Shown: positions 1 to 64,000 of the stretch, one piece after another
How positions within the stretch are numbered: the first letter of the stretch is position 1
Layout: each line of letters opens with the position of its first letter
IMG/VR virus record: IMGVR_UViG_3300045988_173726
Location: 64,001-128,000 of that record
Length of the DNA: 64,000 nt
Strand: one strand, 5' to 3'
Source of the DNA: a virus
Program-made: the position numbers and the translations under genes
The notes under the pieces: model-generated
What the model saw: only the letters and a program-made list of their open reading frames with translations
Database searches by the model: none
Told to the model about the DNA's origin: nothing

Positions 1-720
1 GACGATGATGTTCGTAAACTCCGTGATGAGAGCAAGATAAAGACAGTCCCGCAGATGTATATACTGGTTGCGGTTGTTAAGATGAGTACGAATAGCGATG
101 GTAGCGTTTCTCCTGCTACACTGGTAGACGGGATGCCCGCATATCAGCTAAAGATTTGGAAGGCTACTGTCAAGAAGGTAAAGGAACTGCGTGAGAAGCT
201 TGCGAAGTCGCGTAAGACAGAGTTTGGAGCAGAGGTTTATTTCACGCATCCGACAGTTGCCGACCCGAAGAGCGCTTACGGTCGTATGCAGTTAGTTTCT
301 GGTATGACGATGGATGTTGTGGGAAGTGACATGAGTCTATCGAACGAATACCCGAAGCTTTTCGATAAGATGCAGGCTGACGCGCTTGGAGTTATGGATA
401 CGATATTCGATACGGTTGAGAAGTCGTTTCCAGAGTTCAAGCCCGCGTATAAGGAGAATCTGGTGCTTGAGATGGACAAGCTGTTCGGTGCTTGGGACGA
501 GTATCAGAAGGAGCTTCTTGAGAATCCGCAGGCTAAGTATCTTGAGTACGCGGCTACGGGCAAGGCGGTAACGAATCCTGCGGTAGCGGTAGGTACTGCA
601 CAGTCCGCGCCTATCGGTGGCATGGCTATGATAGGCGATGTGCCGCAGATGGAGGCTATGCCGAAGCTTGTGGTAGCGGAGAGTGAGCTTGTAAGCGGAG
701 ATGGCATTGCAGAAATCTAA
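1..720 (+). CDS. hypothetical protein (5' end probably outside the window)
   Basis: The frame is open from base 1, with no stop before the first ATG at 55. Stop TAA 718-720 is followed by a strong terminator. No motif recognised. Confidence 0.55.
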   Translation, partial: DDDVRKLRDESKIKTVPQMYILVAVVKMSTNSDGSVSPATLVDGMPAYQLKIWKATVKKVKELREKLAKSRKTEFGAEVYFTHPTVADPKSAYGRMQLVSGMTMDVVGSDMSLSNEYPKLFDKMQADALGVMDTIFDTVEKSFPEFKPAYKENLVLEMDKLFGAWDEYQKELLENPQAKYLEYAATGKAVTNPAVAVGTAQSAPIGGMAMIGDVPQMEAMPKLVVAESELVSGDGIAEI

Positions 721-747
721 GTTTATCGGCTAAGGATTAAGAGACGG

Positions 748-780
748 GGCTAGGGCGGTAAGACCGTCCTAGCCTTTTTC
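748..780 (+). terminator. intrinsic terminator
   Basis: 11-bp GC-rich stem GGCTAGGGCGG/CCGTCCTAGCC (one G.U), 5-nt loop, then TTTTT. Confidence 0.75.
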
Positions 781-798
781 TTGAAGGAGGCATGGCAT

Positions 799-2118
799 AT
801 GGATAACAAAAAAGAGAGTAGACAAGTTTATTCTCCGATAAAGCGTTGGGGTATTAAGAATTTTAGAAATTTAGGGGAAGTCGGGTTTGAGTTTGACACG
901 CCGATAGTGACACTGGTCGGGGATAACGAGGCTGGAAAGACTTCTGTTGTAAAGACTTTTGCGGTACTTGGTGCGAACGGGTATGCTACGGAGCAGAAGG
1001 ACTATATACGGGATAACACGAAGGGGTTTTCGATAGAGTGTGAGTTATCGGACGGGACGACCGTAAAGCGTGTAAAGACAGCGAGTGAGAACGCCTTTGA
1101 GATTCTTAGCGCAGACGGGGAAGTTTACGCGGCAGATAAGATAGATAGGGGCTACGGAACGCCTGTAGAGCTTGAGCGGGTTATGGGGATGATGGTAGAA
1201 CCCGAGACAAAGGAACTACTGCAAATACGGACATATGAGGATAGCTTGCTGTTTGTTTTAACAAAGAGCAGTGAAAACTATAAGGTCATGTATAATGCGT
1301 TAAAGGTCGGAAACTTAACTCGGGCTATTACTATCGGGAATCAGCAAGCGAACGGGTATCGAAACGCTATAGATGAGTATAGCGTAAAGGCAGAGACGCT
1401 TGAGAGCGAGTTAGAGAGCATAAAGGACATAGATATAGCGAGTGCGGTACGGTTAAAGGGGGAGATAGAGAGGTTAAGCCGTATTGTAGCGGGGCTAACG
1501 GGTCTGATTAAGCGGCTTGACGCGGCAGATGAGAGCGAGGAGCGGCTACGAGTTTACGCGGGAGTAGCGGGAATACGAGAAGAGAGTGAGAGCGTAGGGC
1601 ACTCGTTTAAGAGTCTGGTAGAGCGTTTAGGGGCGCGGGAGCGGTTAGGTGCGCGGCTAAGTGCGGTATCTAAGATAGACAGTATCTCTATGGAGCGAGA
1701 CGTGGACGGGGTAGTAAAGCTATTAAGCCGGTTACGAGATAGAGAGCGTCTAAAGAGCGTGGCAGATGTATTTACGGGGCTAGATACGGTGCGAGAGGAA
1801 CGAGAGAGCGTTCTTACAGGGCTTTTAGTATTAAGTAAGTGTGTGTTAGACGGGGAGCGCCTAGCGGGGGCTGTAACAGCGTTTACGGGGCTTCCGAAGA
1901 GCGAGGTAGACATATCTATGCTAAGTCGGCTAAGGGGTCTAATCGGGCGTATAGAGAGCCTTACGGCAGAAGAGGAAGAGTTGCGGGCGGTAAAGGAGAA
2001 GGCGAGCGAGAGCTACGCGGCATTAAAGGCTACGGGAGCAGAGGTTATTGTTTGCCCGAACTGCGGAGCGGATATAGTTATTACAGGGAGTGGACATGAA
2101 CATTTGGAGGAGATATGA
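799..2118 (+). CDS. SMC/Rad50/SbcC-type ABC ATPase, N-terminal half (Walker A head plus coiled coil ending in CxxC)
   Basis: ATG 799 lies 8 nt after GAAGGAGG. IKNFRNLGEV...VTLVGDNEAGKTS matches the SMC/RecF/SbcC head with Walker A. A long repetitive helical region (ERL... repeats) follows, and the C-terminus reads CPNCGADI. I saw no signature motif or Walker B in this ORF. Confidence 0.7.
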   Translation: MDNKKESRQVYSPIKRWGIKNFRNLGEVGFEFDTPIVTLVGDNEAGKTSVVKTFAVLGANGYATEQKDYIRDNTKGFSIECELSDGTTVKRVKTASENAFEILSADGEVYAADKIDRGYGTPVELERVMGMMVEPETKELLQIRTYEDSLLFVLTKSSENYKVMYNALKVGNLTRAITIGNQQANGYRNAIDEYSVKAETLESELESIKDIDIASAVRLKGEIERLSRIVAGLTGLIKRLDAADESEERLRVYAGVAGIREESESVGHSFKSLVERLGARERLGARLSAVSKIDSISMERDVDGVVKLLSRLRDRERLKSVADVFTGLDTVREERESVLTGLLVLSKCVLDGERLAGAVTAFTGLPKSEVDISMLSRLRGLIGRIESLTAEEEELRAVKEKASESYAALKATGAEVIVCPNCGADIVITGSGHEHLEEI

Positions 2119-2237
2119 GTAGAGGCGAGAGAGGTAAGAGAGCGGTAAAGTCGCTTGGATTGCGGCTAATTGGGGTCATGGCAGGCTTTATTTTAGCTAT
2201 GTGGTTGCTTGACATCATGGAAGAGTTTGAGGAGTGA
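2115..2237 (+). CDS. small membrane peptide (40 aa)
   Basis: ATG overlaps the upstream stop (ATGA), with GGAGGA just upstream. Basic N-terminus followed by one hydrophobic helix (LIGVMAGFILAMWLL). Below the ORF-track size cutoff. Confidence 0.35.
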   Translation: MSRGERGKRAVKSLGLRLIGVMAGFILAMWLLDIMEEFEE

Positions 2238-2297
2238 GCGTGTCTGTTAGGGGATTGCAGAATAAGCTAGATAAGATAAAAGAAGGGAGCTGATAGA

Positions 2298-2561
2298 GTG
2301 GTTAGATTCGTGTCTTATGACGGGGAATACCCTTGTCTTTGCTTTGGTATCTTAAAGATTGAAGTTGATGGAAAACTCTGGGAGCTTGAAGATGCACTAG
2401 TCTCAAACGGAGACTGTGTAATTACAGATGATGGCGATGACTATTGCATAACTGCTCCGTGGAGTGTTGATTTACCGGTACAATTAAAGCCTTATGAAAA
2501 AGAAATTACAGATGTAGTCAATGAAAATGTTGCATGGGGATGTTGCGGTGGTTGTTTATGA
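2298..2561 (+). CDS. Cys-rich small protein, unknown function
   Basis: GTG start after GAAGGGAG. 87 aa with several Cys, including YPCLCFG and the C-terminal WGCCGGCL. No family recognised. Confidence 0.45.
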   Translation: MVRFVSYDGEYPCLCFGILKIEVDGKLWELEDALVSNGDCVITDDGDDYCITAPWSVDLPVQLKPYEKEITDVVNENVAWGCCGGCL

Positions 2562-2673
2562 GTTTGAATTGACAAGAGAATAGTCGAGTTAAGCGCTAGA
2601 AAGAGAGTATGAAGCTTTAGAGTTTACGCGCGACTGGGCAGGAATAGCTTTACGACATAGGCGAAAGAGGTGT

Positions 2674-2705
2674 AGCGGGCGGCGAGAACCGCCCGCTTTT
2701 TGTTT
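2674..2705 (+). terminator. intrinsic terminator
   Basis: Perfect 9-bp stem AGCGGGCGG/CCGCCCGCT, 6-nt loop, then TTTTTGTTT. Confidence 0.7.
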
Positions 2706-2815
2706 GCCCTCGGGCGGTATTTCTATAAAATTTCTATTTACTATTTCTATGCGGTATGATATGCTATGAGGGACGAGGTTATGCAACAAAGTGTTTGATA
2801 AGGAGACGGAGGGAA

Positions 2816-2980
2816 ATGTCAACAGAGGCGTTTACGGCGGTTTGGCTGTTTAATCTTTATATGGCATATAAGGTATACCGTAGTAAGGCATGGCGCATAA
2901 TTATGACCTTGCTTTATTTGATTGCACTTGCGGGTCGCATAACATATGAGCTAAGTGGAGAGGGAATTTTATGGAGATAG
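2816..2980 (+). CDS. small membrane protein (54 aa)
   Basis: ATG 2816 is preceded by AGGAGACGGAGGG. Two hydrophobic segments. The 3' end overlaps the next start. Confidence 0.4.
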   Translation: MSTEAFTAVWLFNLYMAYKVYRSKAWRIIMTLLYLIALAGRITYELSGEGILWR

Positions 2981-3924
2981 CGAGAATCGGGATAGACGGG
3001 GATTTGCACTTAAGTTCCAAGAATCGAGGTGCACATAACGACTATCCGCAGGAGTCACTGATGTATCTAAACTACGCGACCGACATATTTGAGAAGAACG
3101 GGTGTACGCACATCGTGAATCTCGGAGATATAGAGTACGGTCGGTTTGGGACTTTAGAGTATCGTGGCTTGGTAGAGCAGGCGTTTAAGCGTAGGAGAGA
3201 GCTTACGAAGGGGAACTTTTATATCGTCAAGGGAAATCACGACAGCGCGACCTATGGAATGACAGAGTACGAGTTCTACTTAGAGAAAGGTGCGTTTAAG
3301 GGGAGCTGTGATTTAGAGATAGGCAAGATGAAGCTGTTTATGTGTGACTTCGGGGGAGAGGATAGGGAGTTCCAGATAGATAGCGACAGGACGAATATTG
3401 TTTTAGGTCATAACTACTTTATGTTCAAGGACACGCTCATGCCGAACTTCGGAGACCCGATAGTTCTTGACGAGAGGGAGAACTTTTTTGGGGTAGACTA
3501 CATCTTTAGTGGGCATATACATCAAGAGTATGTGTTTAGCGGGATAATTGCGCGGGGTGGAATCGGTCATAAGTGTATTGTGCATCAGTTGCCCTGTTTA
3601 GCGCGTCCAGAGTATTTAGGTGATAGAACGCCAGAGAAGGGCGCGGTAATTGTGCTTCGTGTGTATGACGATAAAGAGCCAGAGGCAGTTAGATTAGAGT
3701 TTCCGTTATTACCGATAGAGCAGTCGTTTAATCTTGCGTTAAAGAATAAGCAGGATGCGGACAGTATGCGAAAGCATGTAGATGTAAGTTCGGTTGTAAA
3801 GGGTTTAGCGGAGTTTGAGCGAGAGATAGGGGACACGGAGAGTTATATCAAAGGTCTAGTTGGGGTAAAGGCAGAGTATAAGGAGAAAGCATTAGCCTTA
3901 TTAAAGGCAGGAGAGGAGGAGTGA
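2971..3924 (+). CDS. Mre11/SbcD-like calcineurin-type metallophosphoesterase
   Basis: Phosphoesterase motifs occur in canonical order: GIDGDLHL, NLGDIEYG, VKGNHD, VLGHNY, FSGHIHQ. Confidence 0.75.
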   Translation: MEIARIGIDGDLHLSSKNRGAHNDYPQESLMYLNYATDIFEKNGCTHIVNLGDIEYGRFGTLEYRGLVEQAFKRRRELTKGNFYIVKGNHDSATYGMTEYEFYLEKGAFKGSCDLEIGKMKLFMCDFGGEDREFQIDSDRTNIVLGHNYFMFKDTLMPNFGDPIVLDERENFFGVDYIFSGHIHQEYVFSGIIARGGIGHKCIVHQLPCLARPEYLGDRTPEKGAVIVLRVYDDKEPEAVRLEFPLLPIEQSFNLALKNKQDADSMRKHVDVSSVVKGLAEFEREIGDTESYIKGLVGVKAEYKEKALALLKAGEEE

Positions 3925-3928
3925 GGGT

Positions 3929-4441
3929 ATGGATAAGGTCTGTTTACTGGATAGTGGTGATAGATGTAGGGTTCTTACTAAGCCATTTATTCTGTCATTA
4001 GATGCAAGAGTATCAAAAGAGATGGTTGACGGTCTGCAAAGAGTTGATATTGCGCTGTCAAAGTACAGGGACACAGGAGCGCTGAAAGATGCCAGCGTTC
4101 CGAGATATACTGTTACTAATCTACATAAAGAGTATGACGGGAATTTGTGTCTTGACAGAATTGAGATTGAGGTATACGAGATGGATTCCGTATCTGATGC
4201 AATTATGCGTGTTTCAGAGAATGTCTGTTTTAGAGAGCGTGATACTCGAAAGGTAGATTTAGCCCTTGGAACTCCGTATACGCATAGTTTATGGGTACAT
4301 AGCAAGAAGCCACTATATGCGTTAGTTAAAGCGAAGTTATTTGTGGTTCACGGTGACGGTAATAATTTGTCAATTCCGTTAGAGCTATGTAAGGTTTGTG
4401 CAGGTGACTACGGAGAAGTTGACATTAGAAAGGGGGAGTAA
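3929..4441 (+). CDS. hypothetical protein, paralog of the next ORF
   Basis: RBS GGAGGAG. Shares the VDIAL and GTPYTHSLWV blocks with 4448..4978. Confidence 0.6.
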   Translation: MDKVCLLDSGDRCRVLTKPFILSLDARVSKEMVDGLQRVDIALSKYRDTGALKDASVPRYTVTNLHKEYDGNLCLDRIEIEVYEMDSVSDAIMRVSENVCFRERDTRKVDLALGTPYTHSLWVHSKKPLYALVKAKLFVVHGDGNNLSIPLELCKVCAGDYGEVDIRKGE

Positions 4442-4447
4442 AGTAAT

Positions 4448-4978
4448 ATGAACAGTCGGGTTTATTTCAGTGGCAGAGAGGGAGAAGAGAATCCTACTGT
4501 AGTTGGTTTATCGGTTGGCGTTCGTCCAGAAGTCGAAAAGAAGTTAAGCAAGGTAGACATTGCGTTAGTTATGCAGTCCGATGTAAGTGCGCCAGAGGAT
4601 GTAAAGGTTGCTAAATTAGCGAACTGTGGTAACATGTTTATTCCGCGAGAGATTTCTGTAGGGGTGTTTTCAGAGGATAAGCAGAGCGGGGTGTATACGC
4701 TTGTGCAGTCGGAGAGGGTAAAGTTCACTACTTCTGACAGGGTGCTGGCGTGTTTGAAAGACGGTATTCCGTATACGCATAGTTTATATGTGCCATATCG
4801 AGAGAAACTGCATGTAAGCGTGGTAGCACAGTTGATTATTGCTAGTGAATTTGACTATGACGACTTTAAGTATCACAGATTTAGGAAGGGACTGCCTGTA
4901 GAGCTTAGTTGCCTAGCGGATAGCGGAGAAGAGAGCAACTTTAACTACGAGGAGTGGAAGGATACTGACTGGGACTAA
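4448..4978 (+). CDS. hypothetical protein, paralog of the previous ORF
   Basis: RBS AGGGGGAG. Shares the KVDIAL and GIPYTHSLYV blocks with 3929..4441. Confidence 0.6.
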   Translation: MNSRVYFSGREGEENPTVVGLSVGVRPEVEKKLSKVDIALVMQSDVSAPEDVKVAKLANCGNMFIPREISVGVFSEDKQSGVYTLVQSERVKFTTSDRVLACLKDGIPYTHSLYVPYREKLHVSVVAQLIIASEFDYDDFKYHRFRKGLPVELSCLADSGEESNFNYEEWKDTDWD

Positions 4979-5408
4979 GGTAACGGGGCTTGTGGCGGAT
5001 GGTTTTTGGAGTTTTTGGATTTGACTAAGCATATCTAGGAAATCGCTAGGTTTATGTGATAGATTTTTGCAGAGACCTGTCTTACTGCAAATTAGGGTTT
5101 TGTGCGTGGACTTTGGCAAATTTCTGTACTTTCTTAACGATTTTTAGCCCATGTGAAACTGTAGGCGAGGCTTTCCTATTTTATAAACTCTTCAAAATAA
5201 GCCAAATACCATAGCCGATTTTCGGGCAAGACTTATAGCAAAATTGGCTATACCATACACGCAACTTTTTCGAGGTGGTTTTGGGTAAGTCATTATAACT
5301 TCGGGTATTACAACAGGGCAGGCTTTTAGGGGGCGAGGTGGGATTGGGCTTCGCCCTTCCCTCGGGTTTACGAGAGGGCGGCTTCGCCCTTCTTACGGTC
5401 GTTTAGGG

Positions 5409-5437
5409 TAGCCAAAGCCCTAATTTTGTGGTAAAAT
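5409..5437 (+). promoter_or_regulatory. candidate sigma-A type promoter
   Basis: TAGCCA, a 17-nt spacer, then TAAAAT with TG at -15/-14. It sits about 45 nt upstream of the ATG at 5482 and ends a 480-nt non-coding gap. Confidence 0.4.
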
Positions 5438-5481
5438 AGCAGTACAACTTTGAATCAGTGAGTTTTTCTGGAGGGAAAAAG

Positions 5482-5757
5482 ATGCAGGAAATCGACATCG
5501 AGCGAGTAAGAGAGTTTAACAGGGCGTACAAGCAGTTTAAGCAGAGGGAAGTCGAGCTTACGGCAGAGAGAGACATGAATAACAAGGAGATAGACAGGCT
5601 TTGTAAGGAGTTGTCGGAGGAGCTTGGCATCGAGATTACTCGTGAGAACGCGCGAGAGGTCTGTGAGAGGTATGTTACGGAGTTAAACGAGCGTTTAGGA
5701 GTCGGAGAAGCAATCTTTCAGCGTATTAACGCAGAGATTAGCGGTATGCAGGGCTAA
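5482..5757 (+). CDS. small charged helical protein, unknown function
   Basis: ATG 5482 follows GGAGGGAAAAAG. The track start at 5458 has no RBS. Confidence 0.5.
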   Translation: MQEIDIERVREFNRAYKQFKQREVELTAERDMNNKEIDRLCKELSEELGIEITRENAREVCERYVTELNERLGVGEAIFQRINAEISGMQG

Positions 5758-5772
5758 GAGGGGGTAATTTCG

Positions 5773-7086
5773 GTGAAGATTAACTATGCAGAGTTTAAGA
5801 AGGTGTTTGAGCAGACAGGCAAGTTTATGTCGAACTCGGAGATAGGGGTAATGTTTTCCCCGAAGGAGAACGGGTATGCGCTTGTGTATTCCGACAATAG
5901 ACAGGCGATTTACGGGGTGTTTCCCGCAGAGTTTACAGCGGAGGAGCGTGCTCTTGGTAACTTTGTAGTAGACTATCTCGGTCTAAAGACGGCGATGGAG
6001 CAGTTTTCGTCAACGGGTTCTCTTCTTGTAAAGGAGATAGAGGCTGACTTGTCTGGTTTAGCGGAGTCGAATACGATTATGCTAAAGGTAGATAAGGTTC
6101 GGCAGGAGGAAGAGGACGGGAAATTCTATGAGACAGTCGTAAGTAGCCTTAGAAAGACGGTAAAGGCGTTCTTAGCCGATAAGGTAGACAATAGGTATAA
6201 GATTGTGGCTCGGTTTGACGCAGATTCGTGCCTGTTTAACCGTGAAGAGTACGATACTTGGCAGACAAAGGAGTTGTCACAGTTACTTGGCAGTCTTGGT
6301 GCGGGAGATGACAGTAGAAATTGCTATATTTCCACAAAGAAGGGCGTAGGCTTTGTTGTAACGCAGAATTCCATGATATGTTTGTCGCTTCCAGACGGTA
6401 TAAACTTCGGTTTTGCGATGACAGGTAAGGTAGCAAAGAGCCTAGGCGGTATCTTAGGCAAGATTTTGAGTGAGACAGTGCGTTTGTCGGTCACAGGGGA
6501 GTTAGGTGCTAAGTCCTGTGCGATTACGACCGAGGATGAGAGCTTTGGTGTATGGTTTATGCTGGCGAGTCCGAGGATGCAGGACGCGGATACGCTTACA
6601 AGCTATCGGTTTAACGGGAACGAGGTTCGGGAGTATAATCGTTTTTGCTTTAAGATAGCGACAGACGGTTTAAGGGATATGGTTCGGGCGTGCCAGAGCG
6701 GAACGGTGCAGTCTCCGACTACGGTTATGATTCTTGACTTTAACAGCACGGACGGAATGTATACGACACGGCAGTTAGACAATAAGGGCAATATCGTAGC
6801 GGAACCGGAGTCCGAGAAGGCGGTTTTAAGGTTTGGCGAGAGTAAATCTGGTTCAAATACGATGTATGCGTTTTATCGTGTAACAGGAGAAGTTCCGAAG
6901 GACGAGTTAAAGCTTGGAGTTTCGCTAAAGGCGCTTACAGAGGTGCTTAGTGTTTGCACGCACGATACGGTAATTCTGGGTATCGAGGAAGTAGACGCGA
7001 CCCGTAGGTATTTAAGGGTGCAGGACGCGGATGCAGGCGACAATGTGTATGCGAACATGTATCTTCTGGCAACGCTAAAGGGGTAA
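5773..7086 (+). CDS. hypothetical protein (437 aa)
   Basis: GTG start after AGAGGGGG. Long uninterrupted ORF. No motif I can support. Confidence 0.55.
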   Translation: MKINYAEFKKVFEQTGKFMSNSEIGVMFSPKENGYALVYSDNRQAIYGVFPAEFTAEERALGNFVVDYLGLKTAMEQFSSTGSLLVKEIEADLSGLAESNTIMLKVDKVRQEEEDGKFYETVVSSLRKTVKAFLADKVDNRYKIVARFDADSCLFNREEYDTWQTKELSQLLGSLGAGDDSRNCYISTKKGVGFVVTQNSMICLSLPDGINFGFAMTGKVAKSLGGILGKILSETVRLSVTGELGAKSCAITTEDESFGVWFMLASPRMQDADTLTSYRFNGNEVREYNRFCFKIATDGLRDMVRACQSGTVQSPTTVMILDFNSTDGMYTTRQLDNKGNIVAEPESEKAVLRFGESKSGSNTMYAFYRVTGEVPKDELKLGVSLKALTEVLSVCTHDTVILGIEEVDATRRYLRVQDADAGDNVYANMYLLATLKG

Positions 7087-7094
7087 GCTAGAGG

Positions 7095-7769
7095 ATGACG
7101 GCGAGCGAGTATATAGAGAAGGTCGAGCAGTTAGAAGCTCTAAACAAAGCGAATGAGCGAAACAGAGAGCAGTTAAAGAAGTCAATCGTTAAGTATAACG
7201 AGCTTCGGGATAAGGCGGCGACCGACCTAGATGTTACGATAAATGCAATCAATATCCTAACGGTTTTGTCGAATAACGCGGTCAATCAGTCGTATAAGTT
7301 TATCGAGGAGAGCGTAAACAGCGCTCTGGCTAAGATATTCGAGAACAGCGAGCGGAAGATTATTCTAAAGGAGAGTGTATTTCGCGGGCAGTATAAGCAG
7401 TTAGAGATAGAGTTGCATGTAGAGGGCGGCAAGGTACGGAGTCTAAAGGCAGACAGCGGGCATGGGTTAATGCAGATAGTGAGTCTGCTTTGCGTATTGT
7501 CGTTAATCGTGATAACGGGGAGTCGGCGTTTACTGGTGCTTGACGAGGTGTTGAGCGGACTAAGTGCAAGTAGTAGGCGTATCATATGCGATGTGCTTGA
7601 AGCGTTTACGGATATAGGGTTTCAGTTTGTGATAAACGAGCATGGCTTAATCCCGAAAGGGAGCAGGGTTGTAAAGCTTGCGGTTTCAAACGGGGTAAGC
7701 GGTGTTTCGGAGACCTATATCGAAGAGAGCGGCGTTTATCTTGACAGTAAGGACAGTGTTGCAGAGTAA
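7095..7769 (+). CDS. SMC/Rad50/SbcC-type ABC ATPase, C-terminal half (signature, Walker B, D-loop, H-loop)
   Basis: About 100 aa of coiled coil come first. Then ADSGHGLMQ (signature-like), LLVLDEVLSGLS (Walker B plus D-loop) and VINEHG (H-loop). There is no Walker A. Confidence 0.65.
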   Translation: MTASEYIEKVEQLEALNKANERNREQLKKSIVKYNELRDKAATDLDVTINAINILTVLSNNAVNQSYKFIEESVNSALAKIFENSERKIILKESVFRGQYKQLEIELHVEGGKVRSLKADSGHGLMQIVSLLCVLSLIVITGSRRLLVLDEVLSGLSASSRRIICDVLEAFTDIGFQFVINEHGLIPKGSRVVKLAVSNGVSGVSETYIEESGVYLDSKDSVAE

Positions 7770-7802
7770 TACTTACTGAAATCTACAAGTTAATACGCAT
7801 GA

Positions 7803-7840
7803 AATAGGGTAACGGAGTATAAGCCGTTGCCCTATTTTTG
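7803..7840 (+). terminator. intrinsic terminator
   Basis: 13-bp stem AATAGGGTAACGG/CCGTTGCCCTATT (one G.U) running into TTTTTG. Confidence 0.7.
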
Positions 7841-7905
7841 TACCAAGCGGCGTTAGGCGAGCTAGTATAAAATAAGGCTAATAGGGTAGCCTAGGAGGTG
7901 GCTTT

Positions 7906-9021
7906 ATGGGAAGTATAAATCTATATAATCGCATCAGAGCGTTTATTCATGTTCCTAACTCGCTTGGCGAGCATGATTATCCGTTATATAAGCGTGCAGT
8001 AAAGAAGATGGACGGCAGTGATAACTATGTCGATACGGATGAGCATGACTGGGAGAGTGCGGCGGCACGGGATAAGGAGTGGTCGAGTCAGATAGGTGCG
8101 ACCTACAGTTCTCCGAGGAATGTAAGGCGTTTGTTTATCGGAGTGAACACTGTTGTGGTGCATTTCTGGTCGCCTATCGTAAAGAACGGGGTGCAGGGGA
8201 GTAGCCTTGTGTTAAAGCAGAGGTATCGGGATAGGATAGAGGCGAGTGAGCTAGGTGCGATAGTGCTTCACGGGGAGAGCGATAAGCATAAGGTGACAGG
8301 GGGTCGATGCGGGCTAGAGTCCTTAAAGCAGTGGTCTTTGCGGAACTTAGAGGAGTTGTATTTCGACTGGACAGCAGTGTATCGGGCAGGAAGTGCAAAG
8401 AATGATTTCTTTAACATAGCGATAGCGAATGTTTATCGGTCGAAGAAGATAGGAAACTATGCTCCGTTTAAGGAAGCGGTAGCAAAGTTGATTTCGAGGA
8501 ACGGTAATCTGGATAAGGACTATCCTAGGCTAAAGCGGGTAATGCTAATTGCGAATCTTGATAAGTATATCGAGGACGGGGCGGCGTATACGGGTAGCGG
8601 CGTAGATAGTGTAGAGAAGCTTGCGGATGACTGGGGGTATGACAGCGCGTTTGAGGGGTATATCGGGGCAGACGGCGTGAATCGTCATGGTTTATGCGAG
8701 ACTTTTGGTTTGTCGCCTAACATATACGAGTTCGACCAGCTATATTTGCTTGACAAAGTTAGAGATATTATGCGAAGTATCTCAAAGGCGAAGCAGGAAG
8801 CGAGGTCTACAGCGGGTTTATCTGAAAGCGCGGGGGAAAGCGCTATCGGAGAGTTTGAGCAGGCGGTTTTAATGCTAAAGAATTATACGGATGACAAGAC
8901 GATAGCGAAGATATTAAGCCATCTGGGGGATAACGACGCAGGGGAGCTTAGAAATGAGCTATTGACCGTCACAAAGGAAAATCAAGGCTGGTTTGAGAAT
9001 CTTTTGAGGAGTGCGAAATGA
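7906..9021 (+). CDS. hypothetical protein (371 aa)
   Basis: RBS AGGAGG 7 nt upstream. No motif recognised. Confidence 0.55.
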   Translation: MGSINLYNRIRAFIHVPNSLGEHDYPLYKRAVKKMDGSDNYVDTDEHDWESAAARDKEWSSQIGATYSSPRNVRRLFIGVNTVVVHFWSPIVKNGVQGSSLVLKQRYRDRIEASELGAIVLHGESDKHKVTGGRCGLESLKQWSLRNLEELYFDWTAVYRAGSAKNDFFNIAIANVYRSKKIGNYAPFKEAVAKLISRNGNLDKDYPRLKRVMLIANLDKYIEDGAAYTGSGVDSVEKLADDWGYDSAFEGYIGADGVNRHGLCETFGLSPNIYEFDQLYLLDKVRDIMRSISKAKQEARSTAGLSESAGESAIGEFEQAVLMLKNYTDDKTIAKILSHLGDNDAGELRNELLTVTKENQGWFENLLRSAK

Positions 9022-12000
9022 CGAACAAGAAGATATTAGCCTTATACGGGTATTTATTGCAGGATAGAGGGAAGTTAGAGGATTTGTGGAAAGCCCTAGA
9101 TAGGGTTGACGAGTGCGATGACGATGATATTCTAAGGGTTTTACAGAATAAAGACCTGTGCCGCATAGTGAGCGTGCTTGCGGGGGATAAGTTTAGCGGT
9201 TCAGTGAGTGGCGACATAAGTTTAGCTGACTTAGAGCAGGTCATTTCATATGTAAAGGACGAGTTAGACGAGGATTCGGACGATATAGATATAGACGAAG
9301 ATGAGGACGAGGGGGAAGAGGAAGATTACGAGGAGGACGAGGATTCGGACGAAGAGGACGGGGAAGCGGAGAGCAATTCCGTAACAGAGCAGTCCCACGA
9401 AGTCCCGCACGACACGGCGAGTTTATCAGAGAGTGATAAGGACGAGTTAGCACAGTCTGTGGTAGAGGCTTGTAAGAGCAGTATAGATAATGCGGTTACG
9501 GAGATTTATAAGGTCTATACTTCTATGTTCAAGTCTGGATATGGAGTTATTCAGCCAGAGGGAATACTGGCTGGGCAAAAGAGCGGTAGTATGATTAAGT
9601 TTCAACCGCTTGATTATGAGCATTTAATGCTTGTGCCTCGGAACTACTATTCCGACACATGGGAGTTATTAAAGCAGGAGCTTGGGTTAAAGGAGAGTAC
9701 GAAGCGGACTATTACTTACGGCGAGATACGGGACGGGTATAACTATTTCCCGTTTAAGATAATAGAGCTTGTATTCGGAAGATACTTGTCTAAAGAGTCA
9801 GATATAGCGGGCAAGCGCTATTGTAAATCGTCTGCGAGTGTGTCTTGGGAGTCGTATTGGGAGCAGGATGTAAAGCATAATATCGAGAGATATATCCGAA
9901 ACATCGTAACGGAGTATATAAAATCGTTAGCGGCGAATGAGAAGCTGGATATAAATAACTTGTCCAGTGTTTATGGGGCGGTTCGGCAGTTAGCGAACAA
10001 GACGATTCTGGCATATACGCCTGCGATTGTGATTTGCGAGGATTCTGGCGGTAGGTTTAAGATAAGGTTTTCGGATTACGCGCATAGGATAGACGCGACT
10101 CGGCTAAAGCGCATAGAGAAAAAGATTTTAGGGTGGGTAGGAACAAAAGAGGTCGAGTTAGACAGAGCATCTTTCTCATTGATGCGAGATAACGACAGCA
10201 TAAAAGAGATAGAGGTCGTAAGGGACAAGAGTTTATGCGGGACAGTCCCGTTATTTAGCTATATTGCGCTTAGAAAGTTAAGAGAGCAGGGTAAGCGTCC
10301 GTCCTATCAGAATTTGATATTAGGTCGCGCAGAGGACGACAGTATTTATATCGGCAACAGCAAGGATACGCCTTTTGGTGGCTTTAATACGGCTATAGGG
10401 TCGTTTGTCCTGCACTTGTCGGCGGGTTCTCGTTCTGGTAAAGGTGTTATGACGCTGAATATGATTGCGTCAGCGCTTGCTTCAAATGTAGCCGTGCCGT
10501 ATTTAGACAGTAAGCCAGATATGTCGTCTTTGCTTTTGTATATTGCGAAGAAGCTCGGGGTAAAGACCTTTGCGTTAAACGGTGGCTCGGAGTATGACAG
10601 TAAAGCGGATATAGGCGGGGTAGTTCGGGAGGTAATGTCGAGGGAGGTTTATCGGAAGCCCGCAGGACTTGAAGATTTAGCTGTGCCAGAGACAGCGTGG
10701 AGTGCGCTTAAGTATATAAAGGCTTTGGATTTCTGGATTTGGCTTTCTCCGAAGATTCAGTCTGGTGAGATAAAGACGAAGAGCGGGGATTTGTTAATCA
10801 TAGCGGACGAAGTTTGGCGTATGATAACGGGTTGGGCGCCTTTGTATGCAGAGTTGTTTGCGAAGAAGAGTGAGAGAGTTCGGAAGGGCGAGGATGACAC
10901 AGCGGTAGAGAGTGCGAAGTGGCTGTATAACTGGTATATGCGGGCGATGGGAAGCTGGCTTGCGGCGAAGGACGCTACGCTAAAGAACATAAAGCCGAAG
11001 TTAATGCTTATATATCAAGAGCATATAACGCCGTCATGGTCGTCTATGAGTAGCACAGAGTATAACGGAATCAACAAAGCGAATGCGTTTATCTTTAGGA
11101 CGCTTGAGAATATGGGTAAGCGCGGGTTTATAGGATATGACGAAGCGTCTATAGCCTACGGAGGTGTTTTACCTACCACTAAAATCCCGAATAAGTCAGA
11201 CTTTATCCAGCCTGTTTTAACAACTACAAAGGGAAAGAAGTTTTGTAATGTGAATGACAGGTATTTTGCGTGGGTAGATGATGTAGATTCGCAGGGCGTG
11301 AACGGGGATAGCACGACAGCGCAGTTTATAAAGCCGTTTTTGATTTTGAATGACGCAGACGAGAACGGGACATTTGTCCAGCAGTTAAAGGGGCAGTTAA
11401 AGAACTCGGTCGGAACGGACGAGAAGGTAGAGGAAATCATGAAGCAGTTCCGTGATAAGAACGGAAAGCTTGAGGAGTCTATCGGATTCGAGGGATATCT
11501 CCGTGAGATGACAGCTGACATGGAGGGATATAGCCTCGGGGAAGCGTTTAATGAGAGTTATCGTATTTTTGAAGAGGTGATAACGAAGTTTGGCTACATG
11601 GAGGCATCGGGAGCGAGCGACCCGATGGAGTATTTCAGTGACTTCCGTGCAGAGTTTATGCCGAACTGGAGTAGGATGGACAGAGCGCTTGCGGGTGAGA
11701 AGTTAGGAAAGGACGGAAGCGGAAGCGAGGACGGTATAGACAGTGAGTATTCTGGTGTAGAGTTTACGGGGGACGAGGGAGAAAGTGCAGGAGTAGAGAG
11801 CTTAGGCGAGAACGAGAATACAGGCTTAGAGGGCTTAGGCGAAAGTGGAGCAAGTGCGAGCGAGGCGGTTTCCGAGGAACCCGTAAGAAATGCGGAAAAA
11901 CCTGCTGGAAGTGTATTTGATAGTCTAATGCAGGGCAGGGAGAGTAATCTTTCGGATGAGTTTATCGGGTTTATGCCAGAGGGAAGCGAGGAAAACGGAG

Positions 12001-13061
12001 CATTTTCGGCGGGTAGTGAAGATTTCTCGGAGAAGAGTGATGAGTTTGACAGTGAACCGCTTACAGAGAGCGGAGCGTTTAATCACGGAGATAGTTATAG
12101 TGGTTATTCTGGGCGCTCGGCAGAAAAAGAGCCGATAAATGTTCGTGAGTATGAGTCCTCGGTGGGGTATAGTAATGCAATAACTGACGGGTCGAAGCTT
12201 GAGAACGCAAAAGGCGTTACGATGGTGCAGGGTATAGAGCGTATAAAGGCAGATGTTTCTAGGCTTTCGCCAGAGAACAGCGTGGATTGCACAAATCTTT
12301 CGCTAGGCGGCTTGCTTAGTCACGCGCCGCTGTTTACGAGTACGAAGTTTGGGGCAGACATGTATCGCAGGGAAGTCCTAAACGGGGTATTAGACAGGAT
12401 AGACAGGAGCATAGGGCGAGGTAATGTAACGAAGATAATTCTTACGGCGAACGGAATGATAGTAAACAACAAGCTAGTGAACTTAAACGGAGTCATGGGC
12501 GGGAATACGGGTCGTTATCTCTCTGATTTCATATCGTTTAAGGAGTTAGCGAAGCGATATAGCAGTTTAGCGCGGATTGGAATGGATACGGAGTATTTGA
12601 ACGCATTTAGCCTAGAGTATTATATCGACCCTTCCGACACAGAGCGGCTACTTGGGAGTATTTTCGACACATTTAGAGTTTTGGGGGTGGTAAACATCAA
12701 CAATCACGACATAAGGCGGCAGGAATATCTTACGATGGCGCAGAGACAGCGGATGTCGGCAGAGATGGAAGCGGTAAAGCGAAATGTAGCTATGTATCGT
12801 GCGACCGAAGAGATAGGGGCAGAGTTAAGCGCGAACGCGAGGATAAAGCCAGAGGATGAGGGCAGTCGGATGCGTAGGTTTACGCGGGCATTGCCGTTTA
12901 TGAGTAAGGCAGAGAGAGGACAGCGAAGCGGTAGAGGCAGTGGAATCGGTGGACTCATCGGAGCGGCGGTCTTTGGAGCGGCGTTTGGAATCGGGAAGCT
13001 CGGACGGGCAATCATTTCTGGGATACAGGAAGGTTCGGCAAAGAAGCATTACGGAAAGTAA
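9018..13061 (+). CDS. giant protein with an FtsK/HerA/TraG-like P-loop NTPase core
   Basis: The start overlaps the upstream stop. Acidic tract DEDSDDIDIDEDEDEGEEEDYEEDEDSDEEDGE. P-loop HLSAGSRSGKGVMTLNMI followed by PYLDSKPD. Walker-B-like LLIIADEVW. A Ser/Glu/Gly-rich low-complexity region is followed by a C-terminal Gly-rich hydrophobic segment, GIGGLIGAAVFGAAFGIG. Confidence 0.6.
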   Translation: MTNKKILALYGYLLQDRGKLEDLWKALDRVDECDDDDILRVLQNKDLCRIVSVLAGDKFSGSVSGDISLADLEQVISYVKDELDEDSDDIDIDEDEDEGEEEDYEEDEDSDEEDGEAESNSVTEQSHEVPHDTASLSESDKDELAQSVVEACKSSIDNAVTEIYKVYTSMFKSGYGVIQPEGILAGQKSGSMIKFQPLDYEHLMLVPRNYYSDTWELLKQELGLKESTKRTITYGEIRDGYNYFPFKIIELVFGRYLSKESDIAGKRYCKSSASVSWESYWEQDVKHNIERYIRNIVTEYIKSLAANEKLDINNLSSVYGAVRQLANKTILAYTPAIVICEDSGGRFKIRFSDYAHRIDATRLKRIEKKILGWVGTKEVELDRASFSLMRDNDSIKEIEVVRDKSLCGTVPLFSYIALRKLREQGKRPSYQNLILGRAEDDSIYIGNSKDTPFGGFNTAIGSFVLHLSAGSRSGKGVMTLNMIASALASNVAVPYLDSKPDMSSLLLYIAKKLGVKTFALNGGSEYDSKADIGGVVREVMSREVYRKPAGLEDLAVPETAWSALKYIKALDFWIWLSPKIQSGEIKTKSGDLLIIADEVWRMITGWAPLYAELFAKKSERVRKGEDDTAVESAKWLYNWYMRAMGSWLAAKDATLKNIKPKLMLIYQEHITPSWSSMSSTEYNGINKANAFIFRTLENMGKRGFIGYDEASIAYGGVLPTTKIPNKSDFIQPVLTTTKGKKFCNVNDRYFAWVDDVDSQGVNGDSTTAQFIKPFLILNDADENGTFVQQLKGQLKNSVGTDEKVEEIMKQFRDKNGKLEESIGFEGYLREMTADMEGYSLGEAFNESYRIFEEVITKFGYMEASGASDPMEYFSDFRAEFMPNWSRMDRALAGEKLGKDGSGSEDGIDSEYSGVEFTGDEGESAGVESLGENENTGLEGLGESGASASEAVSEEPVRNAEKPAGSVFDSLMQGRESNLSDEFIGFMPEGSEENGAFSAGSEDFSEKSDEFDSEPLTESGAFNHGDSYSGYSGRSAEKEPINVREYESSVGYSNAITDGSKLENAKGVTMVQGIERIKADVSRLSPENSVDCTNLSLGGLLSHAPLFTSTKFGADMYRREVLNGVLDRIDRSIGRGNVTKIILTANGMIVNNKLVNLNGVMGGNTGRYLSDFISFKELAKRYSSLARIGMDTEYLNAFSLEYYIDPSDTERLLGSIFDTFRVLGVVNINNHDIRRQEYLTMAQRQRMSAEMEAVKRNVAMYRATEEIGAELSANARIKPEDEGSRMRRFTRALPFMSKAERGQRSGRGSGIGGLIGAAVFGAAFGIGKLGRAIISGIQEGSAKKHYGK

Positions 13062-13082
13062 GGGTTTAAGCGGGGTTTAGGC

Positions 13083-13110
13083 GGGGTTAGGTAGCGCCTA
13101 GCCCCGTTTC
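13083..13110 (+). terminator. weak candidate terminator
   Basis: 9-bp stem GGGGTTAGG/CCTAGCCCC (one G.U), but only GTTTC follows. Confidence 0.35.
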
Positions 13111-13180
13111 TAGTTTGGGGAGAATAGGGAGTTAGGTGATTTGGAAGTAAATGCGTGGAATAGTACAGAGTTGCTAGTAG

Positions 13181-13240
13181 ATTATAAAGTAAAAGCTAGG
13201 CTATGTCTTTAGACGCACCAGAATGGCTTTTAAGGCGTGT
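13181..13240 (+). repeat. 58-nt direct repeat, copy 1
   Basis: ATTATAAAGTAAAAGCTAGGCTATG...GACGCACCAGAATGGCTTTTAAGG. The 24-nt core is identical to the copy at 13534-13557. Confidence 0.8.
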
Positions 13241-13502
13241 CTAGGTTTAGACGGACGCTTTTACAGGTTTTAGGTTTCTGCTTAGGATTAGGGGGTTTCT
13301 ATCGGCGCAGGACGGCTAAGAAAGGGGAATAGGGGGATTAGATGGGAGAGATAGAAACGGGCAGGGGGAGGGGCTTAAGTCGGCGGGACAGTACAGGGCG
13401 GGTAAGCTCTGGGTTTAGGGGTTTATTGGGCAAGGGGAAGCCCCGTAACGGGAGGAGGCAGTCGCCTAGGCAGGAGAGGGGTTTTGTAAGTTTAACAGTG
13501 AA

Positions 13503-13560
13503 ATTGACAAGTAAAAGATAGACTATGCCCTGTGACGCACCAGAATGGCTTTTAAGGGGC
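13503..13560 (+). repeat. 58-nt direct repeat, copy 2
   Basis: ATTGACAAGTAAAAGATAGACTATG...GACGCACCAGAATGGCTTTTAAGG. I counted about 9 mismatches to copy 1 outside the identical core. Confidence 0.8.
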
Positions 13561-13786
13561 ATAATCGTTTAGGTGTAAAAGTGTATAGAGGTAAGAGACT
13601 TCCCTTTGAAATCCCTAATGAGTCGGCGGTTCAAAACGAGTGAAAACGGACGATAGAGGTGAGCGGGGGCTTGAGGCGGGGCAAAGTGGTATGGGGCTGT
13701 AGAGCGTTTACGGGGTAAACGGGAGATGCGGGTTTAGTGAGGACAAGTGGGGGATTGGGTGGTAAGATAGTGGCTGGAGGGTTTTT

Positions 13787-14569
13787 ATGAAGATTTTAGC
13801 AGGGTTAGTGGCACTAGTTGTCACGGCAGGGTGCATGATAGCGGTTGGGAAGGTGTCGGATAAAATATACCAAAGGAAGCACGCGCTAAAGATAAAGTTT
13901 ATCGCGGGAGCGTTGCGTCTTTTAATCGTAGCGGTGTTTATCTGCGCAGAGATGTATATATTTGGTGGCTCGGACGGGTTAGGCAGCAAGATACTCGGTG
14001 GTTCGACTTTGATTGTGGCAGTTTTAACCTTTACAGCGCAACAAGCATTGGGAAATATCATAAGCGGGTTTTCTATAAGTTTATCGAAGCCTATCGAGGT
14101 CGGACAGAAGGTTAAGATAGTGCAGGGGTCAAATATCATAGCAGAGGGGATAGTAAAGGATATGTCGGTTCGGCATATCATAATAACGACATTTGACGGG
14201 CAGAGCTGTATTGTGCCAAACAGCATAGTAGAGAACAGTGTGATATTGAATACGAATTACGAGAAGGATGTAGGTAATTTTGTAGAGTTTGAGGTGGGTT
14301 ACGGGACAGATATAGAGTTTGCGAAGGCTTTAATCGTGGCAGAGTGTTCAAAAGAGCCTTTAATCATTCGTCCTGTGAAGGTATCCGTAAATCGGTATAC
14401 AGCAAACGGGGTAGTGTTAAAGCTTACGATATGGACAGAGCATTTGGACGACAACTTTGCGATATGCGGGCGGCTTAGGGAGAGTATGTTAAAGCTGTTT
14501 ATAAGTTTCGGGATAGAGTTGCCGTATAATCATGTTACGGTAGGTAGACTAGGCGACACGGAGCGTTAG
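13787..14569 (+). CDS. MscS-family small-conductance mechanosensitive channel
   Basis: N-terminal TM helices, then the MscS core pattern QQALGNIISGFSISLSKPIEVGQKVKI...IVKDMSVRHIIITTFDGQSCIVPNS. Confidence 0.8.
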   Translation: MKILAGLVALVVTAGCMIAVGKVSDKIYQRKHALKIKFIAGALRLLIVAVFICAEMYIFGGSDGLGSKILGGSTLIVAVLTFTAQQALGNIISGFSISLSKPIEVGQKVKIVQGSNIIAEGIVKDMSVRHIIITTFDGQSCIVPNSIVENSVILNTNYEKDVGNFVEFEVGYGTDIEFAKALIVAECSKEPLIIRPVKVSVNRYTANGVVLKLTIWTEHLDDNFAICGRLRESMLKLFISFGIELPYNHVTVGRLGDTER

Positions 14570-15042
14570 AAGGTAAGTTTCTATAGGTACAAGGCTGAAA
14601 GAAAGCAAGTTTTATGGTTAAGCGCGGGGAGATTAGTTTATCGGGGGTTTGCTAGGGTTTTTGTGTCATGTGTTTGGGGCGTAGTTTAGCGGTAGCTTTG
14701 CGGTGGCGTTTGTGTGTGAAAGAAAGTTTAGGTTGGTACAAGTCCAGCGAAACGAAAGTTTAGATATATGGAGAGCGCTAGAAAGGAAGTTTAGGATTTA
14801 GAGCGTGACACGGGGTTTGCCCTTAGACGGGTTGGCTTTCCCTTATTTGGGACACAAGTTTAAGGGATGTAGGCGGGCTTTACGAGTAACAGAGTGCTGT
14901 CTTGGGAATCGACTGGAGGTGGCTTGAGGCTGTGACACATGCTGGGAACAGGTGATTTTAGAAGCAAGAAAGTAAACTTCCTAGGAACTTCTGCGTGGAA
15001 AGGTTGGTTTATCTGAATAAGAAAGCTTCTAAAGCAAGTTTA

Positions 15043-15072
15043 GGGCTTACGGGAAATCCGTAAGCCCTTTTT
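15043..15072 (+). terminator. intrinsic terminator inside the repeat field
   Basis: Perfect 10-bp stem GGGCTTACGG/CCGTAAGCCC, 5-nt loop, then TTTTT. Confidence 0.75.
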
Positions 15073-16030
15073 AATGTTGGGGTTTTGGGCAGAGAGTTAG
15101 GCGGGTGACGGGGTTGGGAAGGTAAGTTTCTTGTCGATTTCGGGGCTAAAAAGAAAGTTTACGGGGTTCGCGGGATGGCGGGTTTCCATTGAGCTACGCT
15201 TCTAAAAAGCAAGTTTCCCCGAAGAGTTTGATTGTGAAAAGAAAGTTCCGCTGGGTGGATGGGGTTTCGTTGAAAGTAAGTTTCCTCGTAAATTCTGGCA
15301 GGAGAAAGGAAGTTTCTGGTGATGGCGGGGCGCTGGGTGTTTATAAGGTTAGGCTAAAAGTTGACAGATAAACTAGGGTAATGCCTTGTAATAGTTATAA
15401 AGGCAATTCTGGTAGGTGTGCTGGTTTGCTGGATTGGTTTGCGATTACGGTTGTTTGTTTTGTAATCCGTGCATAAATTCAAGTTTCTTGAGGACTTGCT
15501 TGGATAGAAAGTAAGTTTAAGTAATACCTAGCTGTAATTGAAGAAAAATCAGTAAATGAGCTTTGAGTTAGAAAGCAAGTTTCTCGGTATACTTTTAGTT
15601 CAAAAAGGAAGTTTATAAACGGACGAGTATCCGACAAGTTTTCGATTTGATTTTAACGGGAAAATCTAGGGGGTTGAGGCTTTGTTTATCAGTTAAACAG
15701 TTGGACTCTTGTCATTTTGAAGTTAGAAAGTAAGTTTCAGAGATACCTATAGAAGCGAAAAGTAAGCTTCTAGTATTTAAGAATTGGCTGGTTGTTGAGG
15801 GAAAACTGCTTTGATACTTGAGAATTTCTTTGCGCTATTGAAAATCGTTAGAAAGTAAGTTTCAAGTGATACTTTGGCAGTCGAAAGGAAGTTTCCGTTT
15901 TTAGCTATGCAAAGCGGATTTTCCGTGTCGTTGAAACTTTCTTTCCTGGCTGGTTTTGTGATTTCGTTAGAAAGTAAGTTTCCCCTTAAACATCAGTGTT
16001 AGAAAGTAAGTTTCAGATATACCAAACGAC

Positions 16031-16059
16031 TTGAAAGAAATCGCAAAATATGGTATAGT
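16031..16059 (+). promoter_or_regulatory. candidate sigma-A type promoter
   Basis: TTGAAA, a 17-nt spacer, then TATAGT with TGG immediately upstream (extended -10). Confidence 0.5.
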
Positions 16060-16327
16060 TGAGGTGCAGTTAGAAGAAAGTAAGTTTCCGAGATACCTGT
16101 ATACGAAGAAAGGAAGTTTCAGCGAATCAAAGAAAAGCTATCTAGTATCTTGAAAGTAAGTTTCGCCTTTCCGAGCGTTTTTCCTTGGAAAGCTAAAGTG
16201 CGCTACACCTTGATGTTCTGCGAGCTTTCTTTTAATCAGAGTGGATTCCTTGTATTGGAGCGAGTACACAGGTATTTCGTCCTATAAATTTTATTACTAA
16301 TTTTATGCTTATTTGGAGGTATGAGTT

Positions 16328-17362
16328 ATGAGGCTAGTTAAGATTCTGTCTTTTGCGTGCGCTGTTTCGCTTTTAGCGGCAAGTGCTACAGCTTGTGGTA
16401 AAGGGAAGGTTTCCGTAAACGCGGAAAACAGCAAAGAAGCTGTGAAGCCTGCGAATGTCGAGATAAAGGAGGCTCTTAATAAGATGTATGAGAGCGGTGG
16501 AATGACTTTGACGCGGGTAGATAAGAACACGACAATTACGACAATCTATGACAATTCTGGACAGGCATATGTGCAGTCTGGATATACGGCTGGGGTTTAT
16601 CTCTTAGGAGATAAGCTTTTGACCGTGAAAGAGGGCGTTGACGGGGGGAGTCCTAAGTTTGTTTTGACAGATGACATTTCGCCTGCGCGTATGGTAGAGG
16701 TAGCGTGTGATTTTGCAGATAAGGGCGGTGCAAGTTTAACAGAGACTACGGAAACGGGAAAAGAGCCTAAGGATACTTCGGAAAGGTCGTTTGAAATAGC
16801 GGTTTCTGGCAGTAATATCTACGAGCTTTATAAGTCCGTGAGTAAGAGCTACGCAGAGAATATTTTGCCTCTATACAATTACAAAAATTCGGACGAGTTT
16901 GTGGCCGGTGATAAATTCGTTGTCGGAATTTCTACTACAGAGAATAATTTGAGCCTCGACATGTATATAGTGTCGCATAACGCTCCGAATGAGCGGGTGC
17001 ATATCGTAGGGTTTGATGGCTATGTGCCGCTGGGCGGCTGGTCGCTTGACGGGTCGATTAATAGTGAGATGGATTTAGGCGACTACGATGGCATTAAGGA
17101 AAAATTACAGGCAATGCAGAATGACCTGTCGGAAAAGATACAGAAATATGTTGCGGAGCATGAGGAAGAGTTGCTTGTGAGCGAGGCTACAGCAGAAACA
17201 AATGTAGGTAAGGAGACTGTAGACGGTAGCGAGAGCGTAGAGGAGAGTAGCATAGAAAGCGGGTCGGAAGAGAGCGCCGAGAGCAGTTTATCTGAAAGCT
17301 TGAAAAGCACGGAAGAAAGCACAGAAGTATCCGATACAAGTGAGCAGGAGTCGGGAAATTGA
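16328..17362 (+). CDS. putative lipoprotein with an acidic Ser/Glu-rich C-terminus
   Basis: Signal peptide MRLVKILSFACAVSLLAASATAC, with Cys in a lipobox-like context. RBS GGAGG. Confidence 0.6.
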   Translation: MRLVKILSFACAVSLLAASATACGKGKVSVNAENSKEAVKPANVEIKEALNKMYESGGMTLTRVDKNTTITTIYDNSGQAYVQSGYTAGVYLLGDKLLTVKEGVDGGSPKFVLTDDISPARMVEVACDFADKGGASLTETTETGKEPKDTSERSFEIAVSGSNIYELYKSVSKSYAENILPLYNYKNSDEFVAGDKFVVGISTTENNLSLDMYIVSHNAPNERVHIVGFDGYVPLGGWSLDGSINSEMDLGDYDGIKEKLQAMQNDLSEKIQKYVAEHEEELLVSEATAETNVGKETVDGSESVEESSIESGSEESAESSLSESLKSTEESTEVSDTSEQESGN

Positions 17363-17401
17363 GCTATAGAGACGCGCGGTATCGCATAATAGGTGCTAGA
17401 T

Positions 17402-18052
17402 ATGGATTTAGTGACGGCTCTTCAAATGTACGGGTATCACTCGGTAGAAGAGGTTAAGATTGAGATAACTACAAGGGTTTATAGGCGGCTTGTAAAAGAG
17501 AACCATCCAGATAATACGGAGAGTCCCAGATATTTGGTTGGGGATATTACGGATGCGCGGGGGTTGCTAAACAGCGTAGCAGACGGTAGCTATTCGTCTA
17601 ACAGTAGCTTCGCAAACGCTCAAAGAAATAGCGGATTTAACAAGAGAAGTTATAATAGTCAGCCTTTTACGCGGGAGAATGATTTTAGAAGCGGAAGTAA
17701 TGTTAGATATGGCATGCCCTATCCCGTGAAGTTAGAGGGTTTGCAAGAACTGTTTCAGCCTGGTCGTGTCTACTATGGGGACGATAACTATTTTGTTCTT
17801 GATAGAGGCGTTCGGCGCGTTGTTTATGTGATGTTTAAGGCACAGGTAACGCAGGGTGGGGAGAAAGTAGAATACACTTTCCCGAAGAAGGTTTCGGAGA
17901 GTAATAAGTATCAGCTGTCGTTATCGCTTGAAAAGGCAATGGGTTCGGCAGTCATTGAGGTTTATGGAAGAAGATTTGAGGTTTCCAGTAGTGTCCGTAG
18001 CCTTAAAGTGGGATTTAATGGAGTAACTATTGTGCTTGATATAATGTTTTGA
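17402..18052 (+). CDS. J-domain (DnaJ-like) protein
   Basis: N-terminal ...EEVKIEITTRVYRRLVKENHPDN carries the HPD tripeptide in a J-domain helix II/III context. The remainder is unrecognised. Confidence 0.6.
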   Translation: MDLVTALQMYGYHSVEEVKIEITTRVYRRLVKENHPDNTESPRYLVGDITDARGLLNSVADGSYSSNSSFANAQRNSGFNKRSYNSQPFTRENDFRSGSNVRYGMPYPVKLEGLQELFQPGRVYYGDDNYFVLDRGVRRVVYVMFKAQVTQGGEKVEYTFPKKVSESNKYQLSLSLEKAMGSAVIEVYGRRFEVSSSVRSLKVGFNGVTIVLDIMF

Positions 18053-18063
18053 CGGAGGAAGAT

Positions 18064-18570
18064 ATGATTAAGAAAAGTGGAGAAAACGGTTCACCTGCTA
18101 GAAAGACGCTTCATGTTCTGGTTGGTAATTACGGTGAGTTTCATAGAATCTTGCAAGAGGGCGTTGTTTATACGCTTTCCCCGCGCGGAGGCTACGAGAT
18201 AGATATGTCTGTAAACGGAGTGTTGTATAGCACTTTTGACGCAAGGAGTATAAGCCTTGCAGAGATAGTGTCTACGATGCCCGTTCGGGATAGGCATGTA
18301 GCGGTAGAGTTTGTGGGGGTCTTGTCAAAGCTTTGCACGATAGATGTTTTGTCGGAAATTATGGCAAAAAAGTATAGACTGGTTGTAACAGGCGGGGACG
18401 CGCTGTCTGGAATTTACGATTTGCTTTGTAAGACCTATGGTGAATCTGGTTTTAGTGTGTCTATGGACGACTTAAAGACAGTGTGCAGGAGTAGGGCAGA
18501 TTTTGTAGGGGCGTATCGTGCATTTGCGGGAGTAAACGGTGTTATGGGAAATCGCGGGATGCGGGGCTGA
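18064..18570 (+). CDS. hypothetical protein
   Basis: ATG 18064 lies 5 nt after GGAGG. The start region overlaps the end of the upstream gene. Confidence 0.5.
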   Translation: MIKKSGENGSPARKTLHVLVGNYGEFHRILQEGVVYTLSPRGGYEIDMSVNGVLYSTFDARSISLAEIVSTMPVRDRHVAVEFVGVLSKLCTIDVLSEIMAKKYRLVVTGGDALSGIYDLLCKTYGESGFSVSMDDLKTVCRSRADFVGAYRAFAGVNGVMGNRGMRG

Positions 18571-18783
18571 TTGACAGGGTGTTTATTGGACAAATCTAAT
18601 GGTTAGTTTGTAATTGCCATTAGATTTAAGGCTTCTGTGTTAGGTTTTGGGCGCTTCGGTGTGCGAGACAAGTGACAGAGATGTCGCGACAGGTTTATCT
18701 GGGTATGCTTGGTTTGATAGTTGAACCTTGCATTTTGACTAGTAAGCTAATTTGTAGCTAGACCTGTGAAAATTCAAAGCGTT

Positions 18784-18822
18784 GCGGGGAGCGGATAGAA
18801 GAAATCCGTTTCCCGCTTTTTA
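18784..18822 (+). terminator. intrinsic terminator
   Basis: 13-bp imperfect stem GCGGGGAGCGGAT/ATCCGTTTCCCGC followed by TTTTT. Confidence 0.7.
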
Positions 18823-19191
18823 TTTCTAATCTTTTGTGTGTAATCTTTGTGGTCTTGGAAGAATATCCTAGACCCTATTAGAATTAAGCAGTACACATGG
18901 CTTTCTTGCTTATAAATTTAGGCTTGCTTTGCCGCGCCTTTTGGCTGTTTATCTGCTGATTTATTTTGCGTCTTTTCGTGTAGAAAATGGCGTGCAATTT
19001 TGCGCGATTTCTAGGATTTTATAGGGCTTTATTTTTCAAAATTCCGTGCGAGGGCGTGCAGAGCGGGTTTTCCTAGGGGCGCGGGAAAATTTTTGGCAGG
19101 GGCAAAGGCAAAATCCTGTCCAAAAGAAACAAGTACACTTAAGGAGTCGCAATTTGATAAAGTTCTCCGTTTATTCGGAAAAGGAGTTATT

Positions 19192-20328
19192 ATGAGGCGC
19201 AGTACAATCAAAAAGATAGCAGTTATTTCTTTATCAGTAATGGCAATACTTATGCTTTCGCTTGCAATAATTTTTAATCATTATTATAGCAAGCTACGGC
19301 GAGCGAGTAATAGTAATGCCTTGGCTACCCGTCAAAATGCGTTGGAGTCTGCGAGTGTTGGTTTGGATTTTGATGGCTTATCGGAAGAGCTGGACAAAAG
19401 TATCTTAGATGCGTTGACTAGTGAGATTTTGTGTGAGCAATCTAGGGTAATAGCGGATGAACAGGTAAAGGCGCTAGGGTCGGAGCTTGAGAAGCAGTCT
19501 ATTTCAAATATCTTGCTTGTAGGTGTAGACAATCGAGAGGGTAAGTTTGACGGAAATAGCGATACTATCATAATCGTGTCTATAGATAGGGCTAGGAAGC
19601 GTATAACGCTAACGAGTGTGCTTAGAGACACACTGGTTTATCTGGACGGCTACGGGAGCAGGAGGATTAACGCGGCATATGCGCTTGGTGGAGCAGAGGG
19701 CTTGGAGTCAGTCCTAAAAGAGATATACGGAATAGATTTCTCTGGTTTTCTGGTAGTAAACTTTAATGCAGTTAGAAACGCGGTTGATAAGGTAGGTGGT
19801 ATTGACTTAGCACTAAGTAAAGACGAGATACGGCTAATGAACGCCTATGTAAACGAGCAGAATAGGCTCATAGGGGACGACCCAGAGAAGGATGTGATTC
19901 GTAGCTATAAAGGTGGGGTGATGCACTTAAACGGCAATCAAGCCTTGGGGTATGCTCGGAATCGGTATGTAGGCACAGATTTTCATAGGACGATGCGGCA
20001 AAGAGTTGTAATTGAGAAGTGTTTGTCAAAGTTAAAGCGGTTAAATGTGCTTGAGCTTGGCAGTTTAGCGGACAGTGTTCTTCCAGAGGTTTATACAGAT
20101 TTAACGGAAAAAGATGTAGCTTCGCTATTACTAGTTGGCATTGACCTTGGTAGCTACAAAATATCGAGTCTTACGCTTCCTGTAGACGGAAGTTTTGATT
20201 TTGTAAAAGTCGGCGGGCAGGATGTGATAAAGGTAAATTTTAGGAAGAACGCTGATACATGGTATCAAACAATCTTAGCGAGCGACAGCGATGCGCTCAA
20301 AATTGATAGAAAAGTAGTTGACGATTAA
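19192..20328 (+). CDS. LytR-CpsA-Psr (LCP) family cell-envelope protein
   Basis: ATG 19192 follows AAAGGAG. N-terminal TM segment. The LCP core reads ILLVGVDNREG..DGNSDTIIIVSIDRARKRITLTSVLRDTLV...RINAAYALGG...VVNFNAVRNAVDKVGGIDL. Confidence 0.8.
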   Translation: MRRSTIKKIAVISLSVMAILMLSLAIIFNHYYSKLRRASNSNALATRQNALESASVGLDFDGLSEELDKSILDALTSEILCEQSRVIADEQVKALGSELEKQSISNILLVGVDNREGKFDGNSDTIIIVSIDRARKRITLTSVLRDTLVYLDGYGSRRINAAYALGGAEGLESVLKEIYGIDFSGFLVVNFNAVRNAVDKVGGIDLALSKDEIRLMNAYVNEQNRLIGDDPEKDVIRSYKGGVMHLNGNQALGYARNRYVGTDFHRTMRQRVVIEKCLSKLKRLNVLELGSLADSVLPEVYTDLTEKDVASLLLVGIDLGSYKISSLTLPVDGSFDFVKVGGQDVIKVNFRKNADTWYQTILASDSDALKIDRKVVDD

Positions 20329-20386
20329 CGCGCAATCTGCTAAACTGTCTTTAGCAGTTAGGTAGTTTGCAGGAGGCACGAGAGGT

Positions 20387-20458
20387 ATGGTTCTGGTAGG
20401 AGTGCTTTTGCTGGTAGGTGTAGTTTATCTGGTAGTCACGGCAAGTGAAAACGAATAA
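20387..20458 (+). CDS. 23-aa hydrophobic micropeptide (candidate)
   Basis: MVLVGVLLLVGVVYLVVTASENE. AGGAGG lies 10 nt upstream. It fills the gap between two genes. Confidence 0.3.
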   Translation: MVLVGVLLLVGVVYLVVTASENE

Positions 20459-20470
20459 GGGGGTAAGGAA

Positions 20471-20956
20471 ATGGCAGACAGAAAGTGGGACAGATTTTCC
20501 CGTGACGGTGGCTTGCAGTTGGAAGGTGACGCTTATAAGGGCGATTTCGAGGAGCGTTATTATGTGGGTGCATACGGTTATGGGCTTCATGTGTCGGGAG
20601 ATGAGCCGTATTTCTACGGTGGCATCAAGTATGCGGGCTTCCAGAATGTGTGTGAAGAGGTAAACGAGCCATCCATTAATGTTCTTGACCCGCTTCGTAG
20701 AGATGTTTCCGAAGTTGACGCGCTTAAGGACGCCGAAGAGCTGAATGTCATGGATTGGTTTGAGAACGGATTGTTGCCGATTGAGGTTTCCGCAGGTCTT
20801 AATGACGGAGAGCTTGTAATGAGCGCAACGGGCAAGGTTTATGCGGAACAGGGCAGTGATGCAGTTTATTTCGCTGAATATCGGTCTGTGTGGAAGAGTT
20901 GGCATCCGTTTGAGACAAAGAAGGAAGAACTCTTATATCTTCCGTTTGTTGACTAA
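20471..20956 (+). CDS. hypothetical protein
   Basis: RBS AAGGGGG. No motif recognised. The overlapping +2 and minus-strand ORFs are rejected. Confidence 0.55.
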   Translation: MADRKWDRFSRDGGLQLEGDAYKGDFEERYYVGAYGYGLHVSGDEPYFYGGIKYAGFQNVCEEVNEPSINVLDPLRRDVSEVDALKDAEELNVMDWFENGLLPIEVSAGLNDGELVMSATGKVYAEQGSDAVYFAEYRSVWKSWHPFETKKEELLYLPFVD

Positions 20957-20974
20957 GAATTTGGAGGGTAAGTC

Positions 20975-21031
20975 GTGATTTATATTATTGTGCTGGCAGG
21001 CTTCGCCCTGCTAGTGCGTTTAAGTAGATAA
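20975..21031 (+). CDS. 18-aa hydrophobic micropeptide (candidate)
   Basis: GTG start after GGAGGG. Sequence MIYIIVLAGFALLVRLSR. Confidence 0.25.
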   Translation: MIYIIVLAGFALLVRLSR

Positions 21032-21047
21032 CGGGGAGTAGTTGGAA

Positions 21048-21245
21048 ATGGGAGAGAATAATCGCCTTAAACTTGCGAGTAAGCCAAAGCCCGAACAGTT
21101 TTTCACGATTTCTGGTCGGGATAAGTTGCTGGAATCTACGGGTTATGTAGTTTTTCGGGACGGATTAACTTTTGCAGAGTATCTGGACGAAGATGACGGT
21201 TCTATCTATTTAATGAGGTGTGAGTTACGCTATGCGGCTAAATGA
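21048..21245 (+). CDS. hypothetical small protein
   Basis: ATG follows GGGGAG. 65 aa. Confidence 0.45.
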   Translation: MGENNRLKLASKPKPEQFFTISGRDKLLESTGYVVFRDGLTFAEYLDEDDGSIYLMRCELRYAAK

Positions 21246-21663
21246 GTATTGGAGACGGCTTAATCGTAGCGGGCTTCTTTGCTATCGTTGGACAGGTTTT
21301 GCGGAGTTTGCGGCTTGGTCGGAAGCGAACGGCTATCGTCCTTGGAGATTGCTCCATCGTAAAGACAAGAATGCGCTTTATAGCCCAGAAAACTGTTTCT
21401 GGGCTAGTTCCGTCCCAAGGAGTGAACCTGTTGTAAAGTGCGCAAGCTATGAAAAGACGGTTCGTATGCTCGGGCTTTATGACGTGCTGTTAGCAGAGAT
21501 TACAGAGGATGCAAAGCGAGCAGAGGCATGTTTAGAGGCTCTGTCCGAATCGGATTGGGTGAGTAGCAAAGATACTGCGCTTAAGCTTAAGAAAGAGGTG
21601 CAGTTGCTTATGCGGCGGGTTTCAGAAATCCGTTTAACTGCCCTTTATGACAAAGAGAAATAA
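21232..21663 (+). CDS. hypothetical protein, possibly DNA-binding
   Basis: FAEFAAWSEANGYRPWRLLHRKDKNALYSPENCFWA resembles the F..F..W....GY......R.D....Y.P.NC.W pattern of phage AP2/HNH-associated DNA-binding modules. This is a weak assignment. Confidence 0.4.
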   Translation: MRLNEYWRRLNRSGLLCYRWTGFAEFAAWSEANGYRPWRLLHRKDKNALYSPENCFWASSVPRSEPVVKCASYEKTVRMLGLYDVLLAEITEDAKRAEACLEALSESDWVSSKDTALKLKKEVQLLMRRVSEIRLTALYDKEK

Positions 21664-21701
21664 CGGGAAAGATTTTTGGCTAGAGGCAGGGGTGAGTTAG
21701 A

Positions 21702-22376
21702 ATGCGTGGCAGACCTACAAAGTATCTTACAAATGTTCTTGAGAATCTAAAGACGGCTATCTATAACTACTACAACTTAAGCACGGGAGAGGTTAGAGAA
21801 GTAGGCTTAAACGAGGTACCACTTAGCAGAGAGCGGGGGGCTTTGCTTGGGGATTTAATTGATTTGTGCTTAAACACGAATTACTTGAGTCTTGAGGCAA
21901 GGGTTTATCTGCGTCACGGGCTTGTGCGCCTTCCGATGTTAAGCGAGGTCTTGCTAAATGAAGAGGGAGTTCGGTCGAGTTATAACGACTGTCGGAGCAA
22001 GGCTAGATATGCTTGTACGAAGTTGCGAGAGGATTTCGGTGAGAAAGCGGTTGTTCTAATTTTAGACCAGAGAGAACCTGACTTGAGCGAGCTGGCTGAC
22101 AAGGTTTGCAAGGTTCGTGAGAAGTATTGCAAAATTTCGGGTCTTAGTGACTACCTGTTAGATTTCGATAAAATAACGGCTACGCCTGTCGTAAAAGGCA
22201 ACGGAGAGATTACGCGGGTAGTCGGTCTTATGGGGGCTTACAGAAAAGAGACAGTAGACAAGTTTATCGGGATGAACAAGGAGACACTTGGTTTTATCAA
22301 GTATTTGATGAGCAGTGCTTATTATCGCGAGAAGTATCGTGATATAGTGCGTTTAATCGAGGGGAGCGAGCCGTGA
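21702..22376 (+). CDS. hypothetical protein
   Basis: RBS GGGGTGAG. Begins MRGRPTKY. No family recognised. Confidence 0.5.
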   Translation: MRGRPTKYLTNVLENLKTAIYNYYNLSTGEVREVGLNEVPLSRERGALLGDLIDLCLNTNYLSLEARVYLRHGLVRLPMLSEVLLNEEGVRSSYNDCRSKARYACTKLREDFGEKAVVLILDQREPDLSELADKVCKVREKYCKISGLSDYLLDFDKITATPVVKGNGEITRVVGLMGAYRKETVDKFIGMNKETLGFIKYLMSSAYYREKYRDIVRLIEGSEP

Positions 22377-23629
22377 TAGAGATAAAGATTAGACAAGACT
22401 TAAAGATTACGCAGTTGTCCTCAAGGAGTGCAAAGAGTTTGCAGGCTATCATAAAGGCGGTAGAGGCGCATAAGGGGGAGACAGTTAATCTAAACTTCTA
22501 TCAAGTCGTTGTGACGAATGTCTGGAAGTGTGTGGAGTTTGGGAATCTGCTTTGCAAGTACGATGTGCGGATGGAGTTTTACAGTGCGCCGGAAGCGGCG
22601 AAGAGCGCAAAGGTGTTGCTTAAGCTTGGGGGTTTACCGGAGGATAGAGTTGTAAATCATGTGGTTGTCTCAAAGGCTGTAGAGGTTAAGCCCGCGCTTC
22701 GTGACGCATTAAAGGGCATGGCAGAGAAGATGCGTGTTATTGACGGGGAGCTTTGCCTTAAGTTAAGTGAGTGCGGGTTTCGGCAGATAGGGAATATGCG
22801 AACGCTTGAGTCGGTGGTAGAGGTTATAGCCTATCGAAAGACGCAGGAGGATTGCGCAGGCGTAGACAAGTTTATGCTTGATGTTACAGGCATTTCGATG
22901 GTGCAGGACGTGTATACTCGTATGGATGAGTTTGAAAGACAGGTCATTGCGCTCGGGTTTACGCCTCGGTACGCCGCAGAGGGTGAATACGGGGAGGCGC
23001 TGTTAAACGCGATTCATAATACGCTTGCATTTTCAAGGAGTCGTGATTTAAGCCCGAAAGAGCGTGTGGAGTTGTTAAACAGGAAGTTACCTGTAAATTC
23101 GGCGGTGCTGTTTATGACTTTCTGTAATGGGCAGTCTAGGTCAAATTCGCAGAGCATTTGTATAGATAACGAGCCTACTACGAGTAGACCCGCTATTTAT
23201 CTCGGCAGTTCGGAAGAGAAGAACGGGTATTCGCTAAAGTTTATGGTATTTCCGATAGAGGATAACTTTGTAGTGAGTGAGGATTACGCCTTAGATAACG
23301 AGGGGGAGTATCTGGGTAATATAAAGTCGTATGTAATGCCGATAGCCTTAGAGGATATAGGGTTTGGAGCAGACGATGTAGAGTTTTTCGGGAAGAAGTA
23401 TTTTGTAGCTTTGCCGATAGCGGATTCGGCAGGAGAGCCGGAGTTATATAACTTGTATGTGACAGACGGGGATAGGCTTACGACTCGGCAAGTATCGGTT
23501 GCGGAGTATATGAAAGCGGTGTTTGACGACAGAGGAGTGGTTTATGACGTGCCACTACTGAATCGCTGTATCGAGGAGAGCAACAGAAATATCGAGATAT
23601 GGAAGAATCGGAAAGATAGGAGCAAGTAA
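22373..23629 (+). CDS. hypothetical protein (418 aa)
   Basis: GTG start overlaps the upstream stop. RBS GAGGGGAG. Confidence 0.5.
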   Translation: MIEIKIRQDLKITQLSSRSAKSLQAIIKAVEAHKGETVNLNFYQVVVTNVWKCVEFGNLLCKYDVRMEFYSAPEAAKSAKVLLKLGGLPEDRVVNHVVVSKAVEVKPALRDALKGMAEKMRVIDGELCLKLSECGFRQIGNMRTLESVVEVIAYRKTQEDCAGVDKFMLDVTGISMVQDVYTRMDEFERQVIALGFTPRYAAEGEYGEALLNAIHNTLAFSRSRDLSPKERVELLNRKLPVNSAVLFMTFCNGQSRSNSQSICIDNEPTTSRPAIYLGSSEEKNGYSLKFMVFPIEDNFVVSEDYALDNEGEYLGNIKSYVMPIALEDIGFGADDVEFFGKKYFVALPIADSAGEPELYNLYVTDGDRLTTRQVSVAEYMKAVFDDRGVVYDVPLLNRCIEESNRNIEIWKNRKDRSK

Positions 23630-23764
23630 ACTCAAGTTTCTCTGTTAGAGAGCAGTATAAACTCAAGTTTCGGCTATATGCGGTTGCGGCTCTGCTTCGG
23701 CGGTAACAGGGGTCTTGTCCCGCAGAAAATCTGTGGAAAGAGAAAGAAAGTTTCGGGGTATACC
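23626..23764 (+). promoter_or_regulatory. three AAGTTTC-core motif copies upstream of the helicase gene
   Basis: GTAAACTCAAGTTTC at 23626. ATAAACTCAAGTTTC at 23657, 31 nt later. GAAAGAGAAAGAAAGTTTCGGGGTATACC at 23736-23764, abutting the ATG. Confidence 0.55.
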
Positions 23765-25918
23765 ATGATAGATAAAAGTAAGTTGATTGCAGACATTGAG
23801 CGTGTAAAAGGAATTAAGCATAGTGTCGAGCAACTGGCTGTTTTGAATAGCACGGGCGGTCTGGTGATTATTGCGGGTGCTGGTTCGGGTAAGACAAGCA
23901 CGATTACGGAGTTAGCCTATATCCGAGCAAAGACAGGGGAATTAGAGCCGTCTAAAACTCTTTGTGCGACTTACAGTAAGAGCGGTGCGCATGAGATGCA
24001 GAGGAAGTTTAAGCGTCTTTGTTCGGAGCTTGGGGACGATTTTGAATTGAGCTTTAAGACTCTGCATAGTTGCTATTATCAAATCCTTCGGTATCTGGGC
24101 TATCCGATAAACATTTGTAGTGAGGGCAGGGCGATGGGGTATCTTCGGCAAGCCCTAAAGGACTGCGGCATCAAGAGTAAGGACAAGGAGCTTGTAGAAT
24201 ATCTCAAAAACTTGTTTTCCTATCAGATAAACAAGGCGATGAGCTATAATGACTTGAGTCAGCACTATCAGTTTGACGAGAAGCGGATTAGTTTAGAGGA
24301 CTATAAGCGCGTAAACACGCAGTATAAGCAGTTAAAGGCGAACGACAGTGTTATGGAGTACGATGACATGCAGTTTATGGTTTACTGCATATTCTGCGGG
24401 GTTTCGGGTGCAGAGTTGACACAGAAAGTGTTGTCGTTCTGTAGGAGTCAGTGGAAGTATTTTATTCTTGACGAATTTCAAGATACAAGCACAATCCAGT
24501 ATAAGATTTTGCGGTGTATGTGCCCCACAGAGAACAGTGCAAATCTAATCGTAATCGGGGACGATGAGCAGGCAATTTACACTTGGAGAGGAACTGACCC
24601 TAAGATTATCCTAGAGGATGTGCAAGTAGACTATCGCTTGAGTTTATATGTTTTGTCCACAAACTATCGTTGCAAGTCAAATATCGTAAAGTTTGCGTTT
24701 AATTCCGTGAAGAATCTAAGCTATCGGCAGAAGAAGGAGCTTAATGCGAACACAGACGGCGGGAGTATTAAGATTCTTTCTAGTGATAACACACTTTACG
24801 GCATAAGCGAAGCGGTCTTAAAGTATGTCAAAGAGCGCATTGCGAGTGGAGAGAAAGCAGACAAAATAGCGGTACTAGTTAGAAATAACTACGAGGCTTG
24901 CGTTCTAAACGCAATGCTTTATGAGAACGGCATCTTTACGGATACGACAAGTGAGAGTATGAGGTTTACGCGGCAGGGGTTGTATGCCGATGTAAAGAGT
25001 GCGTTTGAGCTTCTTAGTAACACTTATAACGGGGACAGGGTTTCTGAGGTGCTTTGGAAGTATGTCGTATTTCTTGGTGCAAACGGAGCGAAGGTCATCG
25101 GGAGCATTATGAACGACTTCGGGGTAAGCCTTACGGAAGCTCTGGGGATTGCGCTAAGTTTAACTGCCTACAGTAGCAAAGTAGGCAAAGTGGGGGAGGA
25201 AATCCCGAGAGGATATAGAGATACGCTTGCGGCTAAGATTTACGCGATGGGTAGAGACACGGTATGGGGTCTGTATCAACTATATTCCCTTCTTTCGGCA
25301 AAGATTAGTAACGAGGACAAGTTTAGTGGTCTTATGGCTATTCTTTACGAGGGAGTTCGGTATATTTACGGAACTCCGGAGCGAGAAAGGCTTTTAAGCG
25401 GGTATTTATCGTATGTTAGGAGTTTATTTGGGCGGTTTAATACGATAGATAGGCTTAAGGAGTATTTTTCAGCGCTATATCAGTACGAGACAGCAGTAGA
25501 TAAGGGGTCAGACTGCATAAATGTCTATACCTATCATGGTGCAAAAGGTCTTGAGTGGGATACGGTAATTTTAATGTGCTGTGACAGCCTAGCCTTGCCG
25601 GAGAGTAGAAGCATTCGGGATATGGTAAACAGGGGTTACGAGTCCAAGGATATAGTGGAGTATATAGACTGCGAGCGGCGGTTATACTATGTTGGATGCA
25701 CGAGAGCTAAAGAGAGGCTTGTGATAGCTTGTGATAACAGTGAGCCGTCCCAGTTTCTTATGGAGTCTTTGGGATTAAACGATGCATACAGGGACAGTAA
25801 CCTTGAGCTTATTGAGGATTCAGACTTTAATTTAGCGGCGAAGGAGAGATTGCCAAGGTATTTGTCAGTCGTTGAAAGTTGGAGGAAGTCGGATGAAGAG
25901 GATAGCGAATCTGTTTGA
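23765..25918 (+). CDS. UvrD/Rep/PcrA-family superfamily-1 DNA helicase
   Basis: IIAGAGSGKTST (motif I), FILDEFQDTS (II), VIGDDEQAIYTWRG (III), LSTNYRC, YTYHGAKGLEWDTVIL (V), YYVGCTRAKERL (VI). I prefer the ATG at 23765; the track start at 23678 adds 29 residues that overlap the motif repeats. Confidence 0.85.
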   Translation: MIDKSKLIADIERVKGIKHSVEQLAVLNSTGGLVIIAGAGSGKTSTITELAYIRAKTGELEPSKTLCATYSKSGAHEMQRKFKRLCSELGDDFELSFKTLHSCYYQILRYLGYPINICSEGRAMGYLRQALKDCGIKSKDKELVEYLKNLFSYQINKAMSYNDLSQHYQFDEKRISLEDYKRVNTQYKQLKANDSVMEYDDMQFMVYCIFCGVSGAELTQKVLSFCRSQWKYFILDEFQDTSTIQYKILRCMCPTENSANLIVIGDDEQAIYTWRGTDPKIILEDVQVDYRLSLYVLSTNYRCKSNIVKFAFNSVKNLSYRQKKELNANTDGGSIKILSSDNTLYGISEAVLKYVKERIASGEKADKIAVLVRNNYEACVLNAMLYENGIFTDTTSESMRFTRQGLYADVKSAFELLSNTYNGDRVSEVLWKYVVFLGANGAKVIGSIMNDFGVSLTEALGIALSLTAYSSKVGKVGEEIPRGYRDTLAAKIYAMGRDTVWGLYQLYSLLSAKISNEDKFSGLMAILYEGVRYIYGTPERERLLSGYLSYVRSLFGRFNTIDRLKEYFSALYQYETAVDKGSDCINVYTYHGAKGLEWDTVILMCCDSLALPESRSIRDMVNRGYESKDIVEYIDCERRLYYVGCTRAKERLVIACDNSEPSQFLMESLGLNDAYRDSNLELIEDSDFNLAAKERLPRYLSVVESWRKSDEEDSESV

Positions 25919-26363
25919 CAGGTGGAGTTCCGGGCTACATGCCTTGGCATTGGGAATTTTTATCATTCTGGTGCTTGTGCTTTTTGGGTCTATGACTGGG
26001 GCTTACAACAAGGTGAGTAAGCGCACGGTTAAGAGGATTATGTATGATATGTACACACCGAAAAGCATGGAGTATTTCAATTCCAGAGCGCGGTATTATG
26101 TAAAGAAGCGGGTAATAACTTCCGATGAGGCGAGCCAGTTGTTTATTAGCACGCGGGAGAAGGAACTTACGGAGGACGATAAAGAGCGGAAGCTTGATAT
26201 AGAGAGCGTGACCGAGAGTAAGGCATCGGATAACACGACAGGAGATACTCTGTATCGGGTGAAAGCGTCTCTTCGGTATAAAGGAAAGACTACACGGTTT
26301 GAGATTATCTTTTCGGTAGATAAGAGTGGTGCAATATATAAGCATGTAGCACAGGTGCTATAA
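25893..26363 (+). CDS. membrane-anchored hypothetical protein
   Basis: ATG 25893 follows GGAGGA. One TM segment (LHALALGIFIILVLVLFGSM). Overlaps the helicase 3' end. Confidence 0.5.
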   Translation: MKRIANLFDRWSSGLHALALGIFIILVLVLFGSMTGAYNKVSKRTVKRIMYDMYTPKSMEYFNSRARYYVKKRVITSDEASQLFISTREKELTEDDKERKLDIESVTESKASDNTTGDTLYRVKASLRYKGKTTRFEIIFSVDKSGAIYKHVAQVL

Positions 26364-26370
26364 GTAGAAT

Positions 26371-26397
26371 AGGCGGTAGGGAGACCTGCCGCCTTTA
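26371..26397 (+). terminator. weak candidate terminator
   Basis: 10-bp stem AGGCGGTAGG/CCTGCCGCCT (one G.U), 4-nt loop, and a short T run. Confidence 0.4.
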
Positions 26398-26449
26398 GGC
26401 GATTAAGAGGGATTTGGTTTAGGTTTAATGGTTTTTGGAGGAAGCTTCT

Positions 26450-29400
26450 ATGCGGAAGGGCGATAAAAAAGACGAGAAGAAGCCGAAGGGGAAATTATCA
26501 AAGGTAATTCGCAAGTTTTTAATGGCACCCCTAGCGACTTCGGTGGTGGTAGCGACACTGACTTACGGTTTAGCGGTTTTGCCCGTAGCGGTTGTGGTGA
26601 TAAGCTATAACGCGATTTCGGATGACGGAAAGAAGACAGAGGTAGACGATGGCTTAACTGTAAACAAGGTGAGTTGCGGTTGTACGATAATCGGGAGTGG
26701 GCAGGGAGCGGGTGTCACGCAAGAGGTCGATACGACAGCCTCGGCTTTCCCGACATATAACCTAACGGATGCGCAGTTAATAAGGCTTGCGAGGCTTTGT
26801 CATGCGGAGCAGGGTGTAGGCGGCGAAGGGGGAGTGAAGGCAGAGGCAAGTTTAATCGCGAGTAAATACGAGGATTCCGTAAGAAAACAGGGGAAGTCAA
26901 AGGCGGGTGAGCCTTGGGAAACAAAGTCTCTTGACTACTACGCGGATTGGAGCGGCTGGTGGCACGGCACAAAGGGGTGGACAGCGGCTAAGGCGGGTCG
27001 TCCCGACAAGGATTATATGGAAAAAGGTTCTTATACCGCGCAGGAAGTCGAGTGGATGCGGGATGTGTTTGTGAAGGGAGAGCGGACAATTCCTAACTAT
27101 GTCATGGAGCATGATAACATAAACGAAATAACGCGAGCGGTAACGGACGGAGCGGAAACGCCGAAGCGGGCAGACGCATTTGTGCAGGGTAAAACGAAGC
27201 TGTTTAATGTCTATGATTCGCATTATATCTTTTTTGCACAGCCGAGTCCTCGTTCCGACCCGTTTGGCTATATAGAGGCAGATAGAGCGCGTATTGAGCG
27301 TTTGGGTGCGGTTATTAATGTCGGAGATAAGAAGAAAGTTACAACAACGGTAGTAGCGGACGGCAGTAACGGTAGTAACGGAAGTGCGGGCGGTGGCACG
27401 GCAACAGGTTCAACGGGAGCGGTAGTAACAAACGGGGCTGGGATGGCGACAAGCGGTCGTTTAGCGGAGGTGCATCAAAACATCTATCGTATAGCGATGT
27501 CACATATAGGCACAAGGTATGTGTGGGGCGGTAGTTCTTGGACTAGTGGAGCGGACTGTTCTCATGAGACATATATGATACTAAAAGAGGCGGGTGGTTA
27601 TAACAGGGGCTATGTTACTTCGCAAGTATTCCTAACTCTTGGACCAGAAGTAAGTCTAACGGAGTTGCAAGCTGGGGACTGCCTAGTAAGCCCTGGACAT
27701 GTAGCAATTTATATCGGTAATGACATGGTTTTTAGCTCTGGGCAGACGGGTTCGGTAAGTTATGTAAAGCCAGCGTCCGAGTATATCGGGTGGTTTCAGC
27801 GTAAAGGAAAGCGTTTGCAGGCAGTCCGTGTAAACGAAATGATAGCGATAGCGCAGGCAGACGCGGCGGCAGGGAACGGAAGTAGCACGCCGCAAGCGCA
27901 AGCTAGCGGTTTAACGGACGGTTCGTTTAAGGTAGCGGTAGCGAACGAAGTAAGTTTGCGGGGGCAAGCGCCGATAGACGGGACACTGGTCGGTATCACG
28001 GACGGCGGCACGGTAAGCACGAATGCTGGCAGTGTAACGGGGTTAAGCTCTGGAAGTACGGGAGCGCCTATCGGAGCGTCAAGTACAAATAGCGGTAGCC
28101 TAGGTAAGCGAATAGATAACGCAGAGCAGAACAAGTATGGTTTGCCGTTGTACGACAATTACACGTTTAATCCTGATGTTTATGAGCATTTCGACATAGA
28201 TTATTCAAGGTTCTGGAACGGAAGCACGCCAGCGGGGGATGTTGTATACGGTGGTGGAGACTGGAAAGATAACGCATCGAAGAATATTCTTGCATGGGAG
28301 TATAGCGACTCATATTTGAGAAGGCATCCTAATCTGCGAAAGTTTCAGAAGTTTATACCAGACTCGGAAAGTGGAGCATTTGGTTTCCGAGACGGAAGGC
28401 TTGTTATGGCAGTTCCCTATAGGCTGTTGTGTGTAAATTCGGACGAGTCTACAAACTGGTTTGAGACAATACTGCCAACAAAGCAGGCAAACGGCAGAAC
28501 AGGAACTAGTGGAGACAGTCCTGTTATCGAGCCACCGAGTAAGATTAAGCGTATCGAAGGCACAGACGGCATGTATTTTGATGTTGTGTTTGATGACGGG
28601 ACGGTTTTAGGCTGTATGGCTTGTGACGCTATGGGATTGCATACTGGTGTAAATCATTTTGATGACGGCTCATCAACGACATCTTTTGACAAATGGAGTA
28701 AGGGAGCATTTCATACGAGTGTAGTAGGGAGCGTTCCGAATAATACAGAGGCAGAGAGGACGGCGGCTAACCCTAAGATGCGCCTAAATTTCTTTGAGAT
28801 ATTAGGGGCAAAGGATAATAACGCAATGATTTCGCAGTTGAAAGACTTTCTTAGGTCTGGACAGAAGCGAATCAAGTCAGTAAGGGTGTATCCTACGCTT
28901 TTATTAAAGAATGGAGAGCAGTTCGCATCCGCAGGCACGAACAGCTCATTTGGTTTAACAGGTGGCACAGCGGGACGTGCGGTTGCGGGAGAGGATACGA
29001 CAGCACAGACAGGGAACAGTAGCGGCAATACGGGCTTATATGCAAATTGCACTTGTAGCGAGTGCCATTGCCACGATAACGAGAGTAGTGGAGTGAGCGG
29101 CGGACCAGCGTCCTCAATCGTGGCGAATACGGGTAAACTAACGGAGACAGCGGGTATGCCGCAGGGTGTTTACTGGAATAAGGCAACAAATAAGCAGTAT
29201 ACGCCGCAGGAAGTGCTTGATATGTTTAGGACAAACTTCCCGAATATATCAAGTCAGTATATACCTTGCTTTGGGTTACGTGATTTTACAGATTTAGCAG
29301 TTCCAGCAGATAAGCTTCCAGAGAAGTTTAAGGACACGCGGGGAGTACTCGGGTATGCGCAGGGAAATCAGTCTTGGAAAGGGTTAAAGTGGATAGTAGC

Positions 29401-30085
29401 GGGGCTTCCGTATCGGGATAGCTTTGCAAATGACGCAACTTTTGCGCAGAGTTCGTGCGGAGTTCATGCGCAGAGTATTATCATAAGCAGTCTGTTGCAT
29501 CGGTATATCACGCCACCAGAGGTTGTAATGGCGGCAATCATGAGTGATAAGCTTGGCGGTGATGAGCATGGAGCATATAGCACGGGTCGAGTTTACGCAG
29601 CGATGGGATTTAGCCGTATTTATAACAGCTTTAAGTTTAACGGGGAGAATCTGTTTAATGTCGAGTTTTCGGAGACTTTATCGCGGGATAAGCTTGACAG
29701 TGTGTTAAACGCGGGTGGTATGGTTTCGGTGTGTGTGCATAGGTATTGGACGAGAGCGGGTCATTTCGTGGTAATCGCGACAAGAGACAGCGATAACAAG
29801 TATTACATCGTAGATAGCAACGCGAGTCACTTAGTAAAAGACACTGTTCCTTACGATAAGGGATATACGTTTGACGAGATAGCCCAGCTTGGCGGGGTAA
29901 TCAATCAAGTAAACTATGTTACGCCGACAGAGGCATATAACCAGTATTTGCAGAGCGGAAGTAACAGCACGGCGGTAAGTACGAGTAGCGGCGCGGGTAC
30001 GAGCGAGAGCGCTACGGGAGCTACAAGTAATAGCTCGGAAAGCGCGAACAGCGAAAGTACGACTGTGGAAGAGGAGGATGAGTGA
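26450..30085 (+). CDS. membrane-anchored multi-domain cell-wall hydrolase (NlpC/P60 plus a C-terminal papain/C39-like Cys peptidase)
   Basis: ATG 26450 follows GGAGGA, and there is an N-terminal TM segment. NlpC/P60 motifs: YVWGGSSWTSGADCSH...GDCLVSPGHVAIYIG. C-terminal: QSSCGVHAQSIIISSLL...AGHFVVIATRD..YYIVDSN. The N-terminal RLARLCHAEQG stretch might be SleB/CwlJ-like, but that is weak. Confidence 0.7.
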   Translation: MRKGDKKDEKKPKGKLSKVIRKFLMAPLATSVVVATLTYGLAVLPVAVVVISYNAISDDGKKTEVDDGLTVNKVSCGCTIIGSGQGAGVTQEVDTTASAFPTYNLTDAQLIRLARLCHAEQGVGGEGGVKAEASLIASKYEDSVRKQGKSKAGEPWETKSLDYYADWSGWWHGTKGWTAAKAGRPDKDYMEKGSYTAQEVEWMRDVFVKGERTIPNYVMEHDNINEITRAVTDGAETPKRADAFVQGKTKLFNVYDSHYIFFAQPSPRSDPFGYIEADRARIERLGAVINVGDKKKVTTTVVADGSNGSNGSAGGGTATGSTGAVVTNGAGMATSGRLAEVHQNIYRIAMSHIGTRYVWGGSSWTSGADCSHETYMILKEAGGYNRGYVTSQVFLTLGPEVSLTELQAGDCLVSPGHVAIYIGNDMVFSSGQTGSVSYVKPASEYIGWFQRKGKRLQAVRVNEMIAIAQADAAAGNGSSTPQAQASGLTDGSFKVAVANEVSLRGQAPIDGTLVGITDGGTVSTNAGSVTGLSSGSTGAPIGASSTNSGSLGKRIDNAEQNKYGLPLYDNYTFNPDVYEHFDIDYSRFWNGSTPAGDVVYGGGDWKDNASKNILAWEYSDSYLRRHPNLRKFQKFIPDSESGAFGFRDGRLVMAVPYRLLCVNSDESTNWFETILPTKQANGRTGTSGDSPVIEPPSKIKRIEGTDGMYFDVVFDDGTVLGCMACDAMGLHTGVNHFDDGSSTTSFDKWSKGAFHTSVVGSVPNNTEAERTAANPKMRLNFFEILGAKDNNAMISQLKDFLRSGQKRIKSVRVYPTLLLKNGEQFASAGTNSSFGLTGGTAGRAVAGEDTTAQTGNSSGNTGLYANCTCSECHCHDNESSGVSGGPASSIVANTGKLTETAGMPQGVYWNKATNKQYTPQEVLDMFRTNFPNISSQYIPCFGLRDFTDLAVPADKLPEKFKDTRGVLGYAQGNQSWKGLKWIVAGLPYRDSFANDATFAQSSCGVHAQSIIISSLLHRYITPPEVVMAAIMSDKLGGDEHGAYSTGRVYAAMGFSRIYNSFKFNGENLFNVEFSETLSRDKLDSVLNAGGMVSVCVHRYWTRAGHFVVIATRDSDNKYYIVDSNASHLVKDTVPYDKGYTFDEIAQLGGVINQVNYVTPTEAYNQYLQSGSNSTAVSTSSGAGTSESATGATSNSSESANSESTTVEEEDE

Positions 30086-31146
30086 TGCGGCTTAAGGGAA
30101 TCGGGGCAGTTCTTTTCCTAGGAGTAGCCCTAAGTTTGTCGGCTTGTGGGAGCAGTGGATTGAGTGCGGATAGTGTAAAGGGGGATTTAACGAGTCTAGT
30201 CAATTACGAGGTAAACGGCGGGTTAAAGGGAGCTTCGGAGGGGGATTTCGATAAGAAGCTTATTGAGAGATTAAAGACAGAGTATGCGGATAGGGACGCA
30301 GGGGATGAGGTTTGCGTGAGCGATATACCCGCCTTTTCGGAGTTATATACGAAAATGAAGCAGGATATGGCGCAGTATTATAACGATTGCCGCTACGGAA
30401 ACGACTATGAGCAGGACACGCCGAGTGATGAAGCTTTGGCGGCTGGGTTAGCCTATGCCGCTGAGCAGTCGGAGAAGGTAAAGGCGGTAGTGGAGCGGAT
30501 AAAGGGTCTTAATGAGTTTAAGGGGACACATAGCGAGGAAGAGGTTGCGGCAGAGATAGAGGCGATAAAGGGGATGTATATCGAGTTGCCCGAGAACTAC
30601 AGGGGTAGCGTATACAACTACAGTGACATAGTAGGTAAAGGCGAGGAAGCGCCAAAGGTGGAGAAAAAGACAGATATAATCATTGCAGACACGCCGAGTA
30701 ACAGTTGGACAGAGCTTGATGCAAATAGTTACGGGTATGCACGGTGTATATCTAGCGAGTGGTACGATAGCATCATAGATAAGGGCGAGAATGCGGTGCT
30801 TGTAGACGACAGTAAGTTTATTTCGCACATTGTAGCGGCATCGGATGGAAAGCTAACGCTAAAGGACGGGAAGTTATATCTAAACAAGTCAGAGGTAGAC
30901 AAGAGTTTCAATGTTTGCGATAAGATTTCTATTCGTGTAGTAAAGTCAACTCCTATACCGGAAGAGTTTTCTCTAAAAGATTTCATTTTATGGGACGATG
31001 GGACATTTAAGGCATCGTTTGAGAGCGAGACATACAAGTATACGCTTCTTGGCTATGTAAGAAAGGGGAAGGTATATGTTTCTTCTGGAGCAGAGGGATT
31101 GGTTAGAGCTGTAACATACGATATAAGGGCTACAGTAGCAGAGTAA
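30085..31146 (+). CDS. putative lipoprotein
   Basis: TGATG overlap with the upstream stop. Signal peptide MRLKGIGAVLFLGVALSLSAC with an LSAC lipobox. Confidence 0.65.
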   Translation: MRLKGIGAVLFLGVALSLSACGSSGLSADSVKGDLTSLVNYEVNGGLKGASEGDFDKKLIERLKTEYADRDAGDEVCVSDIPAFSELYTKMKQDMAQYYNDCRYGNDYEQDTPSDEALAAGLAYAAEQSEKVKAVVERIKGLNEFKGTHSEEEVAAEIEAIKGMYIELPENYRGSVYNYSDIVGKGEEAPKVEKKTDIIIADTPSNSWTELDANSYGYARCISSEWYDSIIDKGENAVLVDDSKFISHIVAASDGKLTLKDGKLYLNKSEVDKSFNVCDKISIRVVKSTPIPEEFSLKDFILWDDGTFKASFESETYKYTLLGYVRKGKVYVSSGAEGLVRAVTYDIRATVAE

Positions 31147-31202
31147 GCCAAGTACACAGCACAGTTTAACAGGTATAAAGATTTAAGGAGAGGTAGGGTA
31201 AA

Positions 31203-31480
31203 CTAGCAGTTTCCAACAATGTAGAAGAAACAGGAATTATTCTCGACTTTATACATTTTATTTAGTAAGCAGTCCTATACAGATGTATTCAACGCAAGAC
31301 AGTTGAGCATCTCCCTTTAGGGCTAAGTTTATCAGAAGCCTTGACAACAATTTTCATTGTGTGGCTACGGTTGAAATGAGATGAGTTAGGGTGGAATAGG
31401 TTAACCGTAAGACCTTGAGTTGCAAAACTCTAAAATTGAGCTAGAGTATGGATTTTTCAAGTTTCGTATTTCTAGTTACG
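31203..31480 (+). mobile_element. ORF-less mini copy (left-end block fused to right-end block) of the TnpB-like element
   Basis: 31203-31268 matches the left-end blocks at 31511 and 36309 (CAGTTTCCAACAATG..GGAATTATT..). 31269-31480 matches the post-stop blocks of both full copies and ends at the same CTAGTTACGG. Confidence 0.7.
31269..31480 (+). ncRNA. orphan copy of the omega-RNA-like structured block
   Basis: About 212 nt, homologous to 32966-33173 and 37748-37963. Carries the invariant TCAAC-GCAAGACA-GTTGA hairpin. Confidence 0.45.
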
Positions 31481-31618
31481 GTATCAGTCGAAGGACAAGT
31501 AGGAAGAGTAATCGACAGTTTCTAACAATGCGGAAGAAGCAGGAATTATTTCTCGATTTTCTATGTTGTTTTAGTTAGCTAAGGTTATTTCATTAGGGGC
31601 GCAGGGTGGTGAGGTGTA

Positions 31619-32950
31619 ATGCAGAAACTAAAGTTGACTACAGTAGCACAGCTACATGAGGGGAGTAACCGATGTTTAATTGAATATATGGAATCTTCTC
31701 GTAGCGATTACGGAAAAGCATTGCGAGAGACTTTCTATGCAATCAAGCGAGGAGGAGTAAATAAGTCAAAGTACAACACATATCTCCAGTATAAATACGG
31801 AATTTCTAGTCGGACTGCAAATTCTATCATTTATGACGCACAAGGACGCTTTAATGCTCTTAAGGAGTTAAAAGGGCATGAAAGGAAGCAGTTGGAGAGA
31901 AAAATTAAGTATATTGAGAGTGTAGTTATTCCAAAGCTAGTTGAGAAAAGGAATCAGAACTCAGCTAAAATTCAAGACGGAGCATATGTGTTGCTGGGTC
32001 AACAAAGGAATCTAAGGTTAAGGGTAGTTGCGAAGAAGTCAAGGTTAAACAGGCTGAAACAGAAGCTAAAGGCACTAGAGTACCAATTAAAATCTGGAAT
32101 GTTAAAGCTTTGTTTCGGTACAAAACGGCTACTTAAACAAGACCATGATAAGTTTGTTGAACAGCGAGACAGCCAAATGACTCTCATAGGAGCTAAAGAG
32201 AAACCAGCGTGTAATCCAGTTTTACAGTTGACTTATAATCGAAGGAGTAATCAGTTTTTGATTCGGTTGCGGAAAGATTTCGGAGGGTATAAGTCAGCAA
32301 GAGGTGAGGATAGATATGCTTATGGAAAGGTTTATTTCAATCTTCATAAGACACAGCTTGTATCAATTTTGAGGTATAAGACTAGTCCTCTATCTTATAG
32401 AATAATCAAGATGAATGGCAGATATTACCTATATTGTATATTTGAGTTTCAAGTAAGTGCTGGCGATATAGTTACTCGTTCTTCTTACGGAACGATAGGG
32501 CTGGACTTTAACAAAGGTTTTGTGACCTTATCAGAGACGAATCAATACGGTCATCTAGTAAAAACACAGTTTATGCCATATCGGTTTAAGTCTGGAAACA
32601 AGACAAATACAGACCTACAAGCAATAGCAAATCATGTAGCTAAACTAGCATTGGTAACAGGAAAAGATGTTTGTATAGAGAATCTTGATTTTAGAGCAAA
32701 GAAAGCTAAGACAGAATCAAAGATAGGAAAGAAATACAACGAGATGCTTCATTCGTTAGCCTATCGGGAGTTTAGTGACGCGATGAAAAGTGTAGCATAT
32801 AGAAACAGAGTTAGATTAAATAAAGTAAATCCAGCGTGGACATCATGGTTAGCAGATAGGATTTATTGTAAGTCTATGAAGTTGAATATACATACTGGAG
32901 CTTCATATGTAATAGCAAGGCGTGGACAGGGTTATAAAGACGCTGTGTAA
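31619..32950 (+). CDS. TnpB/IS605-OrfB-like protein lacking the zinc ribbon and the RuvC-III Asp
   Basis: IGLDFNKG (RuvC-I), VCIENLDF (RuvC-II) and VNPAWTSW (the V.P.YTSQ block). These are followed directly by LADRIYCKSMKLNIHTGASYVIARRG, with no CxxC..CxxC and no D.NAA. Confidence 0.75.
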   Translation: MQKLKLTTVAQLHEGSNRCLIEYMESSRSDYGKALRETFYAIKRGGVNKSKYNTYLQYKYGISSRTANSIIYDAQGRFNALKELKGHERKQLERKIKYIESVVIPKLVEKRNQNSAKIQDGAYVLLGQQRNLRLRVVAKKSRLNRLKQKLKALEYQLKSGMLKLCFGTKRLLKQDHDKFVEQRDSQMTLIGAKEKPACNPVLQLTYNRRSNQFLIRLRKDFGGYKSARGEDRYAYGKVYFNLHKTQLVSILRYKTSPLSYRIIKMNGRYYLYCIFEFQVSAGDIVTRSSYGTIGLDFNKGFVTLSETNQYGHLVKTQFMPYRFKSGNKTNTDLQAIANHVAKLALVTGKDVCIENLDFRAKKAKTESKIGKKYNEMLHSLAYREFSDAMKSVAYRNRVRLNKVNPAWTSWLADRIYCKSMKLNIHTGASYVIARRGQGYKDAV

Positions 32951-33173
32951 GGAGCATCTAACAATCAATCCTATACAGATGTATTCAACGCAAGACAGTT
33001 GAGCATTTCCCTGTAGGATTAAGTTTACTAGAAACTCTGATAACAATTCTCATTGTGTGGCTACGGTCGAAATGGAATGAGTCTGGATGGAATAGGTTAG
33101 CCGTAAGACCTTGGGTTGGAAAACTCTAAAATTGAGCTAGAAATGTGGATTTCTTAGCTATTTTCTAGTTACG
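32951..33173 (+). ncRNA. omega-RNA-like conserved block downstream of TnpB-like copy 1
   Basis: Conserved in three copies and ends abruptly at CTAGTTACGG. Hairpins show compensatory differences between copies. Confidence 0.5.
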
Positions 33174-33346
33174 GCTAACGCCTGCGGAGCGAGAAGAGGT
33201 TTTACGGGGCTTAGAAGCATAAAGCCCCGTAGACGCACGAGACGGCGTTTTACGGGCGGTTAGAGGTTTAAGCCTAAGGAATAGCCTAGGGGCAGTTAGG
33301 CGGCTTGGAGAGGCGTGTAGCGCGTCAGAGAGGGATGAGGGACGAT

Positions 33347-33649
33347 ATGGGAGAGCAGAATAGAAATCCGCTTGAGGGGTTACTTGAGGTACGGCGTGAG
33401 GTAAGAAAGCTTTGTCCAGAGCTTTTTCCGAAAGAGGAGCGAGTAGCCTACGGGGTAGTAGGCGAGACAGGAGAGCCTTCGGTGGCGCTTCAAAAGTTTA
33501 ATAAGCTATTGGCGGCACAGACGGGCAGTAAGACAGGAAAGAAGCGAAAGACAGCGGTAAAAGTCCCAGCAAAGCAAGGAAAGGTCGGAGACGGCGAATT
33601 TACGGGAACGAGTTTATTTGAGGCGATGAAACGAGGGGGAGTGCTATGA
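33347..33649 (+). CDS. small basic hypothetical protein
   Basis: ATG 33347 follows GAGGGA. The stop overlaps the next ATG (ATGA). Confidence 0.5.
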   Translation: MGEQNRNPLEGLLEVRREVRKLCPELFPKEERVAYGVVGETGEPSVALQKFNKLLAAQTGSKTGKKRKTAVKVPAKQGKVGDGEFTGTSLFEAMKRGGVL

Positions 33650-34065
33650 GTAAGCGCGTGTATGCGAAAGCCGAGACGGTACGAGTTCTAGATAGGTGGG
33701 ACGAAGAAGCGGAAGCTTCACTACAACTGCTTGCGTCCCCGAAGGCAATCGTAAGTCGTGTGAGGACAAATCCGAGAGGGTATTTCAAGCGTGTTAAGTA
33801 TGTTGTTCGACACGAAGGGAATGAATTAACTGAGGTTATAGTGAATTGTGAGGATTTTGATGCAGAGTCACCTTTCTTTGTCGGGACAGAGGAGATGATG
33901 TTTGTGTTTTCAACGCGGGGCAGTATACCTTGTACTTCTTTTACCGTCAAAATTAGCTTTGCAACAGGTTCTATCAAGATATTCGGAACTATAGAAGCGA
34001 TAGGATACTTGACAGACTGGCTTCATGTTCCATTTACAGATTTTAAGCTTGTGAGATACAGGTAA
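33646..34065 (+). CDS. family-A paralog A1
   Basis: RVYAKA, VSRVRTNPRG, IKIFG and the C-terminal DWLHVPFTDFKL. RBS GGGGGAG. Confidence 0.65.
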   Translation: MSKRVYAKAETVRVLDRWDEEAEASLQLLASPKAIVSRVRTNPRGYFKRVKYVVRHEGNELTEVIVNCEDFDAESPFFVGTEEMMFVFSTRGSIPCTSFTVKISFATGSIKIFGTIEAIGYLTDWLHVPFTDFKLVRYR

Positions 34066-34083
34066 GAGAATGGGGGTTTTGTT

Positions 34084-34494
34084 GTGAAAGTATATGCGAA
34101 AGCAGTGAAATTGAGAGTACCAGACAGGTGTGACGGGGATATACATGTCACGCTTCAAATGGTTAAGCCTCTAAATGCGGTTTTAAGTAGAATAATGACA
34201 ACGCCGAACGGACGGTTAGTTCGTTCAGAGTATGTTGTTCGGAACGAGCAGGGAGTAACAACTCTTAGAGCAAATTTTGGTGAGTTTTGCGCAGAATCAC
34301 CTGTACCTGACGGCACAGAGCGGATAAGGCTTAGATTTTTAGTACGAGGTGGAGCAATACACACCTCAATTCGTGTCAATATCAATCTTTTGACTGGCTC
34401 TATAGATATATTTGGAAAGTATGGGACAGTCGCAGACTTGACTGACTGGCTTCATGTGTCGCCTAGCGATTTTAAGATTGTGAGAGCCAAGTAA
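34084..34494 (+). CDS. family-A paralog A2
   Basis: KVYAKA, LSRIMTTPNG, IDIFGK, DWLHVSPSDFKI. Confidence 0.65.
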   Translation: MKVYAKAVKLRVPDRCDGDIHVTLQMVKPLNAVLSRIMTTPNGRLVRSEYVVRNEQGVTTLRANFGEFCAESPVPDGTERIRLRFLVRGGAIHTSIRVNINLLTGSIDIFGKYGTVADLTDWLHVSPSDFKIVRAK

Positions 34495-34516
34495 GAAAAG
34501 TTAGCGGGGGAGGTTT

Positions 34517-34933
34517 ATGAGTGGTCGAGTTTACGCGAGAGCAGGGAAGATGCGGGTCAGTCCGTTTCGAGATAGCGACAATGATACTGTACGGGCTACA
34601 CTTCAACGGGTAATATATCCGAGGTCATTTCTAAGTCGGTTAAGAACAAATCCGAAGGCGGAGTTTGTTAGCGCTGAATGCGTCATTCGTAATAGAGCAG
34701 AGAGTATACCGCTACGGTTTGAGGATTTGGTAGCTTTTCATTTCCCCATAGGAACGGTAGGTGTGACTTTAAGGTTTAAGCCGCGCTATAGTTTCGGAGA
34801 CAGTCTACTCTCTATTAAGACTAACCTTATCACAGACGATATAGAGGATATAGAGATAGTCGGGAAAAGAGAAGCGGTTGTAGACTTGTTAGAGTGGTTA
34901 CATGTGCCGCTGTCAGAGTTTCGATTGAAGTAG
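34517..34933 (+). CDS. family-A paralog A3
   Basis: RVYARA, LSRLRTNPKA, IEIVGK, EWLHVPLSEFRL. Confidence 0.65.
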   Translation: MSGRVYARAGKMRVSPFRDSDNDTVRATLQRVIYPRSFLSRLRTNPKAEFVSAECVIRNRAESIPLRFEDLVAFHFPIGTVGVTLRFKPRYSFGDSLLSIKTNLITDDIEDIEIVGKREAVVDLLEWLHVPLSEFRLK

Positions 34934-34946
34934 TTTGGGGTGGTCT

Positions 34947-35402
34947 ATGAGTAAGAAGAGTAAGAAACAGTACGCGAGAGCTGAAGTAATAAGTCCATTT
35001 CTGGGGAGCGGTGGCGATGTGATAAAAGCTTGTCTTAGTATAGTTGTTTCTCCTATGGCATTTGTACGTCGGGTAATAGCGAATAAAATTGGTAAGCTAG
35101 CGGGTGTTGAGTACATTGCTTCTCGTGAAGCTGGCTATCTTCCGATACTGGCAGAAGATTTCCTAGCCAATGCGGATTTACCTAGTAACACGAAATGTGT
35201 AAGGCTTAAGTTCATGTTGCATAGTAGTTTATCCAGCAGTCTATCGGGTGGTATATTCTTAGTATTTGTTAGCTTCCGAGTTGGTCGTGTAGAAATACTC
35301 GGAAAGATGAATACAGTAGTAGCCCTAGTCGATTGGCTTAATGTTCCGTTTTCGGAATTTGAATTTATCCTTCCGAGTTCAGATTCATTGTGTTTAGGTT
35401 AG
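34947..35402 (+). CDS. family-A paralog A4
   Basis: QYARAE, VRRVIANKIG, VEILGK, DWLNVPFSEFEF. I prefer the ATG at 34947. Confidence 0.6.
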   Translation: MSKKSKKQYARAEVISPFLGSGGDVIKACLSIVVSPMAFVRRVIANKIGKLAGVEYIASREAGYLPILAEDFLANADLPSNTKCVRLKFMLHSSLSSSLSGGIFLVFVSFRVGRVEILGKMNTVVALVDWLNVPFSEFEFILPSSDSLCLG

Positions 35403-35415
35403 GGGGTTTGTGGAT

Positions 35416-35838
35416 ATGAGTGGCAGGAAGTATTTGGATGTGGGCCATTTGAAGATAAGTAGTTCTGGTGGTATGCGAGGTCTATTGCATGTAACTTGCA
35501 AGACTAGCGCTTCTCTAAAGGCACTTGCGAGTAGAGTTTGCACGAATCCGCATAGTAGATTAACGGAAGCCTATTATTTAGTGGCGGGAAGTAGTGGGCG
35601 GCTTAATATCGAGGAGCTAAGTGTGTTGGACTTAAAAGCCTTTCGTTTACCCGAGGTGGCTGTTGGGCTTAGACTTGATTTTTCATCAAAAGGTAAGCTA
35701 GAAAGCAGGATAGGCGGCGAGGAGTTTTCAGTTTGGATTAACTCTGTGGAGAGTAAGCTGGAGATAATTGGCAAGAGAAACGCCGTTATAGAGTTGTGCG
35801 CGTGGCTTAATGCGCCGCTTTCAGATTTAATTAAGTAA
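35416..35838 (+). CDS. family-A paralog A5
   Basis: ASRVCTNPHS, LEIIGKRNAV, AWLNAPLSDL. Confidence 0.6.
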   Translation: MSGRKYLDVGHLKISSSGGMRGLLHVTCKTSASLKALASRVCTNPHSRLTEAYYLVAGSSGRLNIEELSVLDLKAFRLPEVAVGLRLDFSSKGKLESRIGGEEFSVWINSVESKLEIIGKRNAVIELCAWLNAPLSDLIK

Positions 35839-35861
35839 TTCTGTGTTTAGGAGGTGAGATT

Positions 35862-36257
35862 GTGGGCGAGAGACGGTATCTGGACGATAGTTCCGTAAAG
35901 ATAGCGTGGGTTGGAGATAAATTAGACGCAAAGTTTAGAGTTGTCTCGTCATTAAAGGCGGTTGCGAGCCGTGTTAGGACAAACCCAAAAGGTAAGTTAG
36001 TGGAGGCTTCATGCGTAGTAGCTAGTGGCGGCAGTGTAAGATATGTTATGCTAAGGGTAGCGGATTTAGTTGCCTTCCGTTTACCTGTTGGGACTACTAG
36101 CGTTTTGCTTATTTTTGAGTCGAAAGGTAGTAGGCGCGGGGAAACATTTTCCATTATAATTGACTTAGCGGGGAAGTCGTTAGAGATAATTGGTAACAGA
36201 AACGAAGTAGTAGATTTGTGTTCGTGGCTTCATGAGCCGATTTGGGGGAATATATGA
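35862..36257 (+). CDS. family-A paralog A6
   Basis: GTG start 8 nt after AGGAGG. ASRVRTNPKG, LEIIGNRNEV, SWLHEPIWGNI. Confidence 0.6.
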   Translation: MGERRYLDDSSVKIAWVGDKLDAKFRVVSSLKAVASRVRTNPKGKLVEASCVVASGGSVRYVMLRVADLVAFRLPVGTTSVLLIFESKGSRRGETFSIIIDLAGKSLEIIGNRNEVVDLCSWLHEPIWGNI

Positions 36258-36310
36258 CAGAACGAAGAAGCAGTGACAAGAGTTCCGTAAAGATAGCGCG
36301 GATAAATTAG
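36254..36310 (+). pseudogene. 5' remnant (18 codons) of a family-A paralog, truncated by TnpB-like element copy 2
   Basis: ATGA overlap with the A6 stop. MTERRSSDKSSVKIARIN resembles the A6 N-terminus MGERRYLDDSSVKIAW. Its TAG stop lies at the element's left boundary. Confidence 0.6.
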
Positions 36311-36400
36311 CCGTTTCCAACGATGCAGAGAAGCGGGAATTACGTCTCAATTTTCTATGTTTTAGTTAAGGTTTTCATTAGGGGCATAGGGTGAATTGTA

Positions 36401-37732
36401 ATGCAGAAGCTAAAGTTGACTATAGTAACACAGCTACACGAGGGAAGTAACCGAGGTTTAATTGAATATATGGAAGCTTCCCGTAGGGATTATGGGAAAG
36501 CAATGCGAGAGACTTTCTATGCAATTAAGCGTGGTGGTTTTGATAAGTCAAAGTACAACACATGCCTTCAACATAGACATGGAATTGTTAGTCGAACTGC
36601 AAATGCTATCATTTCTGACGCTCAAGGAAGATTTTATGCTCTTAAGGCGCTGAAAGAGTGTGAGAGGAAGCAGTTAGAGCGAAAGATTAAATATCTTGAG
36701 AGTACAGTTATTCCTAAGTTAGTTGAGCAAAGGAATCAGAATTCAACTAAGCTTCAAGACGGAGTATTTGTTTCGTTGATTCAACAAAGGAATCTAAGGT
36801 TAAGGGTAGTTTCAAAGAAGTCTAAACTAAATAGGTTGAAGCAGAAGCTTGAAGTGTTGAAGTATCAACTAGAAATAGGAAAGTTAAAGCTTTGTTTTGG
36901 AACGAAAAGGTTGTTAAAGCAAGACCAAGAGAAGTTTATTGAGCAAAGGGATAGTCAGATGACTTTCATAGGAGCTAAGGGGGAGCTAGCATGTAATCAC
37001 AACTTGCAGTTGCGCTACAATCGAAGAAGTAATCAGTTTTTGGTTCGATTGCGTAAAGATTTCGGAGGGTATAAGTTAGTTAAAGGCGAAGATAGGTATG
37101 TTTACGGCAAAGTTTATTTCAATCATCACAAGGGACAGCTTGTTTCGATTCTGAGGTCTAAAACTAGTCCTTTATCTTATAGGATAGTCAAAAGGAAAGG
37201 TAGGTATTATTTACACTGTATATTTGAGTTTCAAGTAGGGAACAGCGGTATAGTTACTCGTTCTTCTTACGGAACGGTAGGATTAGACTTTAACAAAGGG
37301 TTTGTGACCTTATCAGAGACGAATCAGTACGGACATTTAGTTAAAACAGAGTTTATGCCTTATTGTTTCGAGTCTGGAAGTAAAACAAAAACAGACTTAC
37401 AGGATGTAGCTAATCATGTAGTTAAACTAGCTTTACGAACAGGTAAGGATATTTGTATAGAGAATCTTGATTTTAGAAGAACAAAAGCAAAGACAGAAAC
37501 AAAGATAGGAAAGAAATACAATGCTATGCTTCATTCTTTAGCCTATCGAGAGTTCAGTGACGCGATGGGGAGTGTATGTTATAGGAACAGTGTTGGATTG
37601 CACAAAGTAAATCCAGCGTGGACATCATGGTTTGCAGAGAGGATTTATTGTAAACCTATGAAGTTGAACATACATACTGGGGCTTCGTATGTAATAGCAA
37701 GGCGTGGGCAAGGGTATAAGGATGCTATATAA
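36401..37732 (+). CDS. TnpB/IS605-OrfB-like protein lacking the zinc ribbon and the RuvC-III Asp (copy 2)
   Basis: Same length and motifs as copy 1: VGLDFNKG, ICIENLDF, VNPAWTSW, NIHTGASYVIARRG. I counted 20 differences in the first 101 residues. Confidence 0.75.
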   Translation: MQKLKLTIVTQLHEGSNRGLIEYMEASRRDYGKAMRETFYAIKRGGFDKSKYNTCLQHRHGIVSRTANAIISDAQGRFYALKALKECERKQLERKIKYLESTVIPKLVEQRNQNSTKLQDGVFVSLIQQRNLRLRVVSKKSKLNRLKQKLEVLKYQLEIGKLKLCFGTKRLLKQDQEKFIEQRDSQMTFIGAKGELACNHNLQLRYNRRSNQFLVRLRKDFGGYKLVKGEDRYVYGKVYFNHHKGQLVSILRSKTSPLSYRIVKRKGRYYLHCIFEFQVGNSGIVTRSSYGTVGLDFNKGFVTLSETNQYGHLVKTEFMPYCFESGSKTKTDLQDVANHVVKLALRTGKDICIENLDFRRTKAKTETKIGKKYNAMLHSLAYREFSDAMGSVCYRNSVGLHKVNPAWTSWFAERIYCKPMKLNIHTGASYVIARRGQGYKDAI

Positions 37733-37963
37733 ATAGCATTTAACAATCAGTCCTACACAGATGTATCAACGCAAGACAGTTGAGCATTTCCCTGTAGGAC
37801 AAAGTTTAATTAGAAGCTCTGGCAATAATTCTCATTGTGTGGCTCTACGGTCGAAATGGGATGAGTTAGGGTGGAATAGGTTAACCGTAAGACCTTGAGT
37901 TGAAAAACTCTAAAATTGAGCTGGGAATATTGATTTATTAAATTTCGTATTTTCTAGTTACGG
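37733..37963 (+). ncRNA. omega-RNA-like conserved block downstream of TnpB-like copy 2
   Basis: Homologous to 32951-33173 and 31269-31480, with the same terminal CTAGTTACGG. Confidence 0.5.
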
Positions 37964-37967
37964 TTCA

Positions 37968-38000
37968 TGGCTTTATGTGCCGATTTGGAGGAGTGTGTGA
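37968..38000 (+). pseudogene. 3' remnant (10 codons) of a family-A paralog
   Basis: TGG CTT TAT GTG CCG ATT TGG AGG AGT GTG TGA reads WLYVPIWRSV*, which is the family-A C-terminal signature. Its TGA overlaps the ATG of the next paralog. Confidence 0.55.
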
Positions 38001-38671
38001 TGGAAAAAAGAAGAAGCAGTGGAAAGATTAAAGTTAAAAGGGACGCTAATGGTCGTTTAGTTCAGACTTTTGACGCCCAAGTTAAAGTTAAGAGGGACGC
38101 TAATGGTGATTTAGTGCAGATTGGCGGCGATAAAGAAACCGTGCGGGTTAAGGCATCTAGTAGGCACGGTATAGGCACTAGGAATTTGGCAGGGGCAGGT
38201 TTGGGTGTTCATCATCTTGTTAAGGACGCGAGCGGTCGTTTAATTGTGTGTGATAATATTGGTAGTGTTCTTAGGGGTAATCTTGGGGGTAAAAAGATAC
38301 ATTCTATAGATATAGACGGTCGGGTTCAGTTATGGAGAGGTAACGGAGTTTGTAGTGTATCATTTGGGATACTGATGGAGCCAAGAGAGTTTTTGGAGGG
38401 ATTGGTACAGTATCCGAATTGCACGAGAGCTGAAGTAGCTCTGATGTATCCGAGTTTTAAGTCTACAAAGTTTACTGCTAATTATAGCTTAGATAAGCTG
38501 ATTAGAAATGGGCTTTCAGAGGACACTCGTGGTATGATTCTTTATTTTAGTCGCAATAGGGAAGTAAACTATAACCTTACAGCGATGGTAAGCTTTATGG
38601 ATAGGATACTGACGCTTACAGGGGATAATGATTATGTGGCGGCGTTGGTTCATTGGCTTAGTGCGAGGTGA
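38000..38671 (+). CDS. family-A-related paralog A7 with an N-terminal repeat extension
   Basis: ATG 38000 follows GGAGGAG. N-terminus MEKRRSSGK. Repeats VKVKRDANGRLVQ, VKVKRDANGDLVQ and VKDASGRLIV. C-terminus LTLTGDNDYVAALVHWLSAR. Confidence 0.55.
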   Translation: MEKRRSSGKIKVKRDANGRLVQTFDAQVKVKRDANGDLVQIGGDKETVRVKASSRHGIGTRNLAGAGLGVHHLVKDASGRLIVCDNIGSVLRGNLGGKKIHSIDIDGRVQLWRGNGVCSVSFGILMEPREFLEGLVQYPNCTRAEVALMYPSFKSTKFTANYSLDKLIRNGLSEDTRGMILYFSRNREVNYNLTAMVSFMDRILTLTGDNDYVAALVHWLSAR

Positions 38672-39024
38672 CTTGTGTGAATAGACCGATGGTAAAGCTC
38701 TTACATGTCGAGCAGAATCACGGCGGGGTTGATTGGAGTAGGGTGCTTCACTATAAGATTCTGATAAACACATTAACCTTCGCGAAGATTCTTGTAAAGA
38801 AGAATTTAGATGAAATAGAGTTTATACAGTGTGTGGAGTATGTAAAAGACGAGTGTAGCGGAGCTTGGAAGAGTGAGTGGAGTCGTATTAAGCCAGACGA
38901 GTTCTTAAAGCTTAAGTATCGGCGTAAAGAACGCAAGGAGTATATTATCAACTTCACGAGCTGTAATGTGGCGGTAATTCGTTGTTGGCGGCGGGAAGCG
39001 GATATTGTAGAGGTTAGTTTATAG
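38668..39024 (+). CDS. hypothetical small protein, possibly a diverged family-A member
   Basis: It occupies a paralog slot in the array. The start is uncertain (GTG 38668 or ATG 38689) and similarity to family A is weak. Confidence 0.4.
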   Translation: MTCVNRPMVKLLHVEQNHGGVDWSRVLHYKILINTLTFAKILVKKNLDEIEFIQCVEYVKDECSGAWKSEWSRIKPDEFLKLKYRRKERKEYIINFTSCNVAVIRCWRREADIVEVSL

Positions 39025-39042
39025 CGTTTATAGGGGGAGTTT

Positions 39043-39372
39043 ATGCGGAAAGCGCGAATTAAGCAAGTTGAAGTAGGGAAGTGGAAGCTAACGGAGTCGG
39101 TAGAGAGTTTTCTTCGCTTTGCGCTTAGGGAAAGCAACTTTAGTAACGCATTATTCAAGGTTACTGTAGGAGATGGGGAGCAGTGGAAACAGGTTTCGGT
39201 AGTCGAGGCAGTTAGCTTTGCGAAGCAGACGCTACGGTTTATCTGTATTGAGTATGGCGACCCGTCTACGATGCGAAGTTGTAGTATGTGTATAGACGCA
39301 GGGAGCAGGCTTTTAACGCTTTTTGGTGACGAGGAGCTTATCGGATTTGTTCTTTCCGAGTGCGGGGTGTGA
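39043..39372 (+). CDS. diverged family-A-like paralog A9
   Basis: RBS GGGGGAG. The C-terminal LLTLFGDEELIGFVLSE resembles the I.IFGK....L..WL block. Confidence 0.5.
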   Translation: MRKARIKQVEVGKWKLTESVESFLRFALRESNFSNALFKVTVGDGEQWKQVSVVEAVSFAKQTLRFICIEYGDPSTMRSCSMCIDAGSRLLTLFGDEELIGFVLSECGV

Positions 39373-39803
39373 GAGTGGCGAAAAGAAAGCGTCTTGAAGT
39401 TATTAAGCGTTATATTAGTCCAGACCTGTGTTATGCAGAGGTAACTTGTGAGCTAGGCTGTAAGCCTTCTGCAATTTGTAGCTGGGCGCTTAAGACCTCT
39501 GGGGTTGCAGAGTATGTGGAAATAATGGCAGAGCATAAATTAGGCTTGTGGGGGCGAGTAACACAGTCGGTTCTTGAGCGTGATGTTTTAATAGGGGGCA
39601 GAGAGTTCATGTTCTCTTTTGGTACGAGACCTGATGACACTTTTCTTACCCTTTTTCTTGACTGTAGGTATAGGCAAGTGCGTATTTGTGGAATACCGGA
39701 GTTGATTTTCTCGTTTATAAAGGCATTTAATGGCGCGATAGTGATAAAAAGCCTTTTATATGAGTATGCAAAGGCTGTCTTACAGCACGAAGAGGTGGAA
39801 TGA
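39360..39803 (+). CDS. diverged family-A-like paralog A10
   Basis: QVRICGIPELIFSFIKAFN resembles LEIIGKRNAVIELCAWLN. An alternative start is the GTG at 39375. Confidence 0.45.
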   Translation: MRGVRVAKRKRLEVIKRYISPDLCYAEVTCELGCKPSAICSWALKTSGVAEYVEIMAEHKLGLWGRVTQSVLERDVLIGGREFMFSFGTRPDDTFLTLFLDCRYRQVRICGIPELIFSFIKAFNGAIVIKSLLYEYAKAVLQHEEVE

Positions 39804-40189
39804 TGAATGGCAGAGTTTTAATTAGCGAAGAGCCGCTAGAGGTGACGCCTATTAGTTGGGATACCCGCGCTATCTTTCGTACTGTGGCTACACCGAGGAA
39901 GATATTAGAGAGGATTCTAAGCATGCCGCAGAGCGATAGTTATAGTGCAAACTTGATTTTGGCAGACGGTTCATTGAATCCGATAAGCGAAGCGGCTCTT
40001 AGGTCTTTGAAGTTTCCGAGAGGCACAGTTGGAGTAGAGTTTTCCCATTCTTATGTGATTAGTGGTGGTTGGGTGACAATTTGGATAGCGATTAAATTTC
40101 GTGAAAAGACGCTTACTTTGCAGGGTGATGCGTGTGGTGTGAGTTCGGCAGTAACTTGGCTTTTAACAACAGAAGAGACGCGGGAGTAG
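39800..40189 (+). CDS. family-A paralog A11
   Basis: ATGATG start overlaps the upstream stop. Pattern LERILSMPQS, KFPRGTVGVEF, LTLQGDACGVSSAVTWLL. Confidence 0.55.
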   Translation: MMNGRVLISEEPLEVTPISWDTRAIFRTVATPRKILERILSMPQSDSYSANLILADGSLNPISEAALRSLKFPRGTVGVEFSHSYVISGGWVTIWIAIKFREKTLTLQGDACGVSSAVTWLLTTEETRE

Positions 40190-40192
40190 CCT

Positions 40193-40627
40193 ATGTATCA
40201 AGTATATACTTACACGTTGAGCGAGCTATACAGTTTGTTTGACAATGGCAGGATTAAGTTGAAAGCGCCTAGTGATAGGACGCTCTCGAATGAGCATGTG
40301 CGGCTCTTGCTTGACGGGATATTTTGCGGTTATCCGATAGCGCCGCTTGTGATAATTAGAGGAGCTACAGAGCTAGGAGAGCCAGTTATTAAGGTTTTGC
40401 ATGGCACGTTTGTTTTGTCTGTTCTGCTCGGATACCGTAAGGGAGCAATACGGAGCAAAGGTTATTTGAGTTTTAAGAGCGTATCTGATAGGTCAAAGCA
40501 CGGAGACAGCGATGATTTTATAAAGCTTATGAACTATGATGTACCTGTTATAGCGCTTAGTGATGCGAAGAGTGGAGAAGCAGAGGCAACGCTACGGTTG
40601 ATTAGAGCAATGGGAAAGCACGAGTGA
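40193..40627 (+). CDS. family-B paralog B1 (degenerate DUF262/ParB-like N-terminal domain)
   Basis: LLLDGIFCGYPIAPLVII....VIKVLHGTFVLSVLLGY fits the LIDSI..G.PIP.I.L....VIDGQQRL..L..F pattern, but FQR and DGQQR are replaced. Confidence 0.5.
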   Translation: MYQVYTYTLSELYSLFDNGRIKLKAPSDRTLSNEHVRLLLDGIFCGYPIAPLVIIRGATELGEPVIKVLHGTFVLSVLLGYRKGAIRSKGYLSFKSVSDRSKHGDSDDFIKLMNYDVPVIALSDAKSGEAEATLRLIRAMGKHE

Positions 40628-40635
40628 GGTAGAAT

Positions 40636-41229
40636 ATGGGAGCGGTCATTAAGAAAGAATTTTGGACGGTAGAGCAGATTTTTCGCTTTGTGGATGAGAG
40701 ATTGGATAAGAACGCCTTTTACACTTTGAGAACAGAGGAAGGTGCAAGTAAGGGCGCAGTGATAGATGATATAACTACGCTAGCGCAGAGTCTTGAGGAG
40801 TTTCCAAACGATGTGTTAAACTGTGTATTTAATAATTATCCACTTCCGAATATCGTACTTTGCCGTGCTAGGTTATTTCCTGACGAGAGATTTAGAGAGG
40901 GTATAGGCGAAGATGTTTGGGCGCTTTGTTCTGGTGAATTAATACTTGGTACACTTTATGCCTACCGTGAAGGTTTAGCTAATTGGCGTGCGGTTGAAGA
41001 GGATGCCGAGATTGATTATGATGACGCCGATGATGCTAATTTTGACTGGTGGAATGGTGAAAGTTATCAGACGCTTGTACAAAAGGCTTCCATGGGGGAT
41101 AGAGAGGCGAAGGAGAGGTTGGAAGCCTTTAATAACTGTGAGATTCCGTTTATTCGTATAATGGAGATTGATGACAAGGAATACATTTGGGAAATTGACG
41201 AAGTGCTTGAGTATTGCTCCGACTACTAA
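40636..41229 (+). CDS. family-B paralog B2
   Basis: VLNCVFNNYPLPNIVLCR...WALCSGELILGTLYAY, with an acidic C-terminal extension. Confidence 0.5.
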   Translation: MGAVIKKEFWTVEQIFRFVDERLDKNAFYTLRTEEGASKGAVIDDITTLAQSLEEFPNDVLNCVFNNYPLPNIVLCRARLFPDERFREGIGEDVWALCSGELILGTLYAYREGLANWRAVEEDAEIDYDDADDANFDWWNGESYQTLVQKASMGDREAKERLEAFNNCEIPFIRIMEIDDKEYIWEIDEVLEYCSDY

Positions 41230-41239
41230 GAGGCAGTAT

Positions 41240-41635
41240 ATGCAGACAAGCGGGACGGTAACGGTCAAGTGGCTTTACGATAAGTATGACAAACTAGTTA
41301 CGGCGGGAGCATTAAAGCCGTTAAGGTTCGGGGCGATTGTTTACGAGAACGAAGGTCACTATAAAGACATTTTGTCGGCTATCGTGCAGGGCTTGCCTAT
41401 TCCGCAGATAGTGGTAGGGCGAGTGAGAGCGGGGGAGACAGAGCGTTATAGCATAGTTTCTGGCGTGTTTATTCTATGTAGTTTGCTTAATTTTCGTGCC
41501 GAGAGCGGTGGTATGAGCGCAGAGCGAGTATTACAGATTTTAAGCTATTCTGTAAATCTAACGATGCTTGATACGATGACACCCCAGCGTTTAACAGAGG
41601 TAAGTAAGCTTCTAGGCGAGGTTCTGATATGGTAA
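41240..41635 (+). CDS. family-B paralog B3
   Basis: ATG 41240 follows AAGAGG; the track start at 41168 overlaps B2. ILSAIVQGLPIPQIVVGR...YSIVSGVFILCSLLNF. Confidence 0.5.
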   Translation: MQTSGTVTVKWLYDKYDKLVTAGALKPLRFGAIVYENEGHYKDILSAIVQGLPIPQIVVGRVRAGETERYSIVSGVFILCSLLNFRAESGGMSAERVLQILSYSVNLTMLDTMTPQRLTEVSKLLGEVLIW

Positions 41636-41997
41636 ACTACGAAGTAATGGGGATGTCGGTTAGGGACTTGTATCGAAGGTTAAAAAACGGGCAGATTATT
41701 TTAGAGTCAAAATACTTTGTGAAAGCTACGACAAGTAGCGAGGAGTTATTGCTTCGTGGAGTGCTTTCTGGCGTCCCGTTTCCTGCTATCGTGCTAATGC
41801 GAGAGAGCAAGGGCTATAGCGTAATTCTCGGCAGGGAGCTGTTGAGTGTGCTTATATCATTGCTTGATAGTAACGTTTATGAGGAGCTTGACGATATTGA
41901 CAAGTTTATGCTTATGCGTCACTGCTTTTATGTAAATATTGTGGAAGGTCGTGACAGCATAGATATTGTTGTAGAGGTTTTCGAGAGCTTTCGTTAG
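41629..41997 (+). CDS. family-B paralog B4
   Basis: LLLRGVLSGVPFPAIVLMR..YSVILGRELLSVLISLL. Confidence 0.5.
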   Translation: MVNYEVMGMSVRDLYRRLKNGQIILESKYFVKATTSSEELLLRGVLSGVPFPAIVLMRESKGYSVILGRELLSVLISLLDSNVYEELDDIDKFMLMRHCFYVNIVEGRDSIDIVVEVFESFR

Positions 41998-42010
41998 GAG
42001 GACTTGTTGC

Positions 42011-42379
42011 ATGAAGCACTTTAACTGTTACAACATCGACTTAACTATTTTTGATATACATGATAAGTGTTCCAGTGGAGATTTGTTGTACAAGTGTGGC
42101 AGTGATATTAAAGAGAGTGACATTGAGCTGTTAAATACCTGCCTTGAGTCTGGCTATCCGCTTCCAACACTGGTAGTTTACATAGGGAAAGACGCGCCAG
42201 CAAGGGTTCTGGTGGGTAATAGACTTGTTGCAACGATTAGCGCGTTTGTGACTATGGGAAAGTACAAAAGTTCAGTGCGAGAGAGGTTGTTTAAGAGCAT
42301 TCATTGTATCATAATAGATTCAGCTAGTCTCAGTGACGCGAATAACATTCGGCGTTTATTTAAGAGGTTTTCAGCATGA
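42011..42379 (+). CDS. family-B paralog B5
   Basis: RBS AGGAGG. LLNTCLESGYPLPTLVVY...RVLVGNRLVATISAFV. Confidence 0.5.
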   Translation: MKHFNCYNIDLTIFDIHDKCSSGDLLYKCGSDIKESDIELLNTCLESGYPLPTLVVYIGKDAPARVLVGNRLVATISAFVTMGKYKSSVRERLFKSIHCIIIDSASLSDANNIRRLFKRFSA

Positions 42380-42771
42380 GCAAGAAGTATAGGGAGATTA
42401 AGATTAAACCAGAGGAGTTAGGGCACTTGGCAGATAATTTCAAGTTATCTGTCGTGAATATTGGCAATCGGGTAGCTACTAAGCTAGACATTAGCAGAGT
42501 GAAGTCGCTTGCGGCGCATGGATTTCCGTTTCCTACGCTTGTTTTAGCAGAGTATTTAGTGGACGGGAATAGAAAGTATCGTGTTGTTTATGGCGCTGGG
42601 CTTGTATCGGCTATTTTGTCCTACATAGCTAACGCTTCGGAGAAGGAAAAGGATACGCAAGCGTTTAAGGAGTTTATGCGGTACGAGTTTACGGCTTTTG
42701 TGGTGGGCAGTGATAACAAGGAGAACGATTACTTGTTTGATGCATTTAAGGGAATAAACAGAAAGGGTTAA
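42376..42771 (+). CDS. family-B paralog B6
   Basis: VKSLAAHGFPFPTLVLAE...YRVVYGAGLVSAILSYI. The start overlaps the B5 stop. Confidence 0.5.
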   Translation: MSKKYREIKIKPEELGHLADNFKLSVVNIGNRVATKLDISRVKSLAAHGFPFPTLVLAEYLVDGNRKYRVVYGAGLVSAILSYIANASEKEKDTQAFKEFMRYEFTAFVVGSDNKENDYLFDAFKGINRKG

Positions 42772-44361
42772 ATGGAGATAAAAGAGCTACTTAATGGGGT
42801 AATAGACGAGAGAGAGCTTGATTATCGGGTGTTAATCGGGGAAGAGGGGGCTTCAAAGCCCCCGTTAATCCCGTTTTTTAATTTAATGCCTGCATTAAAC
42901 TTAATGCATCGGCATTTGGTTCGTGGCGGGAGTGTGTTAATTCACGCAGATGTTGATATGGACGGGTTAGGCGCAGCGAAAGTTGTAAGAGAGGAGCTTA
43001 ATGCGATTGGGTTTAAGGATATAAAGACCTGTATCAACAGTAAGCGGGAGCATGGGATGAATCCGCAGATAGTGTCTCATGTGAATAGCAAGAAGCCGAG
43101 TTTATTTATAGTCGTAGACAGTAGTAGTAACGACTTAGAGTATATAAAGGCTTTGGAGTGCGATGTAATGGTCTTAGACCATCATATAGTAGAGCATAGC
43201 GAGTATTCTGGAAAGACAGCTGGCGGGGAGTATCTAATCATAAACTGTATGATAGATAACAAGGCAGATGGTTATGAAGCAGACGAGGATATGTCGGGAG
43301 CATTGGTAGCTTACGAGTTTTTCCGTCAGTATGAGGACAGAGTAGACAGGCATTATCTTGAGGGTCTTAAGTTGTATCAGTGGGTCGGGGTAACTTTGAT
43401 TTCCGACATCATACGGACGGGGAATGCAAGGAACCAGTGGTATATCGAAAGGACGATAAATCAGACAGAGCTTAGAGACGAGTTGCGGGTTTTAATGCGG
43501 GTGTTGAATCCGAACGAGAAGAGGCTAACGCGGTCGTTTATCGCCTATAAGCTAGTCCCTGCGGTAAATAAGGCGATACGGGCGGGGGCTACAGCGGTAG
43601 CACTGTATGTAATCATGGCACATCCAGAGGAAGCATATAAGCTAGAGGTTTACGGGAAGTATCAGCCGAAGGTAAACGACATTCCGAAGCGGGTTGTGCG
43701 GATAGAGAACGGAATCGGGATAGTCGATTTAGGTGAGCTTAATTTAGCGGTGAATGTGCTTGGGTTAGCGGTAAACTATACGGGCTTGGTAGCGGCTATG
43801 GTAATGAGAAAGCATAACTGTAGTGCGATAGCATATGTGCGTGATACGGATAGCGAGGGGAACACGATTTTCCGTGGGTCATTTCGCGGGAGAGCGCACG
43901 GATTGCCCTATAAGGAGATAGCCACGAAGTATAGTATTATGGCGCAGGGGCATACGAACGCCTTTGGTATAAGGGTAAAGCCTAGTGAGTTAAGCCGTTT
44001 AACGGGGGCGCTAGGTATTAGTGAGAGTGCCTATCGGTATAAGCCGTATTGCACGATGTATCCGATACGGGATGACTTGCGGGGGCGACATTTTAAGGAT
44101 TTAGGGGAGCTAAGAGAGGGGAAGAAACTTTTGTATCTCGGGATAGCGAATAGTCGGTTGTCGTCCGATGAGCAGATAAATGTGACGATGGAGAGTAAGA
44201 ATCTAGTGCTTACGGAGGAGCATACGAACTACTACAAGTACGAGATAGACGGCTACGAGGTAACAGCCTTTGAGCGCGTGAAAACGGAATTTGTAGACAT
44301 ATATTTTGAGTATGGTGAGTATCTTCGTGGCTATGTGCGAGCTAGACACGACAGCATTTAG
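42772..44361 (+). CDS. DHH/DHHA1-family phosphoesterase (RecJ-like)
   Basis: IHADVDMDGLGAA, FIVVDSSSND, VMVLDHH (the DHH motif) and the later QGHTNAFG (DHHA1-like GH..A.G). The ATG abuts the B6 stop (TAAATG). Confidence 0.65.
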   Translation: MEIKELLNGVIDERELDYRVLIGEEGASKPPLIPFFNLMPALNLMHRHLVRGGSVLIHADVDMDGLGAAKVVREELNAIGFKDIKTCINSKREHGMNPQIVSHVNSKKPSLFIVVDSSSNDLEYIKALECDVMVLDHHIVEHSEYSGKTAGGEYLIINCMIDNKADGYEADEDMSGALVAYEFFRQYEDRVDRHYLEGLKLYQWVGVTLISDIIRTGNARNQWYIERTINQTELRDELRVLMRVLNPNEKRLTRSFIAYKLVPAVNKAIRAGATAVALYVIMAHPEEAYKLEVYGKYQPKVNDIPKRVVRIENGIGIVDLGELNLAVNVLGLAVNYTGLVAAMVMRKHNCSAIAYVRDTDSEGNTIFRGSFRGRAHGLPYKEIATKYSIMAQGHTNAFGIRVKPSELSRLTGALGISESAYRYKPYCTMYPIRDDLRGRHFKDLGELREGKKLLYLGIANSRLSSDEQINVTMESKNLVLTEEHTNYYKYEIDGYEVTAFERVKTEFVDIYFEYGEYLRGYVRARHDSI

Positions 44362-44370
44362 ACCTCACTT

Positions 44371-44430
44371 AATACCGCCTTTGTATCTTGGGCATAACTT
44401 AAAGTCTCAAGAGAAAGGCGGTATTTTGCT
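44371..44430 (+). terminator. long hairpin, possible terminator or attenuator ahead of the Tad operon
   Basis: 12-bp arms AATACCGCCTTT/AAAGGCGGTATT with an inner TCTTG/CAAGA helix, then TTTTGC just before the GTG at 44431. Confidence 0.45.
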
Positions 44431-45261
44431 GTGAAGATTGGAAATAAAGTCGTTCACAAGACATCATTGAATGAGGGAAAGAGCCTTGTGCCTGTAATTG
44501 CGGTAGGTGCGGGTATCGTAGGCGCAGTGGTTTATGTGTCGCTTGTCGGTAGGAATGCGAGTAAGAGCGTACAGGTTGCGCAGTTAAAGAGTAGCGTTTA
44601 TAAGAATCAGCCGATTACGCTGGATATGCTACAGCCGTATGATATGTTGCAGGCAGAGTATGACAAGCAGATAATGTCCACGGCGAATAGTGACGGCACG
44701 GTGGAGAAGCGTTTAGTTGCTTGGAAAGATGTGCAGGGCTATTTGTCGCAGGGTGCGTTTGCGGCGTATCAGCTTCCGAAGGAGAGTTTTCTCGATTTAA
44801 GGACGCTTATGACGAGCAGAGTGGACAATAGCGACAGTGTTCTTTACAGTTTCCCGGGAAAAGAGGTTGTACAGCTTGAAGTAAACGGTGCAGACTTAAA
44901 TGCGTTCAAGACTTTCATACAACCTGGAGATAAAGTAAACATTGATGCTATATACTCCGAGGATATGCAGAGTGGTAACGACAGAGTTAAGATATATCGT
45001 TCCGAGCCAGTGTTTACGGGCATTATGATAGCGGATATTATCAACAGTTCGGGTGCTTCGGTATTAGACATGTATGCAGAGTATAACGCAATGTCCGAGG
45101 TAGATAAGGCGGCATTGGATAACGATGCGACATGGCAGGAGCAGACAGAGCCGAGTTCGCTGTTAGTCGCCTTAACGCCAGATGAGAAGGACAGCTATTA
45201 TAAGTTCTTAAATCGCGACAATGTGAAGTTTAAGGTGTCGTTGCCGCAGAGAGCGGACTAA
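44431..45261 (+). CDS. CpaB/RcpC-like Flp pilus assembly protein
   Basis: N-terminal TM segment LVPVIAVGAGIVGAVVYVSLV, then a SAF-like segment VQVAQLKSSVYKNQPITLDMLQ. First gene of the Tad cluster. Confidence 0.5.
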   Translation: MKIGNKVVHKTSLNEGKSLVPVIAVGAGIVGAVVYVSLVGRNASKSVQVAQLKSSVYKNQPITLDMLQPYDMLQAEYDKQIMSTANSDGTVEKRLVAWKDVQGYLSQGAFAAYQLPKESFLDLRTLMTSRVDNSDSVLYSFPGKEVVQLEVNGADLNAFKTFIQPGDKVNIDAIYSEDMQSGNDRVKIYRSEPVFTGIMIADIINSSGASVLDMYAEYNAMSEVDKAALDNDATWQEQTEPSSLLVALTPDEKDSYYKFLNRDNVKFKVSLPQRAD

Positions 45262-45273
45262 GGGGGTAGGTTC

Positions 45274-46197
45274 ATGGCAGATATGCAGGATATACTTAAC
45301 TCTTCGGATATGGCTGACGGAAACGACTTACGGAGTAAGACAGATAAGGCGGTAGGTCGCTTAATCAGTCGTTTTTCTGGGGCAGATGAGAGTAGGAAGA
45401 TAGTAAAGCGGGTGTTAAACAATGTCATCGTGTTTATGGGAGCAAGCGGTGGCGCGGGAGCAAGCACGCTGGTCGCGACAGAAGCGGTTGCGATGAAGGA
45501 GAAGGGTCTTACGGTAGCGGTAGTTGACCTTGGAATCATGTTTCCGAGTCAGCATATCTATTTTGACTTAGACCAGTCTATCGGAAAAGCAGATTTAGTT
45601 TCGTATCTTTCGGGTAATAACGGGTTAAATGTGTCGCTTGAGTATAGCGATGTGCTGTTTAACAACGAGGCTACGGGGGTGGCAACGCTAACTGCTTGTA
45701 ACAGGACGCTTCGGGACTATGTGGTTATTGACAGTTCAAATGACGCGGTGCAAGCTTTAACGGAGGCATTAAACAGGCTTTCGAGTTTATTTGATGTAGT
45801 TCTAATCGACTGTAAGCTTGATTTAAGCTCTATGCTTGTGCAGACGACTCTGTTTAGGGCAGATAACATCTACTTGGTTATGGACGATGGGGTGCAGTCG
45901 CTCATAAATGTCAGTAAGCTCCGCGCAAACCTAGACGATTCGGGTATAAACACGAATAAGGTGCGTTATATCATGAACAAGCGTAAGAGTTTCTATTACG
46001 CAGAAAACAACTTAAAAGCGCTCGGTATAGAGTTAATCGGTATTTTGCCGTTTGAGATGGGTGTAGTCGAGTGCGGTTTAAGGGGACAGCTATTTACGGT
46101 ATCGGGAAAGAATACTAGCAAGACTTCCCCGAAGTATTTAGAGGCGGTAGACAGTCTAACGGCATCAATCCTTGAGATAGGAGGATATACAGAGTGA
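45274..46197 (+). CDS. TadZ/CpaE-like MinD/ParA-fold protein with a degenerate P-loop
   Basis: VIVFMGASGGAGASTLVATEAVAMKEKGLTVAVVDLG aligns to the ..SGKGGVGKTT..A..LA..G..V.LVDLD pattern, but both Lys are absent. Sits immediately upstream of the CpaF-like ATPase. Confidence 0.55.
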   Translation: MADMQDILNSSDMADGNDLRSKTDKAVGRLISRFSGADESRKIVKRVLNNVIVFMGASGGAGASTLVATEAVAMKEKGLTVAVVDLGIMFPSQHIYFDLDQSIGKADLVSYLSGNNGLNVSLEYSDVLFNNEATGVATLTACNRTLRDYVVIDSSNDAVQALTEALNRLSSLFDVVLIDCKLDLSSMLVQTTLFRADNIYLVMDDGVQSLINVSKLRANLDDSGINTNKVRYIMNKRKSFYYAENNLKALGIELIGILPFEMGVVECGLRGQLFTVSGKNTSKTSPKYLEAVDSLTASILEIGGYTE

Positions 46198-47744
46198 ATC
46201 CAGAGCAGTATTTGCATATGCAGTCAAAGCGTGGTGCAAAGCAGACCACGACAGACAAGACAGCGCGTCCGTTTGAGAGTGTATTAACGGAGTGCAGAGG
46301 GTATATCGACAAGAATGCCGATTCGCTGGAGAGTAAGTCGGGTACAGAAAAGACAAAGAAGATAGGCGAGTTGATTTTGTCGTATCTGATGCAGGCGAAG
46401 CCGTTGGTCGAGGGGTTTATAAACGCGGACGGCACTTCCGACACACAGGGGTTAACCCAGCGTTTAACGCAGGAAATCACGGATTACGGTATTTTAACGG
46501 ATGCGTTAGAGAACGATGACATTTTCGAGATACGAGATAACGGTCGAGAGATAAAGGTCGAGATAAAGGGACATGTAGAGGACTATCGCGACCCAAAGAC
46601 AGGTCATATCGTAAGGTTTGACTCGCCAGAACAGCAGAAAACGGTCATTGCGAAGTTGCTCGGCGATGTGAGACTTACGCCAAAGGACGCAGTGGTTAAT
46701 GCGAGAACGGTGCAGGGCTATCGTGTAGCGGCATTGCATAGTTCGGCGCAGTCGAAAGACCCGATAGACCCGTCAAACGACCAGTATGCTTCGTTTGTTC
46801 TCCGTAAGTTTAAGCGGAATCGAATGAATCTTGGCGACATAGTAAAGAGCGGTACGCTAAGTGACAACATGGCGCGTTTACTTGCACTTAGTATGTCGGG
46901 AAGTTTAACTTTCTTCACCGTTGGACCAACATCTTCTGGTAAGACGACAACGAACCAAGCGATTTTGCAGGCAACGCCGCCTAAGCAGAGAGTTGTGTTG
47001 CTACAGAATCCGTCCGAGATAGACCTTCGTATGCGAGATTCAACGGGTCGTATCATAAACGATGTGTTGCACTTAGAGGCAAAGGACGACATACAGAATC
47101 CGCTCCCGACTTCTCCGACTATGGAGAACTTGATGAAGCACATTTTGCGACTTTCTCCGACATTTGTGTGTTTCGGTGAGCTTCGAGATAATGTAGAGTT
47201 TCAGCGTGGCATCAGTATCGGTTTAGCGGGTCATCCGTTTAACTGCACCTATCACGCCGAGGATTCGGCGGGTGCAATCGACCGATTCTTAAAGGCGTAT
47301 ATAGCGGCTTCTGGAGAGGGTATAGACACTTCGATGAGTACACTAACGAGGCTTTTGAATTTGATTATTGTGCAGAAGATACTGCCAGACGGCACGCGAA
47401 AGATTTTACAGATTTCGGAGGTAATCGGCACAGACCCGAACGATTCAAGCAAGCCGATAATCAACGATATTTACAGGTATGTGATTGACGAAGAGCCAGA
47501 CCTTGACGATGAGGGAAATGTTCTTCGGATTAACGGTAAGCATAAGCGGGTCGGTTGTTTATCGGAGAAGATAGTGCATAAGTTAAAAATCGAGGGTGTT
47601 GCGACAACGCGGTTTGATTTTCTGTTAAAGCCGCCGACAGCGGACGAGGTAGAGACTTATGAGGGCAACTACGAGACGATTATCCATTACGGCTTGGATA
47701 AGCTAAGAGAGCAGAAGCGCATGAATGCGTTAAAGAAGGACTAA
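46194..47744 (+). CDS. cpaF: CpaF/TadA-type secretion ATPase (VirB11/GspE superfamily)
   Basis: Walker A FTVGPTSSGKTTT. FVCFGELRD box. RLNLIIVQK..PDGTRK..ISEV, typical of the CpaF C-terminus. Confidence 0.85.
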   Translation: MNPEQYLHMQSKRGAKQTTTDKTARPFESVLTECRGYIDKNADSLESKSGTEKTKKIGELILSYLMQAKPLVEGFINADGTSDTQGLTQRLTQEITDYGILTDALENDDIFEIRDNGREIKVEIKGHVEDYRDPKTGHIVRFDSPEQQKTVIAKLLGDVRLTPKDAVVNARTVQGYRVAALHSSAQSKDPIDPSNDQYASFVLRKFKRNRMNLGDIVKSGTLSDNMARLLALSMSGSLTFFTVGPTSSGKTTTNQAILQATPPKQRVVLLQNPSEIDLRMRDSTGRIINDVLHLEAKDDIQNPLPTSPTMENLMKHILRLSPTFVCFGELRDNVEFQRGISIGLAGHPFNCTYHAEDSAGAIDRFLKAYIAASGEGIDTSMSTLTRLLNLIIVQKILPDGTRKILQISEVIGTDPNDSSKPIINDIYRYVIDEEPDLDDEGNVLRINGKHKRVGCLSEKIVHKLKIEGVATTRFDFLLKPPTADEVETYEGNYETIIHYGLDKLREQKRMNALKKD

Positions 47745-47756
47745 GGGGGTGATGGA

Positions 47757-48749
47757 ATGAAGATAAGCCCGTCACTTTATACGGTAGCGGGGGCTTCAAA
47801 GGTGGCGACACTGGTGATAATCCTCCTAGCGCTGTATGTGTTTATCGTTTGGTTTGGGATACATCCGCTAGATGTATTGCTTATCGGCTTAGACAAGTTC
47901 ACAAGGCTTGTAGGTCGGAGGGTAAATAGGCTTGACGAGCGGTATAAGCGAAATGTCGAGGTAGGTAAGCTTCGTGACGGAAGTAACTCGGTTAGGCTTT
48001 ATAAGTTTATGAACGACTTAACGATAGACTTAGGGTATAAGCGAAAGGGTGTAACGCCATACGAGTTGATGCTGTTTATTCTAGTCATATCGGTAGTGGT
48101 ATCGCTTTTAATCGGGGAGCTGATATTTAGAAGCCTGTTGCTTTCATTTCTAGCGTTTATCCCAGTGCTTTTGTCGGTGTGTTGCATCCTTTATACGAAG
48201 GCAAATATCTCGCATGATAGCCGAATCGAGGCAGTTATTTTAGCGGAGAACATAATCTCTGCAAATATCGACCGAGGCGTGGTCGTTGCGATAAGGACAA
48301 ACATTGAGTCGATGCCGATAAGCATTAAGTCCGAGTTTACGAAGTTTTTAGACAGGGTAGAGACGCAGAACTACTACATCGAGACAGCACTATTAGAGCT
48401 AGGTGCGTCCCTTGGTTCTATATCGGACGATTTTATCAGTAAGTGCATCACTTTCGAGCTTGAGGAAGAGGCTGGTTTAGCTGGTATCTTCAAAGATGTG
48501 GTAGAGGTGAATAACATAAAGACCGAGCTTAGAATCGACATGAAGCACAAGTTTGAGGCAGTGACATTTGACTTCATAATCAGTGCTACGATGGTGTTTG
48601 TGTTTTTAATCGGTGCGATAGCGATATATCCGATTTTGCAGAGATTTTATTTCCGAATGATAGTAGGACAGCTTCTTCTCCTAGTGGATTTCATGCTTGT
48701 GGTGTTTGAGTTTGTCTACATCACTTATCTTAGAGCAAAAGAGGTGTAA
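47757..48749 (+). CDS. TadB-like inner-membrane platform protein
   Basis: Polytopic, with TM segments at both ends and a soluble middle. Sits directly after the CpaF-like gene. Confidence 0.55.
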   Translation: MKISPSLYTVAGASKVATLVIILLALYVFIVWFGIHPLDVLLIGLDKFTRLVGRRVNRLDERYKRNVEVGKLRDGSNSVRLYKFMNDLTIDLGYKRKGVTPYELMLFILVISVVVSLLIGELIFRSLLLSFLAFIPVLLSVCCILYTKANISHDSRIEAVILAENIISANIDRGVVVAIRTNIESMPISIKSEFTKFLDRVETQNYYIETALLELGASLGSISDDFISKCITFELEEEAGLAGIFKDVVEVNNIKTELRIDMKHKFEAVTFDFIISATMVFVFLIGAIAIYPILQRFYFRMIVGQLLLLVDFMLVVFEFVYITYLRAKEV

Positions 48750-48751
48750 GT

Positions 48752-49846
48752 ATGTGGCAGTTTTTAATACCCCTAGCAACAGCCGAGGGATTTGGCGGCA
48801 AGATAGACGGTGGAGAAGTCGGCAGGGCAGTAGAGAAGGTAACGCCAAAGGGCTACAACTACGAGTTCTTTGATACGAGCATAATGCGGCAGTATAGCAC
48901 CTATTTACAGGTGAAGGTCGCACTAATCGTGCTTATCGTATTGCTTGGCTTTGTGATTATCACCCGTTTACTGGGAATCGGAAGTATTTTCGGAAGTGCT
49001 TTTGCGGAGAAGGCGGTAAGAGCAGAGAAGAGTAGCGTAGAGTCGTTGCGGTCGCGAGATGCGTTTGTTTTGCGGGCGAATAAGGCAATGGACGCTATCA
49101 CGCGGGCGGTCTACGGCAGGGGAATACGAGTTTCCAAAGAGAAGCTATCGTATATGCAGTACAACCTAGAGCGAGCAGGGGTTCGGATAGCGGGTGGCTA
49201 CCGATATATGAAGCCAGACGAGTTTAACGCGCTTTGCACGCTCGGTATGGCGATAATGATGTTGGTAGGTGTGCTGATTGCGGCGTTTATCAACATCATC
49301 CTCGGGGGAATGATATTTGCGCTTGCGATAATCGTGTTTAGCGTAGCTCCGATGCTGATTGTGCGTTCGATAGTCGCGGCAAAGGACGAAGTGATAAAGA
49401 ATGAGTTTCCCGACTTGTATCTAATGGTGCATTACGAGTTGATGGCAGACAGTGGAACGCCGCTAGCAAGAACTTTCCAGTCGTATAAGAGAATTGCTCG
49501 GTCGGATGAGATGAAGCAGTTTGTGAGTGAGAGCATAAACTTGATGGACACATACGGCGAGTTTGACGCTACGGAGCATATCGCGTCACGGTATCGAGAG
49601 ATACAGGATGTGACGAGGCTCATGCGCTTAATCAGACAGCAGGGCGAGGGCGGTGACATAAAGCCAGAGCTTATGGGTTTCCGAAAACAGGTCATAGACG
49701 CGAAGCGGTATACGATAGGCAAGCGCGTAGACAGGCTAATCATGATGGCGAGGGGTTCACTGTTTTTGCTGAATATCCCGCTCATGCAGGCAATTTTAAG
49801 CGGTGTGCTTGCGGTCGTAGGCTTTGGTGGAACGAGTCCAATGTAA
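48752..49846 (+). CDS. TadC-like inner-membrane platform protein
   Basis: Same architecture as the previous ORF. The pair follows the canonical tadB-tadC order. Confidence 0.55.
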   Translation: MWQFLIPLATAEGFGGKIDGGEVGRAVEKVTPKGYNYEFFDTSIMRQYSTYLQVKVALIVLIVLLGFVIITRLLGIGSIFGSAFAEKAVRAEKSSVESLRSRDAFVLRANKAMDAITRAVYGRGIRVSKEKLSYMQYNLERAGVRIAGGYRYMKPDEFNALCTLGMAIMMLVGVLIAAFINIILGGMIFALAIIVFSVAPMLIVRSIVAAKDEVIKNEFPDLYLMVHYELMADSGTPLARTFQSYKRIARSDEMKQFVSESINLMDTYGEFDATEHIASRYREIQDVTRLMRLIRQQGEGGDIKPELMGFRKQVIDAKRYTIGKRVDRLIMMARGSLFLLNIPLMQAILSGVLAVVGFGGTSPM

Positions 49847-49931
49847 GTTTATCTGCGAGAAATTTTAGATACCGAGACCTATACCGAGTATGTTTTCGGT
49901 CGTGAAATTAAAGCGAAAGGAGGAATATCCT

Positions 49932-50222
49932 ATGGGAAAGGGAGCTGTAAAGACGATGACCACGATAGGTGCGGTTGTCGCATGTGTCATGCTTCTTGCT
50001 TTCGGACTGAATGTTATCCTTCCGAATACGGTTGCGGGCGTTATCAATGCGCTTGAGAACGGTCTTAGAAACGCTACGGGTGTTACGATTGACATCAACG
50101 GCGATAACAAGGCTGGTGAGCGCACGAATAAGGCGGTCGTGAACGGTGCGAACGATGCGGCGGCAAAGGGCGCAAAGGTCGGCGGCTTTAGCAAGATGCA
50201 GGAAGAGAACAACGGTAGATAA
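49932..50222 (+). CDS. small secreted/membrane protein in the pilin position (candidate Flp-type pilin)
   Basis: ATG 49932 lies about 9 nt after AGGAGG. Short charged leader followed by the hydrophobic helix TIGAVVACVMLLAFGL. A strong terminator follows. No canonical G/xxxEY site seen. Confidence 0.35.
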   Translation: MGKGAVKTMTTIGAVVACVMLLAFGLNVILPNTVAGVINALENGLRNATGVTIDINGDNKAGERTNKAVVNGANDAAAKGAKVGGFSKMQEENNGR

Positions 50223-50242
50223 GGTTTAGCCGTTGTGCTGGG

Positions 50243-50290
50243 GCAGGACGCCTAACACCTACATACGGGCGTTAGGTGTCCTGCTTTTTG
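50243..50290 (+). terminator. intrinsic terminator after the pilin-like gene
   Basis: 17-bp imperfect stem GCAGGACGCCTAACACC/GGCGTTAGGTGTCCTGC followed by TTTTT. Confidence 0.75.
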
Positions 50291-50310
50291 ATTAGAGTTA
50301 GGAGACTTGT

Positions 50311-50925
50311 ATGACAGGGACAGTAAAGAGTATCTTCAAGACGCTGGTGAAAGTACCCGTTACCATCATTGTAGCGTATTTCATTATAAATCTCGTATTG
50401 TTTTCTTACTTTTACTTTAGGTTTGCGGGTGTATCGTATGTCATAATGCAGACAGCGATGGAGAATAACTACATTCCCGAGACAGAGGATAAGATAATCA
50501 AGCAGGCTATACGGGACATCGTTTATCACAAGGATGAGAACGGGGTAGAGTATCCGAGTTCGGTGATACGGGCGAGCGGTGTGGATAGTCAAGGCAATGA
50601 CGCTTCTGCGCACATTATCTACAATAACGGCAACAAGCGTATGCAGTATGGTTCAAAGATAACGGTAGGTGTGCATTATACTTATCAGTGGCTATTTCCG
50701 TTAATGCCGTCCGAGTGGGGACAGCGACCGATGCAGTCCGGTACGGAGATAAATGACGCTTCGTTTTATGGTAACAACGGTTCTTCGGATTTGCGGGACG
50801 GTGCGAGTAACATGTCGGACGGTGAGTTAGAGGCGATTCGTAACGATAATAAGCATAAGGTCGCAATTCCAATCGACATAACCTATACAGTTCCCGGGTT
50901 GCAGTATTATTCTGACTTAGAGTAA
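50311..50925 (+). CDS. membrane-anchored protein, possible TadE-like pseudopilin
   Basis: N-terminal hydrophobic helix VPVTIIVAYFIINLVLFSYF. Assigned from its position in the Tad cluster; no motif proof. Confidence 0.35.
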   Translation: MTGTVKSIFKTLVKVPVTIIVAYFIINLVLFSYFYFRFAGVSYVIMQTAMENNYIPETEDKIIKQAIRDIVYHKDENGVEYPSSVIRASGVDSQGNDASAHIIYNNGNKRMQYGSKITVGVHYTYQWLFPLMPSEWGQRPMQSGTEINDASFYGNNGSSDLRDGASNMSDGELEAIRNDNKHKVAIPIDITYTVPGLQYYSDLE

Positions 50926-50942
50926 GTTACGAGGGGGCTTAA

Positions 50943-52013
50943 ATGGTAAAATCGGTATTCAAGTGGCTTGGTTTATCCATCATTATTCCGATATTTGCTA
51001 TGCTCTTAGTAGAGATGGCAAATATTGCAATGAATGCGCCAAAGTTTAAGGCACTAGCCCAGCTTACGCTACAGCAGTCGTGTCAGTATTTTGCGCAGGA
51101 GACGTATAAGACTGATACAAGCGGGTTTGTAGGGAACGCACATCAGTTAGTGGGAGCGGGTGGACAGCGGGACGGTGCTTTGGACGGAAACTTTTATCAC
51201 GCGACTTCTTCACAGCAGGCATATGATAAGCTGTATCGGAATAGTCCAGAGTTTAGTCGGTTTTATACGGCGGTAGCGCGGAATAAGTGGAAGAGGCTTG
51301 ACTTGTTAGCTTACGAGTTTGGGTTTAGCGGAGCGCCGCAACCCGTTCCCTCGGACGCTTCGATGGCTAAGTATTATTCGGAGGCGATGTTAACGCCGTT
51401 AAATATCGGTGTAGCGTATCTTGACAGGGAGACAGTAAAGGACATCTTTCGTTGGGAGTTTGTAGCGGCGCTAACGAACGACAGGCAAGAGATGATACAG
51501 GTAGTGGGGAATAATTCAGTAGATAACTACGCTTTGTTTAGCGGGATGCGGATTTATTACAATACTATCAAGGTTACAGGAATAGATTACAAGGTTTATG
51601 ACCTTAGAAATCAGTTTGACAAGAAGCGTTTCAAGGAATTAACGAATATGGACGCAGATACGCTAGCGGCTGGCATGTCTGGAAGCGATGAGCGTAATTA
51701 TGTAATCGTAGCTACGCTAAACTACTCAATGCGAGTCGGTTACGAGGGTTTAACGCCGATAAAGCGAATTTTTAAGTGGGCGATGAACGTGTATTACAAC
51801 AACGACCGCTCAGCAGAGGATACTTCGCAGTATGTGAATGTAGGAAGGCGAGGTAGTTCTTGGGATGATAGCTTTGAGGACAGGGATAAAGACACGACTC
51901 TAAGCAAGGCGGGTGCTAGGAACGAGGATGCGTCCGAGAATCGTGGGGACAACTTTAACAACATCGGGGACAAAACATATAGTAGCCAAGTTGTTTATTA
52001 CATCATACGATGA
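50943..52013 (+). CDS. membrane-anchored protein, possible TadG-like or minor pilin
   Basis: N-terminal helix WLGLSIIIPIFAMLLV. Assigned from position only. Confidence 0.3.
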   Translation: MVKSVFKWLGLSIIIPIFAMLLVEMANIAMNAPKFKALAQLTLQQSCQYFAQETYKTDTSGFVGNAHQLVGAGGQRDGALDGNFYHATSSQQAYDKLYRNSPEFSRFYTAVARNKWKRLDLLAYEFGFSGAPQPVPSDASMAKYYSEAMLTPLNIGVAYLDRETVKDIFRWEFVAALTNDRQEMIQVVGNNSVDNYALFSGMRIYYNTIKVTGIDYKVYDLRNQFDKKRFKELTNMDADTLAAGMSGSDERNYVIVATLNYSMRVGYEGLTPIKRIFKWAMNVYYNNDRSAEDTSQYVNVGRRGSSWDDSFEDRDKDTTLSKAGARNEDASENRGDNFNNIGDKTYSSQVVYYIIR

Positions 52014-52025
52014 GAGGGGTTTTAT

Positions 52026-52673
52026 ATGGCGTTATTTGATTTTTTGAAGAGGAAGCCAAAAGAGCCAGAGATACCACCAGAGCCGATTAACTCTAGTTTA
52101 GTTTTGGTATTGCCGTCACACAAGGACGGGTTGATTTCGTATCTTGACGAGCATGGTATTCCGATAGAGATGGCGATATATAGCCTAGAGGATGTGCAGT
52201 ATAGTTTAATGGCACCTTCGGAGTATCACAGGAGAGTCGTGATAGTAGACGATGGGGAGTGGGATTTCAAAGACCAGTTCAATGTCGAGCAGTTAATGGG
52301 AGTTATGGAGCTGGTAAACAACGTGGACGTAGACGCTACAATCTTTTATACAGACAGAACGCTGTCAAAGGCGATAAGTCGGAAGTTAAAGGATATAAAG
52401 AGTAACGGTGGTGCAGATGTTACGGTAGATATGACGCAGTACGAGTCGATGGTAGCGGTGTATCGTCATATAGCGCAGTATAACGAGGTGTATCACGGGG
52501 ACGGAGTAGATGATACGGACACGCATAACAGCCTAGAGTATTGTTTGCCGAGGCGTTTAGAGAAGTTTGACGCAAAGCAGATACGGGATTACAAGGATAA
52601 GGCGGTAATATCCCGTTTATCGGAGGGGGAAGAGGCAGGGGAGAGCCTTCCGAGGTTTGAGGTAAAGGTTTAA
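52026..52673 (+). CDS. hypothetical protein
   Basis: RBS GAGAGGGG. No motif recognised. Confidence 0.5.
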   Translation: MALFDFLKRKPKEPEIPPEPINSSLVLVLPSHKDGLISYLDEHGIPIEMAIYSLEDVQYSLMAPSEYHRRVVIVDDGEWDFKDQFNVEQLMGVMELVNNVDVDATIFYTDRTLSKAISRKLKDIKSNGGADVTVDMTQYESMVAVYRHIAQYNEVYHGDGVDDTDTHNSLEYCLPRRLEKFDAKQIRDYKDKAVISRLSEGEEAGESLPRFEVKV

Positions 52674-52699
52674 GGGTTTAGGTGGTACAGAAAGTGATA

Positions 52700-52730
52700 G
52701 GGCGAGGGAGAAAATCCCCTCGCCCGTTTT
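52700..52730 (+). terminator. intrinsic terminator
   Basis: Perfect 9-bp stem GGGCGAGGG/CCCTCGCCC followed by GTTTT. Confidence 0.7.
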
Positions 52731-52760
52731 GTGGAAGTAGGTACTTAGAGTTTCTAACAG

Positions 52761-52828
52761 TAGAAATCAAGTTTCCATATACCGTTTCTTAAATAACTCA
52801 ATTTCGTAGCAGTACACAAGGGTATATG
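52761..52828 (+). promoter_or_regulatory. candidate operator/centromere-like site upstream of the ParM-like gene
   Basis: TAGAAATCAAGTTTCCATATACC is the same AAGTTTC-N-ATACC motif as in the repeat field. There is also a perfect 8-bp inverted repeat, CATATACC (52776) and GGTATATG (52821), separated by 37 nt. Confidence 0.45.
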
Positions 52829-52882
52829 ACAGTGTAAGTTTTAATGAATTTTTCTGTTTACTTTTGAAAGGAGTAAGAAGGA

Positions 52883-54040
52883 ATGAGCATGAATGTGGTT
52901 TGCTTAGACGAGGGAGCATCGAGTTCGAGATACGCGGTGAACAGCGGGGCGGTAAAGGTCTATCCGAACAACGCGCGTTTAATCGAGGAGGATACGGTGG
53001 TAAGCCTTGTGCCGAATTCGGACGATGTGCTTGATAATCTTGACATCACGATTACGAAAACGAGCGGTGAGAGTCGTTATTTCCCGCAGAGGGTGCTGAT
53101 GGGCAGTTTAGCGGAGCGGTTTAGCCGTTCAAACACACGTCCTTCGATGAACGCAAATAAGTGCCGTCAGAAGCTAACTTATATCACGGTTTTGCTTGGC
53201 ACAGCGCTTGGGTGCTTAGATGCAGGCATCGGCGGTGAGGAAGTGTCAATCATCATGAATCTGCCGCCTGTCGAGATTACGGATGACAACGTGAACTATG
53301 TGAAGAGCGAGCTTCTGGGTGAGTTTAGCGTTAAGTTCCATAAGCTTGAGAAAGAGATTTCGTTTACGGTAACGGATGTGGTCGTTAAGCCAGAGGGCGT
53401 GTCGGCATCGGTAGCGTTCTTTTATAACAAAGACGCATCTCCGAGGGTAACGATGGCAGACTATTCGACTGGCTATGTGCTTGTGGTGGATATTGGCGCA
53501 TCGACTTCCGACTTAGCGCTCTTAAAGGACAAGAAGTTTATCGAGCGCACGGGTCAGACCTATAAGCTGGGTGGAAACACGCTTCGGGATAAGGTTAGGT
53601 CAAAGATTAAAGAGGTTTCGGGACTTGAGGTAACGGACGAGGCGGTAGAGACTTTGCTTTCGGAGGGCAGACTTCCGTATGGCAATAGCTATCGAGACAT
53701 GAGTAAGGAGCTGGTAGCCGCGAAGAGAGAGTTTGCGGACGAGCTGTATGACAGCATTGACAGCTACTTTACGACTGTGGGTGTCGGTATTTCGAGTATC
53801 AAGGCAGTGTTTGTCTGCGGTGGCGGCTCAATGGAGAGTAGCTACTTTGACGAGAAAGAGAATAAAGAGGTCAAGACCTCCGAACCCGTCAGCAAGTATC
53901 TGTTAGAGCGTTTACAGGAGGTTTGTGATAGCGTAGATGTGGTGAGTTATCCAGACGGCAATCCGCGTATGGCAAACATCATCGGCACTATCTTAATCGG
54001 CAACGCATATAGGGCTAAGAAGGCGGCAAAGAAAGCGTAA
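52883..54040 (+). CDS. ParM/Alp-family actin-like ATPase
   Basis: Actin-fold motifs: VVCLDEGASSSR (phosphate 1), VLVVDIGASTSDLAL (phosphate 2), VFVCGGGS (adenosine). Confidence 0.7.
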   Translation: MSMNVVCLDEGASSSRYAVNSGAVKVYPNNARLIEEDTVVSLVPNSDDVLDNLDITITKTSGESRYFPQRVLMGSLAERFSRSNTRPSMNANKCRQKLTYITVLLGTALGCLDAGIGGEEVSIIMNLPPVEITDDNVNYVKSELLGEFSVKFHKLEKEISFTVTDVVVKPEGVSASVAFFYNKDASPRVTMADYSTGYVLVVDIGASTSDLALLKDKKFIERTGQTYKLGGNTLRDKVRSKIKEVSGLEVTDEAVETLLSEGRLPYGNSYRDMSKELVAAKREFADELYDSIDSYFTTVGVGISSIKAVFVCGGGSMESSYFDEKENKEVKTSEPVSKYLLERLQEVCDSVDVVSYPDGNPRMANIIGTILIGNAYRAKKAAKKA

Positions 54041-54057
54041 GAGCTAGGGAGGTTGGT

Positions 54058-56259
54058 ATGCTAAAGGCGATAGTAGCCGTAGGTAAGAGTTCTGTGATAC
54101 GGCTTCGTGACGCAGTAGCCTATCGAGCCATAAGTCCAAGCGAGGTAACGCGCTATCTTGAGAGTTTATCGGGGATTGACATCGTAATTTACGAAGAGCC
54201 GAGTCGGGAGACGCTTGAAAGTATCGGGGGAATAGAAGTTCCGATAGCGGTGCTGGATAGCGTAGGTAACTCGAGGGTCGAGGCGCTGTGCGTAGAGCGT
54301 GGATACGCTTATACACACAGCGTAGCCGACTTGCAGGACGCGATAGAAAGTTTAACGGGGAAGAGCGTAGCGACCCATGTTCGGGACGAGAAAGAAATCG
54401 TAGAGGATGATAACTTAGACGATGACATAGCGGGGCTGTTCACAGAGGGTGACGCAGAGGACACAGAGGTCACGGAGAAGCGTCACAGCATGAATGCGGG
54501 CACGATAAGCAGTGTGCTGAATGTGAATCAGTATACGGCGGGGGATACGCAGGACAGCGACCAAGTAGAGGTAGTTATCACTTCCAAGGCAGGGCTTACG
54601 GCTACCACGCGGGACGATGAGAGTTTACTGGATAGTGAATCGGAAGAGGCGCTTGAAGAAGAGGATACAGGTAACGAAGAGCGTGTAGCAGAGCTTTTAA
54701 GTGAGATAGATAGTCTAAAGAGCCAGTTGAGTGCATCCTATGAGACGATAGAGAGTCTAAGTAGTGAGAGGGAGTCGGTCGAGTCCGAGTATCGCGACAT
54801 AAAGGCTCGGGTCGAGAAATTGTTTCTTGACACAAAAGTAACCGAGGTTGTGATAGGCGGGGTTGACATTGAGGACTATGAGCAAAAGATAGCGGATTTA
54901 GAGAGTGAGCTAGATAATCTTAGGTTGCAGGCGGTCGAGGTCGAAGAGTTAAAGCGCGGCTTATCGGAGCTTACGGAGAAGGTAGCGTTAAAGGAGCGGG
55001 AAGAGGTTGCGCTTCGGCAGGAGATAGAGACGCTTCGTGATAACAGCGAGGCAGAGGGGCTTAAGGTAGCGGTAGCCGACAGTTTATCGGATAGAGAAAC
55101 GGTCGCTGGGCTACTTAGGGACGCGGTAGAGGCATTAACGCGGTATGAGAAAGAGGCAGAGAGCCTAAAGAGTAACGCGAGAGAGGCTTCGGAGTATGCA
55201 AAGGAGTTAAAGGGCAGTGCGGACGCATTAAGAACCGAGATAAGCACGCTACGGGGAATCGTATCAGAGAAAGAGCATAGGCTTATAGAGCAGGGAGAAG
55301 ATAGCGAGAGACGGATTTCTGCTTTAACGGCATCGCGGGACAGCCTAAATCGAGAGATAAATCGTCTAAAGGGAGAGCTGTCGGGGAGTAGTAGTTTACG
55401 AGAGCGTCTAGAGGCGACAGAGAGTGCGTTAAAGACACGGGATAGCGAGGTAGCTTCTTTACGGGGTCAGTTGTCGAGCGGAGTCAAAGAGTTAAACATA
55501 AAGTTCCGTTACGGCGGTAGGGCATCGCTTGTACCAGTGTTTGGCGGTAGTAGTTCTGGAATTACGGCTACGGCGGTAACAATAGCAAAGCAGTTAAAGG
55601 GACGGACGCTTTTAATCGACTTAGACATAGTATCTCCGAAGGTAGACAGTTACTTAGGCGTAAATCCGATAAAGAGCGGGTTAGACATTCAGAATCAGCT
55701 ACTTCGGACAGGTCTTGGAAGCTATTTAGAGCGAGGGCTTGATTATTTCATAGTAAATAAGCGAGAGATAATCACGAAAATCACGAAGAGGACGGACGGG
55801 ACAGCGCTGGACTACTTGAGCGGGCTGTATACGAGTGTAAGTGCGGATAAGTTTATCACGAACGACTTAGGTCGGTTACTGGATTATCTAGGCGGGGATT
55901 ACGACTATATAGTTTGTGATTTAGGGAAGATAGCGGGAAACGAAGTGCAGAATCAGATAATCGGGAGTGTATGCGCAGGAAGTGGAATATCGGTATGCGT
56001 ATCTCAAAACGATAAGTCTGACGCGCGGAGTTTAGCGTTACGGATTAGCGGTCTTAGCCTTAAGGGAAAGCTCATGTGGGTATTAAACTTTGCAAGAAGC
56101 CGCGAGATGGACGGAATCACGAGTAAGTGTGTAGGGAAATCGAAGTATGCGTATATGATGTTTGACGCAGAGGGATTTGGAGCGAGGCAGACGCTAGACA
56201 TGTTAAACGGGAATCGCGAAGCGGTAGCGGAGTTAGTGCGTGAGGTATCGCGGGAGTAA
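54058..56259 (+). CDS. 733-aa protein with an N-terminal domain, long acidic coiled coil and a degenerate MinD/ParA-like C-terminal domain
   Basis: About 300 aa of heptad-rich E/L/R sequence. Then VPVFGGSSSGITATAVTIAKQLKGRTLLIDLD (a P-loop position without Lys) and DYIVCDLG (Walker-B-like). Confidence 0.5.
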   Translation: MLKAIVAVGKSSVIRLRDAVAYRAISPSEVTRYLESLSGIDIVIYEEPSRETLESIGGIEVPIAVLDSVGNSRVEALCVERGYAYTHSVADLQDAIESLTGKSVATHVRDEKEIVEDDNLDDDIAGLFTEGDAEDTEVTEKRHSMNAGTISSVLNVNQYTAGDTQDSDQVEVVITSKAGLTATTRDDESLLDSESEEALEEEDTGNEERVAELLSEIDSLKSQLSASYETIESLSSERESVESEYRDIKARVEKLFLDTKVTEVVIGGVDIEDYEQKIADLESELDNLRLQAVEVEELKRGLSELTEKVALKEREEVALRQEIETLRDNSEAEGLKVAVADSLSDRETVAGLLRDAVEALTRYEKEAESLKSNAREASEYAKELKGSADALRTEISTLRGIVSEKEHRLIEQGEDSERRISALTASRDSLNREINRLKGELSGSSSLRERLEATESALKTRDSEVASLRGQLSSGVKELNIKFRYGGRASLVPVFGGSSSGITATAVTIAKQLKGRTLLIDLDIVSPKVDSYLGVNPIKSGLDIQNQLLRTGLGSYLERGLDYFIVNKREIITKITKRTDGTALDYLSGLYTSVSADKFITNDLGRLLDYLGGDYDYIVCDLGKIAGNEVQNQIIGSVCAGSGISVCVSQNDKSDARSLALRISGLSLKGKLMWVLNFARSREMDGITSKCVGKSKYAYMMFDAEGFGARQTLDMLNGNREAVAELVREVSRE

Positions 56260-56296
56260 TTTTCTGTAAGTAAAATTATTGATAGACCATGTACTC

Positions 56297-56464
56297 ATGA
56301 TTAAATCGAAAGAGATGGTTAACCGTTTAGGTGTTAGTATAAAAACTTTACAACGATGTGACTGAGAAGGTATTTTAGTTGCCAAACGTACCCAATGACC
56401 AATGAATAGAAGGTATTATACAGAGGAGCAATATTTGTCTTCTCGTGTCGAATCTATGGTTTGA
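56297..56464 (+). pseudogene. remnant of an IS607-type serine-recombinase TnpA (MerR-like HTH only, two in-frame stops)
   Basis: MIKSKEMVNRLGVSIKTLQRCD*EGILVAKRTQ*PMNRRYYTEEQ matches the LGVS..TLRRWD.EG.L...RT..G.RRY N-terminus. The catalytic domain is missing. Confidence 0.6.
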
Positions 56465-56488
56465 TAAAGTATAAGAAAGGGTTAAAGG

Positions 56489-57676
56489 ATGATTAGAGCT
56501 TACAAGACAGAAATCAATCCAACTAAGTCTCAAATTGAGTTAATTCATAAGACGTTTGGGTGTGCCCGCTATATTTACAATCAATATGTGAATGAGAACC
56601 TAGAAAATCTTGCATTAGGGAAAGACTTTGTTTCTGCCTTTAGCTATTCTAAACGAGTGAATAATGACCCTAACACTCCTTATTGGTTGAAAGAAGTTCC
56701 AAGCAAGGCAATCAAGCAAGCTTTGATTTGTGCAGACAGAGCTTTTAAAGATTACTTTTCTAAACGTAGAGGGAAACCTAAGTTTAAAAAGAAATGGAAT
56801 AATGATGAGAGTTTCTATCTCATCGGCACGATTAAAGTGGAACGCCATCGGATATTTGTCCCTAAATTGAAATGGCTTCGCTTGAAGGAATTTGGCTACA
56901 TTCCTAAGAATATCAGCTCTGTAACGATTTCCATGAAGAATGGGCGTTATTACATTTCCTGCTTATGTAAAGAGGAGAAAGACGAGCGGATTCCTTTGTC
57001 TGACTCCGCTATGGGCATTGATTTTGGGTTGAAAGACCAATTTATTACAGGAAATAGGACAATTCCTTCCATCAATCGCTCTTTACGGATTAGGAAATTA
57101 GAGAAATGTTTACGAAGAGAACAGAGGAAGTTGTCTCGCAAAATTGAAGCTAACATGGTTGATAAGGTCTATGTTCAATCAGGCTCTAAGAAGGGGCAAC
57201 TTAAATCATATAAGTGGGTAAAGCATTTATCTGAGTGTAAGAACGTTCAGAAACAGAAGTTAAAAGTGGCACGAATTCATGAGCGCTTAACTCGGATTCG
57301 GACAGATTACAACCGAAAATCTTTATATTCTCTAGTGTTAGAACGAAAACCAAGTTCTATCACCATTGAAGACTTATCAGTTCGCAATCTCATGAAGAAT
57401 CGGCACTTGAGTGTAGCTATCATGAAGGCACAGTGGTATCAATCTCGGCTTTATTTGGAAAATCTCTGTGACAGGTTAGGGATAGAGCTTAGAGTAGCCG
57501 ATAAGTTTTATCCTTCTAGCAAAATCTGTTCAACTTGTGGCTTAAAGTATCAAGACTTGAAGCTAAAGGAACGCTTTTGGACTTGTTCTAATTGTGGCTG
57601 TGAGCATGATAGGGATAGAAATGCGGCTATCAATTTAGAACAATGCAAAAACTATACTGTTTTGACAGCAGTTTAA
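56489..57676 (+). CDS. tnpB: canonical TnpB (IS200/IS605-IS607 family RNA-guided endonuclease)
   Basis: MIRAYKTEINPTKSQ...YIYNQ N-terminus. GIDFGLKD (RuvC-I), ITIEDLSVRNL (RuvC-II), CSTCG...CSNCG zinc ribbon, DRDRNAAINL (RuvC-III). Confidence 0.9.
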   Translation: MIRAYKTEINPTKSQIELIHKTFGCARYIYNQYVNENLENLALGKDFVSAFSYSKRVNNDPNTPYWLKEVPSKAIKQALICADRAFKDYFSKRRGKPKFKKKWNNDESFYLIGTIKVERHRIFVPKLKWLRLKEFGYIPKNISSVTISMKNGRYYISCLCKEEKDERIPLSDSAMGIDFGLKDQFITGNRTIPSINRSLRIRKLEKCLRREQRKLSRKIEANMVDKVYVQSGSKKGQLKSYKWVKHLSECKNVQKQKLKVARIHERLTRIRTDYNRKSLYSLVLERKPSSITIEDLSVRNLMKNRHLSVAIMKAQWYQSRLYLENLCDRLGIELRVADKFYPSSKICSTCGLKYQDLKLKERFWTCSNCGCEHDRDRNAAINLEQCKNYTVLTAV

Positions 57677-57866
57677 ATACCGTCACTACCGTGGGTTACA
57701 CGGAAAGTTAAGCTTGTGGACTGTTCTATCAAATGGGAGTAGTCTTTATATCTCGATACAAAAAAAACAAAACCAGACAGGATGAAGCAAGAAGAATTTC
57801 TAAAATATTTTATTAGAAAGGTCATGAAATATACGTTTGGGTATATTTTGTGTAACAGGCAGCAAG

Positions 57867-58643
57867 ATGATAACGAAGGTAAAGCTAGGGGCTACGATAG
57901 CGTTTGACTTAGAGCATGAGCGAGACATCGTAGCGTTGCTTGACGATTTACGGCAGAGTCATAAGCTCGGGGAGTATATATCGCATACGATACGGTATGC
58001 GGTAGAGCATCAAGAGGATTTTGAGAAGGAGACAAAGGTTTACGCGCGTCTTGGGGTGTCAAATCGGAGGAAAGAGTTCTTTGACAAGGCAGAGCAGTCG
58101 CTTAGAATCATAGCGGAGCGTGTAAACGAGATATATCGGGTTACGAATAACTTAAAAGCGCTGGCGCAGTTTAACAAGAAGTTAGGGTTAAATGAGCGTG
58201 TAGATTCGGCATATATGGCGCAGTTTGTGGTGCAGAAGCAGATAAACGACCTTTGCAGGATACTGGGAGTCAACAGTTTAGAGAGCAAGTTCGCGTCAAA
58301 CAAGCTTCACGACATAAATAACGACATAGACAGCGTGATTGAGTTTATCATCACCTACTATGACGGGATAGTGAGTGAGATACGGGAGAGTGTCGAGGAA
58401 GCGAAGAGCCGAGAGAGAGTCAGTGCAAGCGATAGCGCGGCAGAGATAGCGGAGTTAAAGGAACAGCTTAAGCGTTTAACGGAGAGTAGCTATCTAAAGG
58501 GCGTAGCGGACGAGGCTACAGAGGCTAAGAGAGAGAAAGCCACAGAAAGCGAGCCAGCCGTGCCGAGCGAGCCGCCCGCAGAGTTTGCGGTAGGTGATAG
58601 CGCCGATTTAGCGGGCATAGCGGATTTGGTCGGAGATATTTAA
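57867..58643 (+). CDS. hypothetical protein with a possible N-terminal ribbon-helix-helix
   Basis: ATG at 57867. KVKLGATIAFDLEHERDIVALLDDL...LGEYISHTIRYAVEH fits a strand-helix-helix pattern. Acidic C-terminus. Confidence 0.45.
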   Translation: MITKVKLGATIAFDLEHERDIVALLDDLRQSHKLGEYISHTIRYAVEHQEDFEKETKVYARLGVSNRRKEFFDKAEQSLRIIAERVNEIYRVTNNLKALAQFNKKLGLNERVDSAYMAQFVVQKQINDLCRILGVNSLESKFASNKLHDINNDIDSVIEFIITYYDGIVSEIRESVEEAKSRERVSASDSAAEIAELKEQLKRLTESSYLKGVADEATEAKREKATESEPAVPSEPPAEFAVGDSADLAGIADLVGDI

Positions 58644-58711
58644 GGCGAGAGCGGCAGAGGGGTCTTAACGGGGCTTCTCGTAGGCGCGCGAGGCAAGAGA
58701 GGGCGAGGGAC

Positions 58712-60160
58712 ATGGGAGATAGAGTAGCGTTAGCATTCAGCCAAGATGAAGAGGAACTGCTTAACAGGGCTTATAAAGAGACAGGAGTTACAGACAGCGA
58801 ACGGGAAGGCGAGATGCTAGGGCTTTCGGAGGATAGGCTCTCTGGTAAGCTAAGGGAAAAGCTAATCTTAGACCTTACGAGGCTTCGTGGCTACGGGGAG
58901 AGCAGTAGTCTAAAAGAGGACAGCCTTTACAAAGCAGTAACGGGTTTATCGGAGAGGGAGCTTCCAGTCCCAGAGAGTGTATTTAAGGCGCTTGACGAGC
59001 GGGTTAAGGGGTTACGGCAGAAGGTAATCGGGGAGCTTGAAAAGCTCGGGCATTTTTTGCTTGACGATAAGAGCTATTCGCCTGTAATAGACGGTTTTCG
59101 GGACGGGATATATACGGCAGGGCTGGATACGGTAGTCCAGTGGTTTGACATCTACATGGTGAGCGTAGAGGCATTTAATTTCTTAACTTCAAACGGGGCT
59201 GTAAAGGTAACGGATAGAGTCCCGAATATCGCAGAGAGCGTGTTTCGGGAGCGTTTAATCGTGCGGAGAGCAGACGGTACGGTGCGGCTTGCGACAAAAC
59301 AAGAGGTTAAGAAGATGCCAGTCGGGGTCGTAAAAGAGAAGATTCGCCTTTTACCAGAGGAGAAAGAGCGTGGTGTTTTGCTTTCCGCGTGGGTAACTAC
59401 TGGAGACAACAAATATCTAAAGGCGGTGTATCCGAGTATTAAGGTTCGGGGCAAGGGAGTTCCGAATCTTAAAGAGGTTTTAGGAGAGCATTTGCAGGAG
59501 ATACGGAAGGCTCTTCGGTATATCGTAAGCTACGAGTTTTCGCACGAGGACATACGGGTTTTAATCGACACGCCAAAGGAAGTCGTTTATCTTGACAGCG
59601 CAGAGGATGAGCTTCTTGACAACGGGAAGATTATCGAGATGTTAAAGGCGGTAAAGAAGGGTACAGACCCAGACTACGGCACGGAGTACGAGAAGATAGC
59701 GTTTAATATCGCGCGGGACGCTTTGTCAAGGAAGTCGTATTGTTTAACGGAGAAGCAGTCGAAGATAATCGAGAGTGTTTACGAGAAGCTACAGGGAGCG
59801 GGGACAGAGAAGAAGAAAGCGGACAGTGAGCAAGTGGCGAAGGCGAAAGAGGTCTTAGAGGAGCTTGATAAACGGGAGACGCTTTCTGACAAGAAGCCGA
59901 GTAATTATGCGGTAATGGTTAGAGACATTGCGGGGCGCATGGCGAAGGGGTTAAAATGTTCGGAGAAACAGATAGCGGTAGTCGATAAGTTTTACGCGGG
60001 ATTCAAGAAGCGTGAGGACGGAAACGAGGCGGGTTCTCCGAGCAAAGACGGAAGTAAGAAAGTAGATAGCGTTTCCAAGGAGAGCAAAGAGAGTAGTGCA
60101 GGGAATACCGGCTCGGTTTGGGATGTCTATATGAATTTAGACGCGGCATTTGGAGGATAA
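58712..60160 (+). CDS. hypothetical protein (482 aa)
   Basis: RBS GAGGGCGAGGG. No motif recognised. Confidence 0.5.
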   Translation: MGDRVALAFSQDEEELLNRAYKETGVTDSEREGEMLGLSEDRLSGKLREKLILDLTRLRGYGESSSLKEDSLYKAVTGLSERELPVPESVFKALDERVKGLRQKVIGELEKLGHFLLDDKSYSPVIDGFRDGIYTAGLDTVVQWFDIYMVSVEAFNFLTSNGAVKVTDRVPNIAESVFRERLIVRRADGTVRLATKQEVKKMPVGVVKEKIRLLPEEKERGVLLSAWVTTGDNKYLKAVYPSIKVRGKGVPNLKEVLGEHLQEIRKALRYIVSYEFSHEDIRVLIDTPKEVVYLDSAEDELLDNGKIIEMLKAVKKGTDPDYGTEYEKIAFNIARDALSRKSYCLTEKQSKIIESVYEKLQGAGTEKKKADSEQVAKAKEVLEELDKRETLSDKKPSNYAVMVRDIAGRMAKGLKCSEKQIAVVDKFYAGFKKREDGNEAGSPSKDGSKKVDSVSKESKESSAGNTGSVWDVYMNLDAAFGG

Positions 60161-60168
60161 GAGGAAAG

Positions 60169-60381
60169 ATGGGGCTAGGGATATTGGTCGCGAGGGATGA
60201 CAACGATAGGTGGTCGTTTATCCTAAGCGATAGGCTTGAAACGCTTAACGGCATTTATGAGACGATGCAGGATAAGAGTAAGCGGGTTATGAGGGTCGTG
60301 CCTGTCGGAGATGATGCCGAGTTAGACAGGTTAAGACGGGATAAGGAATATCTAAACGAGTGGCTGAACTACTCAAGATAA
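60169..60381 (+). CDS. hypothetical small protein
   Basis: ATG 60169 follows GGAGGATAAGAGGAAAG. Confidence 0.45.
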   Translation: MGLGILVARDDNDRWSFILSDRLETLNGIYETMQDKSKRVMRVVPVGDDAELDRLRRDKEYLNEWLNYSR

Positions 60382-60965
60382 GGTCTGACTTTACAGACTA
60401 CTATGACGCACCCTGCTCGGCAGAGGGTGGTAAGGGTAGTAAAGCGGTTGTATACGACAGGTATCGTATAAACAGGACACGGATAGCGGATTTGCAGGAG
60501 CTTAGATTTCTTGGAATCAGAACGCTAGAGATAAAGCCAGTTTCAAAGGTACTGCTAAGTCGTGACGACAGGGTTTGCGTTTATACGGACTTAATGTCGC
60601 ACGGTAGAGAGGGAGTAATTAGCGTAACCTACAACGAAGCAGTAGAGATGTATCACAACAGGCTTTGTAGTACGGTAAACTGGCTCGGGTACGGGTATAT
60701 CTACAAGTATATACAGGTAGGCACGCGGAGATTTTGGATAACGACCGACAGAAACGGAAATGTGCTTGGGATGCGGGAGATGGAGTCGGGTTACAGCCTA
60801 ATACAGCTACCGATATACAGCATAGACTACATAAGCGTAGGCGGGGTGCAGACGGCGGTCGATTTTAACACAGTGCAGAGGTTGTCGGACGCGAGGCTAG
60901 AGTTTATATTGCCGTCTGCGGATGTTAGAGCGTTGGTTTACGCTTATTTGACGAGAGGGAAGTAA
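60360..60965 (+). CDS. hypothetical protein
   Basis: GTG start overlaps the previous ORF by 22 nt. The start is uncertain. Confidence 0.45.
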   Translation: MAELLKIRSDFTDYYDAPCSAEGGKGSKAVVYDRYRINRTRIADLQELRFLGIRTLEIKPVSKVLLSRDDRVCVYTDLMSHGREGVISVTYNEAVEMYHNRLCSTVNWLGYGYIYKYIQVGTRRFWITTDRNGNVLGMREMESGYSLIQLPIYSIDYISVGGVQTAVDFNTVQRLSDARLEFILPSADVRALVYAYLTRGK

Positions 60966-60968
60966 GAT

Positions 60969-61838
60969 ATGGCGAAGTTAGACATAGGGCAGGCGGTTTA
61001 TAAGTTTCTTTCGGACAAGGAGTTCCGTACGATAGAGGTCAATCGGGAAGAAGATACGCGGTTTGGAAAGATATATTCCTGTGGGATACAGGTATATGAG
61101 CATGGGGATTCTTCAGCAATCTTAAAGCGTAACGAGGTATCTGGAGAGATTAGCCACTTTACGGGAGATAAGATAGACTTGCGAGAGGAGTTATCAAAGT
61201 ATGTAAAGCGTGCTAAAGTAGGAAAGGGAGTTTTAGAGGTTTATGACGACTTTTGTGCGTGCAGAAAGGTATTAGTTCCGTTTAAGCCAAGCCTCCCCGT
61301 AGACATAAAGATTTATGTAGAGGAGACTAAAGGAAAAGCCGTTATGCGGAGGGTTCGCGGGAAGATTGCTTCTGTAAAAGCGATGCTTGAGACGGTAGAG
61401 GCAGAGGGTAAGAAGGTTTTAACTTTCAAGGAGACTCTGATTTGTGAGTGCGGGAGCAGTTCTACAAAGAGCGGGACGCTAGCAACAGTAGCGATTTACG
61501 AGTATGGGAAGCGGTATCATATAACGGTCGGTTTAAGCGTGAAGTCACCGAGACTTGGAAAAGGCGAGGCGTTAAGTATGACCGAGTTCGGGTATTTTAG
61601 ACCGATTAAGCTGACGCTCGGGGGTAAAGAGGTCTTAATAGACGGAAACGGGGTATATGATACAGAGTATACGGTTTTAGCCGAGTTTACGCCAAAGGGA
61701 CTGGTAAAGACGAGTGAGCTTATCGGAGAGGACAGGAAGTTTATCGAGGAGCTTGTGAGTTATATTGCGCCGATGCGGAAGTTGATTGCGCCAGCGGGGT
61801 CGGTAGAGCCGTTTAAGGTAACGCTACTGGACAAGTAA
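60969..61838 (+). CDS. hypothetical protein
   Basis: RBS GAGAGGGAAG. No motif recognised. Confidence 0.5.
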   Translation: MAKLDIGQAVYKFLSDKEFRTIEVNREEDTRFGKIYSCGIQVYEHGDSSAILKRNEVSGEISHFTGDKIDLREELSKYVKRAKVGKGVLEVYDDFCACRKVLVPFKPSLPVDIKIYVEETKGKAVMRRVRGKIASVKAMLETVEAEGKKVLTFKETLICECGSSSTKSGTLATVAIYEYGKRYHITVGLSVKSPRLGKGEALSMTEFGYFRPIKLTLGGKEVLIDGNGVYDTEYTVLAEFTPKGLVKTSELIGEDRKFIEELVSYIAPMRKLIAPAGSVEPFKVTLLDK

Positions 61839-61848
61839 GGGAGTAAGT

Positions 61849-62886
61849 ATGCAGGATAGGTTAGAGGAAAAGGCGGTAGAGAATCCGTATTACGCAAAGG
61901 ATACGCTTAGACGGATGAACCGCAAGTTAAAAGTCAACTTAATCATAGACTTTGACGGTCTATTGGAATATTTTGACAGGTTACGGCACGGTAGCCTAGA
62001 GAGTAAGATACAGACAGTCGGGAATCGGCACATCAATAACACGCTAAAGTTCTATGTAAGTAAAGAGATAGAGCAGACGATGACACGCATACGGCAGTCG
62101 TGCTGGAAGCGGTTTAAGCGTAAAGTAAACATAACGGTTTCGGTTTGCTTTGATGATAACGATAAGGGTTCGATACTATCAACAAACTTCCGTGAAGTGC
62201 GGAAAGCGCGTATGGATGATAAACTTAGAGAGCGCAGGGAAGAGTTTGTAGAGTATTTTAAGAGCCTAGGCTACGGGGTTTATCAGAAGAGCGGGTATAA
62301 CGCGGACGACTTAATCTATTCGATTGTCAAAGACATGGGGTTAATCTTTGACGAGAGCGTGATTCTTACAGATGACGCGAATCTATGGCGGCTTTGCAGT
62401 CGGAATGTACGGTTCATGTTTCGGTTTCCAGACCTTACGAAGCGAGTATTTGACAATAACCTGTATAGGGCTTGCCTCCGTAGGTATGGCTATCCGATAC
62501 CGTACAACGCTCTAATGCTCTATTTCTGTTTATGCGGTGATAAGGCAAGAAAGCTCACTGGAGCAGGGTTTTCAAACGAAGAGTTCTATGTGTTTTTAGA
62601 GGAAGCGATACGGGACGGAGCTAAAGTCGAGAGTTTAAGCGTGGAGAGTGCGGTTGAAGCGGTGTTACGGGATAAGCTAAGTGGGGAAAAGCTTGAGAGT
62701 GCATTAACGGTGCTAGATTCCGAGCGGTATTTCTACACGAAGCTACAGATTTTCAGAGTAGCCTCGCCTTGGGAGAGGCGCAAGGAAGTTTATCTTGAGC
62801 ATGGGTTTGATGATTGCGCTTGCTTTAGAGACTTGTACGCTACAACGCAGTATCTAAAAAGAAAAGAGGAGGAGACTGGGGGATGA
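61849..62886 (+). CDS. FEN/5'-3' exonuclease-like (PIN-like domain) protein
   Basis: The order NLIIDFDGLLEYF, VSVCFDD..., FREVRKARM, GYNADDLIYSIV, VILTDDANLWRL mirrors the Pol I 5'-nuclease/T5 exonuclease blocks (L.DG..L.FR, FD....R...YKA.R, EADD, S.DKD..QL). Several acidic positions are changed. Confidence 0.5.
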   Translation: MQDRLEEKAVENPYYAKDTLRRMNRKLKVNLIIDFDGLLEYFDRLRHGSLESKIQTVGNRHINNTLKFYVSKEIEQTMTRIRQSCWKRFKRKVNITVSVCFDDNDKGSILSTNFREVRKARMDDKLRERREEFVEYFKSLGYGVYQKSGYNADDLIYSIVKDMGLIFDESVILTDDANLWRLCSRNVRFMFRFPDLTKRVFDNNLYRACLRRYGYPIPYNALMLYFCLCGDKARKLTGAGFSNEEFYVFLEEAIRDGAKVESLSVESAVEAVLRDKLSGEKLESALTVLDSERYFYTKLQIFRVASPWERRKEVYLEHGFDDCACFRDLYATTQYLKRKEEETGG

Positions 62887-63980
62887 TTTCAGTAGATGAC
62901 GCAGGTCTTTCGTATGATGAGTGTCTAGCGCTCGGGTTTCCGAGGGAAGTAGTGAATGGAGCGATATGGACTCTAAATATGGCAATAGGCAAGGGTTTAG
63001 GGGCGCTTACGGTAACGAAGGTAAGTGAGATATTGCTTGAGTCGGGGAATCAGAACGCTACAAACGAGAGGTTTGTGCAGATGGTGAACTATTTAGTTCG
63101 GATTAAGCTGTCTGCGAAGGATATAGAGTTTGCGGATGCGTTTAGGTCGGTATCTGGGAGAAGGAATCAGCTTAGTAGTGGGACAGCGGTTAGGGTATTA
63201 GCGTCCCACTATCGTTATATGTATAAGCATTTCGGTTTGTGCGGGGACAAGGCAGGGGATTTGTCAGAGCGAATATCGAATAGTCAGCTTCCAAAGAGTA
63301 GTGTTACGGTTTTAGCCGTGAAAGCGATAGTAGACAAGATACCCGCAGACTCAAAGTTTTGTATTTACAACTCAAGTCGGTATTTAGGTGCAGAGCGGTA
63401 TTATGATGTGCTTAGAGTCGGTAGAGCGGACAGTGACTTAGCTAGTACAAGGAAGCCCGTCTTAACGAAGGAAGAGGTGCAGGGTAGAGGGAATGTAATC
63501 TACAGTGCAGAGGGTATCGGGAAGTTAATGACTGGGAAGATGACACGGCAGGAGAGTGATGGCACGCTAAGAGACGCGGAGATACAGTTTATCCGAATCG
63601 CTAATAAGTTTGTTAGGCTATTATCTAGGTATGCTATCGTAGCGTCTACGAGAAAGCCTGCGAAGCAGTGTGGCATGAACGCAGTGATGGGAGCTGGAGG
63701 CAGTGTTATTTATGTTTACGCGGTGAGTAAGAACAATTTCGAGAGTAATCGTGTAAATTTGCGTGACGGTTCTCTAAGAGTTTATGCGTATGGGTTTACG
63801 CCGAAGCGGTTAGCGGCAGATTTAGCGAGTGTAACGAACTATATCTATCGGGAGTGCAGTGGTGTGAGGGTGGTTAGCTTCACGCCGGACTATAATTTCA
63901 ATGTAGAGTTTTTACCGGTAATCACGCAAGCGCAGAGTGTAGAGAGCGAGTTGCTGGTGCAATTTGACAGCAAGTATTAA
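62883..63980 (+). CDS. hypothetical protein
   Basis: The start overlaps the upstream stop (ATGA). No motif recognised. Confidence 0.5.
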   Translation: MISVDDAGLSYDECLALGFPREVVNGAIWTLNMAIGKGLGALTVTKVSEILLESGNQNATNERFVQMVNYLVRIKLSAKDIEFADAFRSVSGRRNQLSSGTAVRVLASHYRYMYKHFGLCGDKAGDLSERISNSQLPKSSVTVLAVKAIVDKIPADSKFCIYNSSRYLGAERYYDVLRVGRADSDLASTRKPVLTKEEVQGRGNVIYSAEGIGKLMTGKMTRQESDGTLRDAEIQFIRIANKFVRLLSRYAIVASTRKPAKQCGMNAVMGAGGSVIYVYAVSKNNFESNRVNLRDGSLRVYAYGFTPKRLAADLASVTNYIYRECSGVRVVSFTPDYNFNVEFLPVITQAQSVESELLVQFDSKY

Positions 63981-64000
63981 CATAAATCTTTAGCAGAACC

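Follow-up and report, generated by a model that had tools for sequence, protein, structure and literature searches.

A conserved array of phased direct repeats in a jumbo-phage-like genome, possibly a displaced centromere-like site of a ParM-like module

What purpose is served by a 1.6 kb field that encodes no evident protein, yet is filled with copies of one short motif? Such a field (14569-16164) lies between an MscS-like gene and a lipoprotein gene in the 64,000-nucleotide stretch of DNA from an uncultured, jumbo-phage-like virus analysed here (the window). The statement of the initial annotation that it holds no credible ORF stands under any genetic code: with TAG, TGA or TAA recoded, no frame longer than 504 nt appears on the plus strand. 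The longest ORF in the array, which is also the only gene predicted there by a gene caller, encodes 60 aa from a TTG start (15189-15371), and it was rejected as a gene because a 1-nt indel breaks the frame in all relatives. Neither tRNAs nor Rfam families were found in the array of the window or in those of its relatives. CRISPR arrays have repeats of 24-40 nt and a regular periodicity, whereas the boxes described below measure 13-17 nt and the spacing from unit to unit is irregular (44-249 nt).

The motif, which we call the box, has the consensus tA-(G/A)AAAG-N-AAGTTT-(C/A). Allowing at most one mismatch, GAAAGNAAGTTTM matches 29 times in the 64 kb window against 1.26 expected and a shuffle maximum of 4, an enrichment far enough above the shuffled background for the motif field to be considered real; 22 of the 29 matches fall within 14569-16164, 21 of these on the plus strand. 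A position weight matrix derived from the array finds 26 plus-strand boxes of at least 9 bits in the same interval, a count which, for the array itself, involves circularity; the matrix plays no part in the simple pattern AAAG-N-AAGTTT, which has 19 of its 20 plus-strand matches in the array. Eleven of the 24 spacings between successive boxes are 31-32 nt, a number reached by none of 20000 random placements, and a repeat search recovered eight copies of a 51-nt composite unit, box-N19-box, which together bear out the earlier description of long and short forms paired about 30 nt apart. From pair to pair the window shows no helical phasing (Rayleigh p=0.6). Nine of 25 boxes have a further element, TAC, 6-7 nt 3' of them (binomial p about 1e-9).

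The array is divided by an intrinsic terminator (plus strand, 15042-15073) with a 12-bp stem, a GAAA loop and a T run; it is strong, and the relatives that cover it all keep the stem and loop unaltered, the T run being one T shorter in three. Upstream lies sub-array 1 (14569-15042, plus strand), with box starts at 14569, 14601, 14718, 14750, 14781, 14968 (a weak copy) and 15030; here GGTACAAG, the form that the TAC element takes in the upstream half, occurs 5-6 nt 3' of the box in two units. The first of these boxes, at 14569, overlaps the stop codon of the MscS-like gene. Sub-array 2a (15118-15316, plus strand) consists of three pairs, 15118/15149, 15205/15237 and 15272/15304, each 31-32 nt apart and lacking the TAC element. 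Sub-array 2b (15503-16164, plus strand) holds the long forms, in which a box is followed by N4-5 and (G/T/A)ATAC(C/T), at 15503, 15567, 15722, 15847, 15998 and 16068, together with partner boxes 32 nt 3' at 15603, 15758, 15883 and 16108 and a single box at 16152. Of the seven long forms listed initially, those at 15567, 15722, 15847 and 15998 agree with that description, whereas the other three deviate: the copy at 15503 starts with GATAGA and ends in TTTA, that at 16068 carries a 3-nt insertion (GTTAGA-AGA-AAG), and that at 15966 has no ATAC. The sole inverted box was found as reported, at 15933-15945, where GAAAGAAAGTTTC reads on the minus strand; all other boxes of the array are co-oriented with transcription. 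Within the array a sigma-70-like promoter, TTGAAA-17-TGgTATAGT (plus strand, 16031-16059), is kept in relatives; its -35 element overlaps a decayed partner box, and, were the promoter in use, the lipoprotein gene would have a 5' leader containing the boxes at 16076, 16108 and 16152. Neither this promoter nor the terminator had been listed in the initial annotation.

Comparison with relatives demonstrates that the boxes are under selection. Across eight distinct related genomes, 95.8% of box core columns are invariant, compared with 64.6% in non-box intergenic DNA (permutation p=2e-4), and the 80-84% of invariant columns in the flanking coding sequences also lie below the box cores. Purifying selection on the boxes is stronger than on the flanking genes, while the spacers drift, and the N position of the box varies as freely as the spacers do. 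Boxes lacking the TAC element are as conserved as those carrying it (95.6% versus 96.3%), and the box therefore works on its own.

Box arrays are also present in two more distant lineages, with GC contents of about 32% and about 24%; we refer to the lineage of the window as A and to these as B and C. The box sequence and the 32-bp period persist among lineages without other nucleotide similarity. Lineage B has 5-8 boxes in its array and lineage C 24-25, the latter arranged in tandem units of about 140 bp with three boxes each and flanked on both sides by terminators; pairs or triplets phased at 32 bp are common to all three. Long-range helical phasing was discarded as a general feature, there being none in the window and that of lineage C being explained by its tandem 140-bp units. 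A block encoding the lipoprotein, a J-domain-like protein with an HPD motif and a 173-aa protein (16328-18570, plus strand) adjoins the array in A, B and C, with the array upstream of the block in A and downstream of it in B and C. Beyond these lineages, blastn against known phages in INPHARED gave no match, and the pair pattern met only scattered singletons in bacterial genomes, with no prophage or host operator among them. Nothing relevant to the motif was found in the literature.

Strong boxes outside the array are confined to two sites in 81 kb encoding more than 70 genes. The first is a mini-array at the start of a UvrD-like helicase gene (23629-23786, plus strand), present in lineage A only and absent in lineage B; AAACTCAAGTTTC occurs in it twice, at 23629 and 23661, 32 nt apart, and the likely start codon, at 23765, falls inside a full unit, GAAAGAAAGTTTC-GGGG-TATACC-ATG...AAAAGTAAGTTGA (23742/23774). 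The second, GTAGAAATCAAGTTTC-CA-TATACC (52760-52783, plus strand), lies 30 nt 3' of a terminator and about 105-120 nt upstream of a gene encoding a ParM-family actin-like protein. This arrangement recurs: in four lineages, the ParM-like proteins of which are only 47-53% identical, co-oriented boxes follow a terminator 85-120 nt upstream of the ParM-like gene (A, 52763; B, L030 421/452; C, L190 1387/1418; D, L181 2485/2602/2677), accompanied by the TA-N3-T hexamers TACCGT, TACAGT, TAGCTT and TACTTT. By analogy, this is the position that parC has in type II partition loci. In A, B and C alike the array precedes the ParM-like gene on the same strand, by 37 kb, 22 kb and about 30 kb, respectively.

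The ParM-like protein (385 aa; 52883-54040, plus strand) matches the Pfam families ALP_N and MreB-like_C, and phmmer searches of PDB sequences returned the pCBH ParM (E=1.4e-8) and a Bt ParM fusion (3.6e-12); by tblastn it is 27% identical to the ParM/StbA of a B. thuringiensis plasmid, and among known phages it gave weak StbB matches only. In the slot that parR would occupy downstream of it lies a gene for a 733-aa protein (54058-56259, plus strand); proteins in this slot range from 733 to 846 aa. At the N-terminus of the 733-aa protein is a basic region of about 35 aa, conserved as ML..V..V..SS.IRL....YRA; the protein further contains an acidic linker and a coiled coil, and its C-terminal domain is MinD/ParA-like, though the P-loop is degenerate. 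Homologues fall into 97 clusters at at least 95% identity, many of them on contigs of 250-270 kb, the word-indexed searches having returned near-identical proteins only.

By its position the 733-aa protein is a candidate adaptor. Pfam and PDB searches gave no RHH or ParR match to it and no match of any kind to its N-terminus, no DNA-binding domain was detected in it, and the AlphaFold model of the N-terminus (pLDDT 43) is unusable. Its N-terminal domain was one of the binders put forward initially and survives as a positional candidate only, whereas the RHH-like proteins named beside it fared less well: the one at 21232 is an HNH endonuclease (21220-21663), and those at 21702 and 57867 (21702-22376 and 57837-58643) match no family. 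The model of a further protein, 18061-18570, is likewise unusable, pLDDT being 40-43 over the two models. Lineages B and C encode an HTH-looking protein of 195-199 aa that ends just before the array; it is an unlikely binder, since the box is the same in the window and yet no homologue of the protein is detectable there. As stated initially, the window does not allow a binder to be assigned.

Selection, 32-bp phasing and the parC-like position make cooperative protein-binding sites the best-supported class for these boxes; the iteron-like or centromere-like character proposed initially is retained to that extent, an iteron origin having no specific support. Since the same box stands in the promoter region of the ParM-like gene, we read the boxes as parC-type sites of a segregation or positioning module, and the array quite possibly, though we hold this tentatively, as an amplified and displaced centromere-like site for the DNA-binding adaptor of that module. 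Each box would be a 13-bp pseudo-palindrome, GAAA-GNAAG-TTTC, read by a single sequence-specific DNA-binding protein of the element. As 32 bp corresponds to three helical turns, the partner boxes of a pair (or of the triplets in a relative) would face the same side of the DNA, and cooperative binding would be possible. The one to three boxes at the ParM-like promoter, flanking the -10-like TA-N3-T, would mediate autoregulation, and a centromere amplified to high avidity would be formed by the 1.6 kb array, which is co-oriented with the ParM-like gene and 22-37 kb upstream of it; the adaptor may load on the array and be captured by ParM-like filaments, so that replicated genomes are moved or anchored. 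Enrichment and phasing far beyond chance speak for the centromere-like reading, and the position of the lineage C array between terminators suits a DNA site shielded from read-through. Against it stand the distance of the array from the ParM-like gene and the lack of a detectable DNA-binding domain in the 733-aa protein; no ParR-like RHH protein was found, and box units of the window are, beyond the pairs, not in mutual helical phase. No terminator separates sub-array 1 from the MscS-like gene, in the 3' region of which it lies, and partition is not an obvious need of a lytic jumbo phage. Two further observations are equally compatible with promoters: a conserved -10-like element accompanies about a third of the boxes at a fixed distance, and all boxes but one point in the direction of transcription.

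Comparison with characterised systems helps to define how far the likeness extends. The parC site of plasmid R1 consists of two sets of five iterons (PMC2241845). As in R1 ParMRC, a ParM-family ATPase is encoded here and its gene is preceded by short direct repeats flanking a core promoter element, with cooperative adaptor binding predicted; only the one to three boxes at the ParM-like gene lie over the promoter in this way. Known parC sites abut parM, and the centromere of a type II locus is contiguous with the parMR operon, whereas the main array of about 25 boxes is tens of kilobases distant from the ParM-like gene. The R1 iterons are contiguous and of 11 bp, unlike 13-bp boxes in 32-bp phased pairs; ParR is a small RHH protein encoded downstream of parM, where here the large protein with coiled coil and MinD-like domain is found; and R1 is a plasmid, whereas the present element is jumbo-phage-like. 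A precedent, phage-borne and actin-like, is offered by prophage CGP3, in which AlpC works with the adaptor AlpA, a protein binding 24 alpS repeats; the role proposed for that system is the positioning of phage DNA during replication, not plasmid partition (PMC4446434). The number of short repeats bound by its adaptor is similar to that of the array; however, alpS is a loose TTAAnnG motif inside the alpAC promoter region, the adaptor gene precedes alpC, and there is no separate distant array. The sopC site of F, 12 x 43 bp (PMC3177203), is like the array in being long, gene-free, unidirectional and unique in its replicon, with sites for one protein (here a predicted one). It differs in its regular 43-bp tandem repeats with a 16-bp inverted repeat, in place of irregularly spaced pairs, and in its location beside sopAB, and no ParB-, SopB- or Rep-like protein is recognisable here.

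A more specific version of the centromere-like reading is somewhat unlikely: that gut jumbo phages possess a previously undescribed segregation or positioning system composed of a ParM-like actin, a giant adaptor and a displaced 25-box "super-centromere," with the operon autoregulated through its one to three boxes. The giant adaptor would combine a small N-terminal DNA-binding domain, the coiled coil and a pseudo-MinD domain. If this is true, a super-centromere of 25 phased boxes stands tens of kilobases from the ParM-like operon.

Among the alternatives, a battery of phage-specific promoters, already suggested in the initial annotation, survives best, and we consider it unlikely. The long form would then be bipartite, the box placed near -30 and the -10 element supplied by TAC or TA-N3-T, and be read by a phage sigma-like factor, an activator-modified host RNA polymerase or a phage RNA polymerase; numerous transcripts, short or reading through, would arise from the array, and the promoters of the ParM-like and helicase genes would be of the same class. 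The TAC does stand at a fixed distance, 6-7 nt after array boxes and 4 nt at the ParM-like gene, and is invariant in relatives; TA-N3-T fits at the ParM-like gene in four of four lineages, where the box comes just 3' of a terminator and, in the window, no other promoter candidate intervenes before the gene; and every box context is co-oriented with genes. However, the two-thirds of boxes that have no -10-like element are conserved to the same degree, a partner box would be positioned around +3 to +15, and in lineage C three boxes follow one another every 32 bp. Two strong sites outside the array are too few for a promoter class. The TATACC of the helicase unit directly abuts the start codon and hence is not that gene's promoter. 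Different genes lie downstream of the arrays in different lineages, and the lineage C array is closed by a terminator. A sigma-70 scan was not enriched and did not flag the long forms, and no sigma-like protein was detected, the only hint being a weak HTH_16 match in 40636-41229. The late promoters of SPO1, CGTTAGA(N17-19)GATATT, are read by gp33/gp34 (PMC3601020), and the long form of the window, CGTTAGA...GATAC(T/C), superficially resembles them, with two blocks in the same order. Identity with these promoters fails on both spacing and conservation: the distance is 14-15 nt, B and C conserve the intervening box and not GTTAGA, and no gp34-like sigma was detected. Were the promoter reading true, the array would be the recognition sequence of a new phage transcription factor.

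That the array is an iteron-type replication origin, a copy-control locus or a sink titrating a global regulator strikes us as quite unlikely. An initiator or regulator would bind the boxes, and the array would either nucleate replication or buffer the free level of a protein by which the ParM-like and helicase genes are repressed as well. Direct repeats in phased pairs, in an array unique in the genome, would suit such a role, as would the fall in GC to 33-38% in 15400-16300 and the box unit bracketing the start of a UvrD-like helicase gene. The array always adjoins the block encoding the J-domain-like protein, and P1 RepA and lambda are established cases in which chaperones remodel iteron initiators; plasmid pSM19035 provides a case in which one protein is both regulator and centromere binder at several repeat clusters. 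The iteron version of the initial proposal nevertheless gains no specific support from the sequence: GC skew has no sign change and cumulative skew is monotonic, with no inflection across the region; the array has no DnaA box, matches in the whole window being at chance level; and neighbouring ORFs match no Rep-like family, a search by which divergent initiators may be missed. With a lowest GC of 33%, there is no strongly AT-rich unwinding element, and iterons typically recur at roughly 22 bp, against 32 bp here. The HTH-looking protein next to the arrays of B and C speaks for this reading, but the lack of a detectable homologue in the window counts against it here as well, and the helicase-associated unit is not shared by lineage B.

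Action at the level of RNA is very unlikely. Transcribed GAAAGNAAGUUUC repeats would bind an RNA-binding protein, as a CsrB-like sponge or in translational control, with the leader copies at the ParM-like, lipoprotein and helicase genes as regulated targets. In a genome transcribed from one strand, all but one of the boxes are sense-oriented, and their locations are plausible as leaders or 3' UTRs; at the helicase gene, the RBS and AUG are enclosed by two boxes 32 nt apart; the arrays of B and C come shortly after a terminator, with a sigma-70-like match ahead of the main box run; and in C a terminator follows the array, as for a discrete ncRNA gene. Such sigma-70-like matches, however, are at chance level in these AT-rich relatives. 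CsrB-type RNAs display their motif in conserved hairpins, whereas the array folds no better than shuffled sequences (z -0.7 and -1.8), the only local hairpin involving a box is lost in relatives, a 4-bp GAAA/UUUC stem shows no compensatory change, and the position that would form GGA is the variable N of the box. Recognition of DNA on one helical face is the more usual setting for a linear 12-nt motif whose central base is free and whose 32-nt period is kept exactly from lineage to lineage. That the boxes are functionless, the remains of a decaying tandem duplication or a persisting selfish short repeat, is effectively refuted by the observed conservation pattern: arrays clearly grow by duplication of units such as the 140-bp ones of lineage C and their spacers drift freely, but the boxes are more conserved than neighbouring coding sequence, keep sequence and period across lineages 20 points of GC apart, and recur at the ParM-like promoter in four lineages.

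To our knowledge, cytoskeletal positioning of phage DNA is known from few systems, such as the PhuZ tubulin of nucleus-forming phages and AlpC of prophage CGP3, and the present case bears on how jumbo phages of gut Firmicutes organise their genomes during replication. The lineage is common in public metagenomes, and the combination of a conserved cis-element, a ParM-family motor and a candidate adaptor makes the centromere-like reading a hypothesis directly testable from cloned parts. The most conserved protein between the lineages lies elsewhere in the window: it is a 224-aa protein (7095-7769), which was considered as a site-specific binder and set aside, as it corresponds to the C-terminal half of an SMC-like ATPase.

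The box array at 14569-16164, between an MscS-like gene and a lipoprotein gene, is a real, strongly selected and lineage-wide cis-element, and it probably consists of protein-binding DNA sites of some kind. With at most one mismatch allowed, GAAAGNAAGTTTM has 29 matches in the window against 1.26 expected; 22 of these fall within 14569-16164, 21 of them on the + strand, bearing out both the motif enrichment and the single inverted copy (15933-15945) of the initial annotation. In register, the 13-bp box reads tA-(G/A)AAAG-N-AAGTTT-(C/A), with AA, G, AAG and TT showing no variation in 24 copies and the sixth position free. Successive boxes are spaced by 31-32 nt in 11 of 24 cases, a figure reached in none of 20000 random placements, and a repeat search returned eight copies of a 51-nt composite unit. 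Nine of 25 boxes carry a TAC 5-6 nt to their 3' side (p ~1e-9), in the context GATACC/T or TATACC/T in the downstream half of the array and GGTACAAG in the upstream half. The earlier list of such long forms holds overall, with three corrections: the copy at 15966 lacks ATAC, that at 15503 begins GATAGA, and that at 16068 has a 3-nt insertion. Since this insertion keeps the box-to-ATAC distance and not the GTTAGA-to-ATAC distance, the box is the anchored element. The field is also gene-free, as had been claimed: the gene caller's only ORF there (60 aa, 15189-15371) is frame-shifted in all relatives, and reassigning stop codons opened no credible frame in the array. A strong terminator (15042-15073), with stem and loop identical in relatives, and a sigma-70-like promoter with an extended -10 (16031-16059) lie inside the array.

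Selection was assessed in an alignment of the array region from eight distinct genomes of lineage A, the window's own. Invariant columns make up 95.8% of the box core (permutation p=2e-4), 54% at the free N of the box, 63.7% of within-pair spacers, 64.6% of non-box intergenic DNA and 80-84% of flanking coding sequence. Conservation is equal for boxes with (96.3%) and without (95.6%) the TAC element, and thus the constrained 13-bp box functions on its own. The TAC elements are themselves invariant in this alignment; there is a second constraint, on a short element at fixed distance in about one third of units, and the DNA between is free, which speaks against the spacers yielding RNAs or peptides whose sequence matters.

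Pattern scans located this box in lineages whose DNA otherwise shows no nucleotide similarity to the window. Lineage B (GC ~32%, contigs of 180-233 kb) has an array of 5-8 boxes, with pairs 31 nt apart, directly 3' of a terminator. Lineage C (GC 21-27%, contigs up to 295 kb) has 24-25 boxes on a single strand; two or three boxes follow one another at exactly 32 nt, and these runs form tandem units of ~140 bp each. They sit in a gene desert of at least 5-6 kb (7468-12468 of contig L105; 1-6166 of L099), unusually large for a phage, in which we found no ORF of at least 70 aa, no tRNA and no Rfam match; one terminator lies upstream of the desert and another immediately 3' of the array. The bacterial genomes scanned for the box yielded chance singletons only. 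One three-gene block adjoins the array in A, B and C; the array precedes it in A and follows it in B and C. The block in the window (16328-18570) encodes a lipoprotein with signal peptide and lipobox, a J-domain-like protein (HPD motif, 17393-18052) and a 173-aa protein. In B and C this last gene gives way to one for an HTH-like protein (195-199 aa) that looks unrelated. The place of the B and C arrays corresponds in the window to a T-rich, gene-poor gap (18571-19092) with a terminator near 18779-18815.

Across the 81 kb formed by the window and its extensions, just two sites outside the array have strong boxes. At one, found in lineage A only, a mini-array sits where the UvrD-like helicase gene begins: two half-degenerate boxes 32 nt apart precede a full unit, and the probable start codon (23765) lies between the two boxes of that unit. 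The other, GTAGAAATCAAGTTTC-CA-TATACC, lies 30 nt past a terminator and ~105-120 nt upstream of a gene (52883-54040, + strand) for a 385-aa protein, which by sequence is a ParM-family actin: it matches Pfam ALP_N and MreB-like_C, hits PDB ParM proteins at 1e-8 to 4e-12, and is 27% identical to Bacillus thuringiensis plasmid ParM/StbA. A box precedes each homologue found, in lineages A-D, across which the ParM-like proteins share just 47-53% identity: as a pair at -115 and -84 in B, as a pair at -114 and -83 in C, with the array on the same contig, and as three boxes in D, the proximal at ~-105. The route to lineage D was the protein encoded downstream of the ParM-like gene, whose N-terminus has a 36%-identical homologue there. 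In all four lineages TA(C/G)NNT comes 4 nt after the proximal box and, where boxes are paired, the partner starts ~9 nt past this hexamer, so that the boxes flank a -10-like element. The parC-flanked parMR promoter of plasmid R1 has -35 and -10 elements. The boxes flanking a -10-like element here recall R1, in which parC iterons flank the parMR promoter (PMC2241845). The order array, 22-37 kb, ParM-like gene, all on one strand, is common to A, B and C.

The best-supported role for the array, which we put forward tentatively, is that of a centromere-like site, displaced and amplified, that would serve a phage ParM-type system. A putative element-encoded, sequence-specific DNA-binding protein would recognise the pseudo-palindromic box (GAAA-N5-TTTC, with an asymmetric conserved centre) and bind cooperatively to boxes three helical turns apart; binding at the ParM-like promoter would give autoregulation, and the array would form a high-avidity loading site captured by ParM-like filaments. 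There is a phage precedent: in prophage CGP3, 24 alpS repeats are bound by the adaptor AlpA, which links DNA to AlpC filaments, aiding phage DNA replication (PMC4446434). Among known systems, the array comes functionally closest to alpS and to the parC site in ParMRC loci. The few boxes at the ParM-like promoter have the position expected of parC; the array is not placed in that class because it does not adjoin the operon and no ParR-like protein was found. The gene after the ParM-like gene (54058-56259) encodes a 733-aa protein named 'Mrp family chromosome partitioning ATPase' by JGI, which is conserved in A, B and D (the lineages examined; 733-846 aa), most strongly in its first ~35 residues (ML..V..V..SS.IRL....YRA). 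A basic N-terminal motif is followed by an acidic linker, a ~250-aa coiled coil and, at the C-terminus, a MinD/ParA-like domain whose Walker A/P-loop is degenerate (GGSSSGIT); just one other protein cluster had the N-terminal domain in a HMMER search of the full library. As this N-terminus has no match in Pfam or PDB and a single-sequence AlphaFold model was unusable, we infer a candidate adaptor purely from gene position.

We keep alive the reading of the array as a battery of promoters, to which the conserved -10-like element at fixed distance, the uniform box orientation and the box between terminator and ParM-like gene all lend weight. Boxes without that element are nevertheless conserved equally, lineage C has 32-bp box triplets, sites elsewhere in the genome are few, the helicase unit abuts the start codon, and the genes 3' of the arrays differ between lineages. 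The resemblance of the long forms to the SPO1 late promoter consensus, CGTTAGA(N17-19)GATATT (PMC3601020), breaks down in spacing (14-15 nt versus N17-19) and because GTTAGA is not conserved in lineages B and C. The repeats and the adjoining J-domain gene are in keeping with an iteron origin or a regulator sink, but we see no skew switch, DnaA boxes, unwinding element or recognisable initiator. An RNA sponge is compatible with the strand bias of the boxes and the terminators around the lineage C array, but has no structural support, and the motif behaves as a DNA site.

The source element is uncultured and jumbo-phage-like. Within the 64-kb window the + strand carries every credible ORF of at least 100 aa, each 1-kb interval has a GC skew between +0.2 and +0.45, the cumulative skew does not turn, and cytosine makes up just 15.8% of bases. 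Recognised genes encode SbcCD-like proteins, a UvrD-like helicase, RecJ, an HNH endonuclease, a 5'-3' exonuclease, a LytR-CpsA-Psr protein and the ParM-like actin, besides three TnpB genes with their RNAs; a family A DNA polymerase lies just outside. There are six close relatives in IMG/VR (contigs of 140-268 kb) and many more in ENA and Logan assemblies (~250-270 kb); the deposited phage genomes searched held no similar sequence.

An 850-nt gap lies between the SbcC-like (AAA_23/SMC_N, 781-2118) and SbcD-like (Metallophos, 2971-3924) genes. Further along, a distinct 224-aa ORF (7095-7769) resembles the C-terminal half of an SMC-type ATPase (VLDEVLSGLS) and has the highest protein conservation between lineages A and B (55-58% identity). 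Two paralogous 443-aa ORFs (31619-32950 and 36401-37732) lie amid three IS605-orfB-I RNAs (179-203 bits; 31272-31485, 32968-33178 and 37750-37967), one of them upstream of the first ORF, and we read both as TnpB-like from these flanking RNAs. A RAGATH-18 RNA (57713-57793) comes after a third TnpB gene (56489-57676; OrfB_IS605 and a Cas12f1-like TNB domain). Given these several copies and RNAs in the window, TnpB elements have proliferated within the phage-like genome. A run of small ORFs (33305-36257; 114-155 aa), without family matches, looks like tandem paralogues because adjacent pairs, such as 33646-34065 and 34084-34494 and their neighbours, share 64-nt and 46-nt repeats. Three gene-poor gaps of 520-850 nt lie at 2119-2970, 4979-5772 and 18571-19092, the first two with called ORFs of just 40-91 aa. 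Upstream of the MscS-like gene, another of 725 nt (13062-13786; called ORF just 59 aa) holds two 64-nt direct repeats (13187-13250 and 13509-13572), 80% identical and each containing an inverted repeat, which may be small RNA genes or regulatory sites.

Follow-up and report, generated by a model that had tools for sequence, protein, structure and literature searches.

Two TnpB-like genes of a jumbo phage with a candidate D-E-H RuvC centre are probably selfish RNA-guided nucleases rather than dead repressors

Introduction

In Cas12 and TnpB enzymes, the TNB/zinc-finger insert aids substrate loading. Cas12m is a type V effector that binds DNA without cutting it. To our knowledge, no TnpB with the residues D-E-H has been characterized biochemically, and we know of no demonstration that any such TnpB cleaves DNA.

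The TnpB branch RIIIr-4 is defined by the replacement of the RuvC-III Asp by His and by the absence of the C4 zinc finger (Altae-Tran et al. 2023, PNAS, PMC10691335). In the sections of that paper that treat the branch, RIIIr-4 is over-represented in viruses, catalytic activity is inferred by the authors, and the highlighted sub-branch is archaeal and linked to RHH/MazE. TldRs are described there as proteins with lost or truncated catalytic residues. In the part of Nety et al. that covers the TAM depletion screen, one RIIIr-4 orthologue showed a clear omega-RNA processing site and no activity in the screen. This negative result was set aside as a proof of RIIIr-4 inactivity, because most of the canonical orthologues listed there were also negative. 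The rules and TAMs of IS607 elements (GG ends, G-rich DNA) have been summarized (PMC13565253).

Here, we analyzed a window of 64,000 nucleotides (positions 64,001 to 128,000 of the IMG/VR record IMGVR_UViG_3300045988_173726). A sequence-only reading of this window had proposed that two of its genes encode nuclease-dead, TldR-like DNA binders. Since each of these genes, together with its guide RNA, forms part of a small mobile element of a jumbo phage, they probably encode working selfish RNA-guided nucleases and not dead repressors.

Results

Sequence and predicted fold of the two proteins

Two tnpB-like genes were found on the plus strand, copy 1 at 31619..32950 and copy 2 at 36401..37732. 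Both encode 443 amino acids, and their gap-free alignment shows 81% identity with 86 differences, 20 of which are within the first 101 residues. The length, the divergence of about 20% and the count of 20 reported by the sequence-only reading agree with these values. Its TnpB hallmark motifs are also present in both proteins, GLDFNKG at position 294, CIENLDF at 352 and VNPAWTSW at 403, and HTGASYVIARRG is located at 425. The tail behind TSW contains a single Cys (C417), the only one beyond residue 400, and its only acidic residues are D413, which is not conserved, and D441. The CxxC..CxxC ribbon is absent from both ORFs. In the Pfam search, no domain match was obtained for either ORF, including OrfB_IS605 and TNB/zinc-ribbon (Cas12f1-like_TNB); both of these domains were detected in the canonical TnpB at 56489-57676 of the same window. 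Thus, the zinc ribbon is lost, as had been claimed, and so is the RuvC-III Asp, whose position is occupied in our alignment by His425.

A PHROGs search gave no match for the ORFs, nor did a PDB search with a single sequence. The sole PDB sequence match was UnCas12m4a, spanning RuvC-II to TSK. The match to NCBIfam guided_TnpB was partial (residues 327-409 only, E 1.2e-8). When the family profile was compared with a canonical TnpB profile by hhalign, a probability of 97.6% was obtained (E 2.8e-12, 165 columns), and D296 was paired with the RuvC-I Asp, E354 with the RuvC-II Glu and TSW with TSQ. This comparison is usable only with a small TnpB alignment as the target; when the one canonical TnpB of the window was used instead, the probability was 6.6%, which is too weak for use.

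The AF2 model (pLDDT 90.4, pTM 0.77) is predicted to contain WED/REC plus a RuvC fold, with a lone helix (408-420) where the zinc-finger/TNB insert would be. The best Foldseek matches of the model were Cas12f (E 2e-8, TM up to 0.49) and Cas12m2 (E 5e-6), and CasX, Cas-lambda, Fanzor2 and ISFba1 TnpB were further top matches. Bona fide RuvC resolvases gave TM values of 0.62-0.64, normalized to the target. The profile match and the model together bear out the proposal that the ORFs are TnpB homologues.

The family profile was also compared with a published RIIIr-4 member from Nocardiopsis dassonvillei. This match (99.2% probability, E 1.2e-19, 245 columns) was stronger than that to canonical TnpB. 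Judged by the definition of the branch and by this profile match to one member, the two ORFs are members of the already published branch RIIIr-4.

Conservation of the candidate active site

Conservation was analyzed among 108 diverse representatives, the most distant at about 25% identity. D296 was found in 107, E354 in all 108 and H425 in 107 of them. In the same representatives, N298, T408/S409, A428, I432 and R434 are conserved, and the C-terminus of the relatives is conserved up to the last residues. In the AF2 model, H425 is at the start of the last helix, after beta-5, and by eye a gap-free alignment of NIHTGASYVIARRG with HADxNAAxNIAxRG of the TnpBs compared was possible. Since hhalign on short C-terminal fragments did not place RuvC-III statistically, the His/Asp register was set by the motif, which matches without gaps, by the secondary structure and by what has been published on the branch. 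From the motif register and the secondary structure, H425 would be placed beside D296 and E354. D296-E354-H425 is thus a candidate RuvC centre, and the fallback of the sequence-only reading, an active site completed by a different residue, is to be preferred.

The principal claim of that reading was different. According to it, the proteins are candidate nuclease-dead RNA-guided DNA binders of the TldR kind, with which the phage would repress chosen promoters. The missing RuvC-III Asp and zinc ribbon, the negative TAM depletion screen of the RIIIr-4 orthologue and Cas12m as the best PDB sequence match are all compatible with this. However, the three candidate catalytic residues are nearly invariant, whereas in TldRs such residues are lost or truncated.

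Purifying selection was observed on both copies, in agreement with the earlier claim of selection on the protein: dN/dS is 0.145 between the two window copies and about 0.14 in each third of the protein, and the median of 36 pairs is 0.135. Full-length relatives number in the thousands. These values bear on whether the genes are decaying relics, that is, functionless remnants of old insertions. We consider this very improbable, although the window has no tnpA, the two copies are 18% apart in DNA and ORF-deleted derivatives exist (31199-31481 and a second case in L079; relatives are numbered with the prefix L). Both ORFs are intact and of full length, dN/dS is low in all three thirds, full-length relatives are abundant, and the RNA described below is more conserved than the coding sequence.

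Layout of the units and guide RNA scaffold

The repeat extends beyond the ORF. The region 31518-33174 matches 36313-37963 with 82% DNA identity and includes about 100 nt 5' of the ORF and about 215 nt of noncoding DNA 3' of it. The left-end/5' untranslated block of element 1 is at 31508..31618 (plus strand, TAATCGACAGTTTCTAACAATG...), and the corresponding block of element 2 is at 36303..36400 (plus strand). In 12 close copies, conservation begins about 110 nt before the ATG, and the sequence beyond is unrelated. A third copy of the downstream block, without an ORF, was found at 31260-31486. It is part of an ORF-less derivative element (31199..31481, plus strand), in which a left-end block (about 31199-31270) resembling those 5' of both ORFs is fused directly to a complete omega-RNA scaffold. 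No match was found when GenBank phage records were searched with the element by blastn.

The three noncoding blocks match the Rfam family RF03065 (IS605-orfB-I). The omega-RNA scaffold of element 1 (32968..33174, plus strand, ending ...TTCTAGTTACGG) scored 179.1 bits, that of element 2 (37750..37963, plus strand) 202.8 bits and that of the ORF-less unit (31272-31485) 189.3 bits. All three matches are full length (model positions 1-214 of 214), at about twice the gathering score of 94.2 bits. The RNA motif goes back to Weinberg 2017, although the main text of that paper contains no mention of it. By nhmmer, an RF03065-type RNA was detected just 3' of the stop codon in all 39 IMG/VR loci examined, which have at least 51% identity and in which the full ORF and the downstream flank are present. 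The RNA was also detected 3' of the partial ORFs in L047, L078 and L079. In three members at 46-58% identity, the Rfam match reached or exceeded the gathering score.

The RNA of each element ends with ...UUACGG, exactly where the similarity between copies ceases, and conservation falls sharply past ACGG in 12 of the 12 close copies. Thus, the boundary between scaffold and guide was placed there. This defines three putative guides on the plus strand. Guide g1 is the flank of the ORF-less element (31482..31507, TATCAGTCGAAGGACAAGT...); at the empty sites of L080 and L083, the same flank sequence, TATCAGTCGAAGGACAAGC, follows the left flank without interruption. Guide g2 is the right flank of element 1 (33175..33194, CTAACGCCTGCGGAGCGAGA) and matches the empty sites of L080, L081 and L083. 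Guide g3 of element 2 (37964..37983, TTCATGGCTTTATGTGCCGA) is in the remnant 3' end of a paralog gene (SWLYVPIWRSV, followed by the stop). No second-site target of g1 or g2 was found within the 64-kb window, and the only second-site match of g3 there is its own duplicated flank.

This duplicate, at 36221..36300 (plus strand), is a diverged copy of the right flank of element 2 (37964-38045) with about 80% identity, and related phages hold one copy. Flank duplication was considered as a general insertion signature and rejected, with element 2 (z 9.3), the ORF-less unit and L018 as the only outliers.

Empty sites and relation to IS607

Each of the three units is missing from the corresponding site in six syntenic phages, whose backbone identity is 87-89%, and related phages carry copies at other sites. 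The right junction coincides with the end of the scaffold: homology with related phages resumes at 33176 for element 1, and homology to L081 resumes at 37963 for element 2. The flanks of the 12 close copies are mutually unrelated. These results show that the units are mobile and are not fixed beside a target or a partner gene. In elements 1 and 2, the left and right junctions miss a single point of the empty site, one of them having lost about 200 bp and the other carrying a duplication of about 80 bp. Thus, at least these insertions were not simple cut-and-paste events. A single common TAM was not derivable from the five empty sites, and TG instead of GG precedes the right junction in two of them.

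In many bacterial (Firmicutes) and phage relatives, a TnpA with MerR-HTH and Resolvase domains (IS607-type serine recombinase) is encoded directly 5' of tnpB. These relatives include L025, L037, L039, L041, L044, L045, L050, L059, L060, L063, L065 and many bacterial loci. No tnpA was detected in the window by tblastn. Therefore, the copies in the window are derivatives and not autonomous members. The GG end (...TTACGG) of the three window copies recurs in ten close copies from IMG/VR and even in members at 30% identity. On the left side, the flanking DNA is G-rich and GAGGG-like, with GGG at -6 to -4 in 10-13 of 15 flanks and TGAGG in L060 and L063.

These observations also bear on promoter repression by a nuclease-dead binder. 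Such a protein would be expected beside a fixed partner gene, but the close copies have unrelated flanks and the units are missing from syntenic sites. The guides are plain flanking DNA, g1 and g2 have no second match in the window, IS607-type ends are kept, and TnpA is kept in relatives. Together with the RIIIr-4 match and a His that is as invariant as the Asp and the Glu, this makes a TldR-like function improbable, and the principal claim of the sequence-only reading is not supported.

Discussion

We propose, with a probability of roughly 0.7, that the units are tnpB-only, non-autonomous derivatives of the IS607 family in a jumbo phage genome of about 260 kb, and that they encode an RNA-guided D-E-H nuclease acting in homing or retention. 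Each unit with a gene consists of a left-end/5' block (about 110 nt), an RIIIr-4 TnpB of 443 aa, in which the zinc-finger/TNB insert would be cut down to one helix, and a 214-nt omega-RNA scaffold (RF03065). The last bases of the scaffold (...UUACGG) would be the right end of the element. If expressed, transcription beyond this end would bring about 16-20 nt of flanking DNA into the RNA as the guide. The complex of TnpB and RNA would then find the uninterrupted site, a G-rich TAM with a guide match, in the genome of a sister phage or of a co-infecting phage. This site would be cut by the D296-E354-H425 centre, and recombinational repair would copy the element into the cut site. Transfer to new GG sites would require the serine recombinase TnpA in trans, possibly from autonomous relatives in related jumbo phages or in Firmicutes. 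Several features speak against the proposal: the TNB/zinc-finger insert is missing, the best PDB sequence match is Cas12m, the window has no tnpA, the RIIIr-4 orthologue of Nety et al. was negative in the TAM screen, two of the five right junctions come after TG, and the junctions of elements 1 and 2 miss a single point of the empty site.

The first two of these features are what would be expected of a protein similar to Cas12m or Cas12c, in which D-E-H is kept solely for omega-RNA processing from the tnpB transcript while DNA is bound and left uncut. Such binding could, for example, block the replication or transcription of competitors, or mark sites for TnpA. RNA processing explains the conserved catalytic residues equally well; the orthologue examined by Nety et al. 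processed its omega-RNA and lacked TAM-screen activity; the domain lost here is the substrate-loading one, and the resemblance to Cas12m extends from sequence to fold. However, most of the canonical clades known to be active were negative in the same screen, in the part of that study that reports it. The presence/absence pattern, the GG ends and the G-rich left flanks fit ordinary IS607 elements that cut the empty site. Furthermore, since the RNA begins 3' of the stop codon here, its release from the mRNA may take less processing. On balance, we regard binding without cutting as unlikely, and the D-E-H nuclease remains our preferred reading.

A further idea concerns the chemistry and its use. 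The invariant D-E-H and the lost zinc-finger/TNB may mean that these proteins work differently from canonical TnpB, as a nickase, a processor of their own RNA or a binder. Jumbo phages with several copies and guide-only units might then turn them on co-infecting relatives, or employ them in regulation, and not for plain transposon retention. This idea is doubtful, and we put it forward only tentatively.

The analysis corrects a tempting misreading: a TnpB without the Asp and the zinc ribbon need not be a dead enzyme. The D-E-H, ribbon-less layout is the defining trait of a large and conserved branch that has already been published, and the units described here are ordinary members of it. This phage lineage offers compact 443-aa proteins, a defined 214-nt scaffold, clear boundaries between scaffold and guide, and natural empty targets. 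With such sites and boundaries, tests of activity and TAM are easy to design. The units are also a clear natural case of IS607 derivatives reduced to tnpB or to the guide alone, present in some related jumbo phages and absent from others, and this polymorphism fits the idea of spread by homing during co-infection.

With the TldRs associated with fliC, oppF and csrA, the ORFs share a TnpB origin, compact size, an altered RuvC-III region and a 3' guide RNA, and some TldRs are phage-encoded, as here. In contrast, TldRs are immobile, bound to a partner gene and guided to a promoter elsewhere, and their catalytic residues are lost or truncated, whereas the genes here are mobile, the guide is the local flank, and D, E and His are invariant. 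Cas12f and Cas12m are the best structural matches of the ORFs, and Cas12m also resembles them in sequence; unlike these effectors, the units have no CRISPR array and a fixed guide, and the ORFs have no zinc-finger/TNB domain and the triad D-E-H rather than D-E-D. The GG terminus is common to the units and to IS607-family insertion sequences, which combine a serine recombinase TnpA, TnpB and omega-RNA. The G-rich left flanks would also fit the IS607 rules, with TG instead of GG before two of the five right junctions. Relatives encode TnpA directly 5' of tnpB, but the three window units have no tnpA, and the TnpB has His for Asp and no zinc finger. The three noncoding blocks are plain members of RF03065, without any difference, whereas the RNA of the canonical TnpB in the same window (56489-57793) is of the RAGATH-18 type. 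With RIIIr-4, the ORFs share the conserved RuvC-III His and the absence of the C4 zinc finger, and the tail of the N. dassonvillei member (...TSRW..(20 aa)..SRHDAASIAVGRRAQG) has the same layout. The pairing with RF03065 seen here is not stated in the sections of PMC10691335 on the branch, and in contrast to the archaeal, RHH/MazE-linked sub-branch highlighted in those sections, the copies described here occur in jumbo phages and Firmicutes and are linked to a serine recombinase.

Conservation of the paired tnpB-like genes

The two tnpB-like genes (31619-32950 and 36401-37732, both on the + strand) encode proteins that align without gaps at 81% identity, with 86 differences in total. The sequence-only reading had described a pair of 443-aa ORFs that differ at 20 of the first 101 residues, and both counts were reproduced. 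The motifs also lie where it had placed them (GLDFNKG at 294, CIENLDF at 352, VNPAWTSW at 403 and HTGASYVIARRG at 425). Its claim that the zinc ribbon and the RuvC-III Asp are missing was borne out: the tail past TSW has only 34 residues with a single Cys (C417), and the RuvC-III position has no conserved acidic residue. No domain was detected in the Pfam search of the two ORFs, and the match to NCBIfam guided_TnpB was limited to residues 327-409 (E ~1e-8), ending at the expected start of the zinc finger. The dN/dS between the copies was 0.145 (0.10-0.16 per protein third), and the median of 36 pairs was 0.135. The genes are clearly under purifying selection, and these values rule out decay.

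The canonical TnpB at 56489-57676 (395 aa; 56489-57793 together with its RNA) gave HTH_OrfB_IS605, OrfB_IS605 and the Cas12f1-like_TNB zinc ribbon in Pfam and carries the DRDRNAAINL motif. No tnpA was found beside it, and a RAGATH-18 RNA (RF03064, 69.2 bits, full) starts 37 nt after it. Since these features stand alongside the His-type elements, one phage genome contains two distinct TnpB/omega-RNA systems.

Protein family and RuvC residues

The family has more than 4,400 matches in a 90% clustered database. The best 120 of them share ~80% identity and are nearly all 443-447 aa; many lie on contigs of ~240-275 kb, and the few NCBI-named ones are labelled Caudoviricetes. An exhaustive search (E up to 1e-3) gave 1,443 clusters (50% identity). 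When 108 diverse full-length members were aligned, D296 and H425 were each conserved in 107 and E354 in all 108; N298, T408/S409, A428, I432 and R434 were also near-invariant. Two further alignments reproduced this conservation.

Profile-profile comparison with seven canonical TnpBs (97.6% probability, E 2.8e-12) matched D296 to the RuvC-I Asp, E354 to the RuvC-II Glu and TSW to TSQ, and stopped at the zinc finger. Together with the partial guided_TnpB match, this upheld the proposed TnpB homology. In the AlphaFold2 model (pLDDT 90.4, pTM 0.77), the strand order is RNase H-like, D296 and E354 lie at the ends of strands 287-298 and 349-354, respectively, one helix (408-420) replaces the zinc-finger insert, and H425 starts the last helix. 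Foldseek retrieved Cas12f (E 2e-8, TM up to 0.49), Cas12m2, CasX, Cas-lambda, Fanzor2 and ISFba1 TnpB, and also RuvC resolvases (target-normalised TM 0.62-0.64). By eye, NIHTGASYVIARRG matches the canonical HADxNAAxNIAxRG without gaps, so His425 falls on the catalytic Asp; statistical alignment of the C-terminal piece, which is too short, gave no placement of RuvC-III.

Because all three residues are invariant across very deep divergence, we infer that the D-E-H centre is active. A centre limited to RNA processing, in a complex that binds DNA without cutting it like Cas12m or Cas12c, would agree with the missing TNB domain and the likeness to Cas12m; we consider this unlikely.

Omega-RNA and element ends

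Self-comparison showed that 31518-33174 is repeated at 36313-37963 with 82% DNA identity; thus the repeat exceeds the ORF. A third copy of the downstream noncoding block (~215 nt) is present at 31260-31486 without an ORF. Two short direct repeats are unrelated to the elements (13187-13235/13509-13557, 49 nt, and 38024-38066/38079-38120, 43 nt; both 88%). All three noncoding blocks are full-length Rfam RF03065 (IS605-orfB-I RNA; 202.8, 189.3 and 179.1 bits; gathering score 94.2). They are near-identical through ...TTCTAGTTACGG and then unrelated, and conservation also drops sharply after the RNA end in 12 close copies at different genomic sites. Such an end of similarity defines the scaffold/guide boundary in TnpB omega-RNAs (PMC10278001). 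Upstream conservation starts ~110 nt 5' of the ATG, at ATCAGCAGTTTC; most copies have a G-rich GGGGTAA-like stretch before this point.

Variants were seen at other loci. In L009 and L010, the block 5' of the ORF (~2930-2990) holds the first ~40 nt of the scaffold (gtcctgtatagatgtatcaacgcaagacggtc), which suggests recombination of guide-only with full elements. ORF deletion took another form in L079 (3001-3315), which retains only the last 24 codons of a tnpB-like gene before a complete RF03065-like RNA. The right-end terminal hairpin is doubled in two 30%-identity members (L060 and L063, both ~4440-4520; ...CTTCACGG AATAGAAC...TTTCTTTACGG). In L029 (4335-7314), 13 tRNA genes lie immediately 3' of the RF03065 RNA, and the array includes a RAGATH-18 RNA (4789-4867) whose adjoining TnpB gene seems absent. 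L046 has a tmRNA gene (6555-6927).

Bacterial relatives were seen in Firmicutes, among them Lachnospiraceae, Megasphaera hominis, Romboutsia lituseburensis and Erysipelotrichaceae. Many of these relatives, as well as eleven jumbo-phage loci, encode a ~200-aa protein that combines MerR-type HTH and Resolvase domains immediately 5' of the gene, an arrangement shared with IS607; this protein was not found in the window. The right end ...TTACGG is conserved down to members at 30% identity, whose left flank is TGAGG. IS607 elements end in GG and insert at or downstream of GG within G-rich DNA; AGGAG and GAGGG are examples of their TAMs (PMC13565253). The relatives' recombinase arrangement, the GG ends and the G-rich flank indicate that the window copies probably derive from an IS607-family element, as tnpB-only forms plus one guide-only form.

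Empty sites in related phages

Six related phage contigs are 87-89% identical to the backbone around the elements. In all six, window 20.1-31.19 kb joins directly onto 33176 onward; the ORF-less unit (31199-31481) and element 1 (the first gene with its flanking blocks) are missing, and homology restarts 1-2 nt past the scaffold end. Element 2, its counterpart with the second gene, is missing in five of the six, with homology restarting at 37963. L082 has a copy at another site, upstream of the position equivalent to window 21402, and in L084 a copy lies inside a paralog array, before the equivalent of 40825. The putative guides to the right of the ORF-less unit and elements 1 and 2 match the empty sites of these relatives with a few mismatches. 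The units are mobile elements and are not regulators fixed in place.

Some insertions are complex. At the empty site of element 1, the relatives have ~245 bp, a small ORF included, that are absent from the window, and ~80 bp are duplicated (80% identity) at the flanks of element 2; this duplication was no general feature among the family copies examined. In L080 (11118-11366; likewise L081 and L083), the ~245-bp site corresponds to window 31197-33175, and only the first codons of its small ORF (MAYQSKDKQEEF...) are left in the window, as the flank that separates the ORF-less unit from element 1.

The paralog array (33622-36257, 37958-38671 and 39764-40189) comprises at least eight tandem genes of ~130-150 aa with a terminal (D/S)WLHVP-like motif. 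Its gene content varies across related phages, two genes tested gave no PHROG match, and the element 2 and L084 insertions lie at 3' ends of its genes. A 1216-aa protein (26435-30085) matches phage tail-protein PHROG families at residues ~300-470; this tail-like protein, a RecJ-like exonuclease (42772-44361) and a helicase (23678-25918) support a phage origin of the window.

The sequence-only reading had proposed a nuclease-dead, RNA-guided binder like TldR. This did not hold up, and we regard it as very improbable. TldRs are defined by lost catalytic residues, immobility and guides directed to a promoter elsewhere. Here D, E and H are near-invariant in the 108 members, the units are absent at matching sites of related phages and found elsewhere, and no guide aimed at a distant promoter was seen in the 64-kb window.

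The standard TnpB-element model is the best-supported reading of the window units. The TnpB and omega-RNA complex, with the flank as guide, would find and cut the uninterrupted site, and recombination after the cut would restore or spread the element; in phage, the targets would be co-infecting relatives. The natural empty sites of relatives would be a straightforward test bed for DNA cutting by D-E-H TnpBs.

Comparison with clade RIIIr-4

RIIIr-4 is a major TnpB clade defined by Altae-Tran et al. 2023 (PMC10691335). Its members have a conserved His in place of the RuvC-III Asp and no C4 zinc finger; the clade is one of the rearranged branches found specifically in viruses, and its authors judge it probably catalytically active from the conserved rearrangement. 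Nety et al. 2023 list one RIIIr-4 representative, from Nocardiopsis dassonvillei, which showed a clear omega-RNA processing site and was inactive in the TAM screen. This negative says little, because most canonical orthologues were also inactive in the table part covered. Our family profile matched the first 399 residues of the Nocardiopsis protein (99.2% probability, E 1.2e-19, 245 columns), and its C-terminus, taken from the RNA column of their table, reads ...DPAYTSRW-(20 aa, no Cys)-SRHDAASIAVGRRAQG, a layout shared with the window proteins. We assign the window family to RIIIr-4. The protein branch, the His-for-Asp change, the missing zinc finger, the virus bias and the RNA motif are already catalogued.

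Follow-up and report, generated by a model that had tools for sequence, protein, structure and literature searches.

What is a run of small, barely similar genes on a large virus-like element: is it a single family, how many genes belong to it, and what might it do? We analyzed 64,000 nucleotides (hereafter the window; positions 64,001 to 128,000 of IMG/VR record IMGVR_UViG_3300045988_173726), for which an initial annotation had described about 11 tandem, highly diverged small paralogues, A1 to A11. Six consecutive plus-strand ORFs of 131-155 aa (A1-A6, 33646-36257) agreed with that description in coordinates and size, and carried the four motifs it had quoted, (R)VYA(K/R)A, (V/L)SR(V/L)RTNP(K/R)G, I(E/K/D)I(F/I/V)GK and (D/E)WL(H/N)VP.S(D/E)F. 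The claimed tight coupling was also evident, with gaps of 1-23 nt or ATGA/GTGA-type overlaps between neighbors, and GGAGG-type Shine-Dalgarno sequences preceded most starts in the array. Protein identity to A1 was 25-44%. The series is a true tandem family whose paralogues have diverged strongly.

We then ran a profile built from A1-A6 alone on all six-frame ORFs of the window. The profile picked up two more genes, A11 (E 1.9e-7) and A7, the latter through its C-terminal half (E 4e-4), and no further ORF scored under E ~1. Judged by sequence profile, eight members are statistically secure: A1 through A6, A11, and A7 in its C-terminal half. The annotation had listed A7 and A11 as clear members, which held for A11 and for the C-terminal half only of A7. 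Its total of about 11 is an overcount on present evidence because A8, A9 and A10 were not linked to the family by profile, profile-profile or shuffle tests.

The members, all on the plus strand, differ in how widely they are kept. A1 (33646..34065, 139 aa; E 4e-62 as a training member of the profile) belongs to a paralogue group that just 2 of the 15 complete arrays contain. The group of A2 (34084..34494, 136 aa, pN/pS 0.43) is present in all 15 and is a core group, as is that of A3 (34517..34933, 138 aa, pN/pS 0.42), whose protein we modeled. A4 (34935..35402) and A5 (35410..35838, pN/pS 0.29) represent variable groups. A4 reads 155 aa from TTG and probably starts at ATG 34947 to give 151 aa, and A4-related copies sit in the first array slot of other strains; A5 reads 142 aa from GTG, while public annotation starts it at ATG 35416, for 140 aa. 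A6 (35862..36257, 131 aa, pN/pS 0.33) and A11 (39800..40189, 129 aa, pI 5.9, pN/pS 0.49) are near-core. A7 (37967..38671) encodes a two-part protein, in which an N-terminal extension of KVKRDANG(R/D)LVQ repeats, corresponding to a tandem 54-nt repeat in the DNA, precedes the family-A domain at residues ~115-234. Translation of A7 probably begins at ATG 38000, not at 37967, and A7 orthologues are 197-228 aa long.

Three conserved small plus-strand genes lie between A7 and A11: A8 (38668..39024) and A10 (39360..39803), with no demonstrable relationship to family A, and A9 (39043..39372), with a weak C-terminal resemblance. None matched the 8-member, 51-member or A7/A11 subfamily profiles. Profile-profile comparison with family A by hhalign gave p = 0.43 for A8, 0.049 for A9 and 0.075 for A10, scores that were matched by 12, 9 and 30 of 120 column shuffles, respectively; the resemblance of A9 and A10 was confined to a short in-register '...L.L.G...'. 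A8 orthologues were 74-85% identical (dN/dS 0.31), and A9 had a between-strain dN/dS of 0.23. The between-strain dS of A10 was unusually low, at 0.055 versus 0.2-0.4 for most neighboring genes.

As the annotation had proposed, a TnpB-like insertion interrupts the series after A6. This insertion sequence (IS; 36311..37961, +, left boundary approximate, right end ...TTAC) carries a 443-aa ORF (36401-37732), which matched the NCBIfam guided_TnpB model below threshold (E 1.2e-8), and an IS605-orfB-I (omega-RNA-type) RNA at 37750-37967 (Rfam, 202.8 bits). A second TnpB-like copy, 81% identical, lies at 31619-32950, and a Pfam scan of it gave no match. The insertion at the A6/A7 junction is missing from related loci L005, L006, L007, L009 and L010. 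Immediately before it, a 19-codon 5' fragment of an A7-like family-A gene, MTERRSSDKSSVKIARIN* (36254..36310, +), was identified as a gene cut by the IS by comparison with the intact junction in L007 and the N-terminus of P0062; DNA repeats D2 and D7 also bear on this identification.

The array sits within an island ordered g354, a 96-aa ORF, up114, family A, family B and DHH. The leader gene up114 (33347..33649, +; ~100-114 aa, pI 10) overlaps the first family-A start (ATGA); its mechanical ORF begins at TTG 33305, and the public gene call is 100 aa. Its orthologues head the array in 7 of 7 related loci at 79-85% identity (dN/dS 0.32), and it had no family match. Adjoining family A on the other side, family B (40193..42771, +) comprises six diverged paralogues of 122-197 aa that are restricted to the element lineage. 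An AlphaFold2 model (pLDDT 83) predicts a degenerate ParB/Srx-like fold: the best Foldseek matches were Noc, ParB, PadC, Srx, BrxU and KorB, at E 0.013 and above, with probabilities of 0.8-0.99 for most and a lower one for KorB. Family B shares the hypervariable island, yet it is a different family (hhalign against family A, p 0.59). Co-orientation of the array is uninformative because all genes in at least 84 kb of the element share one strand. We observed no excess of promoter-like or terminator-like sites in the array region, and the head-to-tail genes are likely co-transcribed within one long plus-strand unit.

Family A matched nothing in Pfam, NCBIfam, PHROGs, PADLOC or PDB sequences, and no housekeeping family was found among its matches. 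The AlphaFold2 model of A3 (pLDDT 85.9, pTM 0.79) has seven strands and three helices, and Foldseek searches of PDB and BFVD returned nothing at E <= 1e-3, in line with the annotation's statement that no known domain is recognizable. Among the weak matches, only the Mog1/PsbP-like proteins were structurally coherent as a group, and membership in it is not supported (E 0.19-1.3, all TM < 0.5, without sequence similarity). Across 32 family-A sequences, G116, R41, P46, P77, V121, W127 and L128 are invariant or nearly so, and no conserved set of Asp, Glu, His, Cys or Lys was present. The proteins are soluble, lacking hydrophobic segments. Most are basic (pI 7.8-9.9 for A1-A8), and A9 and A11 are acidic to neutral. 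Family A is thus best seen as a multigene family specific to its lineage, encoding ~130-aa alpha+beta proteins that probably bind rather than catalyze.

We compared copy number and layout across 15 complete related arrays. Copies ranged from 3 to 10, and 14 paralogue groups were arranged in 13 different layouts. Order is colinear between strains, with A2, A3, A6 and A11 as the near-core and with different paralogues occupying the first slot in different strains. L008 retains only three copies and L017 four, indicating that most members are individually dispensable, which would also fit a weak function or none. Per-group pN/pS was 0.29-0.54, ~10-fold above the 0.01-0.05 of flanking genes (DHH, TadZ-like, CpaF-like and others) at similar dS, but still below 1. 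Along the domain, pN/pS was lowest (0.15) at the RTNP motif and highest (~1.0) in the tail and around residues 58-65, and in no 7-codon window did it clearly exceed 1. Positive selection is therefore not demonstrated, and relaxed constraint alone could give these values. The annotation had found the pattern typical of diversifying accessory or anti-defense families; diversifying selection in the strict sense is not supported (maximum ~1.0). Between paralogues, the dN/dS analysis found dS to be saturated, with nucleotide identity of 34-61%, consistent with a repertoire that is old and has been maintained, not one that was amplified recently. We did not observe decay of copies: all 115 near-full-length domains over 18 loci are intact ORFs, and the only two short fragments come from one nanopore-derived contig whose other genes are also broken. 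Fast evolution and copy-number variation fit an accessory, conflict-type family.

The family is narrowly distributed. Among 1.84e9 representative proteins, we found 202 clusters at 90% identity and 37 at 50%; several of the latter are spurious SpaA-repeat proteins, leaving ~30 genuine clusters. Family A was absent from isolate genomes. Every match was metagenomic, and all that were traced fell on one lineage of 215-275 kb contigs, including contigs from human saliva metagenomes that IMG/VR lists as viral. This agrees with the location on a large mobile element suggested earlier; the carrier is an uncharacterized extrachromosomal element or huge phage of roughly 215-275 kb from human oral metagenomes, possibly a bacterial huge phage or phage-plasmid. 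A search of 185,579 species genomes for the DHH protein and the TnpB-like protein recovered neither.

What, then, might the array do? We tentatively read it, at somewhat less than an even chance, as a set of binders or inhibitors without enzymatic activity, encoded in a hypervariable island and possibly serving counter-defense or host takeover. The paralogues would share one scaffold, constrained in the alpha1/beta3 'SR(V/L)RTNP' and beta7/alpha3 'IEI.GK...WL' segments, and would differ in the faster-evolving residues ~28-36, 58-75 and 95-106 and in the C-terminal tail. Each could bind its own variant of a target, whether protein or nucleic acid, and so neutralize or redirect it. Were the targets to come from the host or from competing elements, the array would act as a counter-defense or host-takeover repertoire, with different subsets kept per strain because targets vary among host populations. 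Known anti-defense loci mostly hold unrelated genes and many known inhibitors are acidic, so both the string of paralogues and the basic character of family A count against a counter-defense reading, as does the absence of any recognized anti-defense, defense or toxin gene in the surroundings.

The basic proteins (pI 9-10 for most) would instead suit nucleic-acid-binding accessory factors of the element itself, diversifying with its binding sites rather than through conflict with a host; candidate roles are those of paralogous regulators, of adaptors for nucleoid or partition, or of replication or recombination helpers. Constraint is strongest in an Arg-rich loop, SR(V/L)RTNP(K/R)G, and large DNA viruses have multi-copy DNA-binding families such as Bro-N/KilA-N. 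The surroundings are also rich in DNA metabolism and partition functions: the ParB/Srx-like family B next door, the DHH protein, a ParA/MinD-type ATPase, an actin-like ALP, a UvrD helicase, SbcCD-like proteins, a 5'-3' exonuclease and PolA. Two orthologues of the neighboring 96-aa ORF have weak matches to PC4 (ssDNA-binding). However, searches for DNA- or RNA-binding domains and folds, helix-turn-helix included, were negative, we saw no matching repeated DNA sites in or around the array, and A11 and A9 are not basic. Essential cis-acting partners would also not withstand the loss of most copies, yet L008 and L017 are reduced to three and four copies. We consider this explanation unlikely. It is very improbable that ancient duplications left a largely dispensable array whose copies have no specialized function of their own, drifting under weak constraint and reshaped between strains by random deletion and IS rearrangement. 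Such a remnant would account for pN/pS of ~0.4 that never clearly exceeds 1, for free copy loss, for the IS insertion (36311-37961) and an IS-adjacent deletion in L008, and for the truncated fragment beside the IS. Nevertheless, the near-full-length domains are all intact, the motifs and the predicted fold have been conserved, and the genes retain ribosome-binding sites and coupled starts. In addition, all groups have a pN/pS well under 1 although divergence between paralogues is saturated, indicating that each paralogue has long been kept by selection.

The architecture, non-identical tandem paralogues encoding small proteins in strain-variable number, also closely resembles the immunity-gene strings that counter polymorphic antibacterial toxins, and acquired interbacterial defense islands offer a further analogy. 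On this reading the element would shield its host from toxins delivered by competitors, each paralogue neutralizing one toxin variant by tight binding. The 3-10 copies, 13 layouts, raised pN/pS and lack of catalytic residues are compatible with this, and nearby LytR_cpsA_psr, NlpC/P60 and CpaF/VirB11 ATPase genes, the last closest to Firmicutes plasmid versions, point to a Gram-positive host. However, the Pfam-scanned proteins and the Pfam annotation of flanking loci contained neither a toxin domain (LXG, WXG, Rhs or another) nor any gene for type VII secretion, and neither the upstream 1216-aa NlpC/P60 protein nor g354 has the conserved-N/hypervariable-C pattern of polymorphic toxins. We found no match to DUF600, DUF443 or another immunity family, no solved immunity protein among the top 50 Foldseek PDB matches and, A1/A2 aside, no shared DNA homology blocks of the esaG/tipC recombination kind (PMC9484751). 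Immunity families normally also adjoin their toxins in producer chromosomes, whereas family A was confined to metagenomic contigs of one element lineage. Together, these results make an immunity role quite unlikely.

The binder repertoire that we favor nonetheless has its nearest architectural counterpart in the type VII immunity strings of Firmicutes, where EsaG (DUF600) reaches 12 copies, TsaI (DUF443) 2-16 and TipC up to 15 (PMC9484751). Like family A, these are tandem, non-identical small paralogues in a variable island, with copy number varying between close strains (PMC9484751), and they are non-enzymatic binders, as family A presumably is. Family A is related to them neither in sequence nor in fold, no adjacent toxin or secretion system was found, and DNA homology blocks are shared between A1 and A2 only. 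Those strings lie on host chromosomes, whereas family A is confined to a single lineage of extrachromosomal elements. Large DNA viruses carry comparable multigene families, such as MGF110/360/505 of African swine fever virus and the poxvirus host-range families, which have unknown or host-antagonist functions. They too are ancient, diverged tandem paralogues on a large DNA element, lineage-restricted and gained or lost by strain, but they lie near the genome termini of eukaryotic viruses, whereas family A forms an internal array on a bacterial element.

Anti-defense islands of phages and plasmid leading regions consist of clustered, co-oriented, fast-evolving small ORFs that are element-specific and lack known domains (PMC11541004), and the family-A island is similar in its clustering, size, speed of evolution, specificity and lack of known domains. 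Those islands are recognized by their proximity to oriT and by anti-restriction, ssb, psiB or anti-CRISPR markers, the last with Aca regulators; neither these markers nor oriT proximity was found for the family-A island. Anti-defense islands also typically mix unrelated genes rather than holding one paralogous family. At the level of the protein, the A3 model shares a small antiparallel sheet on helices (TM 0.35-0.46) with the Mog1/PsbP-like proteins DcrB (6e8a), the Eag chaperones SciW and EagT6, PsbP and PA1624, a group whose members are protein-binding scaffolds and not enzymes.

All ORFs of any size between 33.3 and 42.8 kb of the window lie on the plus strand. The first six genes of family A, A1-A6 (33646-36257), encode proteins of 131-155 aa, are separated by gaps of 1-23 nt, and are mostly preceded by GGAGG-like ribosome-binding sites; a basic leader ORF of 100-114 aa (up114, ending at 33649) overlaps the start of A1. 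A 1.7 kb insertion follows A6, and beyond it A7-A11 (37967-40189) overlap one another or nearly abut, so the small ORFs are as tightly packed as the initial annotation had described. Directly after A11 comes a second array of six small genes, family B (40193-42771). A scan for promoters and terminators returned nothing above shuffle expectation.

A profile built from A1-A6 only (25-44% identical to A1) was run against the 619 stop-to-stop ORFs that the window holds in six frames. It picked out two further members, A11 at E 1.9e-7 and A7 at E 4e-4, the latter through its C-terminal half; all others scored E >~1. No more family-A members were found elsewhere in the window or within 10 kb past either end, and kinship between families A and B was rejected by profile comparison. 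A8, A9, and A10 were never recovered by an eight-member profile, by a 51-domain profile of family-A domains taken from related loci, or by an A7/A11-subfamily profile (hmmsearch E >= 2.5). When family A was compared with their orthologue alignments by hhalign, p was 0.43 for A8, 0.049 for A9, and 0.075 for A10, and of 120 column shuffles, 12, 9, and 30, respectively, scored as high as the real comparison. Thus, the proposal of about 11 tandem paralogues holds for eight genes (A1-A7 and A11), as judged by the profile, profile-profile, and shuffle results, all three of which gave no support to A8-A10 as diverged members. The latter are embedded in the array, their orthologues are 74-99% identical with dN/dS of 0.23-0.32, and they are conserved genes with no demonstrable kinship to family A.

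Two genes of the array have peculiarities of their own. In A10 (39360-39803), synonymous divergence between strains is 0.055 and protein identity 93-99%, while most neighbours have a dS of 0.2-0.4; the low value suggests either a recent recombinational sweep of the segment or nucleotide-level constraint. A7 has an N-terminal extension in which a 54-nt tandem repeat (90% identical; 38028-38120) encodes KVKRDANG(R/D)LVQ, followed by more degenerate D.(N/S/D)GR(L/V) units. The motif echoes the (S/N)GRV at the start of the family-A domain, and A7 orthologues (197-228 aa) vary in extension length and repeat number. An assignment of these 'DANGRLV' repeats to the YD/Rhs type had no Pfam support.

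The insertion after A6 pairs a TnpB-family ORF of 443 aa (36401-37732) with an omega-RNA-type structured RNA directly 3' of it, an IS605-orfB-I RNA (37750-37967) scoring 202.8 bits against an Rfam threshold of 94.2, and so is of the IS200/IS605 type. The protein matched the NCBIfam model guided_TnpB below threshold (E 1.2e-8; 34.7 bits vs a cutoff of 100), and an 81%-identical copy at 31619-32950 had no Pfam match; we therefore regard it as an atypical TnpB relative. The two elements occupy 31272-33178 and 36311-37967 of the window, both 443-aa copies being followed by an IS605-orfB-I RNA. A solo copy of this RNA lies at 31272-31485, and another such element is present at a related locus (L012, 3443-4774). 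Inspection by eye showed neither the zinc-finger cysteines nor the context of the last RuvC aspartate in the TnpB-like C-terminus (…NPAWTSW…NIHTGASYVIARRG), and the protein may therefore lack nuclease activity. The first element replaces the middle of a 96-aa ORF upstream of up114 (31476-31520 / 33175-33219), which is intact in relatives (L007, 496-786) and in two orthologues gives weak Pfam matches to PC4 (ssDNA-binding; E 0.027-0.068). The second is flanked by a 54-nt imperfect (78%) duplication of the A6-3'/A7-5' junction (36220-36310 and 37963-38016), with a 19-codon family-A-like gene fragment on its left and TTAC (37958-37961) as its right end. Because IS200/IS605 elements normally make no target duplications, recombination with a diverged allele is the probable route by which the second element arrived. 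The true start of A7 is likely the ATG at 38000, with GGAGGAG (37988-37994) as its Shine-Dalgarno sequence. A canonical TnpB gene with HTH_OrfB_IS605, OrfB_IS605, and Cas12f1-like_TNB domains lies at 56489-57793, followed by a RAGATH-18 RNA (69.2 bits); this pair is unrelated to those above, and the element thus carries two TnpB/omega-RNA types.

With the DHH protein encoded after family B as the query, we gathered related loci, seven of them in IMG/VR and NCBI and a further 15 in metagenomes; one of the metagenome loci re-samples the NCBI contig. The island frame in the seven loci mapped reads g354 - 96-aa ORF - up114 - family A - A8-A10 - A11 - family B - DHH. The 15 complete arrays hold 3-10 family-A copies in 13 layouts, and the copies form 14 paralogue groups (at >= 55% identity) in colinear order. 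A2, A3, A6, and A11 are almost always kept; others come and go, and the slot directly after up114 is taken by A1, by x5 (another paralogue), by an A4-like gene, or is empty. Strain differences thus stem mainly from whole-gene loss, replacement, or recombination, sometimes linked to the TnpB-like element; at L008, for instance, the genes A5 through B1 are absent beside it. Frameshifted copies at L003 and L022 were discounted as decay. They are best explained by nanopore errors in the NCBI contig, because other genes there, including the NlpC/P60 gene, are likewise fragmented, and the authors of the assembly warn of such errors.

The core genes that flank the island keep 95-100% identity from strain to strain (dN/dS 0.01-0.05, dS 0.2-0.35). 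The pN/pS ratio is 0.29-0.54 for family-A orthologue groups and 0.10-0.52 for family B. Along the pooled family-A domain, constraint is strongest (ratio 0.15-0.28) at residues ~40-57 (the end of helix 1, 'RTNP', and strand 3) and 110-127 (strand 7 'IEI.GK' and helix 3), and weakest (ratio 0.6-1.0) at residues ~28-36, 58-75, 95-106, and the C-terminal tail; no window clearly exceeded 1. By these comparisons, every family-A paralogue is judged to be retained by purifying selection. The duplications are ancient, since paralogue pairs have reached synonymous saturation (dS of 1 or more) and retain 34-61% nucleotide identity. A1 and A2 alone share DNA blocks (64 nt at 80% and 46 nt at 74%); other pairs are 34-58% identical at the nucleotide level.

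The initial annotation had recognized no known domain in family A, and the searches bore this out. The best Pfam-A matches (E 0.06-0.19) were far under gathering scores, PHROGs gave nothing below E 0.056, and there was no match in PADLOC, NCBIfam, or PDB sequences. When 1.84 billion representative proteins were scanned exhaustively with HMMER, 37 clusters at 50% identity emerged, of which several are spurious repeat proteins and ~16 are full-length and match the paralogue groups. Four long proteins (P0146, P0149, P0152, and P0154) were judged spurious because they matched family A only via summed stretches of ~20-60 residues; P0146 and P0149 are SpaA/SdrD-repeat surface proteins, and P0152 and P0154 have no related domain. 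AlphaFold2 modelled A3 from a 32-sequence alignment with a pLDDT of 85.9 and a pTM of 0.79, giving the topology b1-b2-a1-b3-b4-a2-b5-b6-b7-a3. Foldseek found no match to this model at E <= 1e-3 in PDB or BFVD. We considered a Mog1/PsbP-like (DUF1795/DcrB) fold, for which a Foldseek E <= 1e-3 or TM >= 0.5 was set; the best match, DcrB 6e8a, reached only E 0.19 and TM 0.46/0.43, within a loose group that includes SciW and EagT6 (Eag chaperones), PsbP, and PA1624 (TM 0.35-0.44). The top E-values (0.035-0.14) belonged to CYTH proteins, with a TM of only 0.15-0.32 and an rmsd of ~10 A. CYTH/triphosphate tunnel metalloenzymes were defined by an eight-stranded tunnel, an N-terminal ExExK, and conserved acidic and basic residues; strand 1 of family A is instead (R)VYA(K/R)A, with no conserved acidic residue, and this assignment was also rejected. 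The conserved residues are G116, W127, L128, R41, P46, P77, and V121, which do not make up a catalytic-type set. Hydrophobic segments are absent from the proteins, and their pI is 7.8-9.9 for A1-A8 and near 6 for A9 and A11.

The six family-B paralogues are 17-29% identical to the first member and share the motif G(Y/L/V/F)P(I/L/F)P.(I/L)V. They are confined to the same element lineage, and their copy content differs between strains. A family-B AlphaFold model (pLDDT 83) gave consistent, sub-threshold Foldseek matches to the ParB/Srx N-terminal fold (Noc, ParB, PadC, sulfiredoxin, BrxU, and KorB), with YG.G(L/I) in place of the usual DG..R-type motif.

The window matches a 264.6 kb human-metagenome scaffold. 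The 202 family-A clusters at 90% identity came from metagenomic sources only, and the longest contigs cluster at 215-275 kb, six of them listed as viral genomes by IMG/VR; BNJU01000154.1 (272 kb) is a contig of a published human-saliva assembly (PMC7782811). A nucleotide search of phage and plasmid collections found no match to the island DNA, and a search of 185,579 species genomes for host assignment found no gene near-identical to those of the DHH or TnpB-like proteins. An identity as an Inocle was rejected on GC content, which is 39-50% in the window vs 24-32% in Inocles (PMC12340149). Recognizable genes in and around the window encode SbcCD-like proteins, a UvrD helicase, the DHH phosphoesterase, a 5'-3' exonuclease and a separate PolA, a ParA/MinD-type ATPase beside a CpaF/VirB11-type ATPase, an actin-like ALP, LytR_cpsA_psr, and a 1216-aa NlpC/P60 protein; ~85% of the called genes there, by precomputed Pfam annotation, have no Pfam family. 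The nearest relatives of the CpaF-like ATPase are on Firmicutes plasmids (23-28% identity), and those of PolA are polymerases of actinobacterial and Bacillus phages (26-28%). We infer that the element is a huge phage, phage-plasmid, or megaplasmid of a Gram-positive oral bacterium.

Several further features of the carrier were observed. A Tad/VirB11-like module (44431-49846 and 52883-54040) comprises the ParA/MinD-type ATPase, the CpaF/T2SSE ATPase, and two unannotated proteins of 330-364 aa; its proteins are 99-100% conserved between strains, and the actin-like ALP segregation protein is encoded nearby. PolA lies downstream of the window (L011, 11495-12670). Directly after the gene for an SbcD-like metallophosphoesterase, all-against-all BLASTP revealed an adjoining pair of paralogous genes (3929-4441 and 4448-4978; 170 and 176 aa). 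Every 2 kb interval of the window and of ~10 kb on each side has a GC skew between +0.20 and +0.39, and called genes are all on the plus strand over at least 84 kb; among bacterial replicons and phages, this strand asymmetry is unusually extreme. The window yielded no tRNA.

We propose that family A is a repertoire of stoichiometric binding proteins that would meet variable partners. This reading draws on a conserved scaffold with fast-evolving segments and no catalytic residues, on ancient diversification into many types within one mobile lineage, and on the way types are freely gained and lost among elements that are nearly identical in other respects. Its most economical version, to which we give appreciable but less than even credence, is a binder repertoire for counter-defence or host takeover on a huge phage or plasmid. 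The island genes scanned held no ArdA, KlcA, SSB, PsiB, or Acr-Aca marker, and gave only the weak PC4-like matches (E 0.03-0.07) of the neighbouring ORF that is disrupted in the window; no relaxase or oriT was recognized in the window. The basic charge, an Arg-rich conserved loop, DNA-handling neighbours, and the resemblance of the adjoining family-B model to a ParB/Srx N-terminal domain with a degenerate motif would also fit nucleic-acid-binding accessory factors. However, no DNA-binding fold was seen and most copies are dispensable, and we consider such a role unlikely. Pure drift is very improbable, being contradicted by the long-term purifying selection on every group.

The closest architectural analogue of family A is the string of immunity proteins of T7SS type (esaG, tsaI, and tipC; PMC9484751), which also fits its tandem, non-identical paralogues of strain-variable copy number. 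However, no DUF600, DUF443, or TipC match was found in Pfam or NCBIfam, and no immunity structure was among the top 50 Foldseek PDB matches. No LXG/Rhs-like toxin or secretion system was detected among the window proteins scanned with Pfam or in precomputed Pfam annotation of the flanking loci. The upstream NlpC/P60 protein and g354 have no hypervariable C-terminal domain, so no adjacent polymorphic toxin was seen, and family A is absent from the isolate-genome sources of the protein collections searched. Moreover, conserved DNA homology blocks between esaG or tipC paralogues mediate recombination (PMC9484751), whereas in family A such homology is limited to A1/A2. On these grounds, we rank an immunity function below counter-defence and hold it to be decidedly unlikely.

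On a wider reading, which we regard as doubtful but possible, family A would be an inhibitor scaffold of new fold with paralogue-specific targets, in partnership with family B, on an uncharacterized oral element. Each family-A paralogue would disable another host immune or competitor protein, and the family-B proteins, catalytically degenerate and ParB/Srx-like, could serve as decoys for DUF262/GmrSD-type defence enzymes. The carrier would be a widespread, essentially uncharacterized 215-275 kb element of the human mouth with genes mostly of no known family. If family A is a binder repertoire, it offers a compact natural library on one new scaffold, with at least 14 ancient variants and strain-level presence/absence, and several inhibitors whose targets could point to new defence or competition systems of the putative oral Gram-positive host. 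If not, what remains is an orphan family with clear limits, confidently modelled, that would make a clean test case for structure-based function discovery. The array also draws attention to a giant element, common in the human oral microbiome yet undescribed, that is extremely asymmetric between its strands, has replication genes of its own, and carries several atypical TnpB-like insertion sequences. Accessory islands with tandem multigene families that evolve fast are an already known phenomenon; novelty appears to lie in the protein family, in the fold predicted for it, and in the element that carries it. On the wider reading, family A would be the bacterial-element counterpart of the multigene families with which large DNA viruses of eukaryotes antagonize their hosts.
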